A stretch of 61,221 nucleotides of DNA, filler included. It is 7 parts of 7 records of this genome, joined end to end, with 100 filler letters (N's around TTAATTAATTAA, not from the genome) between each part and the next. Parts side by side here need not be neighbours in the genome. Positions count along the whole stretch, not along the records: positions 28,338 to 42,178 come from DRR723986_19925; 6 more parts are not named here. One strand, 5' to 3'. This document shows positions 1-61,221 of the stretch, piece by piece. How positions within the stretch are numbered: position 1 is the first letter of the stretch; the number at the start of each line of letters is the position of its first letter. The notes below the pieces were generated by a model. The model ran no database searches, was not told the DNA's origin, and was given only the letters and a program-made list of their open reading frames with translations. The position numbers and the translations under genes were made by a program.

Positions 1-110
1 GGTCGAGCCCTTAGGGCTGGACCCGGTTGTTTTTGAGAATGGAATCGAGAGTTTTTTGGATAACATTCAACCCGAATCTCAACAATTATTGAGACTGCAG
101 CTTTTGAGCC
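1..110 (+). repeat. REP/MITE-like dispersed repeat, copy 1 (palindrome GGTCGAGCCC-TTA-GGGCTGGACC plus ~85 nt tail)
   Basis: Bases 1-24 are the exact reverse complement of 5661-5684. Similarity continues by eye (gagagttttttggataacattc vs aagagatttttagataacattc). The contig begins inside the element. Confidence 0.75.
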
Positions 111-316
111 CAATGACTTGAGACTCACGGCTGTGAGTCCACATCGTCGCGTAGTCAAGAGCCACTCAACGGAGTGCAACTCAAGACTCGGCGCAAAACA
201 AGAAATTCAAAAGAACCTGAGACAGAAGTGAAGCGCATGCGAAAGGCCTGGCTCAAAGTGATCAAGAAAATGATCAAAAAGGCGACCCTCAAAATGTTAA
301 GACCTAAAGACACATC

Positions 317-2830
317 TTAACGCACTACATTAATCTGAACTTCGTACGAATCCGCGCCGCCACGTGTGCGCACCAGATATGCCGCCGGCGCCAGACCGCT
401 GCAATCGAAATACAAATTATCGAGTCCCTTTGTTAAAATCCGCATTACAATCCGACCCTGCAAGTCACAGACCTCAAGAAAATGAGTATCAGACGGAATC
501 CCAAAAATCGAAACAATATCGGCAACTGGATTGGGCACACTTAACAGATTCCCAGAGCGCACAGTTGTTTCAACATCCGCTGAGCCGACGACAATTGTTG
601 TGACCGCATCGTTTGTAAGCACGACTTCATTGTAGTCAAAGTAAATACCGGCACGATTGCGAATCTGCGTGCCAACCTTCACCGAGTTTTTGAGATCAAC
701 GCGATACTTAACAAAACCTTGGCTACCCAGCAGATCCGTCGTACTATCCGGCAAGTAAATATCGGCAAATGTGAACTCCAGGATATTCTTCTCCAGCAAA
801 GTGACCTCGTAATCGTGACTCGCAGCGCCAAAACGCAGACGCCGCAGATCAAGGGACTCAGGCAGTGTATCGCGCACGACCACGTTAAAAGTTGTGTCGT
901 TGCCCGTATTCTGAAAACGAATCATATACGAGAGGGTTTTAACGTTTGGCAGAATCTGCCCATCCACACCTTCACCCTGCGGCCAGACGCGGATATCGTT
1001 GGGGTCAAAACCACCGGTGACCTCGGTACACATTTCATCGCGAGCATCTTCACAATCGTCACTACTTTGCTCAGCGAGAGTTTCAAGCAATGCACAATAG
1101 TTATCGCCACGCTGCGCATCGCGTGAAACTTTCAGATTCACGACTATTTTCCCAGTGCCGAACACAGGCAGGTCAGTGATTTCCCATTCGGCAGAGCCGG
1201 CACCTTGATTACTGACGGGAACTGATGCTTTTGTGAACTCAAGGCGATCATCATATGTTAAGTTAAGTTTTCCGTTAAATGGTAGCGTCCCAGCGTTTTC
1301 GTATTCAATGATGTATTGCCCGGAACGCCCGGGACGGAAGCGGCTGCTAATCAGGCTAACACTTAAACAATTCAGGTCCTGTACTGCCGCCTGCGGGAAG
1401 TCAAGTGGCTCAGAGTCGGCGGAGCCACCTGGAATTTGGAAGGAAATATTTTTTGAGTCGCAACTACTGCCCCAGCCTGGCAAACTATGAACTTTAGCAG
1501 AGTAACTTCCATCCGGCAAAAAAGCTCTGAACCCGCCATCTTCGCGGGTAACCGCCCAATATTCGCCAGAGTTAATCTCAACAAGTCGGTTTTCGATTCC
1601 GCGCGAATTAAGGGACCAATCGCAGCTAGCATCCTCGTTATAGAAGACGCGTCCATTAACAATACTTGAGTTTATCTGAGTCCTAAAGACCTCCAGTCGA
1701 TAATCATCGGCTTCTTTATACTCCAGATGTTTGAGGATGAATTTTTCATTTGCATTAACTGCCAGGAAAGACATCAACCTGGCGGAATCGGTGCCTTCAA
1801 GTCCTTTAATTGTTCGTTCCACAAATGTGGCATTCCCCTGGTTTTCAAGTAGTGTAATCTGATTTCCACCTACTTTCTTACGCAGAAAGTCATCATCTCC
1901 ATCACCATCATAGTCAATCAAGCAAGAAGGCAGGCTTAGTTGCCCAAGATTAACTCTGGCATTGGCATGCTGTTCAAATGTTCCGTCGGCATTCTGCAGG
2001 TACAGTATTTCGTCCGCACTATCGAAGCGATGTTGGTAAATATCGAGGAAGTTGTCATTATTGAAATCAGAGACGAAGTGAAACGATCCCTTAAACTCGG
2101 CATTGATCGTAGACTGCTTAAATTGCAGGGTCTGCGAACCGAAGTATATGTCCAATCCGGTATTTCCAGTACTGAGGCTGATGTCCAAAATCCCGTCGCG
2201 GTTAAAGTCACCAACATTTATCGTTTGCCCCGTGTGCTGCCGGTTCGTGGGGAACTCAGAACGTTTTTCAAATCTTCCATTTCCATCATTGATGTATATG
2301 GAGCAATGCTCAGTACTTGCAGCCCCGTAGTAGGCGGAAACGTAATCCAGGCGGCCGTCTCCATTAAAATCACCCGTCCGCACTTGGTTTGGCCGCCAAA
2401 CATCGTGCTCGGAAACTTTCTCAAATTGCCCGGACTTCTTAAGCTCAAAGTAAACGGTCCAATAATCTGAGAAGAGGTCCTTGTAGGTAACCAACAGGTC
2501 CTTAAGTCCATCGCCAGAAAAATCGCCGACTACGATTGAAAATTCAGAGTCAAAGACATTTTCCGGCAGAATAACCTGATGAAGTTTAAAACCTTCAGCG
2601 CCACCAAACAGGATTCTGACCCCACCCTTTTGCGACGAATAGCTGTGCACAAGATCAGGCCATCCGTCGTTGTTAAGATCCGTAAAACGAACAAGTTCAT
2701 TGAAGTCGTAGCGGTGCACCGGAGCTATTTCGTAGCTTTTGGCATGTGCCTGCGATTTTGCCGAATTTGTTCCGAGACAGCACAAGCCCAGCACTAAAAA
2801 CAAATACTTCCAGGCGTGAATACGATTCAT
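317..2830 (-). CDS. Secreted FG-GAP/VCBS-repeat protein with DUF11/DUF7619-like C-terminal domains and T9SS type A-like sorting tail (paralog 1)
   Basis: Signal peptide; multiple DxNxDGxxD Ca-binding motifs (DLNNDGWPD, GDFSGDGLKD, GDFNGDGRLD, GDFNRDGILD); FDPNDI...YMIRFQNTGNDT...NRAGIYFDYN domain; PNP...DLQGRIV...YLVR tail. Confidence 0.85.
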   Translation of the reverse strand: MNRIHAWKYLFLVLGLCCLGTNSAKSQAHAKSYEIAPVHRYDFNELVRFTDLNNDGWPDLVHSYSSQKGGVRILFGGAEGFKLHQVILPENVFDSEFSIVVGDFSGDGLKDLLVTYKDLFSDYWTVYFELKKSGQFEKVSEHDVWRPNQVRTGDFNGDGRLDYVSAYYGAASTEHCSIYINDGNGRFEKRSEFPTNRQHTGQTINVGDFNRDGILDISLSTGNTGLDIYFGSQTLQFKQSTINAEFKGSFHFVSDFNNDNFLDIYQHRFDSADEILYLQNADGTFEQHANARVNLGQLSLPSCLIDYDGDGDDDFLRKKVGGNQITLLENQGNATFVERTIKGLEGTDSARLMSFLAVNANEKFILKHLEYKEADDYRLEVFRTQINSSIVNGRVFYNEDASCDWSLNSRGIENRLVEINSGEYWAVTREDGGFRAFLPDGSYSAKVHSLPGWGSSCDSKNISFQIPGGSADSEPLDFPQAAVQDLNCLSVSLISSRFRPGRSGQYIIEYENAGTLPFNGKLNLTYDDRLEFTKASVPVSNQGAGSAEWEITDLPVFGTGKIVVNLKVSRDAQRGDNYCALLETLAEQSSDDCEDARDEMCTEVTGGFDPNDIRVWPQGEGVDGQILPNVKTLSYMIRFQNTGNDTTFNVVVRDTLPESLDLRRLRFGAASHDYEVTLLEKNILEFTFADIYLPDSTTDLLGSQGFVKYRVDLKNSVKVGTQIRNRAGIYFDYNEVVLTNDAVTTIVVGSADVETTVRSGNLLSVPNPVADIVSIFGIPSDTHFLEVCDLQGRIVMRILTKGLDNLYFDCSGLAPAAYLVRTRGGADSYEVQINVVR

Positions 2831-2875
2831 AGTTTTTCCATCAGCTATAATGCACTCTGAATAATTTTTGTTAGG

Positions 2876-5398
2876 TCAGGGTACTATGTTAAATTTCCTT
2901 TGCTGAATCATACCAACCTGCGAACCAGCGAATGCTCTGCCGCGCACCTGCACAAAGTAAGTTCCGGGTTCTAATCCTTGCAGACTCAAGTCCACACGCC
3001 GCTGAGACTCAAGTGCAAGACGCAAGACTGTGCGCCCCAGAACATCTACAAGCTCAAGCGTCGCGGCGGAGAGATCCAGGCCTTCAACTGTTAATCTGTC
3101 AGTCGCAGGATTAGGAAAAAGTCGCAAAGACGGAAAAGCGGTCACTTCATCAACTGAAGTCACACCTTCCACAATTGTCGTTAGCGCGTCATTGGTTAAC
3201 ACCACCGGATTAAAGTCAAAGTATATACCCGCACGGTTGCGTAGCTCTGTGCCGGTAGCAAGGTCCGCCTCCAAGTCGATTCTGTACTTAACAAACCCCT
3301 GACTACCTAGTTCGTCCGTAGTGCTGTCCGGCAACATTATATCGGCAAAGGTAAACTCCAGAATACGGTTTTTGAGTAGATCAAGCGTGTATGCATGGCT
3401 CGATGCTCCCAGGCGCAGGCGGCGCACATCCAGGCCCGCCGGCAATGTATCGCGCACCACAACATTAAAAGTCGTGTCATTACCCGTATTCTGAAAACGG
3501 ATCATGTACGTGAGTGTCTTAACATCGCGCGTTATCCGGCCATCACCACCCTGTCCGCGCGGCCAGACCTGAATATCATTTGGGTCATAGCCGGCAGTCA
3601 CTTCCACACAGAATTCGTCTTCGTGATCCGTAGCTGTCTCGTCTGTCGGGAGCAGATCAGCTTTTACTTCGGCGCAGTAAACGGTTCCAATTGGAGCATC
3701 CATCGGCACCATGAAGTTTAACACCAGTCGCTGAACTGACGCCGGGCCAAAACTCTCAGGTCGCCAGACGGCCAGATTATTGTTAATACTCTCAAGCACT
3801 TCGCTGGAAGAACGGAATGTTAAGTCTTCGTCAAAACGCAGTTCCAATGTGCGGTCAAACGGGGTACTGCCGTCGTTAACACATTCGAGCACATATCGCA
3901 GTTCGCGTCCGGCACGTGCGCGACTCCCGACCAGACTGACGGACAGACTACGAGTCTCTGCCGAACTGACAAGTGGGAATTCCATTTGAACGGACTCTCC
4001 GGCTGTGGCACTGACGGCTGCAGTCTGGACGTTGAGTTCACAATCGACCTGCCAGCCTGCATCTTCAACAATGCTGACGGTGTATTCGCTTGCGGGCAGG
4101 CTAATCCTGAATGCACCATCGCGATCTGTAATTTTAAGATGAGCACCCGGCTGAATTTCGACCAGCCTGTTAATCACCCCATAAGATGCCTGCGAATGCT
4201 CACAGCTGCCGTCGGAGTTATAAAACACCTTGCCGACAATACCGCCGAGTGTACGGGTACTGCGGTGAAAGTGCACTCTGTCGGTAGTTCGGTTAATATC
4301 AGCAATCAGGATTTCCTGCCCCTGGAATATGTCGTACTCGGAGGAGACGTCAAACGGCGTGACCATCGGCGCAAATTCCTGTGCTTTGCTGAAGTTGCCA
4401 TTGCCAAGGTTTTCCAGATAGGAGAGGCCCGGCCGCGACTCGACTTTAAGCACAAGGTCCATGTCACCATCCAGGTCTACATCTATAGCTTCGTCGAATG
4501 CACGCTTGGTACTCCACTGGGCCTGCGGGTGTTGTGAAACACGTTTAAAGCTGCCGTCTGGTTCCTGCAGATACACATTTAACAATATGCCGCGGCCAAC
4601 CTGTGCTATATCGAGGCGTCCATCGGAATTGAAGTCGGCAACCGCATGCGTACCGGAGTCATGCACATCAAGATTAACCGGCGAGAACTCCAGACTTTGC
4701 GAACCGTAAAAAATATCGATTGAACGCCAGTTCTTGTATGTGACGGAGACGTCTGGAAATCCATCGCGATTAAAGTCAGCAACGGAAATATCCGGTCCCT
4801 GAAATTGCTCCTGCACAATCTGGAACTCTGAGTGTTGGCTAAACTCACCACTGCCACTGTTCAAAAACAAGACGCAGCGATTGTTCTCCTGGCGCCTGGT
4901 GTAGTACAAAAAGTCGAGATGCCCGTCCCGATTAAAATCAGCGGTCTGAACTTCTTCCGGATAACCGACTTCAGACTGCGTGTCTTTTGTGAATGCGCCA
5001 TTGGCGTCATTAAGAAACAGGATCGCCGTGCCTTCTTCCGGATTGTCCGCTGAACTCGGATATACAAAGGCTAGAATGTCCTTGTGTCCATCAGCGTTAA
5101 AGTCAGCGATCTGAAGGTACCTGGCAACGTTTCCAACACCAACAGGCAGAGCGTCGCTACCGGCTATTCCGGCTTCAGTCCCCAAATAGATGCGCGCAGT
5201 GGGTCCGGAGTCAGTCGTCAGACTGAGGACTATATCAGGCCAGGAGTCGCCGTTGAGGTCACCCAGAGCCAGGGCATGATAGAATCGATGTTTTGGCAGG
5301 CTGGCAACTGTTTCAAACTGATCAAGCGCCCAGCTTGCCGGAGCCGCAAACAGGAGCAGCAGCAAAGTGGTCAATAGATACTGTATTATTGTCTTCAT
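2876..5398 (-). CDS. Secreted FG-GAP-repeat / DUF7619-like / T9SS type A sorting domain protein (paralog 2)
   Basis: Signal peptide; GDLNGDSWPD, ADFNADGHKD, ADFNRDGHLD motifs; YDPNDI...YMIRFQNTGNDT; canonical LRLFPNPA...DVLGRTV...PGTYFVQV tail. Confidence 0.87.
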   Translation of the reverse strand: MKTIIQYLLTTLLLLLFAAPASWALDQFETVASLPKHRFYHALALGDLNGDSWPDIVLSLTTDSGPTARIYLGTEAGIAGSDALPVGVGNVARYLQIADFNADGHKDILAFVYPSSADNPEEGTAILFLNDANGAFTKDTQSEVGYPEEVQTADFNRDGHLDFLYYTRRQENNRCVLFLNSGSGEFSQHSEFQIVQEQFQGPDISVADFNRDGFPDVSVTYKNWRSIDIFYGSQSLEFSPVNLDVHDSGTHAVADFNSDGRLDIAQVGRGILLNVYLQEPDGSFKRVSQHPQAQWSTKRAFDEAIDVDLDGDMDLVLKVESRPGLSYLENLGNGNFSKAQEFAPMVTPFDVSSEYDIFQGQEILIADINRTTDRVHFHRSTRTLGGIVGKVFYNSDGSCEHSQASYGVINRLVEIQPGAHLKITDRDGAFRISLPASEYTVSIVEDAGWQVDCELNVQTAAVSATAGESVQMEFPLVSSAETRSLSVSLVGSRARAGRELRYVLECVNDGSTPFDRTLELRFDEDLTFRSSSEVLESINNNLAVWRPESFGPASVQRLVLNFMVPMDAPIGTVYCAEVKADLLPTDETATDHEDEFCVEVTAGYDPNDIQVWPRGQGGDGRITRDVKTLTYMIRFQNTGNDTTFNVVVRDTLPAGLDVRRLRLGASSHAYTLDLLKNRILEFTFADIMLPDSTTDELGSQGFVKYRIDLEADLATGTELRNRAGIYFDFNPVVLTNDALTTIVEGVTSVDEVTAFPSLRLFPNPATDRLTVEGLDLSAATLELVDVLGRTVLRLALESQRRVDLSLQGLEPGTYFVQVRGRAFAGSQVGMIQQRKFNIVP

Positions 5399-5574
5399 CG
5401 TTTGAGTCTCTGGTTTGGCAGAGTTTGGGTTGTTAGCTAAACAAGCTGTTGGCTGACCAAGCTGTTGGCTGAATGGGCTTGTAGTCCCTCTTTGTAACTA
5501 TGGGGCTTACGGCTTCGAGTTTCAAATCCTTGTGCCCAAATGCGTCAGTCATGGACTGCGGAATCTAAATTTTT

Positions 5575-5685
5575 CTGGAGAAAGTCACAGTCTACATATT
5601 TGTAGAGTTTGGGAGAGAATGTTATCTAAAAATCTCTTGAATTCAGTCTTCAAGACATCAGGGTCCAGCCCTAAGGGCTCGACCC
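5575..5685 (-). repeat. REP/MITE-like dispersed repeat, copy 2 (inverted relative to copy 1)
   Basis: GGGTCCAGCCCTAAGGGCTCGACCC at 5661-5685; the upstream ~85 nt align with 25-110 when reverse-complemented. Confidence 0.75.
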
Positions 5686-5960
5686 GGTAGGAGATTTTAC
5701 AGTTTTCAATTCCTCCACCGCTAAACCCAATTCCCGTCACACAGTTTCCAAGCTACCGACCGCTAAACCACTTTGCCTTGCATTTATCGAATTTTCAAGA
5801 AATTGGAACTCCAGATCAAATGTTACCCCGAATCAGGATAGAAACAAGCGCCGCGCTGCCGGCCCAAACCTCCAGCACTTCGTGGCTTTGCCATACGCGA
5901 ACCTAACAGCCTTAGGCTAACAGCTTGTTCGGCTTAGGCGCACCCCCCGCAGTTAAGACC

Positions 5961-8477
5961 TCAGCGCACAACATTAATCTGCACTTCCCTGGAATCCACA
6001 CCGCCACGCGTGCGCACCAGATAAGCAGCCGGCGCCAGACCGCTGCAGTCAAACGAGCGCTGCGTAGCTCCTTCGGTTTTAATGCGCATGATTATGCGGC
6101 CCTGCACATCACTGACTTCCAATGTGTGCACATCCGCAGGAATACCCGCAACTGTAACACGCCCGTCTACCGGATTGGGCTGACTTAACAATTTGCCCAA
6201 ACGCGCCGTGGGATCAGACTCGCTTGTTCCAGCGATTATTTCCGTGACGGCAGCGTTTGTTAAAACCACGTCATTAAAGTCAAAGTAGATTCCCGCGCGA
6301 TTGCGAATTTGCGTGCCAACATCCAGGCCGCTCTGCATATCTATTCTGAACTTGATAAATCCCTGACTGCCCAGTAAGTCTGTTGTACTGTCCGGCAGAT
6401 AGATGTCGTCAAAGCGGAATTCAAGGATATTGTTGTTTAACAAGTCAACGCTGTACGCGTGGCTCGTAGCGCCAAAACGCAGGCGGCGTACGTCCAGTTC
6501 TGCAGGTAGGGTATCGCGCACAACAACGGTAAATGCGGTGTCGTTACCCGTATTCTGGAAACGAATCATATAAGCGAGCGTGTTAACATCGCCTGTGATG
6601 CGTCCGTCACCGGCGGTGCCGCGCGGCCAGACGCGGATGTCATTGGGATCATAGCTGCCGGTAACTTCGGTACAGAGTTCGTCCAGATTGTCTTGACTTT
6701 GCGGATTGTCACTTTGAAGTTCTGCCGCAGCGCGCGCGCAGAGTTCATCGCCGCGCATGGCAGCGCGCGGCACAACAAATTTCACAGAGAATTGCCCTGC
6801 CGCACCTGTTGGCAGACTTTGAATTTCCCACTCAGCAAAACCGGCACCGGAGCTCTGTGGCTGGCGACTGAACTGCACTTCTTCCAGCGTCTCATCAAAA
6901 TTGAGAGATACAATTCCGCTGAACGGCAGAGCGCCGACATTGGTATACGAGAGGATATATTCCCCTGCCCGACCGGGACGAAAGCGTGAACTTGCCAAAC
7001 TTACGCTGAGTCTGGGTTCTTTATCTGTAGAATTTCTGGCAAAGTCCAGGTTTTCGATATATCTGTTTTCTTCCGTCAGCGCGATTGAACGCTCGGCCGG
7101 ACTGCAGTCCGTATACCAAAATGGCTCGTCGCTTACTTTAACTGAATAGTCACCAAATGGCAGAAATTTCCCGTAGTGTCCTTCGCTGTCCGTGAGCGCG
7201 CGGTGCCCGCCTGGTTCAATTTCGATGACTTTGGCGGCCAAGGAATACACCTGTTCGTCATCGCTGCAATCACCACTCAACTCAGTGGAGACCGAACCAC
7301 TTAACAACCCTGTTGAGCCGGAAACTTTCCAGACAGTCGTTTTGATGTAATTCCCCAGGATCAACTCTGGAAATTTGTCCTGATCGATATCCATGCTGAT
7401 GCACGCATTAATATCCACCTCCATTTCCGACCAATAGTATTCCTGTGGCTGCGCCTTCATGAGACCGAATTCGGAATTGCAATACAACCACATGTAAAAA
7501 TGATTGGTGCGTACTATAATTTCGGGATAACCATCCAAATTCAGGTCTACTTGCTTCAGCTCAAGAACATCAAAATTGTTACCGGTACTTGGGTCGTAAA
7601 TAGTCAGTGTGTCGCGGTTTTGCAGCCTCAGTGATCGCGGTGAATCCTGTACATAGTATGATATTACATTGTCTCGTTCTGTGACAATGTCGAATGCACC
7701 ATCCCTATTGAAGTCGCCAATACTTTTATAATACCAGCTTGGAATACCTTCATACACGATCCGTTCCCAGCTATTTTGTGCACTGCCATACAAGACCTGT
7801 AGAACAAATTCCCCCGCTGCAGGTCCAGTAGAAACGATATCCACATACCCATCATTATCAAAGTCTACATAATCCATGTGGCCAAGGTTTATCAATTCTG
7901 GAAACTCTGGATCTAGCGTGAACTCTGCAGTACCATCGTTGCGCAATACGGAGACTTCGCCGGCTCTAAAAAGGTATAGCAGAATGTCCAGGTCTGAGTC
8001 GCCATCAATATCAGCCAGATCATTAAACTGAGGCGGAATACGGCTCGAAGAGTCCGAGAGATCCACCAGCGTTCGAGTTGTGACTGTACCGCTCACGTCA
8101 CGCAGAAACCCTAAAATTTTGTGATCTGGGTAAATGTAGACTTTCGCCACCAAATCCAAAATTTCGTCGCCGTTGATATCGCCAACTTCCCAATTAGACA
8201 CGCTGTGTTTTTTGTCAAACTTGTATAGAACCACTTTCTCAGACAGTGCGGCCGGGGCTTCATAATACCGCACGTAAAAGGTGGAGTCAGAATCACTGTA
8301 GAATACGAAGTCAAGCAGACCATCACTATTCATATCTACGGTTCGATACCCCTCAGTATGCCCTTCAAAGGTGTGCAGCAGCTCAAGTTCTACCGAGGCC
8401 TTGGCAAGCTGAACCGACGATAGCGCGATACAGATACACATGATAATCCGCCAAATGCGGGGTGTGATAGTTTGCAT
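5961..8477 (-). CDS. Secreted FG-GAP-repeat / DUF7619-like / T9SS type A-like protein (paralog 3)
   Basis: Signal peptide; DMNSDGLLD, GDINGDEILD, DIDGDSDLD, GDFNRDGAFD motifs; C-terminus nearly the same as paralog 1 (FDCSGLAPAAYLVRTRGG.DS.EVQINVVR). Confidence 0.85.
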   Translation of the reverse strand: MQTITPRIWRIIMCICIALSSVQLAKASVELELLHTFEGHTEGYRTVDMNSDGLLDFVFYSDSDSTFYVRYYEAPAALSEKVVLYKFDKKHSVSNWEVGDINGDEILDLVAKVYIYPDHKILGFLRDVSGTVTTRTLVDLSDSSSRIPPQFNDLADIDGDSDLDILLYLFRAGEVSVLRNDGTAEFTLDPEFPELINLGHMDYVDFDNDGYVDIVSTGPAAGEFVLQVLYGSAQNSWERIVYEGIPSWYYKSIGDFNRDGAFDIVTERDNVISYYVQDSPRSLRLQNRDTLTIYDPSTGNNFDVLELKQVDLNLDGYPEIIVRTNHFYMWLYCNSEFGLMKAQPQEYYWSEMEVDINACISMDIDQDKFPELILGNYIKTTVWKVSGSTGLLSGSVSTELSGDCSDDEQVYSLAAKVIEIEPGGHRALTDSEGHYGKFLPFGDYSVKVSDEPFWYTDCSPAERSIALTEENRYIENLDFARNSTDKEPRLSVSLASSRFRPGRAGEYILSYTNVGALPFSGIVSLNFDETLEEVQFSRQPQSSGAGFAEWEIQSLPTGAAGQFSVKFVVPRAAMRGDELCARAAAELQSDNPQSQDNLDELCTEVTGSYDPNDIRVWPRGTAGDGRITGDVNTLAYMIRFQNTGNDTAFTVVVRDTLPAELDVRRLRFGATSHAYSVDLLNNNILEFRFDDIYLPDSTTDLLGSQGFIKFRIDMQSGLDVGTQIRNRAGIYFDFNDVVLTNAAVTEIIAGTSESDPTARLGKLLSQPNPVDGRVTVAGIPADVHTLEVSDVQGRIIMRIKTEGATQRSFDCSGLAPAAYLVRTRGGVDSREVQINVVR

Positions 8478-8817
8478 TTATACATTCGTGTTACAGTTAT
8501 GACCTCAGTTCTTAGCCTGTCCACCAACTACACGTTCTACGGCCGGATTAGGACTCGCGGACGATCTTGCTGATTAGCTCTGGAAGATACAGAATTCAAA
8601 ACTTTTCAACAGCACCTGGAATTGTTCCCTGTCCGGCGTAGGTGCAATTCACCGGCGAATTTTGCCCGACACCTTCAGTGATCTGCTTCGTTTCGCAAAT
8701 AAGGACAAACCCTATGAGCGCTGCGCCCCCCGCATTTCCATTTGGTGGCTGGCTGTTTTTTTTATGCTTGTCTCCGGGACTTCAGCCCGAAGTCGCTGAG
8801 TCCCTCTGCATGATTGA

Positions 8818-8844
8818 GGCTGTGAGCCCTTAGGGCTCACAGCC
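8818..8844. repeat. REP-like palindrome, copy 3 (GGCTGTGAGCCC-TTA-GGGCTCACAGCC)
   Basis: Perfect 12-bp stem with a TTA loop, sharing the AGCCCTTAGGGCT core with copies 1 and 2. Confidence 0.75.
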
Positions 8845-9097
8845 GAAAATGCACAGGTCTTCAAGCCCGCAGATGCCAGATGTTATACTGCCGAAAATTC
8901 CAAGTCACTTCGTCTAAAGGCGTTCAGCAAGAATCTCAGCGGGCAGTCTCTGCCGCTCAACGGGCAAGTTTTAGAGCTCAAAAGTTTTCCACACAGCTGT
9001 GGTTCAGATGGCTCAGAGAATCGAGACAATTCTAAGACTTCAAGCCCCAAACCCAGTGCAAAACAAAACAATCAAAAAAGCCTGAGACGCCCACTGC

Positions 9098-9197
9098 NNN
9101 NNNNNNNNNNNNNNNNNNNNNNNNNNNNNNNNNNNNNNNNNTTAATTAATTAANNNNNNNNNNNNNNNNNNNNNNNNNNNNNNNNNNNNNNNNNNNN
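9098..9197. other. Artificial contig linker
   Basis: N run around TTAATTAATTAA (stops in all six frames); composition changes across it. Confidence 0.98.
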
Positions 9198-9514
9198 GCT
9201 GGATTGTGGCTGGCGGGAATCATCACGCCCACATCAGCGCGCAGGGAGTGGGTCAGATATCCAACGGCGGGTGTGGGAATGGGACCCAAAAGAAACACAT
9301 CCATCCCAGTGGAGGTGAACCCAGCGGTCAGAGCGTTTTCCAGCATGTACCCAGACAGGCGTGTATCTTTGCCGATGACGACCCGGTGTTCCTGCTTGTC
9401 GGTGCGGAAATAGCGACCAGCGGCGGCTGCAAGACGGAGTGCTACATCTGCAGTCATGGGCCAGGAATTTGCCTGTCCCCGAACGCCATCTGTTCCGAAG
9501 ATACGATCTGTCAT
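9198..9514 (-). CDS. glmM: Phosphoglucosamine mutase, 5' part (truncated by contig end)
   Basis: [13 protein letters not shown]...[18 protein letters not shown]...GPIPTPAV...ASHNP. Confidence 0.95.
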
Positions 9515-9686
9515 AGTACTTTACCCTCGTTGGGTTTGGTTTTTAAAGACGCGATTTTTTATACACGTTTTGAATGAGCTGCCAAGCGTTCCGCCTAAGG
9601 TTCGATCGCTTCGCCCCGATGAAATGCAGCAGGGGGGGGCTGAGCCGCAATGCCACGCTGTCTCAGCGTGGGTACTGAGCTTATGG

Positions 9687-9714
9687 TTGGCTGCTGGCTT
9701 CTACCAGCAGCCAA
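9687..9714. terminator. Stem-loop immediately after the glmS stop (possible terminator or mRNA stability hairpin)
   Basis: TTGGCTGCTGG-cttcta-CCAGCAGCCAA, 11-bp perfect stem; no U-tract on the minus strand. Confidence 0.5.
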
Positions 9715-9718
9715 AACG

Positions 9719-11539
9719 TTACTCTACTGTCACGGATTTCGCCAAGTTGCGGGGTTGATCCACATCCGTGCCTTTTTCAACGGCAGTGAAATAGGCAAGC
9801 TGTTGGATTGGAACCGCGTAGACGATGGCTGCAAACGGGCCGCCAACACGCGGCATCTGGATCTTTTGCCAGAGGCCTTCGCTGGCTTCTTCTAATCCCT
9901 GACCATCGCTGATCATGACAATCTTGCCGCCGCGCGCCATGACCTCTTGCATATTGGAGACGGTTTTGTCGAACATGCCATCATGAGGGGCAAGAACCAC
10001 CACTGGCATCTGCTCGTCGATCAAAGCAATGGGGCCGTGCTTCAGTTCGCCGCTCGCATAGCCCTCGGCGTGGATATAACTGATTTCCTTGAGCTTGAGC
10101 GCGCCTTCTAGCGCGAGCGGATAGAGCGCACCGCGTCCCAAGAACAGCACATCAGAAAACCGCGCCAGTTGAGCGCTGACAGCGTGCACCTGTGGGGCAA
10201 GCGTCAGCGACTGCTGGACTTGACCGGGGACTTCGCGCAATTGCTCTATCAGGGCGTTGGATTGATCCGTCGTGATTTCATCCCGCTGGCGCGCAGCTTG
10301 CAGGGCAAGCGCTGCCAAGACGGCCAATTGGCACGTGAATGCTTTGGTTGAGGCGACGCCGATTTCCGGGCCTGCTAGAATAGGGAGAACCAGATCGCTT
10401 TCCCGCGCGATCGAGCTTTCCTGCGCATTGACGATAGAAACGATCTTGCCTGCTTTGCCGGCACAATACCTTAGGGCGGCCAGCGTGTCGGCGGTTTCGC
10501 CTGACTGGCTGACAAAGAGGGTCAGCGTGCGGCTGTTGAGCGGTGGCTCACGATAGCGGAACTCAGAGGCGATATCGATTTCCACAGGCAGGCGGGCAAT
10601 CTGTTCAAACCAGTATTTGGAGACAAAACAGGCCAACGAGGCCGTGCCGCAGGCAACCATGACGATGCGGTCATACTGCGAGAAATCCAGGCCGCTTTCC
10701 AGCAGGTGGCGTCCTTCGCGGTTGTCGATATAGTATTTTATAGCACTGGCCAGAACGTCCGGCTGTTCCGCTATTTCTTTTGACATGAAGTGGCGGTGTT
10801 CGCCTTTGTCCGCGGTGGTGACTGCCAGATCAACCTTGCGTCTTTCACGGCTGACCGGCTCCTGTGCTTCGTTGAAAAAATCGGCCCCGGCACGGGTCAG
10901 AATGGCGATATCGCCTTCTTCCAGATAGGTGATCTCGTTGGTCATTGGAGCGAGCGCCAAGGCGTCCGATCCAACAAACATCTCGCCCTCTCCCCAACCA
11001 ATCGCCAATGGGCTGCCTTTGCGCGCCGCGACGATCAGATCCTCTTCTCCGTCGAACAGAAAACAGAGCGCATAGGCGCCGTTCAGCCGTTTGATAGTGG
11101 CTTTGGCCGCTTCGACCGGGGACATGCCCTGATCCATGTGCCAGTCACACAACATTGCTACGGTTTCTGTATCCGTGTCGGTTTCTGGAGTGATTTGGTG
11201 ATCCGCCAGAAAAACGCGCAGCTCGCGGTAGTTCTCGATGATGCCGTTATGAACCACGGCAACTTTGCCCCGATGATGGGGGTGGGCGTTTTGGGTGTTC
11301 GCAGCGCCGTGCGTGGCCCAGCGGGTATGGCCAATGCCTGCTGTGCCGGCGAGCGGCTCGTGCACAAGCACGTCATTCAGGTTGACCAATTTGCCCAGAC
11401 TGCGCCGTCGGTCGAGTTGGCCGTCGTGGATGGTTGCAATGCCCGCGCTGTCATAACCGCGGTATTCAAGCCGTTTTAATCCTTCAACAAGGATTGGGGC
11501 TGCCTGATGTTTGCCGAGAACGCCTACAATGCCGCACAT
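9719..11539 (-). CDS. glmS: Glutamine--fructose-6-phosphate transaminase (isomerizing)
   Basis: MCGIVG N-terminal Cys, LEYRGYDSAG, GHTRWATHG, SQSGETADT, C-terminal PRNLAKSVTVE. Confidence 0.98.
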   Translation of the reverse strand: MCGIVGVLGKHQAAPILVEGLKRLEYRGYDSAGIATIHDGQLDRRRSLGKLVNLNDVLVHEPLAGTAGIGHTRWATHGAANTQNAHPHHRGKVAVVHNGIIENYRELRVFLADHQITPETDTDTETVAMLCDWHMDQGMSPVEAAKATIKRLNGAYALCFLFDGEEDLIVAARKGSPLAIGWGEGEMFVGSDALALAPMTNEITYLEEGDIAILTRAGADFFNEAQEPVSRERRKVDLAVTTADKGEHRHFMSKEIAEQPDVLASAIKYYIDNREGRHLLESGLDFSQYDRIVMVACGTASLACFVSKYWFEQIARLPVEIDIASEFRYREPPLNSRTLTLFVSQSGETADTLAALRYCAGKAGKIVSIVNAQESSIARESDLVLPILAGPEIGVASTKAFTCQLAVLAALALQAARQRDEITTDQSNALIEQLREVPGQVQQSLTLAPQVHAVSAQLARFSDVLFLGRGALYPLALEGALKLKEISYIHAEGYASGELKHGPIALIDEQMPVVVLAPHDGMFDKTVSNMQEVMARGGKIVMISDGQGLEEASEGLWQKIQMPRVGGPFAAIVYAVPIQQLAYFTAVEKGTDVDQPRNLAKSVTVE

Positions 11540-11554
11540 GGGAAAATTCCTGTC

Positions 11555-12907
11555 TTAAAGATCACTTTTTGCCTTGAGCGCCAAAAGGCGTTCGCGCAAT
11601 TTTTTTGCCAGTCCTGGTTTGTTGACCTGCGGTGCGCGCGCCAGCGCCAGCGCCTCTGCAGGCACGTCCGTAGTCACAGTGGCTCCGGCCGAAACCATAG
11701 CCCCAGCGCCCACTGACACAGGGGCGACCAATGCGGTATTGGATCCGATAAAGGCCCCCGCACCGATTTGGGTTAGATGTTTGTTCACACCGTCATAATT
11801 ACAGGTGATCGTGCCTGCGCCAATATTTGCACCGGCACCGACTTCGGCATCACCCACATAAGAAAGGTGGTTAATTTTGGCACCTTCTTCAAGGCGCGCT
11901 TTTTTCACTTCGACGAAATTGCCAATCTTGGCCTTGGCGCCGATCTGCGAGCCGGGGCGTAGCCGGGCATAGGGACCGATGACTGCGCCTGTGGCGACAT
12001 CACAGCCTTCAAGATGGCTGAATGCCCGCAGAGTGACCCCATCGGCGACGTGCACGCCGGGTCCAAAGACCACATGGGGCTCAATCACCACGTCGCGGCC
12101 TATCTGAGTGTCATAGGCGAAATAGACGGTTTCGGGTGCGGTCAATGTTGCACCTTCGGTCATGGCCTCTGCGCGACGCTGATCCTGCCAGATGGCTTCG
12201 CCGCGTGCTAGCTCGAGGCGCGAATTGATCCCTAGAGTTTCTTGCTCAGGGCAAGTCACGACCTCGCAGCGCAATCCTGCGCTGTTGGCGAGGCCAACGA
12301 TGTCTGTCAGATAGTATTCTCCCTGCGCATTGTCGTCTCCGACCTGTGCGATCAGATCGAACAACTGTGCCCGGTCAGCGCAGATCACACCGGAGTTGCA
12401 CAGCTGAATGTCCAATTCGGCCGGGGTGGCATCTTTGGCTTCGACGATCCGGATCAGGCGGTCGCCTTCGGCGACCAAGCGGCCGTATTTTCCGGGGTCA
12501 GCAGCGTCAAATCCTAGCACGACAACGTCTGCTCCGTTCTGTCGCGCGTTGCACATGGTCTGCAGGGTTTCAGGGCGAATGAAAGGTGTATCGCCATATA
12601 AAACGATGGCATCCCCCTCGAAATCGGCCAACGCCGCACGAGCCTGATCAACGGCATGCGCTGTTCCCAATTGCTCGGTTTGCAGGACAACCTGTGCAGA
12701 GGGGGCAACATTCTTGACCGCGGCGGCAACCTGTTCAGCGCCATGCCCGGCTACAACAAGCGTTTCTGTTGGCGATAAGGCGGCACCTGCGTTTAAGGCA
12801 TGTGTCAATAACGGAGCACCTGCCACAGGGTGCAGAACTTTGGGAAGGTCGGATTTCATACGAGTCCCCTTGCCGGCGGCAAGGATAATCAGGGAAATAG
12901 CAGTCAT
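11555..12907 (-). CDS. glmU: Bifunctional UDP-GlcNAc pyrophosphorylase / glucosamine-1-P N-acetyltransferase
   Basis: LAAGKGTRMKSDLPKVLH, EQLGTAHA, GEYYLTD, hexapeptide repeats, HLSYVGDA, CNYDG. Confidence 0.98.
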   Translation of the reverse strand: MTAISLIILAAGKGTRMKSDLPKVLHPVAGAPLLTHALNAGAALSPTETLVVAGHGAEQVAAAVKNVAPSAQVVLQTEQLGTAHAVDQARAALADFEGDAIVLYGDTPFIRPETLQTMCNARQNGADVVVLGFDAADPGKYGRLVAEGDRLIRIVEAKDATPAELDIQLCNSGVICADRAQLFDLIAQVGDDNAQGEYYLTDIVGLANSAGLRCEVVTCPEQETLGINSRLELARGEAIWQDQRRAEAMTEGATLTAPETVYFAYDTQIGRDVVIEPHVVFGPGVHVADGVTLRAFSHLEGCDVATGAVIGPYARLRPGSQIGAKAKIGNFVEVKKARLEEGAKINHLSYVGDAEVGAGANIGAGTITCNYDGVNKHLTQIGAGAFIGSNTALVAPVSVGAGAMVSAGATVTTDVPAEALALARAPQVNKPGLAKKLRERLLALKAKSDL

Positions 12908-13091
12908 AAATCAGGTGTTCTCTGATAGTTTAATGGATAGGTCGTCTAAACAAGTGCCCATTCCTTATCATTCTCCGACCTCAAGTAAATAGAGTATACA
13001 GGATCTTACCATAAACTGACGTATTGCGCAGGTTGGTTTCTGCGGTTTCCAGCCGATGACTGTAACATCATGTAAGGTTGTGGGGTGTTCG

Positions 13092-14207
13092 TTATGGGCC
13101 GTCCCGGTACAGCTTTTGTAAAAAGGTGAGCAGGTCAGGGTCGGGGAGGTGCGTTTCCGCATCCTGAATGAGAGCTGGAAAGATCTCGGCTGCGGCGCTG
13201 CGTGCGTCAAACATCCGTGGCCGGGTTATGTCATCAAGGTCTTTGAAAAAGGGGCGTTGCCCGGAGACCTGTCCCAACCAGTCATGGCAATCGCTAAAGG
13301 TTGCTGCCAGTTCTGAACGTGCCGCTGGTCCCAAAAGATCGACATCGCGATTTGCAGGCAGGGACAGACGCGGCGCCGCGCGCGTGAGATAGGACCGCAA
13401 GCGAACGGCTTGTGTCAAAGGCATAGCGGCCATGGCGAGGCGCGCAATTTCGATCAGAGCATAGGGGAGACTTGTGTTGGAATTTGCAGTTTCGACCATA
13501 GTCTGGGGCAGGTCCTTAGCAAAGGTTTCTCGGAAAACGGCAACGGCTCCGCCGCGGGTCCGGACACTGTCATAAGGTAAAATGTGTCGCTCAGCCTTGG
13601 GAAACCGCTCTACCCAAGGGGCCAAGGCAGCCCGGTAATCCAGATGAACCGTCTTGAGCCATGGGGCCAGACCCGTTGTGGAAAGAGCGTCAAAGGGGGT
13701 TCGGAATTTCAACATCTGACTTTGCCAGGATGACAAGGCATCGTCGGGGCGACGGATGATGGCAAACAGGGCAGCCTGTTCGACCCCGAAATGGGTTGCA
13801 AAGAGATCTGGCGTTTGCGGCACCAGCGCACTGGCCTTGGCAAGGTCCTCTGAACAGAAGATTAGGGTATTTGCCTGAATCTGTTGGGCCAGATCGGAGA
13901 TATGATCGAGAACAAGGGCGCCTGTGGGCATGGGGTTGTGGCCCGGGGGAAACTGATAGTCGGGCAGAGCATCGGTAACAAGCCGATGGGCCAATGCATT
14001 GTGCCCCATATATTCGTTGAGTCGCGCGGCCCGTGGTCGGGAAGGCCGGCGCCCTAAGGCTTCGGCTAGGAACCGGGCGGTGCCGTGGGGGTGGACAGGG
14101 GGGTACAGAACCCCTTGACGCCCCAGCTGGATCTGATTGGCCAATAAAAAGTGCTGCAGGCTGGTGGAGCCTGTCTTGTGAAGGCCGAGGCAGAAAAGGG
14201 TTTTCAT
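13092..14207 (-). CDS. Sulfotransferase-like P-loop protein (surface polysaccharide locus); start re-assigned to ATG 14207
   Basis: N-terminal LGLHKTGSTSLQ (5'-PSB-like), IFCSEDL and IIRRPD motifs. Confidence 0.65.
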   Translation of the reverse strand: MKTLFCLGLHKTGSTSLQHFLLANQIQLGRQGVLYPPVHPHGTARFLAEALGRRPSRPRAARLNEYMGHNALAHRLVTDALPDYQFPPGHNPMPTGALVLDHISDLAQQIQANTLIFCSEDLAKASALVPQTPDLFATHFGVEQAALFAIIRRPDDALSSWQSQMLKFRTPFDALSTTGLAPWLKTVHLDYRAALAPWVERFPKAERHILPYDSVRTRGGAVAVFRETFAKDLPQTMVETANSNTSLPYALIEIARLAMAAMPLTQAVRLRSYLTRAAPRLSLPANRDVDLLGPAARSELAATFSDCHDWLGQVSGQRPFFKDLDDITRPRMFDARSAAAEIFPALIQDAETHLPDPDLLTFLQKLYRDGP

Positions 14208-14450
14208 GGGCAAACCTAGCCTTGAATCTGGGCGGCTCCCTGACAGCCGGTCGGGGCGGCAGCATCCCAGTCCCAGAATGGTTAACAAGAAGCTGCCGTG
14301 CGCAACGTATTTTACCACCTGATACAGGAAAAGGTTCGTTTGAAAACCCTGTCTGCACTTTGAAGCCTCAAAAACGGCGGGGGTCAGGGTTCAGGACGGG
14401 GCTGGGCATTGGTTGACACCATTTTTCAGAGTTCTAAAGCTGGTGGTGGG

Positions 14451-15980
14451 ATGGATATAAATTTCGATGGGAATGCAGGGTTGGGCAGTCGGCGCAGAGT
14501 GATCTTTCATGTTGGGCAATCTAAAGCTGGCAGTACATCGATCCAAAATTACCTTGAAACACAACGCGATGCGTTGATTGAGAAGGGTGTGCTGTTTGCG
14601 CGAACGGGTTTTTCCAGGAAAAACCCATTCGACCAGTCACGGACCTCTGGGCATCTGGGACTTGTGCGTAGCCTGCAAGGGCGTCTTGCAAAGGAGTTCG
14701 AGGAGGAAATCTCTGGTTATCCCGATCACACGGTTATCCTGAGTGTCGAAAACCTGTTTGCGGACCTGTCTGAGGAAATCCTGAAGGAGATCGGGGAGTA
14801 TTTTAAAGATTGGGATATTGAGATTACCGCAGTTTTAAGGCCTCAGTTCAATTGGCTGCGATCGCGGTATGTCGAAAATATCATGAGCGGTTTTTTAAGG
14901 CGTGTTAACACGTTTGATCAGTTTCTGTTCGACGTGATGGCGCTTGATACACTCGATTACGAAGCCAGGATTGCGGTGCTGGAGACGTATCTGGGAGCGA
15001 CGCGCGCACGGGCAATTCGCTTTGAAAGCAGCAAGGGACCACTGGTGTCACGGTTTCTGGAGGCTGCTGGCTTGCCATTGACGGCACCGCCAGACGCATT
15101 GAGCATCCATGCAAACCGCCGCGAAAAGTTATATTTTTTGGTGGAGGCCAAACGTCGACTGAATCAGGTGACCGAGGGCATGACTGGGGCCGAACAACTG
15201 GAACTGGAAGCTGAAGTCCGAGAGGCGAGTAAAGCTCTTGTTGCTGCGGGAAAAGCGCCGGACACGCGGGGGCTTTTCACCATTCAGATGAAACAAGCGC
15301 AGCGCGCAGCCTTATGGCTTGGTAATAAATCCCTGAAAGCAAGGGGCGTTCTCGACGAGCCTTTGGACGTTGAAGAAGGGCAGCAGCTGTCTGAGAGCAA
15401 AGATTTGGAGGGAGAGGCTGAGCCTGCTGTAGACGTGTTGTTCTGGAAGGGTATGGACCTTGCCGCCGATATTGTGGCGCGTTCGGGACAGACCGGTCGT
15501 TTTGCATCCTCGCCGCTGCAATTTACCAAATCCGAACTGAGTATCCTGCGGGAACTTTTCGCCCAACACCCCGTTTCAGCGCACATGGAGACATCGGAAA
15601 CAGCGATATTGGCGGCCGCTGGCAAAGGGCGATTGGTAAAGCTATTCCTTGAGCCCAAGCTTGCATCTTATGTCGCCACCAGACGTCTTGATACAATAGT
15701 TTTGCCATCGGCCCTCGTTACTTTGATTGCGGCAACGTCTGAGAGCAAATCGGCATCCAAATTCTTTAAGGCACAAGCTCTTTCGAACCCAGATCTTGTG
15801 GTCGCTGGGCCAGAGACGGACAGGGGCTTTCTCCGGTCGATTCTTGTAGACGTTAAACCAGCGGTCCTTATCCTTTTGGGCGAGGTTGATCCGAGTTTTG
15901 TTGTTGAATTTGTGCCGGACTTTACTTGCCAGAGGCTTGAGAATTGCATGATCCTGAAGCGGCAACCGGTGACTGCCTGA
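14451..15980 (+). CDS. Sulfotransferase-like P-loop protein with extended C-terminal region
   Basis: FHVGQSKAGSTSIQ, ILSVENL, VLRPQ motifs; start uncertain (14409 or 14451). Confidence 0.6.
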   Translation: MDINFDGNAGLGSRRRVIFHVGQSKAGSTSIQNYLETQRDALIEKGVLFARTGFSRKNPFDQSRTSGHLGLVRSLQGRLAKEFEEEISGYPDHTVILSVENLFADLSEEILKEIGEYFKDWDIEITAVLRPQFNWLRSRYVENIMSGFLRRVNTFDQFLFDVMALDTLDYEARIAVLETYLGATRARAIRFESSKGPLVSRFLEAAGLPLTAPPDALSIHANRREKLYFLVEAKRRLNQVTEGMTGAEQLELEAEVREASKALVAAGKAPDTRGLFTIQMKQAQRAALWLGNKSLKARGVLDEPLDVEEGQQLSESKDLEGEAEPAVDVLFWKGMDLAADIVARSGQTGRFASSPLQFTKSELSILRELFAQHPVSAHMETSETAILAAAGKGRLVKLFLEPKLASYVATRRLDTIVLPSALVTLIAATSESKSASKFFKAQALSNPDLVVAGPETDRGFLRSILVDVKPAVLILLGEVDPSFVVEFVPDFTCQRLENCMILKRQPVTA

Positions 15981-16101
15981 TTTTCGGCAGCGTCTCGAGT
16001 GTGAAGTATCTGATCCGCGGATAGGCTTTTGCAAGGTGTGCGCAGGCGTTACATGGCCGCCTGCGTCAAGCTGGTTTGATGATCATTGTGGCAAGGTCAG
16101 G

Positions 16102-17424
16102 TCAGTGTCCCGCGCTTTTTGCGAGGGTATTCAGTTCATCTTGGCCGGCCTTGTACTCCGGGTCTTCCAAAAGGCTATCCATGTTCCATGCCTCCACCTT
16201 GGTGCAATCACTTTGGGACATAGCTGGGAAAAGGGCTCGCAACTTATCTTCGACTGAGATTTGCAGAAAATCAGGGAGCAGCTTGAGGCCTTCCGGATAG
16301 AAGCGCTCTAAGAAATTTAGATCGTAAGCAATTGTTGGGGTTAGCTTTTTGTGCAATCCTCTATAGACGGGATTTTGGCTCTCCGGCAAAAGATTTAAGC
16401 TATGGGCCATTACGATCTCGTGGTGAATAGGGACCTTTAATATATGGGTTCGGATCGTTTTGTCCTTATAGAATAAATCATAATGTTCATCTGGGAGGTT
16501 AGATTGCGCAAGCGCACAATCCAACATGGTTTTCCGAAAGCACTTGTAGCACGTCATGCAGGGCAGGCCGACGTCGCCTCGTACACATGATTGGGGGTTC
16601 CATTTCGCAGCTGGACCCTGTGCAATACGAGAGGTTAACACTTCGGAAATACCTGCCGTGGGAAGCGCAATAGGTATCGCGCAGTGGTCGAACAATTTGG
16701 CCCAGACACGATATCCCTTGCGTGGCGACAACTTGGCATATGCCTTACTGCCCAAGCGAAAGGCCGATTCTAGAATCATTCCAAAAGACACAGACCGTAA
16801 CTTGAACAGATCAGCATGTAAGATTGCCGCGACAGAGGGGGTCCAATCCACAGCGAAGCCGGTTGGTTTACGACCATACTCTATGGACGAAGGGCAGATG
16901 ATCATTTTTCTACCGCTTTCCTCAACGGCCTTACAGCTATGCAGCGCAGCATCGGGTCGATACTTGCCCGTCACACCATTGTCGGGGTGTTCCATCTTGA
17001 GGAAAAAAGAAATTGCGTTATCAGGCAGCAGGTGTAGGGCAGCGCATGAATCGACGCCGCCACTGAAGCACAACGCATCCACAAAGTTAGGTCCTGTCTT
17101 GCGCGGTGCAAGGGTTGCGCTTGTTGGTGATATTTCTTTTCCAAAGTTCTTTTGAAAGATCTCTGCAAAGCCTTTGGTGACAGGGAAATCAAGTTCAATC
17201 TTTTTGGCCGAGAAGGGTTCAACAGTCAGAAGGCACACCAGGGCAAGAAGATCATTGTGGGTCTGGCTCGGGTCGAAGCTTGGGTCGGTGTCTAGAAAAA
17301 CGCTTTCACGCCCGATCAAAGGTTTCCCGGCGACTTGTAGCTTTGCATCGTCGGCGTCAGGATTGCGCTTGATGACTAGGCGAACATGATCCGTGCCTTT
17401 ATCGAAGCCCGTACAAATTTTCAT
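16102..17424 (-). CDS. PP-loop (SGGVDS) protein with C-terminal Cys cluster, DUF6395-like
   Basis: LCFSGGVDS and QSCVRGDVGLPCMTCYKCFRK; more AT-rich than flanking genes; start could be TTG 17436. Confidence 0.6.
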   Translation of the reverse strand: MKICTGFDKGTDHVRLVIKRNPDADDAKLQVAGKPLIGRESVFLDTDPSFDPSQTHNDLLALVCLLTVEPFSAKKIELDFPVTKGFAEIFQKNFGKEISPTSATLAPRKTGPNFVDALCFSGGVDSCAALHLLPDNAISFFLKMEHPDNGVTGKYRPDAALHSCKAVEESGRKMIICPSSIEYGRKPTGFAVDWTPSVAAILHADLFKLRSVSFGMILESAFRLGSKAYAKLSPRKGYRVWAKLFDHCAIPIALPTAGISEVLTSRIAQGPAAKWNPQSCVRGDVGLPCMTCYKCFRKTMLDCALAQSNLPDEHYDLFYKDKTIRTHILKVPIHHEIVMAHSLNLLPESQNPVYRGLHKKLTPTIAYDLNFLERFYPEGLKLLPDFLQISVEDKLRALFPAMSQSDCTKVEAWNMDSLLEDPEYKAGQDELNTLAKSAGH

Positions 17425-17732
17425 GGTAAATTCCAAGGTCTATAAATCTTCATCCTTTATAAGTTGTTGTTCTAATAGCCTCAAGCTTGATCTCTTATCT
17501 TTAGAGCGCGGGTAGCGTGCGGCCAGCTGAATTTTAAGCGCAGATAATCTGTATTATGTTGATAAATTTGATTACTCCTGCTTAAGCAAAGGGCTCAATA
17601 GCGTCTCTTTCATAGGGAGCGCTGTACGAACGAGAGCTAAAGTGTGAAACCGCTGCAGACCGATTGTCTTAATTGAAGAAAGATGCCACATCCGGTATTG
17701 GTGCAGACTACCTTTGAGACAGCATAAAGATT

Positions 17733-18743
17733 ATGACACGAACACTTTACCTCCACATTGGCAGCCACCGGACTGCCACGACTTCGATCCAACGCTTCAT
17801 GGTCCGCAACTTTGACCAGCTTCTTGAGAACGGTTGCCTCTATCCATATCGCATTCCCCGTCATTTTCGATTGATCAATCGTCTCTTTGATGGAACTCGG
17901 ACCATCGAAGATGTTGCCACCGATTTGACGGCACGTGCGGATGAAAAGACACGTGAAATCAGTAAGATCGTGATCAGTGACGAAGACATATGCATGCGGC
18001 GTGATCTAAGCATTTTGCAAGGGTTGCGTGAATATTTTGACGTTAAGATCGTCTACGCACTGCGCCGCCAGGATCTGTGGCTGGAGAGCTGGTATTTTCA
18101 GAATGTAAAATGGCAGTGGAACCCCGAACTCAGCCATTGCACGTTTGATGAGTTTCTGGCGCGCAGAGAAGAGTGCCACTGGATACACTATGATCATTAC
18201 GTTCAACACCTAGAGAACCTGTTTGGGGCTGAAAATATTTTGCTCTGCCCCTTTGAAAAGGAACAGCAGCCAGACGGACCCGTGGCTGAGTTTTGTCGCC
18301 TCATTGGGCTGGATATTCTGGGTCAATCAAATGCTGCGCCGCATATGAATTCTTCAATGTCTGCTGCGATGGTCGAATTCACCCGTCACCTGCCAATGGA
18401 TGAGTTCGAGCCTCCGGAGCGAGAGTTGCTACGCCGCGCCCTCGAAACGGTCGATCGGGTGAGCCTTGGGCATCAGGGAAAACAGAGCGAGCGTTTGATG
18501 CAGCCGGATCTGCGCCAGGCAATCCTATCGGAATATGCCGAGGGCAATCGCGCATTGGCGCAGCGTTTCTTTGGGCGCGATGAGCTGTTTTTCCACCCAC
18601 TCCCGGCGGATGATGCGCCTTTGGCTCGTCTGGAGCTCCCTACCAATAGTGGAGAGTTGGTTGAAAATTTCATCTCGCCCCTGCTCAGGGAACTGGTGGC
18701 GAATGGCACAATTTCAGCAACGATCGCCAAAGAAAAAAAGTAA
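17733..18743 (+). CDS. Sulfotransferase-like P-loop protein
   Basis: LHIGSHRTATTSIQ, VISDEDI, LRRQDLWLESWY. Confidence 0.65.
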   Translation: MTRTLYLHIGSHRTATTSIQRFMVRNFDQLLENGCLYPYRIPRHFRLINRLFDGTRTIEDVATDLTARADEKTREISKIVISDEDICMRRDLSILQGLREYFDVKIVYALRRQDLWLESWYFQNVKWQWNPELSHCTFDEFLARREECHWIHYDHYVQHLENLFGAENILLCPFEKEQQPDGPVAEFCRLIGLDILGQSNAAPHMNSSMSAAMVEFTRHLPMDEFEPPERELLRRALETVDRVSLGHQGKQSERLMQPDLRQAILSEYAEGNRALAQRFFGRDELFFHPLPADDAPLARLELPTNSGELVENFISPLLRELVANGTISATIAKEKK

Positions 18744-20549
18744 ATGATGATGTCCTCAGCTCCTTTGCAAGTTTTGGCTTGGCCTGAGATCGGGCTCAAC
18801 ACGGAACGTGACCTTTATTGTCGGTTGGACGGTGGGGCGGCGCTTTCGATGGAAGCGCGAAAACTTGTCTTCATTCCTGGTGGCACTGCCCGTTTCAACA
18901 CTTACCATAACCTTTTCAATATCGGAAAATGGCATAAGTACTGCGCCTTGAATGATATTTCACTCAGGCTTTATGGATCGGGGACATTCGAACTGGTCGT
19001 ACATTTACTGTATCCCGACCATTCTTCGGAACGTCTGCACAATGAGATCATTACCCTAGAAGAGGGGGTCGAGCAGAGCTTTGCTTTGCAGGCCGATCAG
19101 GGGTTTAGAAACCGCGGTCTTTTGTTTTTTGAGCTGCACGCGCTCAGTGAAGGGTATTTGAAGGACGCACAATGGCATACAGACCAATCCCCGCAGCGGG
19201 TGCCCGAATTGATGCTGTCGATCACCACGTTCCGTCGGGAAGACGCTGTGCAAAGCACCGTGGACCGGTTTGAACGTTTTATCGACACGTCACCGCTCAA
19301 GGATCATATCCACCTGACTGTGGTCGATAATGGTCAGAGCGCTGAGCTGACTGCTTCGTCTCATGTGACACCGATCCCGAATGAAAACTTGGGGGGGGCT
19401 GGTGGCTTTACCCGGGGGCTTCTTGCTGCTCAGGCGCGCGGCGCCAGTCATTGCCTGTTCATGGATGACGATGCCTCAATCCATATGGAAGCCGTTGAAC
19501 GGACCTGGATGTTTCTGGCCTACGCAACTGACGACAGGGTGGCCGTTGCTGGAGCTTTGATGAATGCGCAGCATCGCTGGAAAATGTGGGAGAACGGCGC
19601 CCGCTTCAGCTATTTGTGTCACCCTCAATTTATCAATCTGGACCTGCGCAAATTTGAGCAGGTTACGCAGATGGAATTCGACAGCACCGCTGATAAACCT
19701 GACAATTTTTACGGGGGCTGGTGGTATTTCGCCTTTCCAGTGCACCATGTCGATCACCTGCCGTTTCCTTTCTTTGTGCGCGGTGACGATGTCAGCTTCT
19801 CGCTCCTCAATCACTTCAACACCGTTACCCTGCCTGGTGTGATCTGTTTTCAGAATGAGGATTTTTCTTCCAAAGAGTCTCCTCAAACTCTGTATTTGGA
19901 CCTGCGCGGGCATTTGGCTCACCATTTGGTGGCCCCCCAGTTGGACATTGGTCGCAAAGGTTTGATGAAGATTCTGGCTTGGTTTTTTGTGCGAAGCTTC
20001 CTGTCTTGCCATTATGAAACGCTCGCTGCGCTCAATTTGTCGTTGCGCGATGCGATTGAGGGACCTGAGTTCTTTCGCAAAAATGCAGACATGAGCCAGC
20101 GTCGGAATGACATTAAAGAGCTGATGAATTTAGAGACCTGGAAGGATTTGGAAGGGGAGCCCCCGATACAACGGCACCGGTTCGATCCAAACCGCCGCCT
20201 GCATCGGGTCCTGATGAAAATGACCTTGAATGGGCATTTGCTGCCATTCTTTGCTCGCTTTGGAAACCACATTGTTCTGCCTGCTGATATGCGTGGCCAC
20301 CGGCGGTCGATTTGGGGGGCAGCACAGATCACCTATGTCTCAAGCGATCGCAAAAAAGCGTATACGGTTGAGCATAACAAGACCCGCGCCTGGTCCGAGC
20401 TACGTCGCTATATTCGAGCGTCTCTGTATCTGCGGCGCAACTACGATAAAATTCAAGGCGACTGGCGTCGTGGTTACGAAGATCTGACAACTGGAACATT
20501 TTGGGCTGACGTCCTAAAAATTGATGCACAAGACAGCGGCATCAAGTGA
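18744..20549 (+). CDS. GT2 glycosyltransferase, GlfT2 (galactofuranosyltransferase)-like
   Basis: VVDNG, NENLGGAGGF, FMDDDA, GGWWYFAF, FFVRGDDVSF motifs. Confidence 0.75.
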   Translation: MMMSSAPLQVLAWPEIGLNTERDLYCRLDGGAALSMEARKLVFIPGGTARFNTYHNLFNIGKWHKYCALNDISLRLYGSGTFELVVHLLYPDHSSERLHNEIITLEEGVEQSFALQADQGFRNRGLLFFELHALSEGYLKDAQWHTDQSPQRVPELMLSITTFRREDAVQSTVDRFERFIDTSPLKDHIHLTVVDNGQSAELTASSHVTPIPNENLGGAGGFTRGLLAAQARGASHCLFMDDDASIHMEAVERTWMFLAYATDDRVAVAGALMNAQHRWKMWENGARFSYLCHPQFINLDLRKFEQVTQMEFDSTADKPDNFYGGWWYFAFPVHHVDHLPFPFFVRGDDVSFSLLNHFNTVTLPGVICFQNEDFSSKESPQTLYLDLRGHLAHHLVAPQLDIGRKGLMKILAWFFVRSFLSCHYETLAALNLSLRDAIEGPEFFRKNADMSQRRNDIKELMNLETWKDLEGEPPIQRHRFDPNRRLHRVLMKMTLNGHLLPFFARFGNHIVLPADMRGHRRSIWGAAQITYVSSDRKKAYTVEHNKTRAWSELRRYIRASLYLRRNYDKIQGDWRRGYEDLTTGTFWADVLKIDAQDSGIK

Positions 20550-20721
20550 AAGAAGCAAGATCTGAAGCTGATATCCTAGGGCTGTCAGCAGCGGATCAGG
20601 CTGCTTGCAGGAATGTGGCAAGCAGCCTATTTAGATGTAAAATTGTGAAACTAAACTGTGCTTTCCTTTTGCTACCAACGCGGTATTCCCGCACTATTTA
20701 GCGAACGGTTGTCACACTCAT

Positions 20722-21778
20722 TTGTTGTCGGAGAATTTAATGCAGATAGCGCAACAAGGGCAAATGTCCCCTTCTCGTACCGATGACTTCTTTGCTCCGG
20801 GTGCGATAAAGACGATGTTCTGGCGTCCTCGGTTCATCGTTGACTCGCCGAGCTTGCTGCATATCCCTTTTCTGTTTTGGGTGGTGAATGCCGTTAACCC
20901 TAGAAACTTAGCTGTCTGTGGTGTGAATGACGGGGTCTCGTACTTTGCGTTGTGCCAAGCGCTTGATAAATTGAATAGCAATGCCATCTGCTATGGATAT
21001 GGTCGCTGGGCCGATGCCAAGTCTGACGGCTTTCTTGTGCGGCCTCCCAAGGCTTTGCGGGACCACGCTGCCCAACTTTATGATGATATAGCTGAACTGG
21101 CGGTCTGTGCCGATGCTGCGGATGCTTGCGCCAAGATACAAACTCAAAACCTTGACTTTCTCTTGGTCGACTTGCTGCACACCAAGGGCAACGAAGAGCC
21201 AAATCTTGAGACATGGCTGGATTGTTTGAAGGCAAATGGTGTCTTGCTCTTGCATGGTGCCAAGGTGCGATCTGCCGAAGCCACGTTCCGTGCGCAATTG
21301 AACAGTGTTACAGAAAAATATACGAAAATTGAATTCCGTGCGGGGGCGGGGCTCACGCTTCTCTTCAAGGGGGATGATCTACCACCCCGACTGCAGGCGT
21401 TGCTGAAGATCTGTGTTGATGGGGATATCCCCAGAGAGATTGACCCTTTTTTCCGGCGCTTGGGTCAAGGATTAGAAGCTCAAGGCCAACAGATCACTCA
21501 AGGGGCCAAAAATGCTCAAATACAGAGATCTTTGAAAACAACACAAGAACAACAGCAGAAATCAAAACAGGAACTGTCACAGCTTCAATCTGCGTTTAAA
21601 GAGCGCAGCCAAAAATTGTCCGAGCTGCAAACGACGCTATTTGAAAGCGAAACAAATAAAACGCAGGCGCTGGAGACTCAAAAAACACTCCGAGCCAAGC
21701 TAGAAAAAGCGCAAACCGGGCAGCAGGATCTGGAAACACAGAGCCAGACCGACAAGGCGCAGGCGCTGGAGACTCAGA
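20722..21778 (+). CDS. Class I SAM-methyltransferase-like domain plus coiled-coil, truncated by contig end
   Basis: HIPFLFW...GVSYFALCQA...LLVD...GVLLLHG N-terminal domain followed by Q/E/K/L-rich heptads with an internal repeat. Confidence 0.6.
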
Positions 21779-21878
21779 NNNNNNNNNNNNNNNNNNNNNN
21801 NNNNNNNNNNNNNNNNNNNNNNTTAATTAATTAANNNNNNNNNNNNNNNNNNNNNNNNNNNNNNNNNNNNNNNNNNNN
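21779..21878. other. Artificial contig linker
   Basis: N44-TTAATTAATTAA-N44. Confidence 0.98.
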
Positions 21879-22125
21879 TTGGCCAAAATACTCCCGCCGG
21901 AGGCATCCTGCCCTCACAACCAGGCAAGCCGCCGAATGGTATCCGACACCGTCACCACACCCCCGTGGCAACGCGGTCCTTTGAGGCTCCCGGCGCAAGC
22001 CGGGGGGTGAGAAGGACCGCTCCCCGGTCGACGCCGCAAGGCGGCGAAACCGCGTCTTCATCTGCACGGGGGGTGTACAGGAGGTGTACAGCGGGTGCAC
22101 GCATGGCACGGCGGAAAACCGGGGG

Positions 22126-22935
22126 CTAAAGCCCCGCCGCTTTTGCGGCGTCCCAAAGCCCGTCCATCTCCTCGAGATCGCTTTCCGACGGCCGCTTTCC
22201 CCGCGCCGCCAACTCCCTCTCAATGAACCGAAACCGCCGCACGAACTTGGCATTCGCATCGCGCAGGGCGGTCTCGGCATCCACTTTCAGATGCCGCGCC
22301 AGATTGGCCATGACGAACAGCAGATCACCCATTTCCTCGGCAATCTTCTCTTGCGGCAGGCTGTCGCGCGCCTCGGCCAATTCGCGGGCCTCTTCCGAAA
22401 TCTTATCAACCACTTGCCCGATATGCGGCCAGTCAAACCCGACCCGCGCGGCGCGCTTTTGCAGCTTTTCGGCCCGCATCAGCGCGGGCAGGCCGATCGC
22501 CACGTCATCCAGCACTCCGCCGCGCGCCTTGGCGGCCCGTTCCGCGGCCTTGATCGTCTCCCAGTCCTGCGTTTGCTGCGCGGCCGACTTGTCCCGAGAC
22601 TGATCACCAAACACATGCGGATGGCGCGCGACCATCTTGTCCGACATCGTGTCGGCCACCTCCTGAAACGAAAAAAGTCCTTTTTCTTCAGCCATTTGTG
22701 CGTGAAAGACCGATTGAAACAGCAAATCCCCCAACTCGCCCTTCAACTCGCCCCAGGCCTCGCGCTCAATCGCGTCCGAGACCTCGTAGGCCTCTTCGAT
22801 CGTGTAGGGTGCGATGGTCGAGAAATCCTGCTCGATATCCCAGGGACAGCCCGTGTCCGGGTCGCGCAACCGGCGCATGATCTCCAGCAAACGGGGCATC
22901 CCGCCATGAGGATCGTTGATCAGCGCGTCGTCCAT
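22126..22935 (-). CDS. mazG: Nucleoside triphosphate pyrophosphohydrolase MazG
   Basis: LRDPDTGCPWD.EQ...EEAYEV...ELGDLL; second domain EEMGDLLF...NAKF.RRF. Confidence 0.96.
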   Translation of the reverse strand: MDDALINDPHGGMPRLLEIMRRLRDPDTGCPWDIEQDFSTIAPYTIEEAYEVSDAIEREAWGELKGELGDLLFQSVFHAQMAEEKGLFSFQEVADTMSDKMVARHPHVFGDQSRDKSAAQQTQDWETIKAAERAAKARGGVLDDVAIGLPALMRAEKLQKRAARVGFDWPHIGQVVDKISEEARELAEARDSLPQEKIAEEMGDLLFVMANLARHLKVDAETALRDANAKFVRRFRFIERELAARGKRPSESDLEEMDGLWDAAKAAGL

Positions 22936-23002
22936 TGCCGGGCCTCCGGTTTTCGGTCAGGGTGCCCCCGAATAACACCCATGAGCCCCGGAGAGTCCAC
23001 CC

Positions 23003-24166
23003 ATGCCAGTCCTCAACCGTATCGCAGGTTTCGCAGATGAGATGACCGGCTGGCGCCGTCACCTGCATGCCCATCCAGAGCTCGGCTTCGCCTGCCACGA
23101 CACCGCCGCTTTCGTGGTCGCCCGGCTTAAGGAGTTCGGCATCACCGAGATTCATACCGGCATCGCGGAATCCGGCGTCGTGGCGATCATCGACGGGCAG
23201 GGGGACGGGCCCACCATCGGGTTGCGCGCCGATATGGATGCGCTGCCGATAGAGGAAGAGACGGGGCTGGATTATGCGTCTGAAAACAAGGGCGTGATGC
23301 ATGCCTGTGGTCATGACGGGCATACGACGATGCTGCTTGGGGCGGCGAAATACCTGGCCGAGACGCGGAATTTCCGGGGCCGTGTGGCGCTGATCTTTCA
23401 GCCCGCAGAAGAGGATGGCGGCGGCGCGGGCGTGATGTGCCAGGAAGGCATCATGACCCGCTTCGACATTGGGCAAGTCTACGCGATCCACACCACCCCG
23501 TCGCTGCCGGTTGGCCATTTTCAAACCACGCCGGGGCCGATCATGGCCGCGGTGGACAGCTTCGATGTGAACATCAAGGGCAAGGGCGGGCACGGCGCCT
23601 ATCCGCATGACTGCGTCGATCCGGTGATTGCTGCCGTCCATATCGCGCAGGCGCTGCAAAGCATCGTGGCGCGCAACCACTACGCGCTTCAGGATCTGGT
23701 GGTCTCGGTCACGATGATCCACACCGGCACGGCCGAAAACATCATCCCTGACACCGCCTATCTGGGCGGCACGGTGCGGACCTTTGACCCAGACGTGCGC
23801 GACATGGTCGAGGCGCGAATGGGTGAGATCGTGGCCGGGCAGGGGGCGAGCTTCGGCGTCGAGGCAAAGCTGGATTATCGGCGCAGCTACCCGGCGACGG
23901 TGAACGACCCCGCAAAGACGGAGTTTGCCGTGGGCGTGGCAGAGGATATCGCGGGCAAGGATGCCGTCGATGGTAGTTCCTGGAAGGAAATGGGGGCCGA
24001 GGATTTCAGCTATATGCTGGAAGAACGGCCCGGCGCCTACCTGTTTCTGGGGCAGGGCGAGGCGGCGGGGCTGCACCACCCGGCGTTCAACTTTAACGAC
24101 GAGGCCGCGCCCTATGGCGCAAGCTTCTTCGCAAGGCTGGTGGAGCGGGCGCAGCCGCTTGGATAG
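23003..24166 (+). CDS. M20 aminoacylase family amidohydrolase (HipO-like)
   Basis: LHAHPELGF, LRADMDALP, MHACGHDGH, FQPAEE, MGAEDF, LHHP. Confidence 0.92.
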   Translation: MPVLNRIAGFADEMTGWRRHLHAHPELGFACHDTAAFVVARLKEFGITEIHTGIAESGVVAIIDGQGDGPTIGLRADMDALPIEEETGLDYASENKGVMHACGHDGHTTMLLGAAKYLAETRNFRGRVALIFQPAEEDGGGAGVMCQEGIMTRFDIGQVYAIHTTPSLPVGHFQTTPGPIMAAVDSFDVNIKGKGGHGAYPHDCVDPVIAAVHIAQALQSIVARNHYALQDLVVSVTMIHTGTAENIIPDTAYLGGTVRTFDPDVRDMVEARMGEIVAGQGASFGVEAKLDYRRSYPATVNDPAKTEFAVGVAEDIAGKDAVDGSSWKEMGAEDFSYMLEERPGAYLFLGQGEAAGLHHPAFNFNDEAAPYGASFFARLVERAQPLG

Positions 24167-24254
24167 CGGGTTGTGTGAGGCACGGTTCTGCCACCGATCA
24201 AATTGAGTGGGCTTCGCCCACGCTCTATTCTTTGATTGGCACGCCGGAGCGAGG

Positions 24255-24758
24255 TCAGTGCTTTTCAGCCCGCAGATAGCTGCGCATTCCATAAAGCAGG
24301 GGCGATCCGTCCGGGGCCACGCGCACCTCTCGCACCGCGCCGATGCAAATATGGTGGGTTCCGATCTTCTCTGCCGACACCAGTTCGCAGTCGAAGCTGA
24401 CGAGGGCCGTGTCCATCATCGGAGCGCCTGTCGGCCCGGGGCTGAACGGGGCGGCGTTGAACCGGTCGCCATCCGGCGCGGCCAGGCGGCCAGAAAAGGT
24501 ATCGGAGATCGCCTGTTGGTCGATCCTGAGCACATTGATGCAGAAGCAGCCGTTTTCCAGCAGCGGTGGCAGCGCCGATGACGCGGCGTTGAGGCAGACC
24601 AGCATTGTCGGAGCTTCGCCATCGGCGCTGACCGAGGTCATGGCGCTGACCGTAATGCCATGGCGGCCAGCAGGTCCATCGGTTGTGACAACGCTGACCG
24701 AGGCAGCGGCGCGGCTCATACCTTCCAGAAAGTGCTGGCGAAGCGTGCTGTCGGGCAT
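24255..24758 (-). CDS. Flavin reductase family protein (RutF/HpaC-like); start re-assigned to ATG 24758
   Basis: AGGAG RBS; F..GMSRAAASVSVVTT.G..G.T.SA..SVS, GTH.I.IG.V, PLLY. Confidence 0.88.
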   Translation of the reverse strand: MPDSTLRQHFLEGMSRAAASVSVVTTDGPAGRHGITVSAMTSVSADGEAPTMLVCLNAASSALPPLLENGCFCINVLRIDQQAISDTFSGRLAAPDGDRFNAAPFSPGPTGAPMMDTALVSFDCELVSAEKIGTHHICIGAVREVRVAPDGSPLLYGMRSYLRAEKH

Positions 24759-24886
24759 GGTGTGGCTCCTGTCAGGCGGGTCTATTCCCTTGATGTAGCG
24801 CGGGCTGGCCGGATGCAAGGCGGCATTGCCTTTTCCCGCCAGACAGGCTTTGCATTGGGCAAGACAGGACAGGAAAGGGGCCGCGT

Positions 24887-25858
24887 ATGGCGCTGGAAGA
24901 CGCAAAGAAGGACATCGACGGGGCGTTCACGCGGGCAGAGCTGAAGGGCCGGGCCTTTGAGAACACGTTTGGGGGTGCCACCAGTTTTCTGCGCAGGCGC
25001 TACACCAAGGATCTGGCAGGTGTGGATGTGGCCGTGACCGGAGTGCCCTTCGATCAGGCAGTGACCAACCGGCCCGGCACGCGGCTTGGCCCCCGCGCGA
25101 TCCGCGAGGCGAGCGCACTTCAGGTCTATGATCCGCCCTATGGGTGGGACGGCTATTGCCCGCTGACGAGTCTGGCCATCGCTGATTATGGCGATCTGGC
25201 CTTCGACTATGCCAATCCGGGCGATTTCCCCAAGGTGCTGGAAGAGCATGCCGAGGGTATCCTGAGCCAGGGCGCGGCGATGCTGACGCTTGGGGGCGAT
25301 CACTCGATAACATTGCCGCTTTTGCGGGCGCATGCCAAGAAACACGGGCCCCTCGCGCTTGTGCAATTCGATGCCCATACAGACACCTGGCCCGATGATG
25401 ACCCGGCCCGCGTCGATCACGGCACCTTTGCCTACAAGGCGGTGAAGGAGGGGCTGATCGATGTGGCGCATTCGGTTCATGTCGGCATTCGCACCGTGGT
25501 GGAGGACAATCTCGGGATCGAGATCCTCGACGCGCGCAGGGTGCATGAACAGGGCCCGCAAGCCATTGCCGCGCGAGTGAAAGAGATCGTCGGCGATGCG
25601 CCGGTTTATCTCAGCTTCGACATTGATTGCCTCGATCCCGCCTACGCACCCGGCACAGGAACGCCGGTCTGGGGCGGGCTGACCTCGGCGCAGGCGGCAA
25701 TCATCCTGCGCGACATCGCCGGGATCAACCTTGTGGGCGGCGATGTGGTCGAGGTTTCGCCCCCGTTCGACACGGCCCAGATCACCGCCGTGGCGGGTGC
25801 GCATGTGGCGATGGAACTATTGTGCCTGTGGGGGTGGGTGCGGCGAGACCTGTCATAA
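24887..25858 (+). CDS. speB: Agmatinase (ureohydrolase family)
   Basis: GVPFD, RPGTRLGPRAIR, LGGDHS, DAHTD, SFDIDCLDPAYAPGTGTP, DVVEVSP. Confidence 0.88.
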   Translation: MALEDAKKDIDGAFTRAELKGRAFENTFGGATSFLRRRYTKDLAGVDVAVTGVPFDQAVTNRPGTRLGPRAIREASALQVYDPPYGWDGYCPLTSLAIADYGDLAFDYANPGDFPKVLEEHAEGILSQGAAMLTLGGDHSITLPLLRAHAKKHGPLALVQFDAHTDTWPDDDPARVDHGTFAYKAVKEGLIDVAHSVHVGIRTVVEDNLGIEILDARRVHEQGPQAIAARVKEIVGDAPVYLSFDIDCLDPAYAPGTGTPVWGGLTSAQAAIILRDIAGINLVGGDVVEVSPPFDTAQITAVAGAHVAMELLCLWGWVRRDLS

Positions 25859-25914
25859 AACTGTGACAGTGAAACACTGGCGAGAATCGCGAAGGGGGCG
25901 TATCTGGAAGCCAG

Positions 25915-26850
25915 ATGCACCCTCGTGACAGCACCATGACACGCAAGCGACATTCCAAAGAAGACAGGCAGATTGCGCGCGAAATCTCGTATGCGCATTC
26001 TGCGCGCACCAAGGGCGGGCGGGTCATGATCCGCGCGATGGAAAACACCACGGGCCGCATCAAGCTGATCCGTACCGCTCAGGGCTATGAACATGAAGTC
26101 GCGGCGGGGCGGGATTTCTGGCAGGTGATGGTCGAGCGCTATGGTCTGACGTTGGATGTCGTGGGCGGCAGCCTGGACAACATTCCCCGCGACGGGCCGG
26201 TCATAGCGATTGCGAACCACCCCTACGGCATTCTGGACGGCCTGATGCTCGGGAATATCCTGTCCGTCGCGCGCGGCGATTTCCGGATTCTGGCGCATCG
26301 GATTTTCCGCAAGGCCGAGGATCTGGAGCGGGTCATTCTGCCGATCTCCTTCGATGAGACGAAAGAGGCGGTGGCGCTCAATATCCAGACCCGCAAGACG
26401 GCACTGCGTTATCTGTCTGAAGGGGGCGCCATCGGCATTTTCCCCGGCGGCACCGTCTCCACGGCGCACAAGCCTTTCGGGCGGCCAATGGACCCCTATT
26501 GGCGCGGCTTCACGGCAAGGATGATCACCAAGTCAGAGGCCACCGTGGTGCCGATCTTCTTCGAGGGTCACACCAGCCGACTGTTCCAACTGGCCAGCCA
26601 CCTGCACAACACGCTGCGCATGGGTCTGTTGATCAAGGAGTTCCGCAAACGGGTGAATACGCCGGTGCGCGTGGTGATCGGCGCGCCCATTCCGCGGGCG
26701 GAGCTTGACCGTTTCGCGGGCGATACGCGGGCGATGATGGACTTCCTGCGGCAATCGACCTACCAATTGTCGCCAACACCCATAAACCCGGCTGAAATCG
26801 GGTTCGAATTCGAGGAAAAGCACAAGCGAAATGGCAGTCGGGATCTTTGA
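25915..26850 (+). CDS. Lysophospholipid acyltransferase family protein
   Basis: ANHPYGILD (HxxxxD) and IFPGG motifs; start may be 25936; overlaps the murI start. Confidence 0.85.
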
Positions 26851-27643
26851 CAGTGGCTTGGGCGGGTTGACGGTGCTGGATGCCGTCGCCAGACGCCTGC
26901 CGGATGTGCCCTTTGTCTATTACGGCGACAACGCCCATGCGCCCTATGGCGTGCGCGACGCCGATGATGTGTATGAGCTGACGACAGCGGGCGTGCAGCG
27001 CCTGTTCGATGCCGGTTGCGATCTGGTGATTCTGGCCTGCAACACCGCAAGCGCGGCCGCGCTGCGCCGGATGCAGGAATCCTGGGTGCCCAAGGACAAA
27101 CGGGTTCTGGGAGTCTTTGTACCGTTGATCGAAGCGCTGACCGAACGGCAATGGGGCGACAACTCCCCGCCGCGCGAGGTTGCGGTGAAACATGTGGCAC
27201 TGTTTGCGACGCCAGCCACTGTCAGCAGTCGTGCATTCCAGCGGGAACTGGCCTTCCGCGCCATCGGTGTGGATGTCGAGGCGCAGCCCTGCGGCGGCGT
27301 GGTCGACGCGATCGAGGATGGCGACATGATCCTTGCCGAAGCGCTGGTGCGCAGCCATGTGGAGGCGCTGCAAAGGAGGATGCCAAAGCCAGAGGCGGCG
27401 ATCCTCGGATGCACCCATTACCCGCTGATGGAAGAGATATTCCAGGATGCGCTTGGCCCGCAGGTTGCGGTCTACAGCCAGGCCAATCTGGTCGCCGAAA
27501 GTCTTGCCGATTATCTGGAACGACACCCCGACAAGATGGGGCCGGGGGCAGACCCCGCGTTTCTGACCACCGGCGATCCGGCGCGGGTGTCGAACAAGGC
27601 GACCCAGTTCCTGCGCCGCAGGATCGAATTTGTCAAAGCCTGA
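26831..27643 (+). CDS. murI: Glutamate racemase
   Basis: [30 protein letters not shown]. Confidence 0.96.
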
Positions 27644-27724
27644 GGCAACCTGTCATGGGGCACGCCTCTCGACGCGGGGCGGGTCCGGTCCTATCTGAGA
27701 GACAGGCGGAGGCGGAGGAAAGAC

Positions 27725-28195
27725 ATGCGTGGATTGAAGAAACAACGCCGGATCCAGGTGATCATCGTAGCAACGATTGCGCTGGCGGTGTCGGCGGGGC
27801 TGATCGGCTATGGGCTGCGCGATGGCATCAACTTTTTCCGCACACCCTCGGAAGTGGCGGAAACGCCACCGCCGCCGGGCGAAGTGTTCCGCATTGGCGG
27901 CCTCGTTCTGGAAGGCACGCTTGTGCAGGACGAGGGGCTTGATTTCACCTTTACCGTGACCGATGGCGGCGCCGATATCCCGGTGCGCTATGTCGGCAAC
28001 GATGCCCCGCCTGACCTGTTCGGCGAGGGACAGGGCACCGTGGCAACCGGAACGTATGAAGACGGCGTCTTTCTGGCGACCGAGCTTTTGGCCCGCCATG
28101 ACGAGACCTATATGCCTGCCGAGGTGATCGACGCGCTGGAAGCGCAGGGGGTCTACCGGCAGGCAGAGGACGAGGAGAACGCGCCGAGCTATTGA
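27725..28195 (+). CDS. ccmE: Cytochrome c maturation haem chaperone CcmE
   Basis: N-terminal TM helix, RIGGLV, PDLF.EGQG.V, LARHDETYMP (haem-binding His). Confidence 0.95.
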   Translation: MRGLKKQRRIQVIIVATIALAVSAGLIGYGLRDGINFFRTPSEVAETPPPPGEVFRIGGLVLEGTLVQDEGLDFTFTVTDGGADIPVRYVGNDAPPDLFGEGQGTVATGTYEDGVFLATELLARHDETYMPAEVIDALEAQGVYRQAEDEENAPSY

Positions 28196-28237
28196 CGGCG
28201 GGCGCCTCTCCTCAAGCCCCCTTCGGGAGCCTTCGTC

Positions 28238-28337
28238 NNNNNNNNNNNNNNNNNNNNNNNNNNNNNNNNNNNNNNNNNNNNTTAATTAATTAANNNNNNN
28301 NNNNNNNNNNNNNNNNNNNNNNNNNNNNNNNNNNNNN
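28238..28337. other. Artificial contig linker
   Basis: N44-TTAATTAATTAA-N44. Confidence 0.98.
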
Positions 28338-28365
28338 CGCGGTTCGAGTCCGTGTGGGGGCACCA
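28338..28365 (+). tRNA. 3' portion of a tRNA (T-arm + acceptor strand + ACCA), probably tRNA-Thr; truncated, or an att duplicate
   Basis: CGCGG-TTCGAGT-CCGTG-TGGGGGC-ACCA resembles my recollection of alphaproteobacterial tRNA-Thr(UGU); the anticodon is not in the window. Confidence 0.75.
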
Positions 28366-28659
28366 TTAAAATCAATGGGTTAGTGGTGAAATATCCTAAG
28401 GTATTCAGCTTGGGGTGCCATATGGGTGCCAAATATCCGTGACTGAAGGCTCGTTGCTTGAACTGATTCTGTACTTAGCCCTTTGAGCTCGTGCCCTTAA
28501 GCGCCGCCATGATGCCAACTAGCCGGGGTTACTTGGCCCTTTTGTCAGCCAAATCGCTACGTTCACCAAGGGGGCACCCCCCCTAATTCAGCCCCCCTGC
28601 GCGTCAGAAAGGCCCTTGTTTGATAGGTCCGCTATAAATTCGTTTTCTAATTTCGTTTG

Positions 28660-28785
28660 GGTCCAAGGTCCGAGGCACTCTGGCAAATGTCTTCGGATCG
28701 AGGTGCTCTGTTCACGGTGACCGGTTCGAGGAGCGCGGGCCTTGGACTTTGGTCCTTGGTTAGCTGTGGACGGACTAGGGTACTT
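28660..28785 (+). repeat. Degenerate heptamer array, 18 units of (G/T)GNNNNN
   Basis: ggtccaa ggtccga ggcactc tggcaaa tgtcttc ggatcga ggtgctc tgttcac ggtgacc ggttcga ggagcgc gggcctt ggacttt ggtcctt ggttagc tgtggac ggactag ggtactt; G at position 2 in 18/18 units and GG in 14/18. Confidence 0.8.
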
Positions 28786-28799
28786 TCGCGAAACGCCCC

Positions 28800-28827
28800 G
28801 CGAGTTCGAATCTCGTTTGCCCCGCCA
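28800..28827 (+). other. tRNA-like 3' end (T-arm, acceptor 3' strand, GCCA) without a recognisable 5' half
   Basis: GCGAG-TTCGAAT-CTCGT-TTGCCCC-GCCA. Confidence 0.65.
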
Positions 28828-28851
28828 CTTACACTTGCCGAAACAGATGAT

Positions 28852-28878
28852 GGGCCCTCGCGGGCCCCTTTTTCTTTT
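28852..28878 (+). terminator. Intrinsic terminator-like hairpin downstream of the tRNA-like end
   Basis: GGGCCC-tcgc-GGGCCC followed by CTTTTTCTTTT. Confidence 0.6.
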
Positions 28879-29101
28879 GGTTTCAAAGGGGTTTAGGTGC
28901 GGCGACCGCCCTTCGGAGACTGCCAAAACGGGCTAAATCAGTCTCCAATCGCCATTTGTCTCTAATCGACCGCCCTAGGCTCTCAGAAGGACGCTTTCAA
29001 AATAGTGTTTAGTTACAGATGCTTGGCGATTTTCGTCCAGCGCCCTTTTCGAAAGTGCAAATGGTCAGCAAATTTGGGTTCGAACAGAAGAGACGGTCAC
29101 A

Positions 29102-30016
29102 TTATTTGCTGGTGGCAACGATGCCCATGCCAATGGTGGCCAGGGTGGCTGCCAACAAAATTTTTGCGCCGGGTCGTTCCTCGCTGCCCAAAACGAAGGC
29201 GGCAAAGTAAATGCCCACGAATATTTCAAGCGAGCTGATGATGGCAACATGGGCCACCTTTGTGTGGGCCAGTGCAAAGACCAGCGAAATCTGCCCCATC
29301 GAGATCGAGACAGCCGTGGCCCATTGCCAGGGCCCCGAAGACTGCCAAAGGCTGCGTATGATTTGCCTGTAATGGCTGCTGAGGGTTGCTGCCAGGGCGT
29401 AAAACGCTACCCCACCAAGGGCGCCCACCAAGGTGCCAAAGGCGGCATCGGGCAAAAAGCCGATGCCAAATTTGCGCGCTACATAAGATCCCGCATAGAA
29501 AACCGCACAGAGCACGCCAAAAATCAGGCCCTGAGACAGCGCCTTGCCCGGGTTCGGCGCCTGCGATCGGGCGGGTGTTTTCAGGGTCAGCGCCACGCTG
29601 CACAAAACCAGTGCCATGCCGCCCAGTGCCATGGGGCTATACCGCTCGCCCAGCAGGAAAAAAGCCAAAAACGCAGAAAATACCGGGATCAGGCGGCGAA
29701 ACAGGCTGGCGCGAATGGCCCCCACAGCGGCGATTGCACGAAAATTGGCCAGCCGCCCCAGCACCGTTGCCAAAAGCCCGGCCACCACAAAGGCGGCGAT
29801 GGCCATGGCTATGGGCGCGCGCTGTGCGGGCCATGTTTCATGGGTGCCCAACACCGCCCATAAAACTGCAGAAAATACCGTCGTCACCAGCACCGACAGA
29901 AACACGCCATTATCCGTGCCCGCGGTGGCTGGCCGGGCTTTGGCGCCTTTTGCAATGGCTGCGCCAGAAAACCCGTAGCACACAGCCGACAGGGCGGCGA
30001 AGGCTTCCCCAATCAC
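29102..30016 (-). CDS. DMT/EamA family transporter
   Basis: About 10 hydrophobic segments in two repeats (LLGER / VLGSEER); 24 nt downstream of the ThDP gene. Confidence 0.85.
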   Translation of the reverse strand: MIGEAFAALSAVCYGFSGAAIAKGAKARPATAGTDNGVFLSVLVTTVFSAVLWAVLGTHETWPAQRAPIAMAIAAFVVAGLLATVLGRLANFRAIAAVGAIRASLFRRLIPVFSAFLAFFLLGERYSPMALGGMALVLCSVALTLKTPARSQAPNPGKALSQGLIFGVLCAVFYAGSYVARKFGIGFLPDAAFGTLVGALGGVAFYALAATLSSHYRQIIRSLWQSSGPWQWATAVSISMGQISLVFALAHTKVAHVAIISSLEIFVGIYFAAFVLGSEERPGAKILLAATLATIGMGIVATSK

Positions 30017-30040
30017 ATCACGCGTCCTTTTTAGGGCGGC

Positions 30041-31816
30041 TTAGCCACCGGTTTCTGTCATGCCTTTGGACATTGCTTCGCTATATTCTGGGGCCACGCG
30101 CGCATCGATAACTACGGCATGGCCCTGATCAAACAGCCTTTGGGCCTCGCGCAGGGCTTGGGCCAGGGCCTGGGGCGTGTGCACAGGGCCCAGCCCACGC
30201 AAGCCTTGCGCCTGTGCCAGCGCCGCAAAATCGATATCTGGGTCAGCGATGGCCTGGCCCACAGATTTATTTTCAACAGGCCGCTGGCGCATGCGCGCCA
30301 CTTTTTCCTGATGCACCTCGTCATTGAAATACGAGCGATTGTTACACACTACCAACACAAAAGGCACCTGGTAGCGCGCCCCGGTCCATAGCGCGGAAAT
30401 GCCCATCATTGTGTCGCCATCGCCCAGCACCGCCACGGGCATACGGTCGCTGTCCTGCAGCGCCAATGCCGCCCCCACCAGCATTCCTGGCCCCGAGCCG
30501 ATGCCTGCGCCGCCGTCATAGCCCAAGTAATCCAACGGGTGCGCAAAGTGGCGGCTGCCGCCATCCCACCCCAGTGGCAGGCGCACCAAACATGTGGGCC
30601 GCCCTGCCAGGCCCTCGGCCAGGGCTTGGGGCAGGGTTTGCATGCTCAGTGGCTGGTCGTTGGTCAGGTTTGGGGCGGGCAAGTTTTGGGCTGTGCTGGT
30701 GGTGGGCCCAGCGGGGTAGGCCAGCCCCATAGAGTGCGCCAGGGCCTGAATAACCGTGTCAGGCTGGGCCGCCACATGCAGATCTGCCGCGGGCTGCGCC
30801 ATATGATCAAGCGACCAACCATTGGCCAGCTGATGATCCATGCTGATATGTATCAGCGCCCCCGTGGCGCCTGCCTGTTCGATCGTGCCGGCGGTATCGA
30901 CCCAGTCAAATGCCAGCACCAAATCGGCCTTTGCCAGGTGTTTTGCCGGTGCATCTGCCAAAAAGAACGATGGCGGGCCGGAATGCGCAGGATGCACGGT
31001 GGGAAAGGTGGCGCCGGTTTTGATATCGGTGATCACCTTTGCGCCGCAGGCCTCGGCCAGCGCCACGCGCCATGCCCAATCTTGCGGGTCGCGGCTGACC
31101 CGGCCCATCAAAAACACCGGGGTTTTTGCCGCCTCCAGCATGGCCTTGATCTGGGCCACGGTTTCAGGCGCCACAGCGGGCGGCGCGGGCGGTGCGTATT
31201 TTGCCGGGTCGGGTAGGGCGATGCCCGCTGTGGCGGGCGCCTCTTGCACGCTGACATCAAAGCACACATAGGTTGGCCCATGGGGGGCTGTGCAGGCCAC
31301 GCTATGGGCGCGCATGATCGCGCTTAGCGAGGCGGGCAGGCTGGCCGGCTGGTCATCAAATTTCACATAAGGGCGCACCAATGCGCCCTGATCGCGCGAT
31401 GTGTGAATCCAATCGATCCAGGGGCGGCGCTTGTCGGCGGCGACCGGGCCAGTGGCACCAAAAATGACCATGGGCACGCGATCGCACCAGGCGTTATAAA
31501 TGGCCATGGCCGCGTGCATTAAGCCGACATTGGCATGTAAGACCACCGCCATGGGCCGGCCCGTCACTTTGGCCCAGCCATGGGCGATAGAGACGGCGTG
31601 TTCTTCGTGCAGGCAAAGCAGCATTTGCGGCTGACGATTGCCCAGATGATTGACCAAGCTGTCATGCAAGCCCCGGAAACTAGAGCCGGGGTTCAGGGCG
31701 ACATGGCGAAAGCCCAAGGCGCGGATGGCATCGGCGATCAGGTCACTGCCCCAGCGGGCGCTGTCGGTGTGGGGGTGGGGCACATCGATGTTCTGGCGTG
31801 GGTCTGTCATGGCCAT
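30041..31816 (-). CDS. Thiamine diphosphate-dependent enzyme (benzoylformate decarboxylase/acetolactate synthase superfamily)
   Basis: ALNPGSS, CLHEE (catalytic Glu), GDGD...CNN ThDP-binding motif. Confidence 0.88.
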   Translation of the reverse strand: MAMTDPRQNIDVPHPHTDSARWGSDLIADAIRALGFRHVALNPGSSFRGLHDSLVNHLGNRQPQMLLCLHEEHAVSIAHGWAKVTGRPMAVVLHANVGLMHAAMAIYNAWCDRVPMVIFGATGPVAADKRRPWIDWIHTSRDQGALVRPYVKFDDQPASLPASLSAIMRAHSVACTAPHGPTYVCFDVSVQEAPATAGIALPDPAKYAPPAPPAVAPETVAQIKAMLEAAKTPVFLMGRVSRDPQDWAWRVALAEACGAKVITDIKTGATFPTVHPAHSGPPSFFLADAPAKHLAKADLVLAFDWVDTAGTIEQAGATGALIHISMDHQLANGWSLDHMAQPAADLHVAAQPDTVIQALAHSMGLAYPAGPTTSTAQNLPAPNLTNDQPLSMQTLPQALAEGLAGRPTCLVRLPLGWDGGSRHFAHPLDYLGYDGGAGIGSGPGMLVGAALALQDSDRMPVAVLGDGDTMMGISALWTGARYQVPFVLVVCNNRSYFNDEVHQEKVARMRQRPVENKSVGQAIADPDIDFAALAQAQGLRGLGPVHTPQALAQALREAQRLFDQGHAVVIDARVAPEYSEAMSKGMTETGG

Positions 31817-31921
31817 TTCCTTATGTGGCGTGGCGATAGGGGCGCATACCGTTCAAGATTGTCGGGTGTGTTGAGGGGTGTTAAGCTGGCAAAACCCTTG
31901 CGCAAACGGGACAAGAGCAAG

Positions 31922-32464
31922 ATGAAACAAACCCAAAGCACGCCCGCCGCGACGGCAGTGGGCCAATCGGAATTTGCCCAAAACTACGCCAAAGAGCGCG
32001 TGGCCCATCTGACGCGCCTTTGTGCGCGCGGCTTTAACCGCTCGCTGACGCGGCGCCTGGCCGAACATGAGATTTCGTTTGGGCAATGGGTGTTCTTGCG
32101 CATCTTGTGGGGGGAAGAGGGGCTGACCCAGCGCGACCTGGCCGAGCGTGCCAACCTGACCGAACCCACCGTGCACACCGCCCTGGCGCGGATGCAGCAA
32201 CAAGGCCTGATCGAGCGCCGCACGCACGAGGGCAACCGCCGCAAGCAGCATGTCTATCTGACGGCGCATGGCAAAGGCCTGCGTGCCGTGCTCGAGCCTT
32301 TGGCGATCGAGGCCAATGACGTTGCTTTGCACGGGCTTGATGCGGCCCAACGCGAGGCTCTGCGCGCTGTTTTGATCCGTGTTTTGGGCAATCTCGAGGC
32401 CGATGAGGCCGCAGCGCTGGCGCGTGGCCAACGCGTGCCCCCCACCAGGGGTGGGCTGGCCTAA
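31922..32464 (+). CDS. MarR family transcriptional regulator; start re-assigned to ATG 31922
   Basis: ISFGQWVFLRILW..EGLTQRDLAERANLTEPTVHTALARM...GLIER...NRRKQHVYLT..G winged helix. Confidence 0.9.
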   Translation: MKQTQSTPAATAVGQSEFAQNYAKERVAHLTRLCARGFNRSLTRRLAEHEISFGQWVFLRILWGEEGLTQRDLAERANLTEPTVHTALARMQQQGLIERRTHEGNRRKQHVYLTAHGKGLRAVLEPLAIEANDVALHGLDAAQREALRAVLIRVLGNLEADEAAALARGQRVPPTRGGLA

Positions 32465-32486
32465 GGCCCGCCCAAGGGGGGCGCCC

Positions 32487-32951
32487 CTAGCCAAGGCTGG
32501 CCAGCCGTTGGCGCAGGCTGTCAAATGGCAAGATCTCGCGGATTGGCAGGCTGCTGTTTGCGGCCTCGGGGCTGACGCGCAGCCCCTCGCCATCCCAGGC
32601 CCACCAGTAAACGATGTTGCCGGCCTTGTCGCGGATGGGCAGGCGAAAGGTGGGAAAGGCCCGATCTGCTGCGGGCAGGCTGGCGTGGCCGATAAGCCGT
32701 ATGCCACCTGCCCCATCGGCCAGGGCGCGGCCCAGTTCCACCATGGCAACAAAGGAGGTGCTGCCCATTGCAACCGCAGATGCATCGGTTGCGCCATTGG
32801 GGGTAATGGCGCGCAATACATCGGGGTAAGGTGCGCGGATATGGGTGATTTGCACATGCCGCGTGCCCTGCGGTGTTTCAATTGCCAGCACATCGCCCGG
32901 CACTAGGCGGGCGGGCAGTGGCATAGCGGCGGGGGGTGTTTTGGTGTTCAT
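32487..32951 (-). CDS. Hypothetical protein co-transcribed with the phthalate genes
   Basis: 154-aa ORF starting 6 nt after the ophC stop; plausible globular sequence (PGDVLAIET..., FPTFRLPIRD, YWWAWDG). Confidence 0.7.
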   Translation of the reverse strand: MNTKTPPAAMPLPARLVPGDVLAIETPQGTRHVQITHIRAPYPDVLRAITPNGATDASAVAMGSTSFVAMVELGRALADGAGGIRLIGHASLPAADRAFPTFRLPIRDKAGNIVYWWAWDGEGLRVSPEAANSSLPIREILPFDSLRQRLASLG

Positions 32952-32957
32952 GGCAGT

Positions 32958-33947
32958 CTACAGCGAATACGCTTCATAGGTGGCGGGATGAAACAGCTCG
33001 TCTACCTGCAGTCGGCGCTTTGACAGGCCCTGACGGTGGTGCAGCTCTAGGAATGTGTCCAGCACATGTTCGTTTCCAGCCACCCCATATGTCCAGATAT
33101 CGGGGCCAATAAGCTGGCGTGCCGTTGTCAGCGTATCTTCGACGAAAGGCATGGTCACTTTCGTGGCCGAGGTATCGGCAAGCGCCTGCTGTGCCATGGT
33201 TTTGGCCGCAGAAAACGCCTTAAGCAGGGCGCCGGGCAGCCATGGGTGCGCATCCGCCAAGCTTTGGCGCAGGCCCAAAACATGCATGATCGGGAAAATA
33301 CGGGTGCGCGCATAATGCTGCGAGGCCGCGGTGATGCCATCGGCAAAAAGGCGGCCCACATTGGGGTGGCCTTCGTCAAAACAGTTTAATGCGCGCGGCC
33401 CGATAAACCCGTCGATATCGCCATCGCGCAGCATTTGATCCAGCGTTGCCCCCTCTGGCGCAGGGGTGATGCGCACATCATCGGGCGTTTGGACGGCAAT
33501 TTTTTCCGGGCGGCCGGGGCTGTGCATGCCGCCGCGCACCCAGTCGATGTCGCTGGGCTTGACGCCATAATCTTCTAATATGCCGCGTGCCCAAACATTG
33601 GCCGTCAGCTGCCATTCGGCAATGCCAATACGGCGCCCTTTCAGATCTGCAGGCTGTGCGATGCCGCGATCGGTGCGGATATAGATCGAAGAATGGCGAA
33701 ATGCGCGCGACAAAAACACCGGGATCGCGACATAGGGCGCATCGCCCTGCGCGCGCTTGACGCAATACGAGGAAAACGACAGCTCTGACACGTCAAAAGC
33801 TTGGTGGCGGAAGGCGCGGAAAAACATTTCCTCGGGCGACAAAAGCTGCGTGATCGGCGTGACACCATCAATTTGCACCCGCCCGTCATGGATGGGGCGT
33901 GTGCGGTCGTAATCGCCCATGGCGATAGACAGGGTAAGATTGGCCAA
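32958..33947 (-). CDS. ophC: 4,5-dihydroxyphthalate decarboxylase (OphC/Pht5-like)
   Basis: LSIAMGDYDRTR...DGRVQIDGV...PEEMFFRAFR...FDVSELSFSSY, PVFLSRAFRH, IFPIMH. Confidence 0.88.
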   Translation of the reverse strand: MANLTLSIAMGDYDRTRPIHDGRVQIDGVTPITQLLSPEEMFFRAFRHQAFDVSELSFSSYCVKRAQGDAPYVAIPVFLSRAFRHSSIYIRTDRGIAQPADLKGRRIGIAEWQLTANVWARGILEDYGVKPSDIDWVRGGMHSPGRPEKIAVQTPDDVRITPAPEGATLDQMLRDGDIDGFIGPRALNCFDEGHPNVGRLFADGITAASQHYARTRIFPIMHVLGLRQSLADAHPWLPGALLKAFSAAKTMAQQALADTSATKVTMPFVEDTLTTARQLIGPDIWTYGVAGNEHVLDTFLELHHRQGLSKRRLQVDELFHPATYEAYSL

Positions 33948-33971
33948 GATAGTCTCCCTTGCGTGTTTCTT

Positions 33972-35132
33972 TTAGGGCAGCTCCACAAAGCCGCCCGTTT
34001 GCGCCGATTTCAAAATGGCATGGCATAGTTTCAGGCTGTCAGCCCCCCATTGCCCCGCCTGCAAAGGGGCTTGGCCTTGGCGCACCGCGGCGTAAAGCGC
34101 GCGCAGCACCGGGCTGCGTGGGGTAGGATCTGGGGGGGTGGGCTGAAAGCTGCGCTGGGTGTCGCCCCAAATCTCAATGCCCTCGGGGGTAAGGCGCAGA
34201 TCAGCGCGATCGCAGCTGATGATGACAGGGCCAAAATGTTCGGCACAGGGGGCAGGCGCCGCGGCCTCGACCGCGCCATAGGTGCGCGCCCCTTTCAGCG
34301 CGGCCTCCTCGGACGGGCTGGCAACCGCGGCCAGTGCCTGCCGGGCCTTGCCATAGGCTTGGGGGTCTTTGGGGTGGCCCAATTCACCCACCCAGCCTTG
34401 GGCGGCATCGCTGTCGTAATGGGCATAGCCGGAATAGGTGAGGCTGGCAAAGCCGCCCCCGGCAAAGCTGATCAGGCAGGAATAGGCCCCTTCGGTCGGG
34501 CGGGTGCGATCCCATGCGCCCGTCATGGCGGCAACCCGCAAGGCGGGCTGGCCCATTAAGGCACGCACCACATCAATTTGGTGAATGGCTTGGCTGAAAA
34601 TCACGCCGCCGCCTTGGTTGGTGTCCAGCTCTTCGGGGCGGCGGGGGCGATACAGAAAATCGGTGTAATTGGTGGCATGGATCATACGCACCTGGCCAAA
34701 TTGCCCGCTGTCCAAAAGGCGTCGGGCTGCCTCGACCGGTTGATCGAAACTATGGCTTGGGCCGGTGATCAGGTGAACGCCGGCCTGATTGGCCGCGTGC
34801 ACGATGGCATCGGCATCTGCCTGGCTGATGGCCAAAGGTTTGTCGACAAGTATGTGCTTGCCCGCTGCGGCTGCCGCTTCGGCATGGGCGCGGTGCATTT
34901 GGTGTGGCGTGGCGATATACACGGCCTCGACCTGCGGATCGGCGCACATTTGCGCCACATCGCTATAGGCCGTGCCGCCAAATTCCACGCAGAATGCATC
35001 ACGGCTGGCTTGGCGGGGTGCGGCACAGGCCACCAAACGCACATGCGGGTCGTGGCGCAGGCTGGGCAGCGTCAGCATAAAGCCGCGCCCCAGCCCCGCC
35101 ACACCAAGACCTATGGGATCACAGATCGACAA
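33972..35132 (-). CDS. ophB: Phthalate cis-dihydrodiol dehydrogenase (OphB/Pht4-like, Gfo/Idh/MocA family); probable TTG start at 35132
   Basis: GVAGLGR, YIATPHQ, HSFD, NYTDFLYRPRRPEEL, GGGVIFSQAIHQIDVVR; AGGAG RBS lies within the end of the reductase gene. Confidence 0.85.
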   Translation of the reverse strand: MSICDPIGLGVAGLGRGFMLTLPSLRHDPHVRLVACAAPRQASRDAFCVEFGGTAYSDVAQMCADPQVEAVYIATPHQMHRAHAEAAAAAGKHILVDKPLAISQADADAIVHAANQAGVHLITGPSHSFDQPVEAARRLLDSGQFGQVRMIHATNYTDFLYRPRRPEELDTNQGGGVIFSQAIHQIDVVRALMGQPALRVAAMTGAWDRTRPTEGAYSCLISFAGGGFASLTYSGYAHYDSDAAQGWVGELGHPKDPQAYGKARQALAAVASPSEEAALKGARTYGAVEAAAPAPCAEHFGPVIISCDRADLRLTPEGIEIWGDTQRSFQPTPPDPTPRSPVLRALYAAVRQGQAPLQAGQWGADSLKLCHAILKSAQTGGFVELP

Positions 35133-36063
35133 CCAGATCTCCTGATTTTGCCCGTGACACACAGATCATGATGTAGTCTGATTTTTCCTCGTCCATCAGC
35201 ACCAGATCGCGGTGATCGGCCTCGCCCGAAACAAGGCGGCATTTGCAGGTGCCGCAGGTGCCGCTTTCGCAAGAGCTGACGGTTTTCTCGCCCGCGTCGC
35301 GCAGCGCCTCTAGAATGGTGCGGTCGGCTGGCACCAATATTTCGCGCCCGCTGCTGGCCAGTTTTACGCTAAAGGCTGTGTCATCGGCGCGCACGGCCTC
35401 GACGCCTGCGAAATCTTCGAAATGCACACGCCCCTCGGCCCAATGGCCAGACAGGGCCTTGATTTCCTCCATCAAGGGCGCCGGGCCACAGCAATAGACA
35501 TGTTCGGTGCTGGGGGTTTCGAAATGGTCCCAAAAATCGTAGAAATTATCGATATCGCCCTGATCATGGTGCACCGTGGCGCCGGGAATGGCGGCAACCT
35601 CGTCTAGATAGGCGGTTTCTTCCGGGCTGCGGGTGCAATAGATCAGCTTGAACGGCGTGCCCTGCGCTGCCAGCGCCCGCGCCATCGACAAAATCGGCGT
35701 AATACCGATACCGCCGGCAATCAGCAGATATTTCGACGCGGCCACCAGCGAAAAATCGTTTTCGGGCGGGTCTACCACCAGCTGGGTGCCAGGCTGCGCC
35801 TGTGTGTGCATGGCTTCAGAGCCACCGCGCGACTGCGCCTCGCGTTTCACGGCAATCACATAGGTATCTGGCGCTGTGCCATCATTGACCAGCGAATAGC
35901 GCCGCATCGCGCCGCCCGGTGTTTCGATGGTGATATGGGCGCCGGGGGCAAAGCCGGGCAGCGGGCCGCCTTCGGGGCGGGCCAGTGTAAATTCAGCAAT
36001 ATCGCGCGCCAGCTGGCGCCGCCCCGTAACCTGAAGCGCCATTTTCCCTGTTGAACCATCCAT
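35119..36063 (-). CDS. ophA1: Phthalate dioxygenase reductase (PDR/VanB family, FMN + [2Fe-2S])
   Basis: RRYSL, SRGGS, AGGIGITP, YCCGP, SSCESGTCGTC...ICVSRA. Confidence 0.88.
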   Translation of the reverse strand: MDGSTGKMALQVTGRRQLARDIAEFTLARPEGGPLPGFAPGAHITIETPGGAMRRYSLVNDGTAPDTYVIAVKREAQSRGGSEAMHTQAQPGTQLVVDPPENDFSLVAASKYLLIAGGIGITPILSMARALAAQGTPFKLIYCTRSPEETAYLDEVAAIPGATVHHDQGDIDNFYDFWDHFETPSTEHVYCCGPAPLMEEIKALSGHWAEGRVHFEDFAGVEAVRADDTAFSVKLASSGREILVPADRTILEALRDAGEKTVSSCESGTCGTCKCRLVSGEADHRDLVLMDEEKSDYIMICVSRAKSGDLVVDL

Positions 36064-36102
36064 CGCGCTGCCCCTTTGTTGAATACTCTTGCGGTTTGTT
36101 AT

Positions 36103-36114
36103 TTAGATATCTAA
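36103..36114. promoter_or_regulatory. Palindromic operator TTAGATATCTAA in the divergent ophA1/ophA2 promoter
   Basis: Perfect 12-bp palindrome; lies just downstream of a minus-strand TTGACT -35-like hexamer (36121-36126). Confidence 0.7.
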
Positions 36115-36175
36115 GCTAATAGTCAATACATGTGCATAGAATGCATGTTCTAAGCCCAAAAGAGAGGAGCCGGCC

Positions 36176-37459
36176 GTGTTATCTGTGGAAGAAAACGATC
36201 TTCTGACCAAAATCGATAATGACGCCCCCATGGCGCTGCTGATGCGTCAGCACTGGACGCCTGTGTGCCTTGTCGAAGAAGTGGCCGAACCTGACGGCAA
36301 GCCGCTGCGTGTCGAGGCGATTGGCCGTAAATACGTGTGTTTCCGCGATACCGAAGGCCGGCTGGGCCTGCTGGACGAGCTGTGCCCGCACCGCAAGGCA
36401 TCGCTTGTGTATGGGCGCAACGAGGAATGCGGGCTGCGTTGCCTGTATCATGGCTGGAAGTTCGATGTAGATGGCAATTGCGTGGCCATGTCGTCAGAGC
36501 CCGAAGAATCGCCGCTGCATGGCAAGGTTAAACACCGTTCGTATCCCACGCGCGAATGGGGTGGGTTTGTGTGGGCATGGCTGGATACCCAGCGCGAGGC
36601 GCCAGACTTTCAGGCCCCCGCCTTTGCCCCAACCGAAGACACCGATGTGGCGATTTTGAAAATTCGCATTCCGGCCAATTGGGCGCAAATCACCGAAGGG
36701 CAGATTGATTCGGCGCATTCGTCGTCGCTGCATTCCTCAGACATGAAACCTGCCCGCGTCAAAGGCGCTGCCGCCGATGACAAGGCGTGGTATCGCCCCT
36801 CGACCGATAAGTCGCCGCGCATGCAAACCCAAACCACGCCTTATGGGTTTCATTACGCTGCGATCCGTAAGCCGATAAAGAACGCAGCCACCCATAACTA
36901 TTTGCGCATCACGGAATATATCGCGCCTTTCACATCGCTGATCCCGCCGAACAATAATTATAATGTGGCCACGGTGATTGTGCCTATCAGCGATGAGGAA
37001 TCGTATTTCCACTTCATCGCATGGGGTGGGCAGGCGTGCCCCTCGACCACCGAGTGGCGCAAGTTTGCACATACGCAGCCCGGTATTGACCTAGATGATA
37101 AATGGCGCTCGCTGCGGACCTTGGACAATGATTTCTTGCAAGATCGGCAGATGATGAAGCTGGGCAATTTTACCGGCGTTTTGGGCATTCCAAACCAAGA
37201 TTTGGTGATGTGGGTGTCTATGGGTGCGCGGGTTGATCGCTCGTCCGATCTGCTGGGCGCATCAGATTTGGCGATCGTCGAATTCCGCCGCCTGATGAGC
37301 GATGCCGCCCGCCGCGTGGCCGAAGGGGGCGCCGCCATTGGCACCGAAGAGCCGCGCGTGACCCATGCCACCATTTCATCGAAAGAGGGGGTTTTCCCCA
37401 AAGACGTCGATTGGCGCAGCTTGGGCCAAGAACAGGCACAGGTTTCGGCCGCCGAATAG
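36176..37459 (+). CDS. ophA2: Phthalate 4,5-dioxygenase oxygenase subunit (Rieske, OphA2/Pht3-like)
   Basis: Rieske CPHR...CLYHGW; EGQIDSAHSSSLH mononuclear Fe site; RPSTDKSPRMQ, LIPPNN, NFTG...NQD, LGASDLAIVEFRR. Confidence 0.88.
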   Translation: MLSVEENDLLTKIDNDAPMALLMRQHWTPVCLVEEVAEPDGKPLRVEAIGRKYVCFRDTEGRLGLLDELCPHRKASLVYGRNEECGLRCLYHGWKFDVDGNCVAMSSEPEESPLHGKVKHRSYPTREWGGFVWAWLDTQREAPDFQAPAFAPTEDTDVAILKIRIPANWAQITEGQIDSAHSSSLHSSDMKPARVKGAAADDKAWYRPSTDKSPRMQTQTTPYGFHYAAIRKPIKNAATHNYLRITEYIAPFTSLIPPNNNYNVATVIVPISDEESYFHFIAWGGQACPSTTEWRKFAHTQPGIDLDDKWRSLRTLDNDFLQDRQMMKLGNFTGVLGIPNQDLVMWVSMGARVDRSSDLLGASDLAIVEFRRLMSDAARRVAEGGAAIGTEEPRVTHATISSKEGVFPKDVDWRSLGQEQAQVSAAE

Positions 37460-37528
37460 GCCGAAACCCATCCGCCCGCGCAAAGAGGCTTGACAGATTG
37501 TCGCGGGCGGCTAACTCATGATAAAAAG

Positions 37529-37541
37529 ATAGATATCTAAG
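37529..37541. promoter_or_regulatory. Second copy of the operator (ATAGATATCTAAG) upstream of the ALDH-TAXI operon
   Basis: Shares TAGATATCTAAG with 36104-36115; TTGACA at 37490-37495 upstream. Confidence 0.7.
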
Positions 37542-37600
37542 TTATCTCTGGCTTTACGGAACTGGGCGCCAAAACTGGGGCCGCACCAAAGGGGGGAGAC

Positions 37601-39091
37601 ATGCCAGACCAGTCCACCACGGCCGCACCGGGCAATTTGGGGTCGTGGACGCCAAAGGGGCAGTTTGTGGGGGGCGTTTGGGCGCAGGGCTTGGGCGCGG
37701 CGCGCGCTGTGCATTCCCCTGCCGATGGGCGTTTGCTGGCCACGCTGCCCGATGCGGCGGCGCAAGATCTTGATCGCGCCGTGGCCGCTGCGGCACAGGC
37801 GCAAAAGGGCTGGGCATTGCAGGGGCCGATGGCGCGCGCACGCGCCTTGAAAGAGGCCGCCGCCCGCCTGCGCGCCCATGCCGATGAGCTGGCGATGATT
37901 GATGCGCTCGATTGTGGCAACCCGCTGACTGGCATGATCTTCGATGTCAATCTTGGCGCCACGCTGATGGAGTTTTTCGCGGGCCTGACCACCGAATTAA
38001 AAGGCGAAACCATTCCCCAAGCCGGTGGAAAACTGACATTTGTCACCCGCCAGCCCTTGGGTGTGGTGGCGCGGCTGGTGCCGTTCAACCACCCGTTTAT
38101 GTTTGCCGCCGCAAAAATTGCAGCCCCCCTCGCGGCGGGCAATGCGGTGATTTTGAAACCGTCCGAGGAAACCCCGCTCAGCGCCTTGCGGATGGCCGAA
38201 CTGATTGCTGATCTCTTTCCCGAGGGTGTGCTAAACGTGCTGACCGGCGGGGCCGATCTGGGTGCCGCGATCTGCGCCCACCCTGGTATTTCGGCGGTTG
38301 GGCTGATTGGCAGCGTGCCGACAGGGCGCGCCGTGTTGCGGGGCGGGGCTGATACGCTCAAGCGCACGCAGCTGGAATTGGGCGGCAAAAACGCCTTGGT
38401 CATTTGCGAAGATGCAGATCTCGATGGTGCCATTGCGGGTGCGGTCAAAGGCATGAACCTGGGCTGGACGGCCGGGCAATCGTGCGGCTCGACCAGCCGC
38501 GTGTTGGTGCACAAACGCCATTACGCCCATGTGGTCAATGCGCTGGCGCAGGCCTTTGATGCGGTGCAGCTGGGCCATCCGGCACTGGCCAGCACGCATA
38601 TGGGGGCGCTTTCAACCCGAGCACAATATGAAAAAGCCCGCGGGTTTGTGCAACGTGCCGCAGCGGCTGGCGCGCGCATTGCGGCCGGTGGTGGCGATGC
38701 GCCGGTGCCGGCGCCGGGTTATTACCTGCGCCCAACGCTGATTTGCGACATCGGCCCCGAGGCGGAAATTGCCAATCAAGAGGTGTTTGGCCCGGTGCTG
38801 TGCGTGCTGCCCTGGCAGGACGAGGCCGAGATGCTGGGTATTGTGAACGGTCTCGATCTGGGGCTGACCGCCTCGATCTGGACAAAAGATCTGGATCGGG
38901 CCCTGCGCCTGACCCAGAAAATCGAGGCTGGCTATGTCTGGGTAAACGACGCCAGCGATCATTACCTTGGCGCGCCTTTTGGGGGCGTCAAGCAGTCTGG
39001 CCTTGGGCGCGAGGAATGTCTGGAGGAGATGTTCGCCTATACCGAGGCCAAAACAGTCACCTTGGTGCCAAACGCAGCATCAGGGGGATAG
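37601..39091 (+). CDS. Aldehyde dehydrogenase, PhdK (2-carboxybenzaldehyde dehydrogenase)-like
   Basis: PFNHPFMF, LELGGKN, GMN.GW..GQSCGSTSR catalytic Cys, HYLGAPFGGVKQSGLGREECLEE; these are signature segments I associate with the PhdK-like subfamily. Confidence 0.8.
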   Translation: MPDQSTTAAPGNLGSWTPKGQFVGGVWAQGLGAARAVHSPADGRLLATLPDAAAQDLDRAVAAAAQAQKGWALQGPMARARALKEAAARLRAHADELAMIDALDCGNPLTGMIFDVNLGATLMEFFAGLTTELKGETIPQAGGKLTFVTRQPLGVVARLVPFNHPFMFAAAKIAAPLAAGNAVILKPSEETPLSALRMAELIADLFPEGVLNVLTGGADLGAAICAHPGISAVGLIGSVPTGRAVLRGGADTLKRTQLELGGKNALVICEDADLDGAIAGAVKGMNLGWTAGQSCGSTSRVLVHKRHYAHVVNALAQAFDAVQLGHPALASTHMGALSTRAQYEKARGFVQRAAAAGARIAAGGGDAPVPAPGYYLRPTLICDIGPEAEIANQEVFGPVLCVLPWQDEAEMLGIVNGLDLGLTASIWTKDLDRALRLTQKIEAGYVWVNDASDHYLGAPFGGVKQSGLGREECLEEMFAYTEAKTVTLVPNAASGG

Positions 39092-39124
39092 CGCGCAGAT
39101 CTTCATGCGAACAGGGAGGAAGAT

Positions 39125-40108
39125 ATGAAATTCAAGGCAATTACTTTGGCTATGGGTGTCGCGGTTTGCGCAACCGTAGCGCAGGCGGCATCAATCAACA
39201 TGAACCTGTCGGGCGGCAACCCGGGCGGCTTGTGGTCGCTGCTTGGTGCCGGCATGGACCGGGCAGTAAAGGCAGATGATGCCGATGCGGTAATCACCTA
39301 TCAGGCCACCGGTGGCGGCTTTGCCAACCTGGCGCTGCTGGCCGCCAACCGCACCGATATGGGGCTGGTGCATGACGCCGAGGTGAAACTGGCGCTGAAT
39401 GGGCAAGAGCCGTTCAAAGCCCCGGTCACAAATCTTAAGGCCATCGGCTATATGTACAACTGGGCGCCGATGCACTTTTTCCTAAAGCAGTCGATCGCCG
39501 AGCAGTATAACATCGACAGCCTCGACGATATTGCCACCTCGGGTGCGCCGCTGACAATTGGCATCAACCGTTCGGGCAACATCACCAGCGATGTGGCGCT
39601 GTTCATGCTGGCACAGGCCGGGCTGACCGAAGAAAAGCTGAAGGCGCACGGCGGGTCGTTCGTGCGCGCGGGCGCCAATGAACAGGGCGATCTGATGCAG
39701 GATGGGCGCATCGAAATGGCCACAAACGGCATTTTTATTCGCCATTCCTCGTTCCGCGCGATCGATGAAAACACCGATGTTGTGCTGCTGGATGTGCCGC
39801 AAAGCGTGATCGATGCCACCAACGAGGCATTTGGCACCTCGCCCTTTACCATTCCGGGCGGCAGCTATTCGAAACAGCCCAATGACGTGCAGACAATGGC
39901 GCTGGGCGCCATGGTTGTGGCAACCGATGCCATGTCAGATGAAATGGCCGCCAAACTGGCCGGTGGTTTCCTGAAAAACATCGATGAAATCCGCAATGTG
40001 CACAAAGCGATGAACGCGCTTAGCCCTGAATTGATGGTCAGCCAAAAAGTGCTGCCCTTCCACCCCGGTGCCGCTGCTGTGTACCGTGAAGCGGGGCTGA
40101 TCGAGTGA
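39125..40108 (+). CDS. TAXI family TRAP transporter solute-binding subunit
   Basis: Signal peptide; GGNPGGLW, TGGG..N, IPGGSY, LPFHPGA..Y.E.G. Confidence 0.9.
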   Translation: MKFKAITLAMGVAVCATVAQAASINMNLSGGNPGGLWSLLGAGMDRAVKADDADAVITYQATGGGFANLALLAANRTDMGLVHDAEVKLALNGQEPFKAPVTNLKAIGYMYNWAPMHFFLKQSIAEQYNIDSLDDIATSGAPLTIGINRSGNITSDVALFMLAQAGLTEEKLKAHGGSFVRAGANEQGDLMQDGRIEMATNGIFIRHSSFRAIDENTDVVLLDVPQSVIDATNEAFGTSPFTIPGGSYSKQPNDVQTMALGAMVVATDAMSDEMAAKLAGGFLKNIDEIRNVHKAMNALSPELMVSQKVLPFHPGAAAVYREAGLIE

Positions 40109-42006
40109 TCGCAAATCTTGTTGCAACAGGCCGTCGGCGCTCCTTCCAGGGGGTGCCGGCGCATGTGCTAACCGTGTTGGCGGCGGGGTTCGCCCTGTGG
40201 GTGATTTATGCCAACGTTTTTGTCATATCTGACCCGCTGGTGTTGGGCATTTTGTTTGTGTCTGGCATTTTGACGTTGCTGTTTCCGGTGATCGGGCATT
40301 CGCCAACGGCGCCCGATGCGCCCACTGTGCTGGATTGGGCCTTGTGTGCGCTTAGCTTGGCATCGGGTGTGTTCTTTTTCGTCAATGCTGCGGCAATATC
40401 TGATCGCATCACCTTGCTGGATGCCTTCACTGGCCCGCAATTCTTTTTCGGCACAATGATTTTGCTGCTGACGCTAGAGGCCACGCGCCGCACAACCGGC
40501 GCTGGGCTGACCGGCATCGTGGTGTTGTTTTTGGCCTACAACTGGTTTGGCTACCTGCTGCCACCGCCCTTTGGGCATGGCATATCTGAATTCAGCTATC
40601 TTCTGGACATTTTGGTGTTTACCACCGATGGCGTCTTTGGTGTGCCCATTCAGGTGGTGGCAAGCTATGTGTTCCTGTTTGTCATGTTTGGCACCTTGCT
40701 GTCCAAGGCGGGCGGTGGCGAGTTCTTTTTCAACCTCGCCTCTGCCGCAACAGGAAACAGCCGGGGTGGCCCAGCCAAGGTGGCGGTGATTTCCTCGGGG
40801 CTTTACGGCACGATGTCTGGCAGCCCCACATCTGATGTCGTGGCAACTGGGTCGATCACCATACCGATCATGAAACGTTTGGGCTATTCCAAACGCTTTG
40901 CTGGCGCCGTCGAAGTGGCCGCATCGACCGGGGGCAGTGCCATGCCGCCCATCATGGGCTCGGCTGCGTTTATCTTGGCCGAATATACAGGCACGGCTTA
41001 TCGCGATGTGGTTTACGCTGCGCTGATCCCGGCCATGGTGTATTATGTGGGCGTATTTTTGCAGGTGCATCTACGCGCCGTGCGGCGCGACCTGCGCCCA
41101 TACGAGGGCGAAATTCCCCGCCTTAGCACCACCTTTGCCGAAGGCTGGCCATTCATCGTGCCGATTGCCGTCATCGTCGGCATGCTTTGGGTAGGTTATT
41201 CGCCGGTGATGACTGCGGGTGCCGGGGCTTTGGGGGTTTTGGTGGGCACAGCGCTCAGCAAACGCACCCGTATGCGCCCTTGGCAGGTGGTCGAGGCGCT
41301 GGCTGAAACCACGCTGCGCATCCTGCCCGTGGCAGGCGCTTGCGCGGCCGCCGGTCTGGTGATTGGTGGGTTGTCGATGACAGGGCTTGGCATGAAGGCG
41401 GCCAATGTCATCATTACCCTTTCGGGGGGCGAGCTGGGCTGGACGCTGATCTTGGCGGCGGTGGTGACTATTATCCTTGGGTTGGGTATGCCCACCCCAT
41501 CGGCCTATATTCTGGCGGCGGTGCTGGTGGGCCCGGCGCTGACAAAGGTGGGCTTGCCGCTGCTGGAAAGCCATATGTTCTTGCTTTACTACGCCATCCT
41601 GTCGGCGCTGACCCCACCCATTGCGGTGGCGGCTTTGGCGGCTGCGGCGATTGCCGAGGAAGACCCGTTCATCATTGCCTTTGATGCTGTGCGTTTGGCC
41701 GCTGTTGGCTTTTTCATGCCCTTTGTCTTTTTGTGGAACCCGGCCATTTTGGGGTCGGGCATAGCTGTGGAAATTGTCATGGCATGTATCGGCGGTGTTG
41801 TCGGCGCCACAGCGATTGCTGTGTCGTTCGAGTGGCTGGGCAAGGGGCATACCGGGCTGATCCGGTGGCCGCTGCGTGCGCTGTTGTTGGTTGGGGCTGC
41901 TGCGGCTGTGGCACCCAACATGCTGGTGGCGGCGCTGGGCATTCTGGCCACTGGCGCCTTAAGCTGGTTTTTGTTGGTGCGCGCGCCGCATGTAAAAGCG
42001 CCGTAA
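40105..42006 (+). CDS. TRAP transporter fused 4TM/12TM permease
   Basis: GGPAKVAV.SS...G..SGS, EVAASTGG..MPPIMGSAAF, LGLGMPT, TPP.A; GTGA overlap with the binding-protein gene. Confidence 0.92.
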   Translation: MIANLVATGRRRSFQGVPAHVLTVLAAGFALWVIYANVFVISDPLVLGILFVSGILTLLFPVIGHSPTAPDAPTVLDWALCALSLASGVFFFVNAAAISDRITLLDAFTGPQFFFGTMILLLTLEATRRTTGAGLTGIVVLFLAYNWFGYLLPPPFGHGISEFSYLLDILVFTTDGVFGVPIQVVASYVFLFVMFGTLLSKAGGGEFFFNLASAATGNSRGGPAKVAVISSGLYGTMSGSPTSDVVATGSITIPIMKRLGYSKRFAGAVEVAASTGGSAMPPIMGSAAFILAEYTGTAYRDVVYAALIPAMVYYVGVFLQVHLRAVRRDLRPYEGEIPRLSTTFAEGWPFIVPIAVIVGMLWVGYSPVMTAGAGALGVLVGTALSKRTRMRPWQVVEALAETTLRILPVAGACAAAGLVIGGLSMTGLGMKAANVIITLSGGELGWTLILAAVVTIILGLGMPTPSAYILAAVLVGPALTKVGLPLLESHMFLLYYAILSALTPPIAVAALAAAAIAEEDPFIIAFDAVRLAAVGFFMPFVFLWNPAILGSGIAVEIVMACIGGVVGATAIAVSFEWLGKGHTGLIRWPLRALLLVGAAAAVAPNMLVAALGILATGALSWFLLVRAPHVKAP

Positions 42007-42023
42007 GCAACATGTTACATGAC

Positions 42024-42063
42024 AAAAAAAGGGCGCTGATCACTGGGTCGGCGCCCTTTTCTT
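42024..42063. terminator. Bidirectional intrinsic terminator
   Basis: AAAAAAAGGGCGCTGATC-actg-GGTCGGCGCCCTTTTCTT. Confidence 0.75.
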
Positions 42064-42178
42064 GCATAAGGGTCAAGAGAGCTGTGTCAGAATAACCCCG
42101 CTTGAGATAGGGCAGGGAGCGGGCTAGCGCCTGTTCCTGAGACCATCTTACAAATGGATCAGAGGCCAAATATGCACT

Positions 42179-42278
42179 NNNNNNNNNNNNNNNNNNNNNN
42201 NNNNNNNNNNNNNNNNNNNNNNTTAATTAATTAANNNNNNNNNNNNNNNNNNNNNNNNNNNNNNNNNNNNNNNNNNNN
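42179..42278. other. Artificial contig linker
   Basis: N44-TTAATTAATTAA-N44; abrupt switch to AT-rich sequence. Confidence 0.98.
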
Positions 42279-42323
42279 TTAGCAAATTTGCTAAAAGACG
42301 GCGTAGTTTATTATATCAAAGAG

Positions 42324-42397
42324 TCTCACAGAGTTTTGTCAAAAGCCAACCTACGCTCAGTGAAACTCTTTTTTTACTTACTGGAACTACGTGAAAT
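42324..42397. repeat. CACAGAG / CTC(A/T)GTGAAACTC repeat cluster on the 3' side of GxxExxY
   Basis: tctcacagagtttt (42324) faces ctcagtgaaactc-T-run-acttactggaactacgtgaaat (42356-42397). Confidence 0.65.
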
Positions 42398-42420
42398 TGC
42401 TTTCTACTTACCAAATGTAG

Positions 42421-42792
42421 TTAGTTAGCAATTCTTTTAAGACCATTTTTTAAAGACTTCACATGGAAATTAATCAGTAATCCAAGTTTGAATTCACCTA
42501 ATCTTAAATATGTCAATACCTGAGCCTTATGCACATCAGTTAATGCTTCGACAGATTTAATTTCAATCACAATTTTCTCTTCTACCAATAAATCTATTCT
42601 ATATCCATGGTCAAGCTTGACTTCTTCATAAACAATGGGCATTGGCACTTCTTTTCTGACAACTAATCCAATCTTTCTTATTTCATATAACAAACACTCT
42701 TGATAAGCAGACTCCAATAATCCAGGCCCCAATTTCGTGTGAACCTTCATAGCACACCCAATTACCTTATGTGAAATTTCATCTAGTTCCAT
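42421..42792 (-). CDS. GxxExxY protein (PD-(D/E)XK nuclease-like)
   Basis: LGPGLLESAY, YRIDLLVE, IEIKSV, QVLTYL, GLLINF. Confidence 0.93.
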   Translation of the reverse strand: MELDEISHKVIGCAMKVHTKLGPGLLESAYQECLLYEIRKIGLVVRKEVPMPIVYEEVKLDHGYRIDLLVEEKIVIEIKSVEALTDVHKAQVLTYLRLGEFKLGLLINFHVKSLKNGLKRIAN

Positions 42793-42858
42793 TAATTAAA
42801 GATTGTTTTGGAGAATTCAATTTTTCCCTGAAATATATTAAATATTAAGATTATTATA

Positions 42859-43095
42859 TCACAGAGTTTCTCGAAGTAATTGCTAGCGCAATTCGAGTTT
42901 CACTGAGAATAAAAATTCGTAAACTTCAAATTTCGTTATTTAGCAGGGATCTATGAGCGCATTAAAAAGATCGAGATATAGAGGTGAATTAAAGTCTCTC
43001 ACAGAAATTGCTAACGCTAATAGTATTTCGCAATGTTTTAAAAGCAAATAATAACTCTGTGAAACTCTTTTTTACTCGGAGGAACTCTGTGAAAT
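42859..43095. repeat. CACAGAG / CTCTGTG inverted and direct repeat cluster upstream of GxxExxY
   Basis: tcacagagtttc...gagtttcactgag (42859-42907), tctctcacagaaatt (~42995), ctctgtgaaactc-T-run-actcggaggaactctgtgaaat (43055-43095). Confidence 0.7.
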
Positions 43096-43105
43096 AACTA
43101 ATTAT

Positions 43106-44116
43106 CTAAAAATCAATATCAAAGTCTTCAACAGAAAATTGAACTCCCATACCTGAAGCGCCCATGGCGCCAACGGATCCTGCTGATCCTTCAATGCCTG
43201 GTTCAGCTGGGTCTTGACCTTCTAATGGTGTTCCTGGGCTGCCTGCTTTTCCTCCTGCTCCAGCATCACCAGGATATCCACCCTGTGCAAGAGCTGTAAT
43301 TCTTGACTGAATATCTGCCGCTGAGGGATGTAAAAATACATACACACTTCCACCTGAGCCTCCGCTACCGCCAATTCCTCCGTTTCCTCCGTTACCACCA
43401 TTTCCTGGTCGTTTGGTTTTTTTATCTGTGCTTTTACCATCTTTTCCCGATCCTCCGTCTCCACCAGAACCACCTCGACCTCCTTTGCCGCCATTTACAT
43501 AGAATTTAATCGGATATCCTACATCCTTAGTTTTATAAAAGAACATTTTAGAACTGTTTAGATCTGTGACTCTCATGTAGTACAAATCATCTTCTACATT
43601 TTTATAAATATGCACTGTAATGTCATGACCATTTGTACCATCTGATCCGCTAAATCCATCATCACCATCCTTTCCATCTCTAAATAACAAAGCTGTCCCT
43701 CCATCTGAGCCTTTGGTTCCTTCCTCACCATCTGTGCCGTTAAAGCTCAACTCTAAATCCCCCTTGTAATTGAATGGAATAGCTTTTTGTGTGGTGAAAT
43801 TCAGTTCCTTTTTAACATAAGTTGCCGTTACAAAAATGGTGTCTTTTCTAAACGAAACAGGGTATTTGTCTATGCTGACTTTTCCACTAGAATATTGAGC
43901 ACCTTTTACAATATAATCTAAGCCCGATTTTGAACTGATATCTTTTTCACCACCTTTTGAGTACTTCAGGTAGGTGCTTAGCCTAAAACTATGACCATAA
44001 TTAATTTGAGCGTCATTACTCAATCGAATTTCTATACCAACAGGTTCTCCCAGCTTTTTTGTGCCACAAGCGGTCAGTAGAAAGCACAGGCAAATAATAT
44101 ATGGTCTTAATTTCAT
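43106..44116 (-). CDS. Lipoprotein with Gly-rich (Gly-X-Y-like) C-terminal half; start re-assigned to ATG 44116
   Basis: Lipobox LLTAC; GxxGxxG runs (GGKGGRGGSGGDGGSGKDG, GNGGNGGNGGIGGSGGSGG). Confidence 0.7.
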   Translation of the reverse strand: MKLRPYIICLCFLLTACGTKKLGEPVGIEIRLSNDAQINYGHSFRLSTYLKYSKGGEKDISSKSGLDYIVKGAQYSSGKVSIDKYPVSFRKDTIFVTATYVKKELNFTTQKAIPFNYKGDLELSFNGTDGEEGTKGSDGGTALLFRDGKDGDDGFSGSDGTNGHDITVHIYKNVEDDLYYMRVTDLNSSKMFFYKTKDVGYPIKFYVNGGKGGRGGSGGDGGSGKDGKSTDKKTKRPGNGGNGGNGGIGGSGGSGGSVYVFLHPSAADIQSRITALAQGGYPGDAGAGGKAGSPGTPLEGQDPAEPGIEGSAGSVGAMGASGMGVQFSVEDFDIDF

Positions 44117-44242
44117 GTAGATCTTTAGTTGGGATAAAAATAAAATAAAAGCGAGGGCTTTCAAATATTATTGAGAATTAGTTAAATTCGTGCTCGCCTT
44201 TATGGGCTAGAATTTATTAATTATTGCAAGAAAATTTAAGCT

Positions 44243-45634
44243 ATGTCATACGATATTATTGTTTTAGGAAGTGGACCCGGAGGATATGTTGCCGCAATTA
44301 GAGCGTCACAGTTGGGAATGAAAGTTGCCGTTGTTGAAAAAGCTGAGTTAGGTGGGATTTGTTTGAACTGGGGATGTATTCCTACAAAAGCGCTTTTAAA
44401 AAGTGCGAATGTATTTGAATATATTTCACATTCTGAAGATTATGGAATCTCAGTTTCAGGATCTAAAGCAGATTTCGGAGCAATTGTTAAAAGAAGTAGA
44501 GGAGTTGCAGAGAAAATGTCTGGTGGTGTTCAATTCTTAATGAAAAAGAATAAGATTGACGTGATCAACGGATTTGGAAAAGTAAAAGCTGGAAAAAAAG
44601 TTGAAGTAACTGACGATAAAGGAAAAGTAACAGAAGTTACAGCATCAAAAGGAATTATTATTGCAACAGGTGCACGTTCTCGTCAATTACCTTCTCTACC
44701 ACAAGACGGTAAAAAAATAATTGGATATAGAGAAGCTTTAGTTCTTCCAAAATTACCTAAATCAATGGTGATAGTTGGTTCGGGAGCTATTGGAGTAGAG
44801 TTCGCTTATTTCTATAAAACAATGGGTGTTGATGTTACTGTTGTTGAATATATGCCAACTATTGTACCTGTTGAAGATGAAGAAGTATCTAAGCAATTAG
44901 AGCGTTCATTCAAAAAGCAAAAAATGAAGATCATGACTAACTCTTCAGTTGAGTCTGTAGATACTTCAGGAAAGAATTGTAAAGTAAAAGTGAAAACGAA
45001 GAAAGGTGAAGAAATCATTGAATGTGATATCGTACTTTCTGCTGTTGGAATTGAAACGAATATAGAAGGAATTGGATTAGAAGAGGTTGGTATTGCAACT
45101 GACAAAGGAAAAGTCTTAGTAAATGACTTTTATCAAACAAATATCCCAGGTTATTATGCAATTGGGGATATTACACCTGGTCCTGCGCTAGCACACGTAG
45201 CTTCTGCAGAAGGAATTATATGTGTTGAAAAGATTTCAGGAATGCACGTAGAGCCATTAGATTATGGAAATATTCCAGGATGTACGTATTGTTCTCCGGA
45301 AGTTGCTTCAGTTGGAATGACAGAGGCTCAAGCTAAAGAAGCTGGGTATGACGTTAAGGTTGGTAAATTCCCTTTCTCAGCATCTGGTAAAGCATCAGCG
45401 GCAGGAGCGAATGACGGATTCATTAAACTTGTTTTTGACGCAAAATACGGTGAGTTATTAGGTGGCCATATGATTGGTATGAACGTAACTGAAATGATTG
45501 CTGAAATCGTTTCTATCAGAAAATTAGAAACAACAGGACATGACATCATTAAAACGGTTCACCCACATCCAACATTGTCTGAGGCGATAATGGAAGCAGC
45601 TGCAGCTGCCTATGATGAAGTGATTCATTTATAA
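44243..45634 (+). CDS. lpdA: Dihydrolipoyl dehydrogenase
   Basis: GSGPGGYVAA, GGICLNWGCIPTK, GSGAIGVEF, HPHPTLSE. Confidence 0.97.
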   Translation: MSYDIIVLGSGPGGYVAAIRASQLGMKVAVVEKAELGGICLNWGCIPTKALLKSANVFEYISHSEDYGISVSGSKADFGAIVKRSRGVAEKMSGGVQFLMKKNKIDVINGFGKVKAGKKVEVTDDKGKVTEVTASKGIIIATGARSRQLPSLPQDGKKIIGYREALVLPKLPKSMVIVGSGAIGVEFAYFYKTMGVDVTVVEYMPTIVPVEDEEVSKQLERSFKKQKMKIMTNSSVESVDTSGKNCKVKVKTKKGEEIIECDIVLSAVGIETNIEGIGLEEVGIATDKGKVLVNDFYQTNIPGYYAIGDITPGPALAHVASAEGIICVEKISGMHVEPLDYGNIPGCTYCSPEVASVGMTEAQAKEAGYDVKVGKFPFSASGKASAAGANDGFIKLVFDAKYGELLGGHMIGMNVTEMIAEIVSIRKLETTGHDIIKTVHPHPTLSEAIMEAAAAAYDEVIHL

Positions 45635-45646
45635 GGAACTTGTAAG

Positions 45647-45693
45647 AAATAAAAATCCCCGTCTCGGCTAGGCCAGGACGGGGATTTTTATTT
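45647..45693. terminator. Bidirectional intrinsic terminator between lpdA and the convergent lipoprotein gene
   Basis: AAATAAAAATCCCCGTC...GACGGGGATTTTTATTT. Confidence 0.85.
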
Positions 45694-45704
45694 TAGGGTT
45701 ATTC

Positions 45705-46313
45705 TTATTTAAGGGTACTGAATGATCCGCTCAATTCAACATGACCATAGGTAGTGTTGTCTGGCTCATCAACTTTTAGCGCAAATGATCCACAAGCACC
45801 ATCTGCATCAGCAAAAGTTAAATCTATTGACCCTTGATCAGGCATTCCTGCAAACCAATTGAAATAAACTTTTCCGATACTGTTATTGATCGTAATTGAA
45901 ACTGCTCTATTATCCGTCTCCTTTGGAGAGTAAGGGTATGTTCCTGCCCCTAGAACTTCACCATTATAAGTTCTGAATTTAGCTTTAATGTTGAAGTTTG
46001 TTGTAGTGTCAGCAGCACCTTCCTCAAAATTGTACAGGTTTAGTTCTGCAGTTGAGTCATTTTTCATATCCCAAGTAGACCTGATAACTTCAAACTTAAT
46101 GTCAGCGGCAAAAGTTGAATCGTATTGAAAACCATAATTATCCACTTTAAAAGTGATATCGTTTTCTCCTGTGCACTCATCAGCAAAGGTTGGAATTACT
46201 TCCTCAACAGTTTCTTCACTTTCTTCACTTGTTTCTTCGGCTTCGCCTCCACAGCTTGCCAACATAGACACAGCAGCAATTGCCATGCTCATAGTATAAA
46301 ATACTTTGTTCAT
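45705..46313 (-). CDS. Hypothetical acidic lipoprotein
   Basis: Lipobox MLASC followed by an E-rich linker and a beta-rich domain. Confidence 0.75.
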   Translation of the reverse strand: MNKVFYTMSMAIAAVSMLASCGGEAEETSEESEETVEEVIPTFADECTGENDITFKVDNYGFQYDSTFAADIKFEVIRSTWDMKNDSTAELNLYNFEEGAADTTTNFNIKAKFRTYNGEVLGAGTYPYSPKETDNRAVSITINNSIGKVYFNWFAGMPDQGSIDLTFADADGACGSFALKVDEPDNTTYGHVELSGSFSTLK

Positions 46314-46410
46314 AGGTTGTTTATTTTTGAGCTAATATAGGATTTAGGTATTATTTTAGTCGTTATTGTTCATAAAATGAAATTTTGGTTAACATCCGTT
46401 TGATATTGAG

Positions 46411-47079
46411 ATGAAAGAAGAATTGATAGATGATCCAAAGGATGACCTGTCATCCAAGGCTCCGTCGGGTAATGAGAAGGAGTTTCGGATAAACCGATAC
46501 ATCATATCTTACCCTTATAAGGATGAATTACTCATTGCTGAACAAAAGTCTATTAAGTTATTTCCGTTTATACCAGTTATAGTTTTGGGCGCTTTGGGAG
46601 GATTTTTCGGATTTCTGATGATTCATTATTTCAAGGAAACAGGAACGTTTTTAAATGGAGCTGTATTGATGTGCTCCTTGTTTGCTTTTTCCAGTTGGAG
46701 CATTGTAATTTTCGTTCTTGTTCAGCATTATTCAAACAAAAGGCGATTTGCTTTTGAAAAACATGGATTTGAATATACAGGACTTTTTGGTAAAAAGATG
46801 GTGATACTCAGAGAAGAAGTGACCAGTGTTTTTATTCATAAAACGACTATAAGAACCAATTCTAGCTCAAGCACTCAATATCGATATGCTGTTTGTCTTA
46901 AAGTTCCGAAGTACACCAAGGATAAAGGCGTTTATAAGATGTTAGAGTTGGATATGAAGGATAGTATGAAAACTGCTTTTGGCGCCACTGATTTTAAAAT
47001 AAATGATCGAGCAGAAACTGAAGCACGTCATATATGTGAAGTGATTTCTGAGCATTGGAAAATACCTGTAAGTATTTAA
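46411..47079 (+). CDS. Hypothetical membrane protein (2 TM helices plus soluble C-terminal domain)
   Basis: 222-aa ORF in AT-rich DNA with two hydrophobic segments. Confidence 0.7.
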   Translation: MKEELIDDPKDDLSSKAPSGNEKEFRINRYIISYPYKDELLIAEQKSIKLFPFIPVIVLGALGGFFGFLMIHYFKETGTFLNGAVLMCSLFAFSSWSIVIFVLVQHYSNKRRFAFEKHGFEYTGLFGKKMVILREEVTSVFIHKTTIRTNSSSSTQYRYAVCLKVPKYTKDKGVYKMLELDMKDSMKTAFGATDFKINDRAETEARHICEVISEHWKIPVSI

Positions 47080-47157
47080 TTTACTACCGAAGGTTCTAGT
47101 TTTCAAATTATCGTTTATTTTTGCAGCTCTCTAATAATTGAGGCTAAATAAAAATCA

Positions 47158-48177
47158 ATGACTAGCACCAAAACTACAAATAGACTTCTACTGATTTTAG
47201 TAGTACCTGTTGTATTCTATTTATTGAAAATTTTATCATTCATTTTTATTCCATTATTGAGCTCAATGTTTATTGCGTTATTGTTTTTACCATTAATGAG
47301 ATGGTTAAAATCGAAAGGTGCGAATAAGCCTACGAGTGTTGGGATAGTTATTGTAGTAATGGTGGTGCTGGCCTATTTGGTGTTCTTATTACTTAATTTA
47401 TCAAGTCAAGAAATATTAGCCACCAAAGATGATTTCATGGCTAAAGCTGATGTGAAAGTGTCAGCGGGTATTGAGGCGGTGCAGAATTATTTTGGTGTTG
47501 AACAAGAAGCAGGAGCTGATAAAAAACCATTGCTAGGACAAGATTTTGCTATGAATTACGCAGGTCCTGCCTTCAAATTTGCTGGTAATTTCGTGACGCA
47601 AGTGCTCATGACCTTGTTCTTCGTGGTTTTATGGCTAGCAGAATCTATCAATTTTGAAAAGTTGTTAAACTCAACGGTACTTAAATTAAAGTATTCGTCA
47701 GTAAAAACTTTTAGAAGAATTGAGAAAGACATCATTAAGTTTTTACGCGTTAAATTTTTAGTAAGTTTTGGAACTGGAGTAGGGACTTGTATTGCCTGCT
47801 ATGCTTTTGATGTGAGCTTTCCAATTTTCTGGGGGATATTTGCCTTTTCTATCAACTTCATTCAAATGGTAGGTTCGTTCATTACAGTGATTATGTGTTC
47901 AATTTTTGCTTACGTGGAGTTAGATCCTTCGAGTACTTTACTGTTCTTCGTCATTACAATTACACTTGTTCAGGTCTTGTTTGGTTCAATTCTAGAGCCT
48001 ATCTATATGGGTAAATCTTTCTCAATCAATATTATTTCTGTATTGATAATGCTGATGTTCTGGGGGTTCATCTGGGGTGTGCCTGGAATGATCATGTCAA
48101 TTCCGATTACTGTTTTCTTGAAAATCATTTTTGAGCAGTTTAATTCAACGAAGGTTATTGCCAAGATTTTAGAGTAG
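47158..48177 (+). CDS. AI-2E family transporter (PerM/TqsA-like)
   Basis: Multi-TM; LEPIYMGKSFSIN, FWGFIWGVPGMIMSIP. Confidence 0.9.
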   Translation: MTSTKTTNRLLLILVVPVVFYLLKILSFIFIPLLSSMFIALLFLPLMRWLKSKGANKPTSVGIVIVVMVVLAYLVFLLLNLSSQEILATKDDFMAKADVKVSAGIEAVQNYFGVEQEAGADKKPLLGQDFAMNYAGPAFKFAGNFVTQVLMTLFFVVLWLAESINFEKLLNSTVLKLKYSSVKTFRRIEKDIIKFLRVKFLVSFGTGVGTCIACYAFDVSFPIFWGIFAFSINFIQMVGSFITVIMCSIFAYVELDPSSTLLFFVITITLVQVLFGSILEPIYMGKSFSINIISVLIMLMFWGFIWGVPGMIMSIPITVFLKIIFEQFNSTKVIAKILE

Positions 48178-48183
48178 GTTATT

Positions 48184-48245
48184 CGATTCTCGATTCTCGA
48201 TTTTCGATTCTCGTATTTCGATTCTCGATTTTCGATTCTCGATTT
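48184..48245 (+). repeat. Heptamer tandem repeat (CGATTCT)n, ~9 units, running to the contig end
   Basis: cgattct cgattct cgatttt cgattct cgtattt cgattct cgatttt cgattct cgattt. Confidence 0.92.
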
Positions 48246-48345
48246 NNNNNNNNNNNNNNNNNNNNNNNNNNNNNNNNNNNNNNNNNNNNTTAATTAATTA
48301 ANNNNNNNNNNNNNNNNNNNNNNNNNNNNNNNNNNNNNNNNNNNN
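48246..48345. other. Artificial contig linker
   Basis: N44-TTAATTAATTAA-N44. Confidence 0.98.
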
Positions 48346-48458
48346 TGATAAACAAAAAGAAAAAAGTAAGCCACTTTGCAAAAGGGGCGCAGCGCTCAAG
48401 CCCTGTATTAATCAGGTTTTAGGTGTTTAGTTCGTCAGGTGAAAGACAGAAAAGTTTA

Positions 48459-49610
48459 TTAGACTGGCCAAAAGTGAATTTGCTCACCGGCGCGCGAAAG
48501 AGTGACCTCGGTGCCAGGTTCGTGAACTTCGCCACAGGGAACCGGAATGGTGATGTGCTGCTCGGGGCGCGGAGAAGAAGAAGTCGAATAGGTTAAATCA
48601 TTAGTCGGTCGCAGATGCAGGCGCAACTCGTTAAACGTACCAAAAAAGGTGATTTGTTCGACGGTGGCATGCAGGCCTGGTTGATCAGAATCGGAACAGA
48701 TGCGCAGGTCGGCAGGACGTAAACACAGCAAAAGTTCGTCGGGAAAATCCTGTGTGCCCAGATCCACCTGACCATATTCACACATGGCCAGACTCCCCTG
48801 CCGGCGCGCTTTAACAATCGTGGTTTCGCCAAAAATGCGCGCTACCGTTGGGTCTACCGGATGTGCGTAAATTTGTCGGGGAGCGCCCGATTGGCAAACG
48901 TGACCATCATCCAGAACAATTAACTGATCGGCAACGGCAAAAACATCGCGGACGTCATGTGTTACAAATACAGCCGTCATGTTCGCAGCGCGGATAATAC
49001 GTGTCAGGTCGCGGCGTACCTGCGCCTTTAGAGCATCGTCCAGATTCGAAAAGGGCTCATCCAAAAGTAAAAGACTCGGCTGGGGCGCCAATGCACGTGC
49101 AATTGCCACACGTTGGCGCTGTCCACCCGAAAGTTCGTGCGGAAAACGCGAACCCAGCTCGCTCAATTCAACAAGGTCGAGCATCGATTGGATATGTGCC
49201 TGCAACTCGGGCCGCTTTTTGTTAAGCCCAAATGCAATGTTCTGCTGTACCGTTAAATGTGGGAAAAGCGCGTAATCCTGAAAAACGAGCCCAATGCCAC
49301 GCTGCTCAGGTGGAACAAAGGTTTTGGCATCGCTGACCGTTTTGCCGTCGAGAAAAATACTACCGGATTCGGGAACTTCAAGCCCTGCGAGCAAACGCAG
49401 AATGGTGCTTTTGCCACTGCCGCTGCCACCCAGGAGTGCCGTAATACAGTGGCGGCCGATGCTGAAATCGGCCTGCTTAAGCGCCGGAGTCTGCATGCTG
49501 GCGTAATGTTTACTCACCTGACGGAATTCGGCAATTGTGTCGTGCCCGGAATCCTGCGGCTTGTTCTGCGTCTGTGACCTTAACATTGTATTCGGGCTTG
49601 TGGACTTCAT
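48459..49610 (-). CDS. fbpC: Fe(III) ABC transporter ATP-binding protein
   Basis: GGSGSGKST, VFQDYALFPHL, LSGGQRQR, LLLDEPFSNLD; last gene of the fbp operon. Confidence 0.88.
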   Translation of the reverse strand: MKSTSPNTMLRSQTQNKPQDSGHDTIAEFRQVSKHYASMQTPALKQADFSIGRHCITALLGGSGSGKSTILRLLAGLEVPESGSIFLDGKTVSDAKTFVPPEQRGIGLVFQDYALFPHLTVQQNIAFGLNKKRPELQAHIQSMLDLVELSELGSRFPHELSGGQRQRVAIARALAPQPSLLLLDEPFSNLDDALKAQVRRDLTRIIRAANMTAVFVTHDVRDVFAVADQLIVLDDGHVCQSGAPRQIYAHPVDPTVARIFGETTIVKARRQGSLAMCEYGQVDLGTQDFPDELLLCLRPADLRICSDSDQPGLHATVEQITFFGTFNELRLHLRPTNDLTYSTSSSPRPEQHITIPVPCGEVHEPGTEVTLSRAGEQIHFWPV

Positions 49611-51364
49611 GTGCGATTTCCATTCATGAGTCTGTTAAGATACACAATCGGCAGGACTCCAGTGGCGACAATCAGGAGTGCGGCATTGGCGGATTCGGGC
49701 AATTGTTCATTGCCTGCCAGTTCGAATGCGCGCGTGGCCAGTGTCTCGAAGTTAAACGGACGCAGAATCAGAGTCAGCGGCAATTCTTTGAGCACGTCAA
49801 CAAACACCAGGATGAGTGCGCTCAGAATAGCCGTACGCAGCATCGGAATGTTAATCCGCATGAGTGCTTTGAACGGTCGTGCGCCTAGCGTGCGTGCGGC
49901 TTCATCCATTGAGACCGCTGTGCGCTCAAAGCCGGCATCCACCGGTTGGAAGGCCACAGCCAGGTAGCGCGAAACGTAGGCGTACACGAGTGCTACTAAA
50001 GTCCCGCTAAACAGTAGCCCCGTGCCAAAACCAAACCAGGAAGTAAACAAACTGTCCAGGCCGTGATCAAAAGCCGCCAGCGGCGTCATCACACCCACGG
50101 CAATCACCGCGCCCGGAATTGAATAACCCATCGTGGCGCTTTGTGCTAAAAACGACGAAAACTTAGAACGCTGCAGCCGCACAGTATACAGAACAATTAC
50201 CGCGGCGGCACAACAGAGCAGCGCACTTCCGGCCGCAAGTGCAAAACTGTTGAGTACCAAGAGAAGAAATTCCAGATCGAGCACGGCGGCCGCAGTTTTG
50301 AGCGACCAGGCGGCAAGCTGCAAGACTGGAACAATAAATCCGAGGGCCAGCGGCAGGAGACACACTAAAAATGCCGCCAGCGATTGTGCGCCACTGAGTT
50401 TAACACGACGCATCCGGGCCGCGGTGGCGTCGGCTGTACGACTGCGGCTGCGGCGCTCCAGCACGATCAACACAAAAACTACAAGCATCAGCACGGCCGC
50501 CAGCCTGATGGCGGCGCCGGTATCCCCCAGCGCAAACCAGGCACGGAAAATCCCCGTGGTAAAAGTCGGAATGCCAAAATATTTAACGGCGCCGTAGTCG
50601 TTAAGTACTTCCATTAAACAAAGGGCCAGGCCGCCCGCAATTGCCGGACGTGCCATTGGCAATGCAATCCGAAAGAATACACGCCAGGGGCCGGCGCCAC
50701 TCAAACGCGCTGCTTCGATTACAGATGCCGACTGCCGACTAAATGAACTGCGTGCTACCAGATAGACATAGGGATATAAAACTGCGGCGAAGAGTGCTGC
50801 CAGAAAATAGATCGAAAAGATGTCGATGCCCGAGACTGCCGCAAAACCACAAGCCTTGAGCACGATATCCAGGCTGCCGCCGTATTCAAAAATCCCGGAG
50901 TAGGCATACGCAGTGATATAAGCCGGCATCGCCAGCGGCAAAACTAATGCCCACTCGAATATCTTGCGTCCGGGAAATTCAAAAGCCGAAACGATCCAGG
51001 CACAGGCAATCCCAATCGGTGTAACCAGCGCGGCTACGCCTAACATTAACACCAATGAGTTGATGATATAGTCCGCCAGAACTGTATCAACAAGATGATC
51101 CCAGACCGGATTGGATCCACCAAAGAGATGTAAAAGCACAAAAATGGCTGGAAGTGAAACTGCCACCGTCAAAAGTGCCGTGCCGTAAAACCAGGAGTGT
51201 GCCTGCCTTGATGGACGCAGAGAGCGCAGAGACGCAAGGTCAAAATGCGCTGAGCCGTTTGAATTCTCAGAAACTGAAGACTCCGTGGCTGCCTTTAATG
51301 AGGTAGCCGCGGAGTGTATTTTGGCGGGATTTGACCTGCCTGCTGGATCAGGTTTGTGCTGCAT
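49607..51364 (-). CDS. fbpB: Fe(III) ABC transporter permease
   Basis: LPLAMPAY, LYPYVYL, EAARLSG, DYGAV.YFG, YSIPGAVIAVG, KELPLTLILRPFNFETLA. Confidence 0.92.
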   Translation of the reverse strand: MQHKPDPAGRSNPAKIHSAATSLKAATESSVSENSNGSAHFDLASLRSLRPSRQAHSWFYGTALLTVAVSLPAIFVLLHLFGGSNPVWDHLVDTVLADYIINSLVLMLGVAALVTPIGIACAWIVSAFEFPGRKIFEWALVLPLAMPAYITAYAYSGIFEYGGSLDIVLKACGFAAVSGIDIFSIYFLAALFAAVLYPYVYLVARSSFSRQSASVIEAARLSGAGPWRVFFRIALPMARPAIAGGLALCLMEVLNDYGAVKYFGIPTFTTGIFRAWFALGDTGAAIRLAAVLMLVVFVLIVLERRSRSRTADATAARMRRVKLSGAQSLAAFLVCLLPLALGFIVPVLQLAAWSLKTAAAVLDLEFLLLVLNSFALAAGSALLCCAAAVIVLYTVRLQRSKFSSFLAQSATMGYSIPGAVIAVGVMTPLAAFDHGLDSLFTSWFGFGTGLLFSGTLVALVYAYVSRYLAVAFQPVDAGFERTAVSMDEAARTLGARPFKALMRINIPMLRTAILSALILVFVDVLKELPLTLILRPFNFETLATRAFELAGNEQLPESANAALLIVATGVLPIVYLNRLMNGNRT

Positions 51365-51400
51365 GCGGATAGCAAGCTGAATGCCAGGCGATGGCTAGTG

Positions 51401-52474
51401 TTATTTCCAACCAACCTGATCGAAGATCATAACGGCCTTATCGTTATTTTCTCCAAGAACGTTCATATCGATGCCGTCACTCATGAAATCATCCAGTCCG
51501 ATTGTACCTTCGGGTGTTGCAATGTCATTGCGTACCGGAAATTCATGATTGGCATTCGCAAAAGCAATTTGTGCCGGCTCCGACGTCAAAAACTCAAGCA
51601 GCTGCAGCGCATTGGCCACGTTTTTTGAGCTGGCTGTGACGGCTGCACCGCTGACGTTAATATGCACTCCACCTTCTTTAAACCTGGGAAATGCAATTTG
51701 AACTTTTGCAGCAGCGTCGCGTTCCGCGGCATCGTCTGAGTTCTGCATCTTGTTGTAATAGTATGAATTAACGATCGCCAGATCACCAATGCCGGCAGCG
51801 ATTCCTTTAATCTGATCGCGATCATTTCCGGCGGGAGTGCGAGCCATATTGTTAACAATTCCCTGTGCCCACTCAGCAGCGCCTTCACTTCCCTTGTGCG
51901 CAATCGTTGCTGCCATCAGGGACTGGTTGTAAATGTTTGAAGATGACCGAACCAGAAGTTTTTCGCGCCAGCGCGCATCGGTCAGGGAGTTGTAATTCGG
52001 CAGGTCGGCCGGATCGACGCGCTCGGGGGCATATGCCACGATGCGCGCACGCACAGTCAGCCCATACCAATAATTATCGCCGTCGCGCAACTGAACAGGA
52101 ACGGCTTCGTGCAAAGTTGGCGAGAAAATAGGCTGCAATAATTGCGCTTGTTTGGCGCGATACAGGCGCCCGGCGTCAACTGTAATCAGAATATCTGCTG
52201 GGCTTTTGTCACCTTCGATTTCCAGGCGTTTTATTAGTTCATCGGCGCTGGCGGAAACTACATTGACTTCAATCCCGGTTTTCTCGGTAAATTCAGCGAA
52301 CAATGCCTTGTCTGCCGGATAGTGGCGATGTGTGTAGACATTAACGACTTGTGTCTCCGCCTCCGAGGCAGCAGTCTCCGAACCAGATTCCGGCTCGTTT
52401 TTGTCGGCGCTGCACGCAAAAAAAGATACACTCGTTAGGGAGAACAGAATTACGAGAAATGAACGACGCAACAT
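51401..52474 (-). CDS. fbpA: Fe(III) ABC transporter substrate-binding lipoprotein (FbpA/FutA); start re-assigned to ATG 52474
   Basis: Lipobox FFAC; VNVYTHRHY, SPADILITVDAGRL, SSNIYNQSL, GNDRDQ, NSYY iron ligands. Confidence 0.92.
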   Translation of the reverse strand: MLRRSFLVILFSLTSVSFFACSADKNEPESGSETAASEAETQVVNVYTHRHYPADKALFAEFTEKTGIEVNVVSASADELIKRLEIEGDKSPADILITVDAGRLYRAKQAQLLQPIFSPTLHEAVPVQLRDGDNYWYGLTVRARIVAYAPERVDPADLPNYNSLTDARWREKLLVRSSSNIYNQSLMAATIAHKGSEGAAEWAQGIVNNMARTPAGNDRDQIKGIAAGIGDLAIVNSYYYNKMQNSDDAAERDAAAKVQIAFPRFKEGGVHINVSGAAVTASSKNVANALQLLEFLTSEPAQIAFANANHEFPVRNDIATPEGTIGLDDFMSDGIDMNVLGENNDKAVMIFDQVGWK

Positions 52475-52526
52475 AGATTTTTCCTGAAGTCTACTACGAA
52501 AGCAAGCGCTGGAGTCGCGCTTGCTT

Positions 52527-52545
52527 ATTTGAACTAAATCTAAAT
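52527..52545. promoter_or_regulatory. Putative Bacteroidota-type Fur/iron box
   Basis: ATTTGAACTAAATCTAAAT, an imperfect palindrome matching 14/19 positions of the ATTTAGAATTATTCTAAAT consensus I recall for Flavobacteriales Fur; ~50 nt upstream of fbpA. Confidence 0.55.
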
Positions 52546-52583
52546 TACTGATTTGCGCCGAGGAAAAAAAGTAGGATTTCTGC

Positions 52584-53240
52584 ATGTTCGAGCGGGATTA
52601 CATTGTACGCATGTTCATGCGCTTTGCACAGGAACTGGCACGGCTGATAAATCGTGAGCAAAGCGACAAAGACTATGACGTCACTCAGGACCTGGATGGG
52701 ATGTTTCAGCGTTATACGGGCATTGATGCCGGCTTCGCTGAGCGCCTGGAAAGCGCAGATCTACTTGTAATTTTTGATGGCAATGACAACGCGGGCGCGG
52801 GCAAAGCTTTGATTGCCGCTGAAATTTGGGCCTTTATGCGCAGCAACCTGTTAACGAACGGCAAGCTGGAGCGCGCGGACCATTTGCACAGGCTCAGTAT
52901 CGAAATGTACGCCGCCGCCATGCAGCGCGATGCCGAATTTCTGGAGACGCCCTCCTTCGCCAAAGCTCTGAGCGAACTTGAGGCACTTCCGCTTTCGCGT
53001 TGGAGCCTTCCGGTTGCCGAAGCGGCAGCGTATCTTTATGAGCAGGCCGGCATGTACGCCAAGGCGGAAGATGCCCTGCACATCCTGGTAGAACGCGAAG
53101 TGGAAGGTGCGCTGGAAATGGCCGAAACTTTTTATTTGCGTTTAACACAGCTTAACGATAAACTGCTGACGGACGGCAACCTGCCGCGTGATGAAGTGCT
53201 TGAAGGGTTGGATGAGATCAAACGCAAAAGTGCCAACTAG
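52584..53240 (+). CDS. DUF6483-like helical protein
   Basis: MFERDYIVRM N-terminus; YAKAED, GNLPRDEVLEG C-terminus. Confidence 0.7.
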   Translation: MFERDYIVRMFMRFAQELARLINREQSDKDYDVTQDLDGMFQRYTGIDAGFAERLESADLLVIFDGNDNAGAGKALIAAEIWAFMRSNLLTNGKLERADHLHRLSIEMYAAAMQRDAEFLETPSFAKALSELEALPLSRWSLPVAEAAAYLYEQAGMYAKAEDALHILVEREVEGALEMAETFYLRLTQLNDKLLTDGNLPRDEVLEGLDEIKRKSAN

Positions 53241-53306
53241 AAAACTCAAAAGCCGAAATGCTGGATTGTAATCAGCCCTGAGCCGAATCAATTGGAGAAA
53301 GACCAC

Positions 53307-53531
53307 ATGAATTCTGATAGAATTTCTGTTAAACAACTGCTGATACAAGTATTGAGCGTTTGCGCTCTGATAATGTGTTCCGCGGCGTTTAATGCCTGTT
53401 CAGACGATGAAGAAAATCCCTGCGACACCGACTCAGCATGTATCAAAGTGATAATCCCGGCCACCGACACAGACCCGGAGCGCACATTTTGGCGTAGTGC
53501 CCAGGGACGCGAGTGCCCCTGCGAAGAATAA
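53307..53531 (+). CDS. Small Cys-rich putative lipoprotein
   Basis: Hydrophobic signal + FNAC lipobox, SDDEENPC..., C-terminal ECPCEE; start could be 53292. Confidence 0.55.
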   Translation: MNSDRISVKQLLIQVLSVCALIMCSAAFNACSDDEENPCDTDSACIKVIIPATDTDPERTFWRSAQGRECPCEE

Positions 53532-53563
53532 GTTTGCGTCGCGAGTGCCCCTGCGAGGAATAA
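53508..53563 (+). repeat. 24-bp direct repeat duplicating the 3' end of the small ORF
   Basis: cgcgagtgcccctgcgaagaataa (53508-53531) and cgcgagtgcccctgcgaggaataa (53540-53563). Confidence 0.85.
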
Positions 53564-53593
53564 ATCAATAGCGACAAATCTGTTTAAAAAATC

Positions 53594-53623
53594 AACGGCC
53601 CGGAATTGCAATTCCGGGCCGTT
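53594..53623. terminator. Bidirectional intrinsic terminator
   Basis: Perfect palindrome AACGGCCCGGAATTGCAATTCCGGGCCGTT flanked by A and T tracts between convergent genes. Confidence 0.85.
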
Positions 53624-53679
53624 CTTTTGTCGTACTGTTTTGCGGGAAACATCTCAGGTTTCAGGCGAGACTCACAGAC

Positions 53680-55572
53680 TTAACGTCTGCGGCGCCGGCC
53701 ACCACGACGTCGGCGTCCGCCGCCACCGCCGCGACGATTTCCGCCACCGTCACCGTCACCATCACCCTGATCGTCGCCGTCATCCTCGCGTTGATTGGAT
53801 GTGTCGTCATTCTTGCTCGGAGCAGGACGACGCTCCTCCCCACCGCGGCGAACCGGCGGCGGCGTGTGCAAGGAGAATTTGTAGAAGTCATCCAACATCA
53901 TCGCCAGCAGTCGCGCACCGTCTTCATCGGAACCTAGCGCGGCGGCCAGATTTGTGAAACGTTCGAGGCTCTCCAGCTGCACATTATCGCGCGAGCGGAA
54001 TCGAGACTCAAGCAATACTGTCACGCGTTGTGAGACTACCGTTGCAATGTCATCGTCGGTTGGCAGAGCCTGCTCCACAAAGTCAATGCTGTAGCGCGCG
54101 CCGATGCGTTCGAGTTTGATCCGGTCCTGAAAGTCCGCCAATGTAATTGCACGGCCGGTAGATCCGGCGCGGCCGGTACGCCCGGCGCGGTGAATGTAAG
54201 ACTCGGGATCTTCCGGAACGTCAAACTGGAAGACGTGCGAAAGCTCGGGAATATCAATGCCGCGTGCAGCTACATCCGTAGCTACCAGGAAGCGCAAGTT
54301 TCCGCGACGGACACGTGCCAGTACTCGCTCGCGTTCACCCTGCGAGAGGTCCGAACTGAGCGCATCCGCATCAAAACCAAACCGCTGCAAGACTACGGCT
54401 ACGTAGTTAACCTGCACCTTCGTATTACAGAAGATAATCGCATTGGCCGGGTTTTCGACTTCCAGAATGCGTACAAAACTGCGGTCCTTGTCCATCTCCG
54501 GCACCGCATAAATCATATGCTCAGTCTGAATCGCATGTACCTGGTCTTTACTCAGGCTTACGAAATCAGGCTTGTACATGAATTCATCGGAAAGGCGCAC
54601 AACCCGCGGCGGGAATGTGGCTGAGAACATGTAAGCATTGTAGCCGCTGCGCGGCAGGAAGGTCTGCACGCGTTTCATGTCGGGATAAAAACCCATCGAA
54701 AGCATGTGATCGGCTTCGTCCAGCACCAACATTGTCAGCGCCTCAAGCGTCAGCGAACGCTTCAGCATGTGATCCAGAATACGCCCAGGCGTTCCAATCA
54801 CAAGCTGCGCTCCATCGCGGAATGCCTGCAGCTGCGAAGCATAACCAACACCGCCAAACACGGCTACAATCCCAATGCCCAGGTCTTTGGCCAGCGTCTG
54901 CGCTTCCATCTCTACCTGGTTGGCAAGTTCGCGCGTCGGCACAAGCACAAGGGCCTGGCACTGCGCCAGCGAAGTATCGATCCGCTCAAGAATTGGAAGC
55001 AGGAAGGCGGCGGTTTTACCACTACCCGTTTTGGACTGCACCATCAAATCGCGGCCGGCGAGCATATATGGAATCGCACGGCTCTGGACGGGCATCAGCG
55101 AGTCCCAGCCAAAATTCTCAACTGCCTGAAGCATGCGCGGCGGCAAGTCGTCCAACTCAACTTCATCAAGTGTGTTGACCGACTCATCCGGGCCGGATTC
55201 ATTTAGCTGCGGACGCAGATCAATGTCACCGAAACCGTGGTCATACTTCTTTTTGCTCGATTTGGATGATTTGACGTCACCCTCATCTTCGCCGTCGTAA
55301 TCCGCATCGGTATCCGTATCCGCAGATTGTTTGCCCTCGGATTCGATTACGAGATCCGGTGGCGGCGGTGGCGGCACGAAGTCGCCCTCGGCGGCTTTGC
55401 GGCGCAATGGCTTGCGTGGCTCTTCGACGCGTTCGGCTGAATCGTCAAATTCTTCCTCATCACGATGGTCGTCTCGGCGGTCGTCACGGCGGTCGTCACG
55501 GCGGCCATCGCGATCATCACGGTCGCGGCGGCTGTCAGAACGGCGGCCTCCACGGCGTGACTTCGACTGCCC
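53680..55572 (-). CDS. DEAD-box RNA helicase, 5' truncated by contig end
   Basis: Q motif (MPVQ), TGSGKT, PTRELA, TPGR, DEAD, SAT, TDVAARGID, HRAGRTGRAG; frame stays open from 55407 to the contig edge. Confidence 0.95.
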   Translation of the reverse strand, partial: GQSKSRRGGRRSDSRRDRDDRDGRRDDRRDDRRDDHRDEEEFDDSAERVEEPRKPLRRKAAEGDFVPPPPPPDLVIESEGKQSADTDTDADYDGEDEGDVKSSKSSKKKYDHGFGDIDLRPQLNESGPDESVNTLDEVELDDLPPRMLQAVENFGWDSLMPVQSRAIPYMLAGRDLMVQSKTGSGKTAAFLLPILERIDTSLAQCQALVLVPTRELANQVEMEAQTLAKDLGIGIVAVFGGVGYASQLQAFRDGAQLVIGTPGRILDHMLKRSLTLEALTMLVLDEADHMLSMGFYPDMKRVQTFLPRSGYNAYMFSATFPPRVVRLSDEFMYKPDFVSLSKDQVHAIQTEHMIYAVPEMDKDRSFVRILEVENPANAIIFCNTKVQVNYVAVVLQRFGFDADALSSDLSQGERERVLARVRRGNLRFLVATDVAARGIDIPELSHVFQFDVPEDPESYIHRAGRTGRAGSTGRAITLADFQDRIKLERIGARYSIDFVEQALPTDDDIATVVSQRVTVLLESRFRSRDNVQLESLERFTNLAAALGSDEDGARLLAMMLDDFYKFSLHTPPPVRRGGEERRPAPSKNDDTSNQREDDGDDQGDGDGDGGGNRRGGGGGRRRRGGRRRRR

Positions 55573-55672
55573 NNNNNNNNNNNNNNNNNNNNNNNNNNNN
55601 NNNNNNNNNNNNNNNNTTAATTAATTAANNNNNNNNNNNNNNNNNNNNNNNNNNNNNNNNNNNNNNNNNNNN
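55573..55672. other. Artificial contig linker
   Basis: N44-TTAATTAATTAA-N44. Confidence 0.98.
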
Positions 55673-55781
55673 CCACTCGGCCACCTCTCCGTTCCGGGCG
55701 GGATAGCGCAAGGACCGGGCCGGGTGCAAGGGGACTTTATGCATGCGGGGCAAAAAAATGCGGCCAGATGCGTGATGTCGA

Positions 55782-56729
55782 TCAGCCGATCGGCAAATGA
55801 CCAAGATGCGAGGCGCAACCGGTCAGAGCGGCATAATCATCCTGCACCACGGCGACGCCGAACTGCCCCATGAAATCCGTGAACCGGCCCTTGCCGCGGA
55901 AGGCTTCGGAAAATCCGAGCGGGGCCAGCCATGGTGTGATGGCGCGGGCCATGCCGCCGATCAGGTACAGCCCGCCGAAGGGCAGGTGGATCAGCGCAAG
56001 ATCCCCCATGACGGTGCCCAGAAGCTCGATGAACAGACGCGCGGTCTCGGTCGCCCTCGGGTCGCCCTGAGACAGGCGGGAAATGATTTCAACCCCTTCC
56101 AGATCTTCGCCATGCAGATGCCGGTGAACCCGAACAAACCCGCCGCCCGACAGGGCGTCCTCGACGGCGGCAAATCCGTGGCGCGGTTCCATCGCTTCGG
56201 CCAGTGCCGCAAGGGCAGGGGTGTGGCGCGGCATGGTGATATGGCCACATTCCGAGGGCGGCACGAAACGCCCGCCGACGGTGTCATAGACGGGGGCCGC
56301 GTTGAACCCGGTGCCAAGCCCCACAACCAGTCTGGCCGCATGGCGCGCGGCGTCGGGTTGCGGCAACTGTCGGGCAAGATCGCTTTCTTCCAGATGACCC
56401 AGGGCGTGGCCTTGTGCCTGAAGGTCGTTCAGAACCGCCAGCTTGCGCGCGCCCGTGGCATTCCCGAGGCTTTCTCGGTCGACTCGCCAATCGAGATTGG
56501 TCATCTGGCCCACGCCATCGCGCACCGGTCCGGCAATTGCCACGCAGGCGCCGGTCAGCTTGCCCGGCTGCATGTCGGTCATGTAACGCGCCAGATGCAC
56601 ATCAAGCCCCGACACACCGGAGTTGGAATAACGCCGCACCGTGTCGCGGTCGATCTCGAACCCACGGGCCAGCGCCACGCGCGTATTGGTGCCGCCGATA
56701 TCGGCCACGAGCGAGATGTCACGGTGCAT
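55782..56729 (-). CDS. glk: Glucokinase
   Basis: LVADIGGTNTR, AIAGPV, TNLDW, LNDLQA, GLGTG, SECGH, GGLYLIGG, KGRF. Confidence 0.9.
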   Translation of the reverse strand: MHRDISLVADIGGTNTRVALARGFEIDRDTVRRYSNSGVSGLDVHLARYMTDMQPGKLTGACVAIAGPVRDGVGQMTNLDWRVDRESLGNATGARKLAVLNDLQAQGHALGHLEESDLARQLPQPDAARHAARLVVGLGTGFNAAPVYDTVGGRFVPPSECGHITMPRHTPALAALAEAMEPRHGFAAVEDALSGGGFVRVHRHLHGEDLEGVEIISRLSQGDPRATETARLFIELLGTVMGDLALIHLPFGGLYLIGGMARAITPWLAPLGFSEAFRGKGRFTDFMGQFGVAVVQDDYAALTGCASHLGHLPIG

Positions 56730-56747
56730 GGGCTGGCTTCCCTTTGG

Positions 56748-58064
56748 TTAGCGCAAACGGTGCGCGAGGGCGTGATAGGACGCTTTGGGCGTTCTCTTCA
56801 AGCTTTTGAAGTCCACATGGACCAGTCCGAAGCGTTTTTCATAGCCGAGCGCCCATTCATAGTTGTCCATCAGCGACCAGATGAAATAGCCGCGCAGGTC
56901 GACGCCGTCGGCCATGGCCCGGCGGCAGGCCTTCAGATGGGCGTCGATATAGGCCAAGCGTTCGGGGTCATGCACCGCGCCCTGCGCCAACACATCCGCA
57001 TTGGCCATGCCGTTTTCCGTCACGTAGATCGGCAGATCTGGCACAAGCTCGGCCGTGCGCTTTAGGAATTGGTACAGCCCGTCGGGGTAAATCTCCCACC
57101 CCATCTGGGTCTTGGGCAGGGGGCCGTCGATTTCGGCCAGCGCGGGCCACGGGCCGGGGGCAGGGGCGATGTTCTTGCGGGTGTAATAGTTCAGCCCGAT
57201 CCAGTCGAGCGGCTGGCCGATGGTGGCGAAATCGTCCTGCCAGCCGTCGGGCAGGTGCGGTTCGAGACCCTCCAGCGCTTCAGCGGGGTACGCGCCCTTG
57301 AAGATGCCCTCCAGAAAGAAGCGGTTGTAATAGGCATCATAGGTGGCGGCAGCGCGGGTTGCCTCGGGGCTGTCATCCACCGGGTTGGCCCATTCCATGT
57401 TGAAGACACCGCCAAGGTTGGTCATCCCCAGATCGCGCATCACCTGAATGGACCGCCCATGCGACAGCAACACATGATGCATGGCGCGGGCAGTGGCGCG
57501 GATGTCGCGCAGACCGGGCGCGTGCTGGCCAAGGAAATGGCTCAACCAGCCGACGCACCATGGCTCGTTGATGGGGGCGGCGGACCAGACGCGGTCGCCG
57601 ATCCGGCCCATGATCACCTGTGTGAAGTCGGCGAACCAGCCCGCAATATCCCGATTGCGCCAGCCGCCCTTGTCGGCCAATGGCTGCGGCAGTTCCCAGT
57701 GATAGAGCGTCGCGGCGGGCTTCAAACCACGTTCCAGCAGTCCATCGACCAAACGGTCATAGAAATCCAGCCCGTCCGGGTTTGGCGTACCGGTCCCCTC
57801 TGGTATTACCCGTGCCCAGGAGGTCGAGAAGCGGTAGACATCGACATTCAATGCCTTCAGCAGGTCGAGGTCTTCGTCCATCCGGTGATAGTGATCGCAG
57901 GCGCGCTGCCCATGTTCCGCCCGCACAACATTGCCCGGCGTGGCGGCGAAACTGTCCCAATGGGTGAGGCCTGCACCACCGAACTCGTGGCCTTCGATCT
58001 GATAGGCCGAGGTTGCGGCCCCGAAGAGAAACCCCTCGGGAAAGTCGGCGCGTGTCCATGTCAT
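56748..58064 (-). CDS. GH1 family beta-glucosidase; start re-assigned to ATG 58064
   Basis: FLFGAATSAYQIEG, CDHYHR, INEP (acid/base), YVTENG (nucleophile), WSLMDNYEW. Confidence 0.95.
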   Translation of the reverse strand: MTWTRADFPEGFLFGAATSAYQIEGHEFGGAGLTHWDSFAATPGNVVRAEHGQRACDHYHRMDEDLDLLKALNVDVYRFSTSWARVIPEGTGTPNPDGLDFYDRLVDGLLERGLKPAATLYHWELPQPLADKGGWRNRDIAGWFADFTQVIMGRIGDRVWSAAPINEPWCVGWLSHFLGQHAPGLRDIRATARAMHHVLLSHGRSIQVMRDLGMTNLGGVFNMEWANPVDDSPEATRAAATYDAYYNRFFLEGIFKGAYPAEALEGLEPHLPDGWQDDFATIGQPLDWIGLNYYTRKNIAPAPGPWPALAEIDGPLPKTQMGWEIYPDGLYQFLKRTAELVPDLPIYVTENGMANADVLAQGAVHDPERLAYIDAHLKACRRAMADGVDLRGYFIWSLMDNYEWALGYEKRFGLVHVDFKSLKRTPKASYHALAHRLR

Positions 58065-58068
58065 GATG

Positions 58069-59100
58069 TCAGCTTTCTTGCGGGGCAGGGCCAGTGGATC
58101 GGCCAAGCATCAGCTCTGCCTCCAACATATGGTGGCGCGGGGTGCGGTCAGGGTCTTCGATCAGGTCAAGCAGGGTGGTCGCGGCGATCCGCCCGGCTTC
58201 GCGTACTGACGACCGGGTGGCGGTGAAAATGGGCACATCCTTGCCATTTCCCAGATAGCTGAGTTCATCATCATGGGTGATGACACTGACATCGCGGCCC
58301 ATCTTCAGGTCGGCCTCTTCCAGTGCGCGGCGCACCCCGATGGCAGAGATCAGCGACGACACCAGAAACGCGGTCGGCGGGGCGTCCTGCGCCAGCATCC
58401 GGCGCGCGGTGTCATAGCCGAAATGTTCGGTCATCTCGTCGCTGGCCCCTAGTGCCGGGTCAGGTGACAGTCCCCGCTCGGTCAGCGCCTTTTCATATCC
58501 CTGACGGCGGCGAATGGCGAAATCCATGTCCTCCAGCCCGTTGACCAATGCAATCCGGCGGTGACCCAGATCGAGCAGCAGTTCCGTCGCGCGGGAAAAG
58601 GCGCGGCGGTTGTTCACATCGACCCAGGAATAATCCCTGTCCTCCGCCGAGGCGCGGCCATGCACCACGAACGGAAGGTCCAGATCCTGCAACAGCCGGA
58701 TCCGCCGTTCATTGGCACGGGGCCCGTGAATAACGATGCCATCGACCGCCTTTTTCTGGGCCAGGCTGCGATAGGTGGCGTCCTCTGCATCATCGGGCAC
58801 AATCGACAGGGTCATGTCATAGCCGGCCTTGGCATAGGCTTCACCGGCACCGGCGATGAAATCGGAAAACACCGGGTTCATCATCTCGTGCCGGGTCGAG
58901 ATTGGGATGACATGGCCGATCATGTGGGCGCGCCCGGTGGCCAGACTGCGCGCGCGGGTGTTGGGTCGGTAATTGTGGCGCTGTGCGGCGTCTTCGACCC
59001 GTTGCCGCGTCGCTTCGCTGACCTCGGGATAGCCGTTCAGGGCCCGGCTGACCGTGGTCTGCGACAGGCCGAGAGATTCGGACAGCTGTTTGAGGTTCAT
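58069..59100 (-). CDS. aglR: LacI family transcriptional regulator (AglR-like); start re-assigned to ATG 59100
   Basis: MNLKQLSESLGLSQTTVSRALNGYPEV HTH; YRPN; LGHRRIA; divergent from the sugar ABC operon. Confidence 0.85.
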   Translation of the reverse strand: MNLKQLSESLGLSQTTVSRALNGYPEVSEATRQRVEDAAQRHNYRPNTRARSLATGRAHMIGHVIPISTRHEMMNPVFSDFIAGAGEAYAKAGYDMTLSIVPDDAEDATYRSLAQKKAVDGIVIHGPRANERRIRLLQDLDLPFVVHGRASAEDRDYSWVDVNNRRAFSRATELLLDLGHRRIALVNGLEDMDFAIRRRQGYEKALTERGLSPDPALGASDEMTEHFGYDTARRMLAQDAPPTAFLVSSLISAIGVRRALEEADLKMGRDVSVITHDDELSYLGNGKDVPIFTATRSSVREAGRIAATTLLDLIEDPDRTPRHHMLEAELMLGRSTGPAPQES

Positions 59101-59116
59101 CGTCACTTTTGCACCC

Positions 59117-59126
59117 AAAGCGCTTT
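59117..59126. promoter_or_regulatory. LacI-type operator AAAGCGCTTT (copy 1, near the regulator start)
   Basis: Perfect palindrome with a central GC/CG core typical of LacI operators. Confidence 0.7.
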
Positions 59127-59280
59127 CAAACTTCGGGCAGTATCCCCGAAATCTCTGGGCTGTCAAAGGTGAATTGTGCGCGCGATCTGAGAAAAGCCTG
59201 GCTGTATGGCGATATTTTTATGGATCAATAACAATCCTCATTGACAGAAATCCGGGAATCGCGGATGCCTATGGGGTATC

Positions 59281-59290
59281 AAAGCGCTTT
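59281..59290. promoter_or_regulatory. LacI-type operator AAAGCGCTTT (copy 2, upstream of the binding-protein gene)
   Basis: CAAAGCGCTTTG palindrome downstream of TTGACA (59242-59247). Confidence 0.75.
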
Positions 59291-59350
59291 GGAAATGCAT
59301 TCGGTGCGTTCCGGGCAACAGGGGCCTCGGCCCATTCTTGGGAGGAAACC

Positions 59351-60694
59351 ATGAAGAAATCGTTACTCGCTGGCGTCGCCGCGCTGGCCTTGACTGCAGG
59401 TATGGCGCAGGCTGACGGGCATATGATGTTCGCGCCCGGCGAAGGGGCTTTCAACTGGGGCAGCTATGATGCCTTCGCGGGGGCGCATGACCTCAGCGGT
59501 CAAACCCTGTCGATCACCGGCCCCTGGATCGGGCCCGATGGTGAACTGGTGGAAAGCATCCTTGCTTATTTCGAGGAAGCCACCGGCGCGACCGTGAACT
59601 ATTCCGGCTCTGACAGTTTCGAGCAGGACATCGTGATCGCGACGCAGGCAGGCAGCGCCCCCAATATCGCGGTGTTCCCGCAGCCGGGCCTGGCCGCCGA
59701 CATGGCCGCGCGCGGCCTGCTGACGCCGCTGGCCGATGGCACCGCCGACTGGGTTTCCGCCAACTATGCTGCGGGTGATTCCTGGGTTGATCTGGGCACC
59801 TATGCAGGCCCCGATGGCGAAGACGCGCTTTATGGCTTCTTCTACAAGGTCGACCTGAAATCGCTGGTCTGGTTCAGCCCCGAAGCCTTTGACGAGGCAG
59901 GCTATGACATCCCCACCAGCATGGAAGAGCTGATGGCCCTGACCGACCAGATCGTCGCCGATGGCGGCACGCCCTGGTGCATCGGCCTGGGATCAGGCGC
60001 GGCAACCGGCTGGCCCGCAACCGACTGGGTCGAGGACATGCTGCTGCGCACACAGCCTGCGGATGTCTATGATGGCTGGGTGTCGAACGAGATCCCCTTC
60101 ACCGATGAACGCATTGTCGGCGCGATCGAGGCCTTCGGCCATTTCGCCCGCAATGACGCCTATGTGAACGGGGGTGCCAGCGCCGTCGCCACGACCGACT
60201 TCCGCGACAGCCCCGCCGGGCTCTTCTCCTACCCGCCGGAATGCTACATGCATCGTCAGGCGTCGTTCATCCCCACTTTCTTCCCTGAAGGGGCGGAGGC
60301 TGACTTCTTCTACTTCCCGTCCTATGAGGAAGGCGATCTGGGCAATCCGGTGCTCGGCGCTGGCACGCTTTGGGCGATCACCGACGATGCCCCTGCCGCC
60401 CATGTCTTCATGGAATTCCTGCAAACCCCCATTGCGCACGAGCTGTGGATGGCACAGTCGGGCTTCCTGACCCCGCATAGCGGCGTCAACCTCGATGTGT
60501 TCCCGTCTGACGCACAGCGCGCCATGAACGAGATCCTTCTGGGCGCGACCACCTTCCGCTTTGACGGGTCGGACCTGATGCCCGGTGAAATCGGCGCAGG
60601 TGCGTTCTGGACCGGCATGGTCGACTATACCTCGGGCGCCGATGCCGCCGATGTGGCGCAGGCGATCCAGGATCGTTGGGACTCGATCCAGTAA
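59351..60694 (+). CDS. aglE: Sugar (alpha-glucoside-type) ABC transporter substrate-binding protein; start re-assigned to ATG 59351
   Basis: GGAGGA RBS, signal peptide, PQPG, KSLVW, PWCIGLGSGAATGWPATDWVED, FRFDGSDLMPG. Confidence 0.85.
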   Translation: MKKSLLAGVAALALTAGMAQADGHMMFAPGEGAFNWGSYDAFAGAHDLSGQTLSITGPWIGPDGELVESILAYFEEATGATVNYSGSDSFEQDIVIATQAGSAPNIAVFPQPGLAADMAARGLLTPLADGTADWVSANYAAGDSWVDLGTYAGPDGEDALYGFFYKVDLKSLVWFSPEAFDEAGYDIPTSMEELMALTDQIVADGGTPWCIGLGSGAATGWPATDWVEDMLLRTQPADVYDGWVSNEIPFTDERIVGAIEAFGHFARNDAYVNGGASAVATTDFRDSPAGLFSYPPECYMHRQASFIPTFFPEGAEADFFYFPSYEEGDLGNPVLGAGTLWAITDDAPAAHVFMEFLQTPIAHELWMAQSGFLTPHSGVNLDVFPSDAQRAMNEILLGATTFRFDGSDLMPGEIGAGAFWTGMVDYTSGADAADVAQAIQDRWDSIQ

Positions 60695-60765
60695 CGATCA
60701 TTTGGTCCGGGCCGCCATACGCGTGGCCCGGACCGCTTCAGACCTGATGTCGGGAGGGCAAGGTC

Positions 60766-61221
60766 ATGTCACCGCTTTTGCAGGGTGTGATTACCATCTT
60801 CGTGGGCGTGTTCGGATGTGTGGGCTATTTCTACGCGGCGAACCTGATCCTCGACAAGGTGATCTTCCCGGCCCGAGGCCCCAATGTGGGCCGCAATATC
60901 AACCGTGCCACCGCCGTCAGGCCCTGGCTGTTCCTGTTCCCAGCCATTTTCGCCCTGTCGCTGTATCTGGTTTATCCTGTGATCGGCAGCCTTTGGCGGT
61001 CGCTGCACAACCGCGCCGGGGATGAATTTATCGGGCTTGGCAACTATGCCTTCCTGTTTGGCGATGGCGAATTCCTGCAAGCGCTGCTGAACAATGCCCT
61101 CTGGGCGGTTGTGGTGCCCGCTGCCGCGACCTTCCTGGGCCTGCTGGTGGCGCAACTGACCGACCGGCTGTCCTGGGGCAACATCGCCAAATCGCTGATC
61201 TTCATGCCGATGGCGATCTCT
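60766..61221 (+). CDS. aglF: Sugar ABC transporter permease, truncated by window end
   Basis: MSPLLQG...RPWLFLFPA...YLVYP...FIGLGNY...NNALW...KSLIFMPMAIS; open to the end of the window. Confidence 0.85.
   Translation, partial: MSPLLQGVITIFVGVFGCVGYFYAANLILDKVIFPARGPNVGRNINRATAVRPWLFLFPAIFALSLYLVYPVIGSLWRSLHNRAGDEFIGLGNYAFLFGDGEFLQALLNNALWAVVVPAAATFLGLLVAQLTDRLSWGNIAKSLIFMPMAIS

Follow-up and report, generated by a model that had tools for sequence, protein, structure and literature searches.

The phthalate 4,5-dioxygenase pathway of proteobacteria is built on four types of protein, Pht2-5 or OphA1, OphA2, OphB and OphC, and to our knowledge the classical pht clusters of Comamonas, Burkholderia and Pseudomonas encode neither a ThDP enzyme nor an aldehyde dehydrogenase (ALDH). 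The lower mandelate pathway proceeds from a 2-hydroxy acid via an aryl-glyoxylate and an aldehyde to an acid, and employs the FMN-dependent (S)-mandelate dehydrogenase MdlB, the benzoylformate decarboxylase (BFDC) MdlC and the benzaldehyde dehydrogenase MdlD.

The closest described relative of the present locus is the phdK-pht cluster, which according to the main text of a 2022 report combines an ALDH with pht, TRAP and MarR genes in Thalassospira spp., Roseovarius indicus and Rhodobium orientis (PMC9604089, Microbiol Spectr). A Thalassospira strain carrying such a cluster grows on 2-carboxybenzaldehyde and, when fed this compound, forms phthalate dihydrodiol and 4,5-dihydroxyphthalate; aldehyde oxidation therefore precedes dioxygenation in this strain (PMC9604089). 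In the same text, the GO-4 homologue is 40.6% similar to PhdK, the 2-carboxybenzaldehyde dehydrogenase of Nocardioides sp. KP7, whose gene is grouped with phdI and phdJ and not with pht genes (PMC9604089). As to a ThDP gene, the main text holds no match for thiamine, acetolactate or pyrophosphate.

Gene Content of the Locus

The window analyzed here is a stretch of 61,221 nucleotides composed of separate contigs strung together via N44-TTAATTAATTAA-N44 linkers. One metagenomic contig of 13.8 kb (window positions 28338-42178) carries the cluster, with the following features:

29102-30016 (-): EamA/DMT-family membrane transporter (Pfam EamA, 63 bits)
30041-31816 (-): ThDP enzyme with TPP_enzyme_N/M/C domains
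about 31919-32464 (+): MarR-family regulator, divergent from the ThDP gene (Pfam MarR, 50.9 bits)
32487-32951 (-): conserved 154-aa protein downstream of OphC, without Pfam or NCBIfam match
32958-33947 (-): OphC/Pht5-type 4,5-dihydroxyphthalate decarboxylase-like protein, periplasmic-binding-protein fold (weak NMT1/Phosphonate-bd matches)
33972-35162 (-): OphB-like GFO/IDH/MocA dehydrogenase (Pfam GFO_IDH_MocA plus C-terminal domain)
35119-36063 (-): phthalate dioxygenase reductase-type protein, FNR-like with plant-type 2Fe-2S domain (Pfam NAD_binding_1, Fer2)
36103-36114 (strandless): perfect 12-bp palindrome TTAGATATCTAA between the divergent reductase and oxygenase genes, in their promoter region
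36176-37459 (+): OphA2/Pht3, oxygenase component of phthalate 4,5-dioxygenase (Rieske and LigXa_C domains)
37442-37467 (+): GC-rich, terminator-like hairpin with 9-bp arms directly following the oxygenase stop codon (scripted inverted-repeat search)
37529-37540 (strandless): second palindrome copy ATAGATATCTAA, one mismatch, upstream of the ALDH gene
37601-39091 (+): NAD(P)-dependent ALDH (Pfam Aldedh, 479 bits)
39125-40108 (+): TAXI-family TRAP solute-binding protein (TIGR02122, 142 bits)
40105-42006 (+): fused TRAP permease, DctQM type (TIGR02123, 532 bits)

The start codon of the MarR gene was picked by eye inside the ORF 31580-32464. A 346-aa ORF at 31853-32893 (-) was rejected as a gene, being an antisense frame of MarR that matches no family. 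Every gene named in the initial annotation was recovered in its place. The absence of esterase, phdI/phdJ and protocatechuate dioxygenase genes, to which that annotation had also pointed, is a statement about the contig and carries little weight, because the contig spans just 28338-42178; in a Lutimaribacter MAG (L090) with a contig 95% identical to this one, pcaH lies on a different contig. The gene set was seen again in dozens of genomes and in several gene orders, and its clustering is therefore far beyond chance.

The Phthalate Dioxygenase Core

The oxygenase matches the solved Comamonas phthalate dioxygenase PDO-KF1 (PDB 7fjl/7v25) over residues 1-416 with 567 bits (E 2e-169). Both phthalate-binding specificity arginines, Arg207 and Arg244, are kept, as are nine further named pocket or metal residues (Asp178, Ser179, His181, Ser182, His186, Arg231, Ile256, Phe278 and Phe280), while Asn266 is replaced by Thr and Phe339 by Ile. 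The reductase, dehydrogenase and decarboxylase types are likewise present, being 63, 64 and 69% identical to the genes annotated as ophA1, pht4 and pht5, respectively, on the Marinibacterium plasmid pLA6_006. By homology, the pht genes thus encode a real phthalate 4,5-dioxygenase pathway, in line with their initial reading as ophA2, ophA1, ophB and ophC.

The ThDP Enzyme and ALDH Form an Add-On Module

The initial annotation had made its case depend on the ThDP gene being conserved beside oph clusters, which proved to be so. Among 35 loci with a ThDP enzyme of at least 57% identity (clade A), inspected over a neighbourhood of 10 kb, genes for OphA2, OphA1 and OphB lie within 10 kb of the ThDP gene in 32, and the other three loci are cut contigs; an OphC homologue occurs in 33 of the 35. 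The pht-linked ThDP proteins fall into a single branch of the tree (34 rows, SH-aLRT 97), and the linkage spans two proteobacterial classes and several rearrangements. Bosea shows the order OphA2-ALDH-ThDP and several Roseobacter-group loci OphA1-OphB-OphC-x-ALDH-ThDP, each on one strand; ALDH-ThDP is also found beside pht genes in Herbaspirillum and Massilia, and on a Thalassospira plasmid and in R. orientis the ThDP gene adjoins MarR in a cluster of the phdK-pht type. As a separate observation, contigs of RNA libraries cover the ThDP gene; level, strand and induction are not readable from such contigs.

All nine other core pht clusters taken from 401 evenly sampled alphaproteobacterial genomes are without both the ThDP enzyme and an orthologous ALDH. 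The pair is therefore an optional add-on to pht clusters, and the ThDP gene is missing from most of the alphaproteobacterial clusters sampled. The expected co-occurrence with oph genes takes the form of one module, since the two genes are absent together and since one ALDH branch (46 rows, SH-aLRT 94) unites the window ALDH and every oph-linked ALDH with many that adjoin a ThDP gene in non-pht loci. Among 45 remoter ThDP loci, 32 have an ALDH, in 25 cases at most 3 kb away; at L004 and L036, the ThDP gene is retained with no ALDH within 10 kb.

These remoter family members occur in diverse surroundings without pht genes (TTT transporters, UbiD/UbiX, aminotransferase, TauD), and the clusters occur on plasmids with flanking transposases. 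Both observations would suit a decarboxylase and dehydrogenase for another substrate, such as benzoylformate, 4-hydroxybenzoylformate or a non-aromatic carboxylated 2-oxo acid, which share islands or plasmids and maybe regulation with the pht genes while their product bypasses the phthalate dioxygenase. We consider this explanation unlikely, albeit a serious one: the pht linkage persists in 32 of 35 loci across rearrangements and two classes, Bosea and Roseobacter-type loci place the pair between pht genes on one strand, and the loci share no other recurrent genes for attack on the ring of a benzoate-type product.

Further neighbours follow the logic of the mandelate route, with which the pair had been compared at the outset. 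On Phaeobacter and Salipiger plasmids, the pht cluster itself encodes a D-2-hydroxyacid dehydrogenase as well as an FMN alpha-hydroxy-acid oxidase, and one or both of these enzymes are encoded beside the ThDP family on a Rhizobium plasmid, in four Bosea pht loci and in several non-pht loci.

The window ALDH reaches no NCBIfam equivalog cut-off and is 69% identical to the ALDH of R. orientis (L010), whose genome is among those reported to carry the phdK-pht cluster. We propose that it is a 2-carboxybenzaldehyde dehydrogenase. The earlier label "PhdK-like" had been based on generic ALDH similarity, and the GO-4 protein shares only the similarity to KP7 PhdK mentioned above (PMC9604089). The combination of ALDH, pht, TRAP and MarR genes is not new either, having been published in 2022 together with growth on 2-carboxybenzaldehyde (PMC9604089).

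Residues and Fold of the ThDP Enzyme

The ThDP enzyme contains the PYR, R and PP domains and scores below the NCBIfam cut-offs of both NF006203 (217 of 456 bits) and the BFDC family NF005485 (156 of 493 bits); we know of no characterized member of its family. Its residues E71, H94 and S45 align with Glu47, His70 and Ser26 of BFDC, whereas no position in the alignment could be assigned to BFDC His281. In the HMMER alignment, which is uncertain, the invariant residues N498 and R510 lie opposite A460 and F464 of the BFDC pocket. The top PDB folds for the AF2 model (pLDDT 89) are the 4-hydroxybenzoylformate decarboxylases 6qsi and 7orx (TM 0.72-0.83, E 3e-33 to 1e-31), at an identity of only 22-24% to any solved decarboxylase. 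The suggested likeness to benzoylformate decarboxylase thus extends to catalytic residue types and fold, and we propose an aryl-glyoxylate (2-oxo-acid) decarboxylase of an uncharacterized family.

The same folds give some weight to the other substrates considered above, as does the comparison of pht-linked with other members: the family is highly conserved across both, with 113 invariant positions and just two strictly clade-specific ones, and no pocket feature marking an ortho-carboxyphenyl substrate emerged from it. Structural similarity to benzaldehyde lyase, HACL and carboxyethylarginine synthase is nearly as high as to the decarboxylases (E about 1e-30 vs 3e-33), which would fit a lyase or carboligase akin to benzaldehyde lyase or 2-hydroxyacyl-CoA lyase, with a 2-hydroxyketone or 2-carboxybenzaldehyde itself as its substrate. 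Such an activity seems highly improbable, given that the counterparts of the BFDC-typical His70 and Ser26 are kept, and that the steady pairing with ALDH and occasionally with 2-hydroxyacid dehydrogenases fits a sequence from 2-hydroxy acid to 2-oxo acid, aldehyde and acid.

Regulation and Transport

A MarR homologue is present in all 35 clade-A loci. The palindrome TTAGATATCTAA is one of only two sites with at most one mismatch across the 61-kb window, a copy with at most two mismatches occurs in the OphA1/OphA2 intergenic region of 27 of 28 related loci tested, and the position upstream of ALDH is conserved in L001-L003, L006 and L019. The 12-bp palindrome is a putative MarR operator, through which MarR probably controls the pht and ALDH promoters. 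The ThDP-MarR intergenic region of the window contains no copy within three mismatches, which counts against the pathway proposed below.

The EamA gene lies 24 nt downstream of the ThDP gene, and because of this spacing we assign both to the same transcription unit. EamA homologues occur in nine of the 35 clade-A loci, and on the Marinibacterium plasmid a DMT gene adjoins the ThDP gene. The TAXI protein is 61-87% identical in related extended clusters and only 32-42% in core pht clusters without ThDP enzyme and ALDH. The 154-aa protein recurs in 16 of the 35 clade-A loci; some of its language-model neighbours are labelled Imm26, a weak lead.

Proposed Pathway

Altogether, the chances seem about even that the locus is a marine phdK-pht cluster of the published type, extended by a two-enzyme upper funnel that resembles the lower mandelate pathway. 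The ThDP enzyme would catalyze the non-oxidative decarboxylation of an ortho-carboxylated aryl-glyoxylate, the simplest candidate being phthalonate (2-carboxybenzoylformate), to 2-carboxybenzaldehyde, which the ALDH may oxidize to phthalate, as the growth and metabolite data for the homologous Thalassospira cluster suggest (PMC9604089). By strong homology and conserved substrate-binding residues, the Rieske oxygenase and reductase would convert phthalate into its 4,5-cis-dihydrodiol, from which the GFO/IDH/MocA dehydrogenase and the OphC-type decarboxylase, again strong homologues, would form protocatechuate for cleavage by pca genes presumably encoded elsewhere. In some relatives, the FMN oxidase and the D-2-hydroxyacid dehydrogenase could together convert both enantiomers of the corresponding 2-hydroxy acid (2-carboxymandelate) into the 2-oxo acid. 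TAXI-TRAP and EamA may transport the aromatic acids, and MarR probably acts on the pht and ALDH promoters via the palindrome. Phthalonate as substrate and any link to oxidation products of naphthalenes or naphthoquinones are inferences; our literature search yielded neither a description of microbes degrading phthalonate or 2-carboxymandelate nor a known environmental source.

Gene order does not fix reaction order. The dioxygenase, dehydrogenase and OphC might act on phthalonate itself to give 3,4-dihydroxyphenylglyoxylate, which the ThDP enzyme and ALDH would turn into protocatechualdehyde and protocatechuate, a chemistry that resembles the 3,4-dihydroxymandelate branch of the mandelate pathway. 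This order is quite improbable, since the two arginines that bind the vicinal carboxylates of phthalate are both kept in the oxygenase, and the published metabolites of Thalassospira fed with 2-carboxybenzaldehyde are phthalate dihydrodiol and 4,5-dihydroxyphthalate (PMC9604089). If the upper funnel is real, the route from phthalonate, and possibly 2-carboxymandelate, via 2-carboxybenzaldehyde to phthalate constitutes an undescribed entry into the phthalate pathway.

Comparison With Known Systems

The window shares all four protein types with the proteobacterial phthalate 4,5-dioxygenase core, and differs from the nine sampled core clusters by the presence of ThDP enzyme and ALDH. With the phdK-pht cluster of the Thalassospira plasmid it shares the order TRAP, TAXI, ALDH ("phdK") and pht3, divergent from pht2, pht4, pht5 and MarR, with proteins 56-79% identical; in the window the ThDP gene is followed by EamA, and no chemotaxis receptor or nadC is visible on the 13.8-kb contig. 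New relative to the published cluster is the ThDP-pht linkage, and the pair suggests a further, so far undescribed step by which compounds enter the phthalate pathway. The reaction proposed for the ALDH is that of KP7 PhdK, and homologues in clusters related to the window are named phdK by annotation pipelines.

The 4-hydroxybenzoylformate decarboxylases of Pseudomonas fluorescens Pf-5 and Rhodococcus jostii RHA1 (6qsi, 7orx) are aryl-glyoxylate decarboxylases and the closest folds, at 23-24% identity and with a small margin over other ThDP enzymes. MdlC shares the counterparts of Glu47, His70 and Ser26, but the window enzyme, at 22-24% identity, stays under the BFDC cut-off. FMN oxidase genes lie in or adjoin some clusters of the window type, and the logic from 2-hydroxy acid to acid is common to both systems; unlike in the mandelate pathway, the product would enter the phthalate dioxygenase and not benzoate catabolism.

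Gene content and host of the cluster

The window is assembled from 7 pieces separated by six artificial linkers of the form N44-TTAATTAATTAA-N44 (9098-9197, 21779-21878, 28238-28337, 42179-42278, 48246-48345 and 55573-55672), with a G+C content per piece that ranges from 0.33 to 0.65. The joined pieces probably come from different organisms, and arguments from gene neighbourhood are therefore invalid across the linkers. The cluster discussed here lies within a single piece of 13.8 kb (28338-42178, G+C about 0.6), which aligns for 13 kb, at 95.3% nucleotide identity, to the contig of a MAG from an uncultured Lutimaribacter; the encoded proteins are 95-99% identical. This match makes a host of the Roseobacter group a well supported assignment. 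The genes named in the initial annotation were all recovered by Pfam/NCBIfam scans, the source of every entry below except the 154-aa open reading frame (ORF).

Features of the cluster contig (window coordinates, strand, description)
29102-30016, minus: EamA transporter, 24 nt downstream of the ThDP gene
30041-31816, minus: thiamine-dependent (ThDP) enzyme, putative decarboxylase
about 31919-32464, plus: MarR regulator, divergent from the ThDP gene
32487-32951, minus: conserved 154-aa ORF, directly after OphC
32958-33947, minus: OphC-type protein
33972-35162, minus: GFO/IDH/MocA dehydrogenase
35119-36063, minus: reductase
36176-37459, plus: Rieske oxygenase, followed by a terminator-like hairpin
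37601-39091, plus: aldehyde dehydrogenase (ALDH)
39125-40108, plus: TAXI protein
40105-42006, plus: fused TRAP permease

A 346-aa ORF at 31853-32893 was ruled out as a gene, as it is the antisense frame of MarR. The 154-aa ORF matched no Pfam family, recurs in 16 of 35 related loci and is labelled 'hypothetical' in plasmid records; its language-model neighbours in the ESM Atlas are partly labelled Imm26, which is a weak lead.

The cluster stretch occurs in metagenomes of 15 studies (estuary, seawater and urban), and contigs from RNA libraries (4 runs, 4 studies) span the ThDP gene together with the phthalate (pht/oph) genes, although such contigs give neither level nor strand and may reflect DNA carry-over. 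By visual reading only, the contig start (28338-28367) resembles the 3' end of a tRNA gene (GGTTCGAGTCC...CACCA); tRNA (ARAGORN) and Rfam scans of the contig returned nothing above threshold. These 30 bases recur in contigs of three RNA-library runs, whose sequence differs from there on, and the following ~730 bases (28368-29100) have a lower G+C content and no convincing ORF. The tRNA-like end may mark the integration site of a catabolic island. Elsewhere in the window, a separate Bacteroidota-like contig carries three tandem paralogues of ~838 aa (317-8477, minus strand) with FG-GAP repeats, a DUF7619 domain and a type-IX-secretion sorting tail, and a low-G+C contig (0.36) encodes a glycine-rich putative lipoprotein of 352 aa without a Pfam family (43106-44164, minus strand).

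The phthalate core

Both plasticisers and polycyclic aromatics are degraded by way of phthalate, a hub intermediate. To judge from its sequences, the core of the cluster is very probably a genuine phthalate 4,5-dioxygenase pathway. The oxygenase combines Rieske and LigXa_C domains, and its residues 1-416 align to the PDO of Comamonas testosteroni KF1 (7fjl/7v25) with 567 bits (E 2e-169). According to the structural study of that enzyme, specificity is set by Arg207 and Arg244, two residues that hold the vicinal carboxylates and whose alanine variants are inactive; it also names Arg231, Ser179, Ser182, Phe278, Phe280, Phe339, Asp178, His181, His186, Ile256 and Asn266 (PMC8649396). The window oxygenase is identical at 11 of the 13 residues compared (R207, R244, R231, S179, S182, D178, H181, H186, I256, F278 and F280) and differs at two, with the ring-stacking Phe339 replaced by Ile and Asn266 by Thr. 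Homologues annotated pht3, ophA1, pht4 and pht5 on a Marinibacterium plasmid are 63-76% identical to the window proteins. As for the lower pathway, pcaH is present in 8 of 10 genomes that carry a ThDP-pht cluster, including the Lutimaribacter MAG (there on another contig), and pca genes adjoin the cluster on Phaeobacter, Salipiger and Roseomonas plasmids.

The gene nadC (quinolinate phosphoribosyltransferase), a known companion of the Burkholderia (B. cepacia) phthalate operon, sits inside many related clusters, among them the loci L091 (Thalassospira plasmid), L092/L094 (Phaeobacter and Salipiger plasmids), L034/L035 and L036, and is absent from the window's contig.

A ThDP enzyme linked to phthalate genes

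The ThDP gene belongs to the phthalate cluster. When one genome per species was scanned, 80 loci with ThDP relatives emerged, 35 of which encode a protein at least 57% identical to the window enzyme (clade A), the other 45 being remoter. Conservation of this gene beside oph clusters was one of the conditions that the initial annotation had set for its proposal, and the gene is indeed conserved there: OphA2, OphA1 and OphB were found within 10 kb in 32 of the 35 clade-A loci, and in the three loci without pht genes (L005, L018 and L032) the contigs end on that side. A MarR homologue accompanies all 35 loci and the ALDH 32 of them. A tree was built for 76 ThDP family members, without five cluster members whose length was aberrant. 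It unites the pht-linked proteins of Alphaproteobacteria in a single 34-row branch (SH-aLRT 97), and the four rows of this branch scored as lacking oph genes represent the three cut contigs above and one ORF-calling miss.

Linkage persists across several arrangements:
Window type: TRAP-TAXI-ALDH-OphA2 <> OphA1-B-C ... MarR <> ThDP
Bosea type: OphA2-ALDH-ThDP, on one strand
Sulfitobacter/Tranquillimonas/Oceanicella type: OphA1-OphB-OphC-x-ALDH-ThDP-MarR-TAXI-TRAP-OphA2

In Herbaspirillum and Massilia, an ALDH-ThDP pair likewise lies beside pht genes, including nadC. Several plasmids with extended clusters are typed conjugative, and transposase genes of the IS3, IS5 or TnsA type flank plasmid-borne extended clusters (L091, 5242-8167; L095, 2932-9979).

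The ThDP/ALDH pair as an optional module

The ThDP/ALDH pair is an optional add-on to pht clusters, and its two genes occur jointly. Of 401 evenly sampled alphaproteobacterial genomes, 10 contain an OphA2 homologue, the centre genome among them. None of the nine others has a ThDP orthologue near its pht genes: in six, no ThDP match reaches E 1e-80, and the remaining three carry paralogues of 44-46% identity elsewhere. Their pht loci contain the core genes and MarR, with TAXI and TRAP both matched in 4 of 9, and none has an orthologous ALDH, the two matches obtained being of 29-30% identity and several kb off. TAXI proteins differ in their identity to the window protein, with 32-42% in pht clusters that lack ThDP and ALDH vs 61-87% in extended clusters. 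The converse relation, that a clade-A ThDP gene implies pht genes, has no independent case in the even sample, where ThDP proteins at least 57% identical occur only in the centre genome. Two clade-A loci (L004 and L036) are exceptions to the pairing, as they keep ThDP with no ALDH within 10 kb.

The partnership extends beyond phthalate clusters. An ALDH is present in 32 of the 45 remoter ThDP loci, within 3 kb in 25, and in the ALDH tree (3 of 60 left out for length) all oph-linked ALDHs fall into a branch of 46 rows (SH-aLRT 94) that they share with many ThDP-adjacent ALDHs of non-pht loci. This shared branch argues that the ALDH is the ancestral partner of the ThDP family and not a specific relative of PhdK. 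ThDP family members occur in 23 of the 401 evenly sampled genomes, and several genomes (L037, L056, G133, G174, G307, G314 and G403) have two or three paralogues, sometimes in tandem.

Features of the ThDP enzyme

The enzyme has the TPP_enzyme_N, M and C domains of the three-domain ThDP fold. It scores below the cut-off of benzoylformate decarboxylase (BFDC, MdlC; NCBIfam NF005485, 155.8 vs 493 bits) and also below that of its best NCBIfam match, NF006203 (PRK08327, 'thiamine pyrophosphate-requiring protein'; 217.3 vs 456 bits). The cofactor motif GDG...NN (G465-D466-G467, N492-N493) is invariant in the family, as is E71. In BFDC, Glu47 activates the cofactor, His70, Ser26 and His281 are catalytic, and A460 and F464 belong to the hydrophobic phenyl pocket. 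A HMMER alignment to the Pseudomonas putida BFDC places E71, H94 and S45 opposite Glu47, His70 and Ser26. E71 and H94 do not vary among the 76 family rows; at position 45, all 34 clade-A rows have Ser, and 33 of the 39 others have Ala. Invariant N498 and R510 lie opposite A460 and F464 across an 8-residue insertion, where the alignment is uncertain, and it ends before His281 or is unreliable there. In a search for residues indicative of an ortho-carboxylate pocket, only 2 positions proved strictly clade-specific, neither of them informative. The best structural matches of the AF2 model (pLDDT 89, pTM 0.92) are the 4-hydroxybenzoylformate decarboxylases 6qsi and 7orx (E 3e-33 to 1e-31, 23-24% identity), with other ThDP enzymes close behind.

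A proposed mandelate-like funnel and its candidate substrate

The gene neighbourhoods of relatives add candidate steps upstream of the ThDP enzyme. On conjugative plasmids of Phaeobacter (8 records, same coordinates) and Salipiger, the module reads pca genes, ALDH, nadC, ThDP, '2-hydroxyacid dehydrogenase', MarR, TAXI, TRAP, OphA2, 'alpha-hydroxy acid oxidase', OphA1, OphB and OphC, and the '2-hydroxyacid dehydrogenase' abuts the ThDP stop codon; since these records have common protein accessions, they were counted as one lineage. On a Rhizobium plasmid, the gene after ThDP encodes an FMN oxidase of 57% identity, in four Bosea pht loci a D-2-hydroxyacid dehydrogenase homologue adjoins OphB, and remoter ThDP family members also neighbour FMN oxidase or D-2-hydroxyacid dehydrogenase genes. 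By analogy, these gene sets match a chain from 2-hydroxy acid to 2-oxo acid, aldehyde and acid.

We consider it likely that the ThDP/ALDH pair constitutes a decarboxylase-dehydrogenase funnel into the phthalate pathway. In a phthalate cluster, phthalonate (2-carboxybenzoylformate) is the sole 2-oxo acid that yields phthalate via decarboxylation and oxidation, and its assignment as the substrate of the ThDP enzyme is tentative, at somewhat less than even weight. With similar reserve, we speculate that the enzyme could be a phthalonate decarboxylase which, with the ALDH and, in some plasmids, D-/L-2-hydroxyacid dehydrogenases, would make up an undescribed plasmid-borne 'ortho-carboxy-mandelate pathway'. 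Through it, marine and soil Proteobacteria would channel 2-carboxymandelate, phthalonate and 2-carboxybenzaldehyde into phthalate catabolism.

To our knowledge, the only described biological entries into phthalate are ester hydrolysis and, in the phenanthrene route, oxidation of 2-carboxybenzaldehyde. Our literature searches found no report on microbial catabolism of phthalonate, 2-carboxymandelate or phthalide-3-carboxylate, nothing that ties 2-carboxybenzaldehyde (2-formylbenzoate) to benzoylformate decarboxylase or thiamine enzymes, nothing on PRK08327/NF006203 and, in the available parts of the literature on phthalate dioxygenase and TRAP clusters and on Phaeobacter phthalate plasmids, no ThDP gene. 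If the proposal holds, a decarboxylase step upstream of 2-carboxybenzaldehyde would be a new entry point to phthalate, ortho-carboxylated aryl-glyoxylates or mandelates would be real environmental substrates, and a first function would be assigned in a large, widespread ThDP family that databases label 'thiamine pyrophosphate-binding protein'. The extended module is evidently mobile. Strains that can be cultivated (Phaeobacter, Salipiger and Thalassospira) carry it on conjugative plasmids, which makes it amenable to growth tests and knockouts.

Regulation

A perfect 12-bp palindrome, TTAGATATCTAA, lies at 36103-36114 in the divergent OphA1/OphA2 promoter, and a one-mismatch copy precedes the ALDH gene at 37529-37540; no other site in the window comes within one mismatch. 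Of 28 related loci tested, 27 have a copy with at most 2 mismatches in the OphA1/OphA2 intergenic region, compared with 86 matches over 1.53 Mb in total, and the motif marks pht promoters in both alpha- and betaproteobacterial clusters. Further copies lie upstream of TAXI in Sulfitobacter-type loci and in the 400 bp before the ThDP gene in 4 loci (L004, L008, L009 and L019); upstream of the window's own ThDP gene, there is no copy within 3 mismatches. By inference, the MarR regulator of the phthalate genes may use this palindrome as its operator.

Relation to the published phdK-pht cluster

A 'phdK-pht' cluster with an ALDH, pht3, pht2, pht4, pht5, a TRAP transporter, MarR and a chemotaxis receptor was reported in 2022 from Thalassospira, Roseovarius indicus and Rhodobium orientis (PMC9604089). 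According to the same text, 2-carboxybenzaldehyde supports growth of Thalassospira strain GO-4, which forms phthalate 4,5-dihydrodiol and 4,5-dihydroxyphthalate; the ALDH of GO-4 has 40.6% similarity to PhdK of Nocardioides KP7, and the authors state that transcriptomic and enzymatic proof is still missing (PMC9604089). The window ALDH has the ALDH superfamily fold (Aldedh 479 bits, full length) and reaches no NCBIfam equivalog cut-off. By analogy with the growth and metabolites described for GO-4 in that text, it is a candidate 2-carboxybenzaldehyde dehydrogenase (EC 1.2.1.78 type) that would oxidise the aldehyde to phthalate.

The terms thiamine, acetolactate and pyrophosphate have 0 occurrences in the main text of the phdK-pht study (PMC9604089). 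The ThDP gene adjoins MarR both in Rhodobium orientis (L010), a genome of that study, and in the Thalassospira plasmid. The initial annotation had put forward the ThDP enzyme and the ALDH as a putative new upper funnel. The ThDP enzyme and the 2-hydroxyacid dehydrogenases of its relatives form a conserved extension that is undescribed as far as the literature was searched; the pht core with its ALDH had already been published (PMC9604089). The window cluster belongs to the phdK-pht type, with ALDH, pht3, pht2, pht4, pht5, TRAP and MarR all in one locus, and it is collinear with the cluster on a Thalassospira lucentensis plasmid, whose proteins are 56-79% identical to its own.
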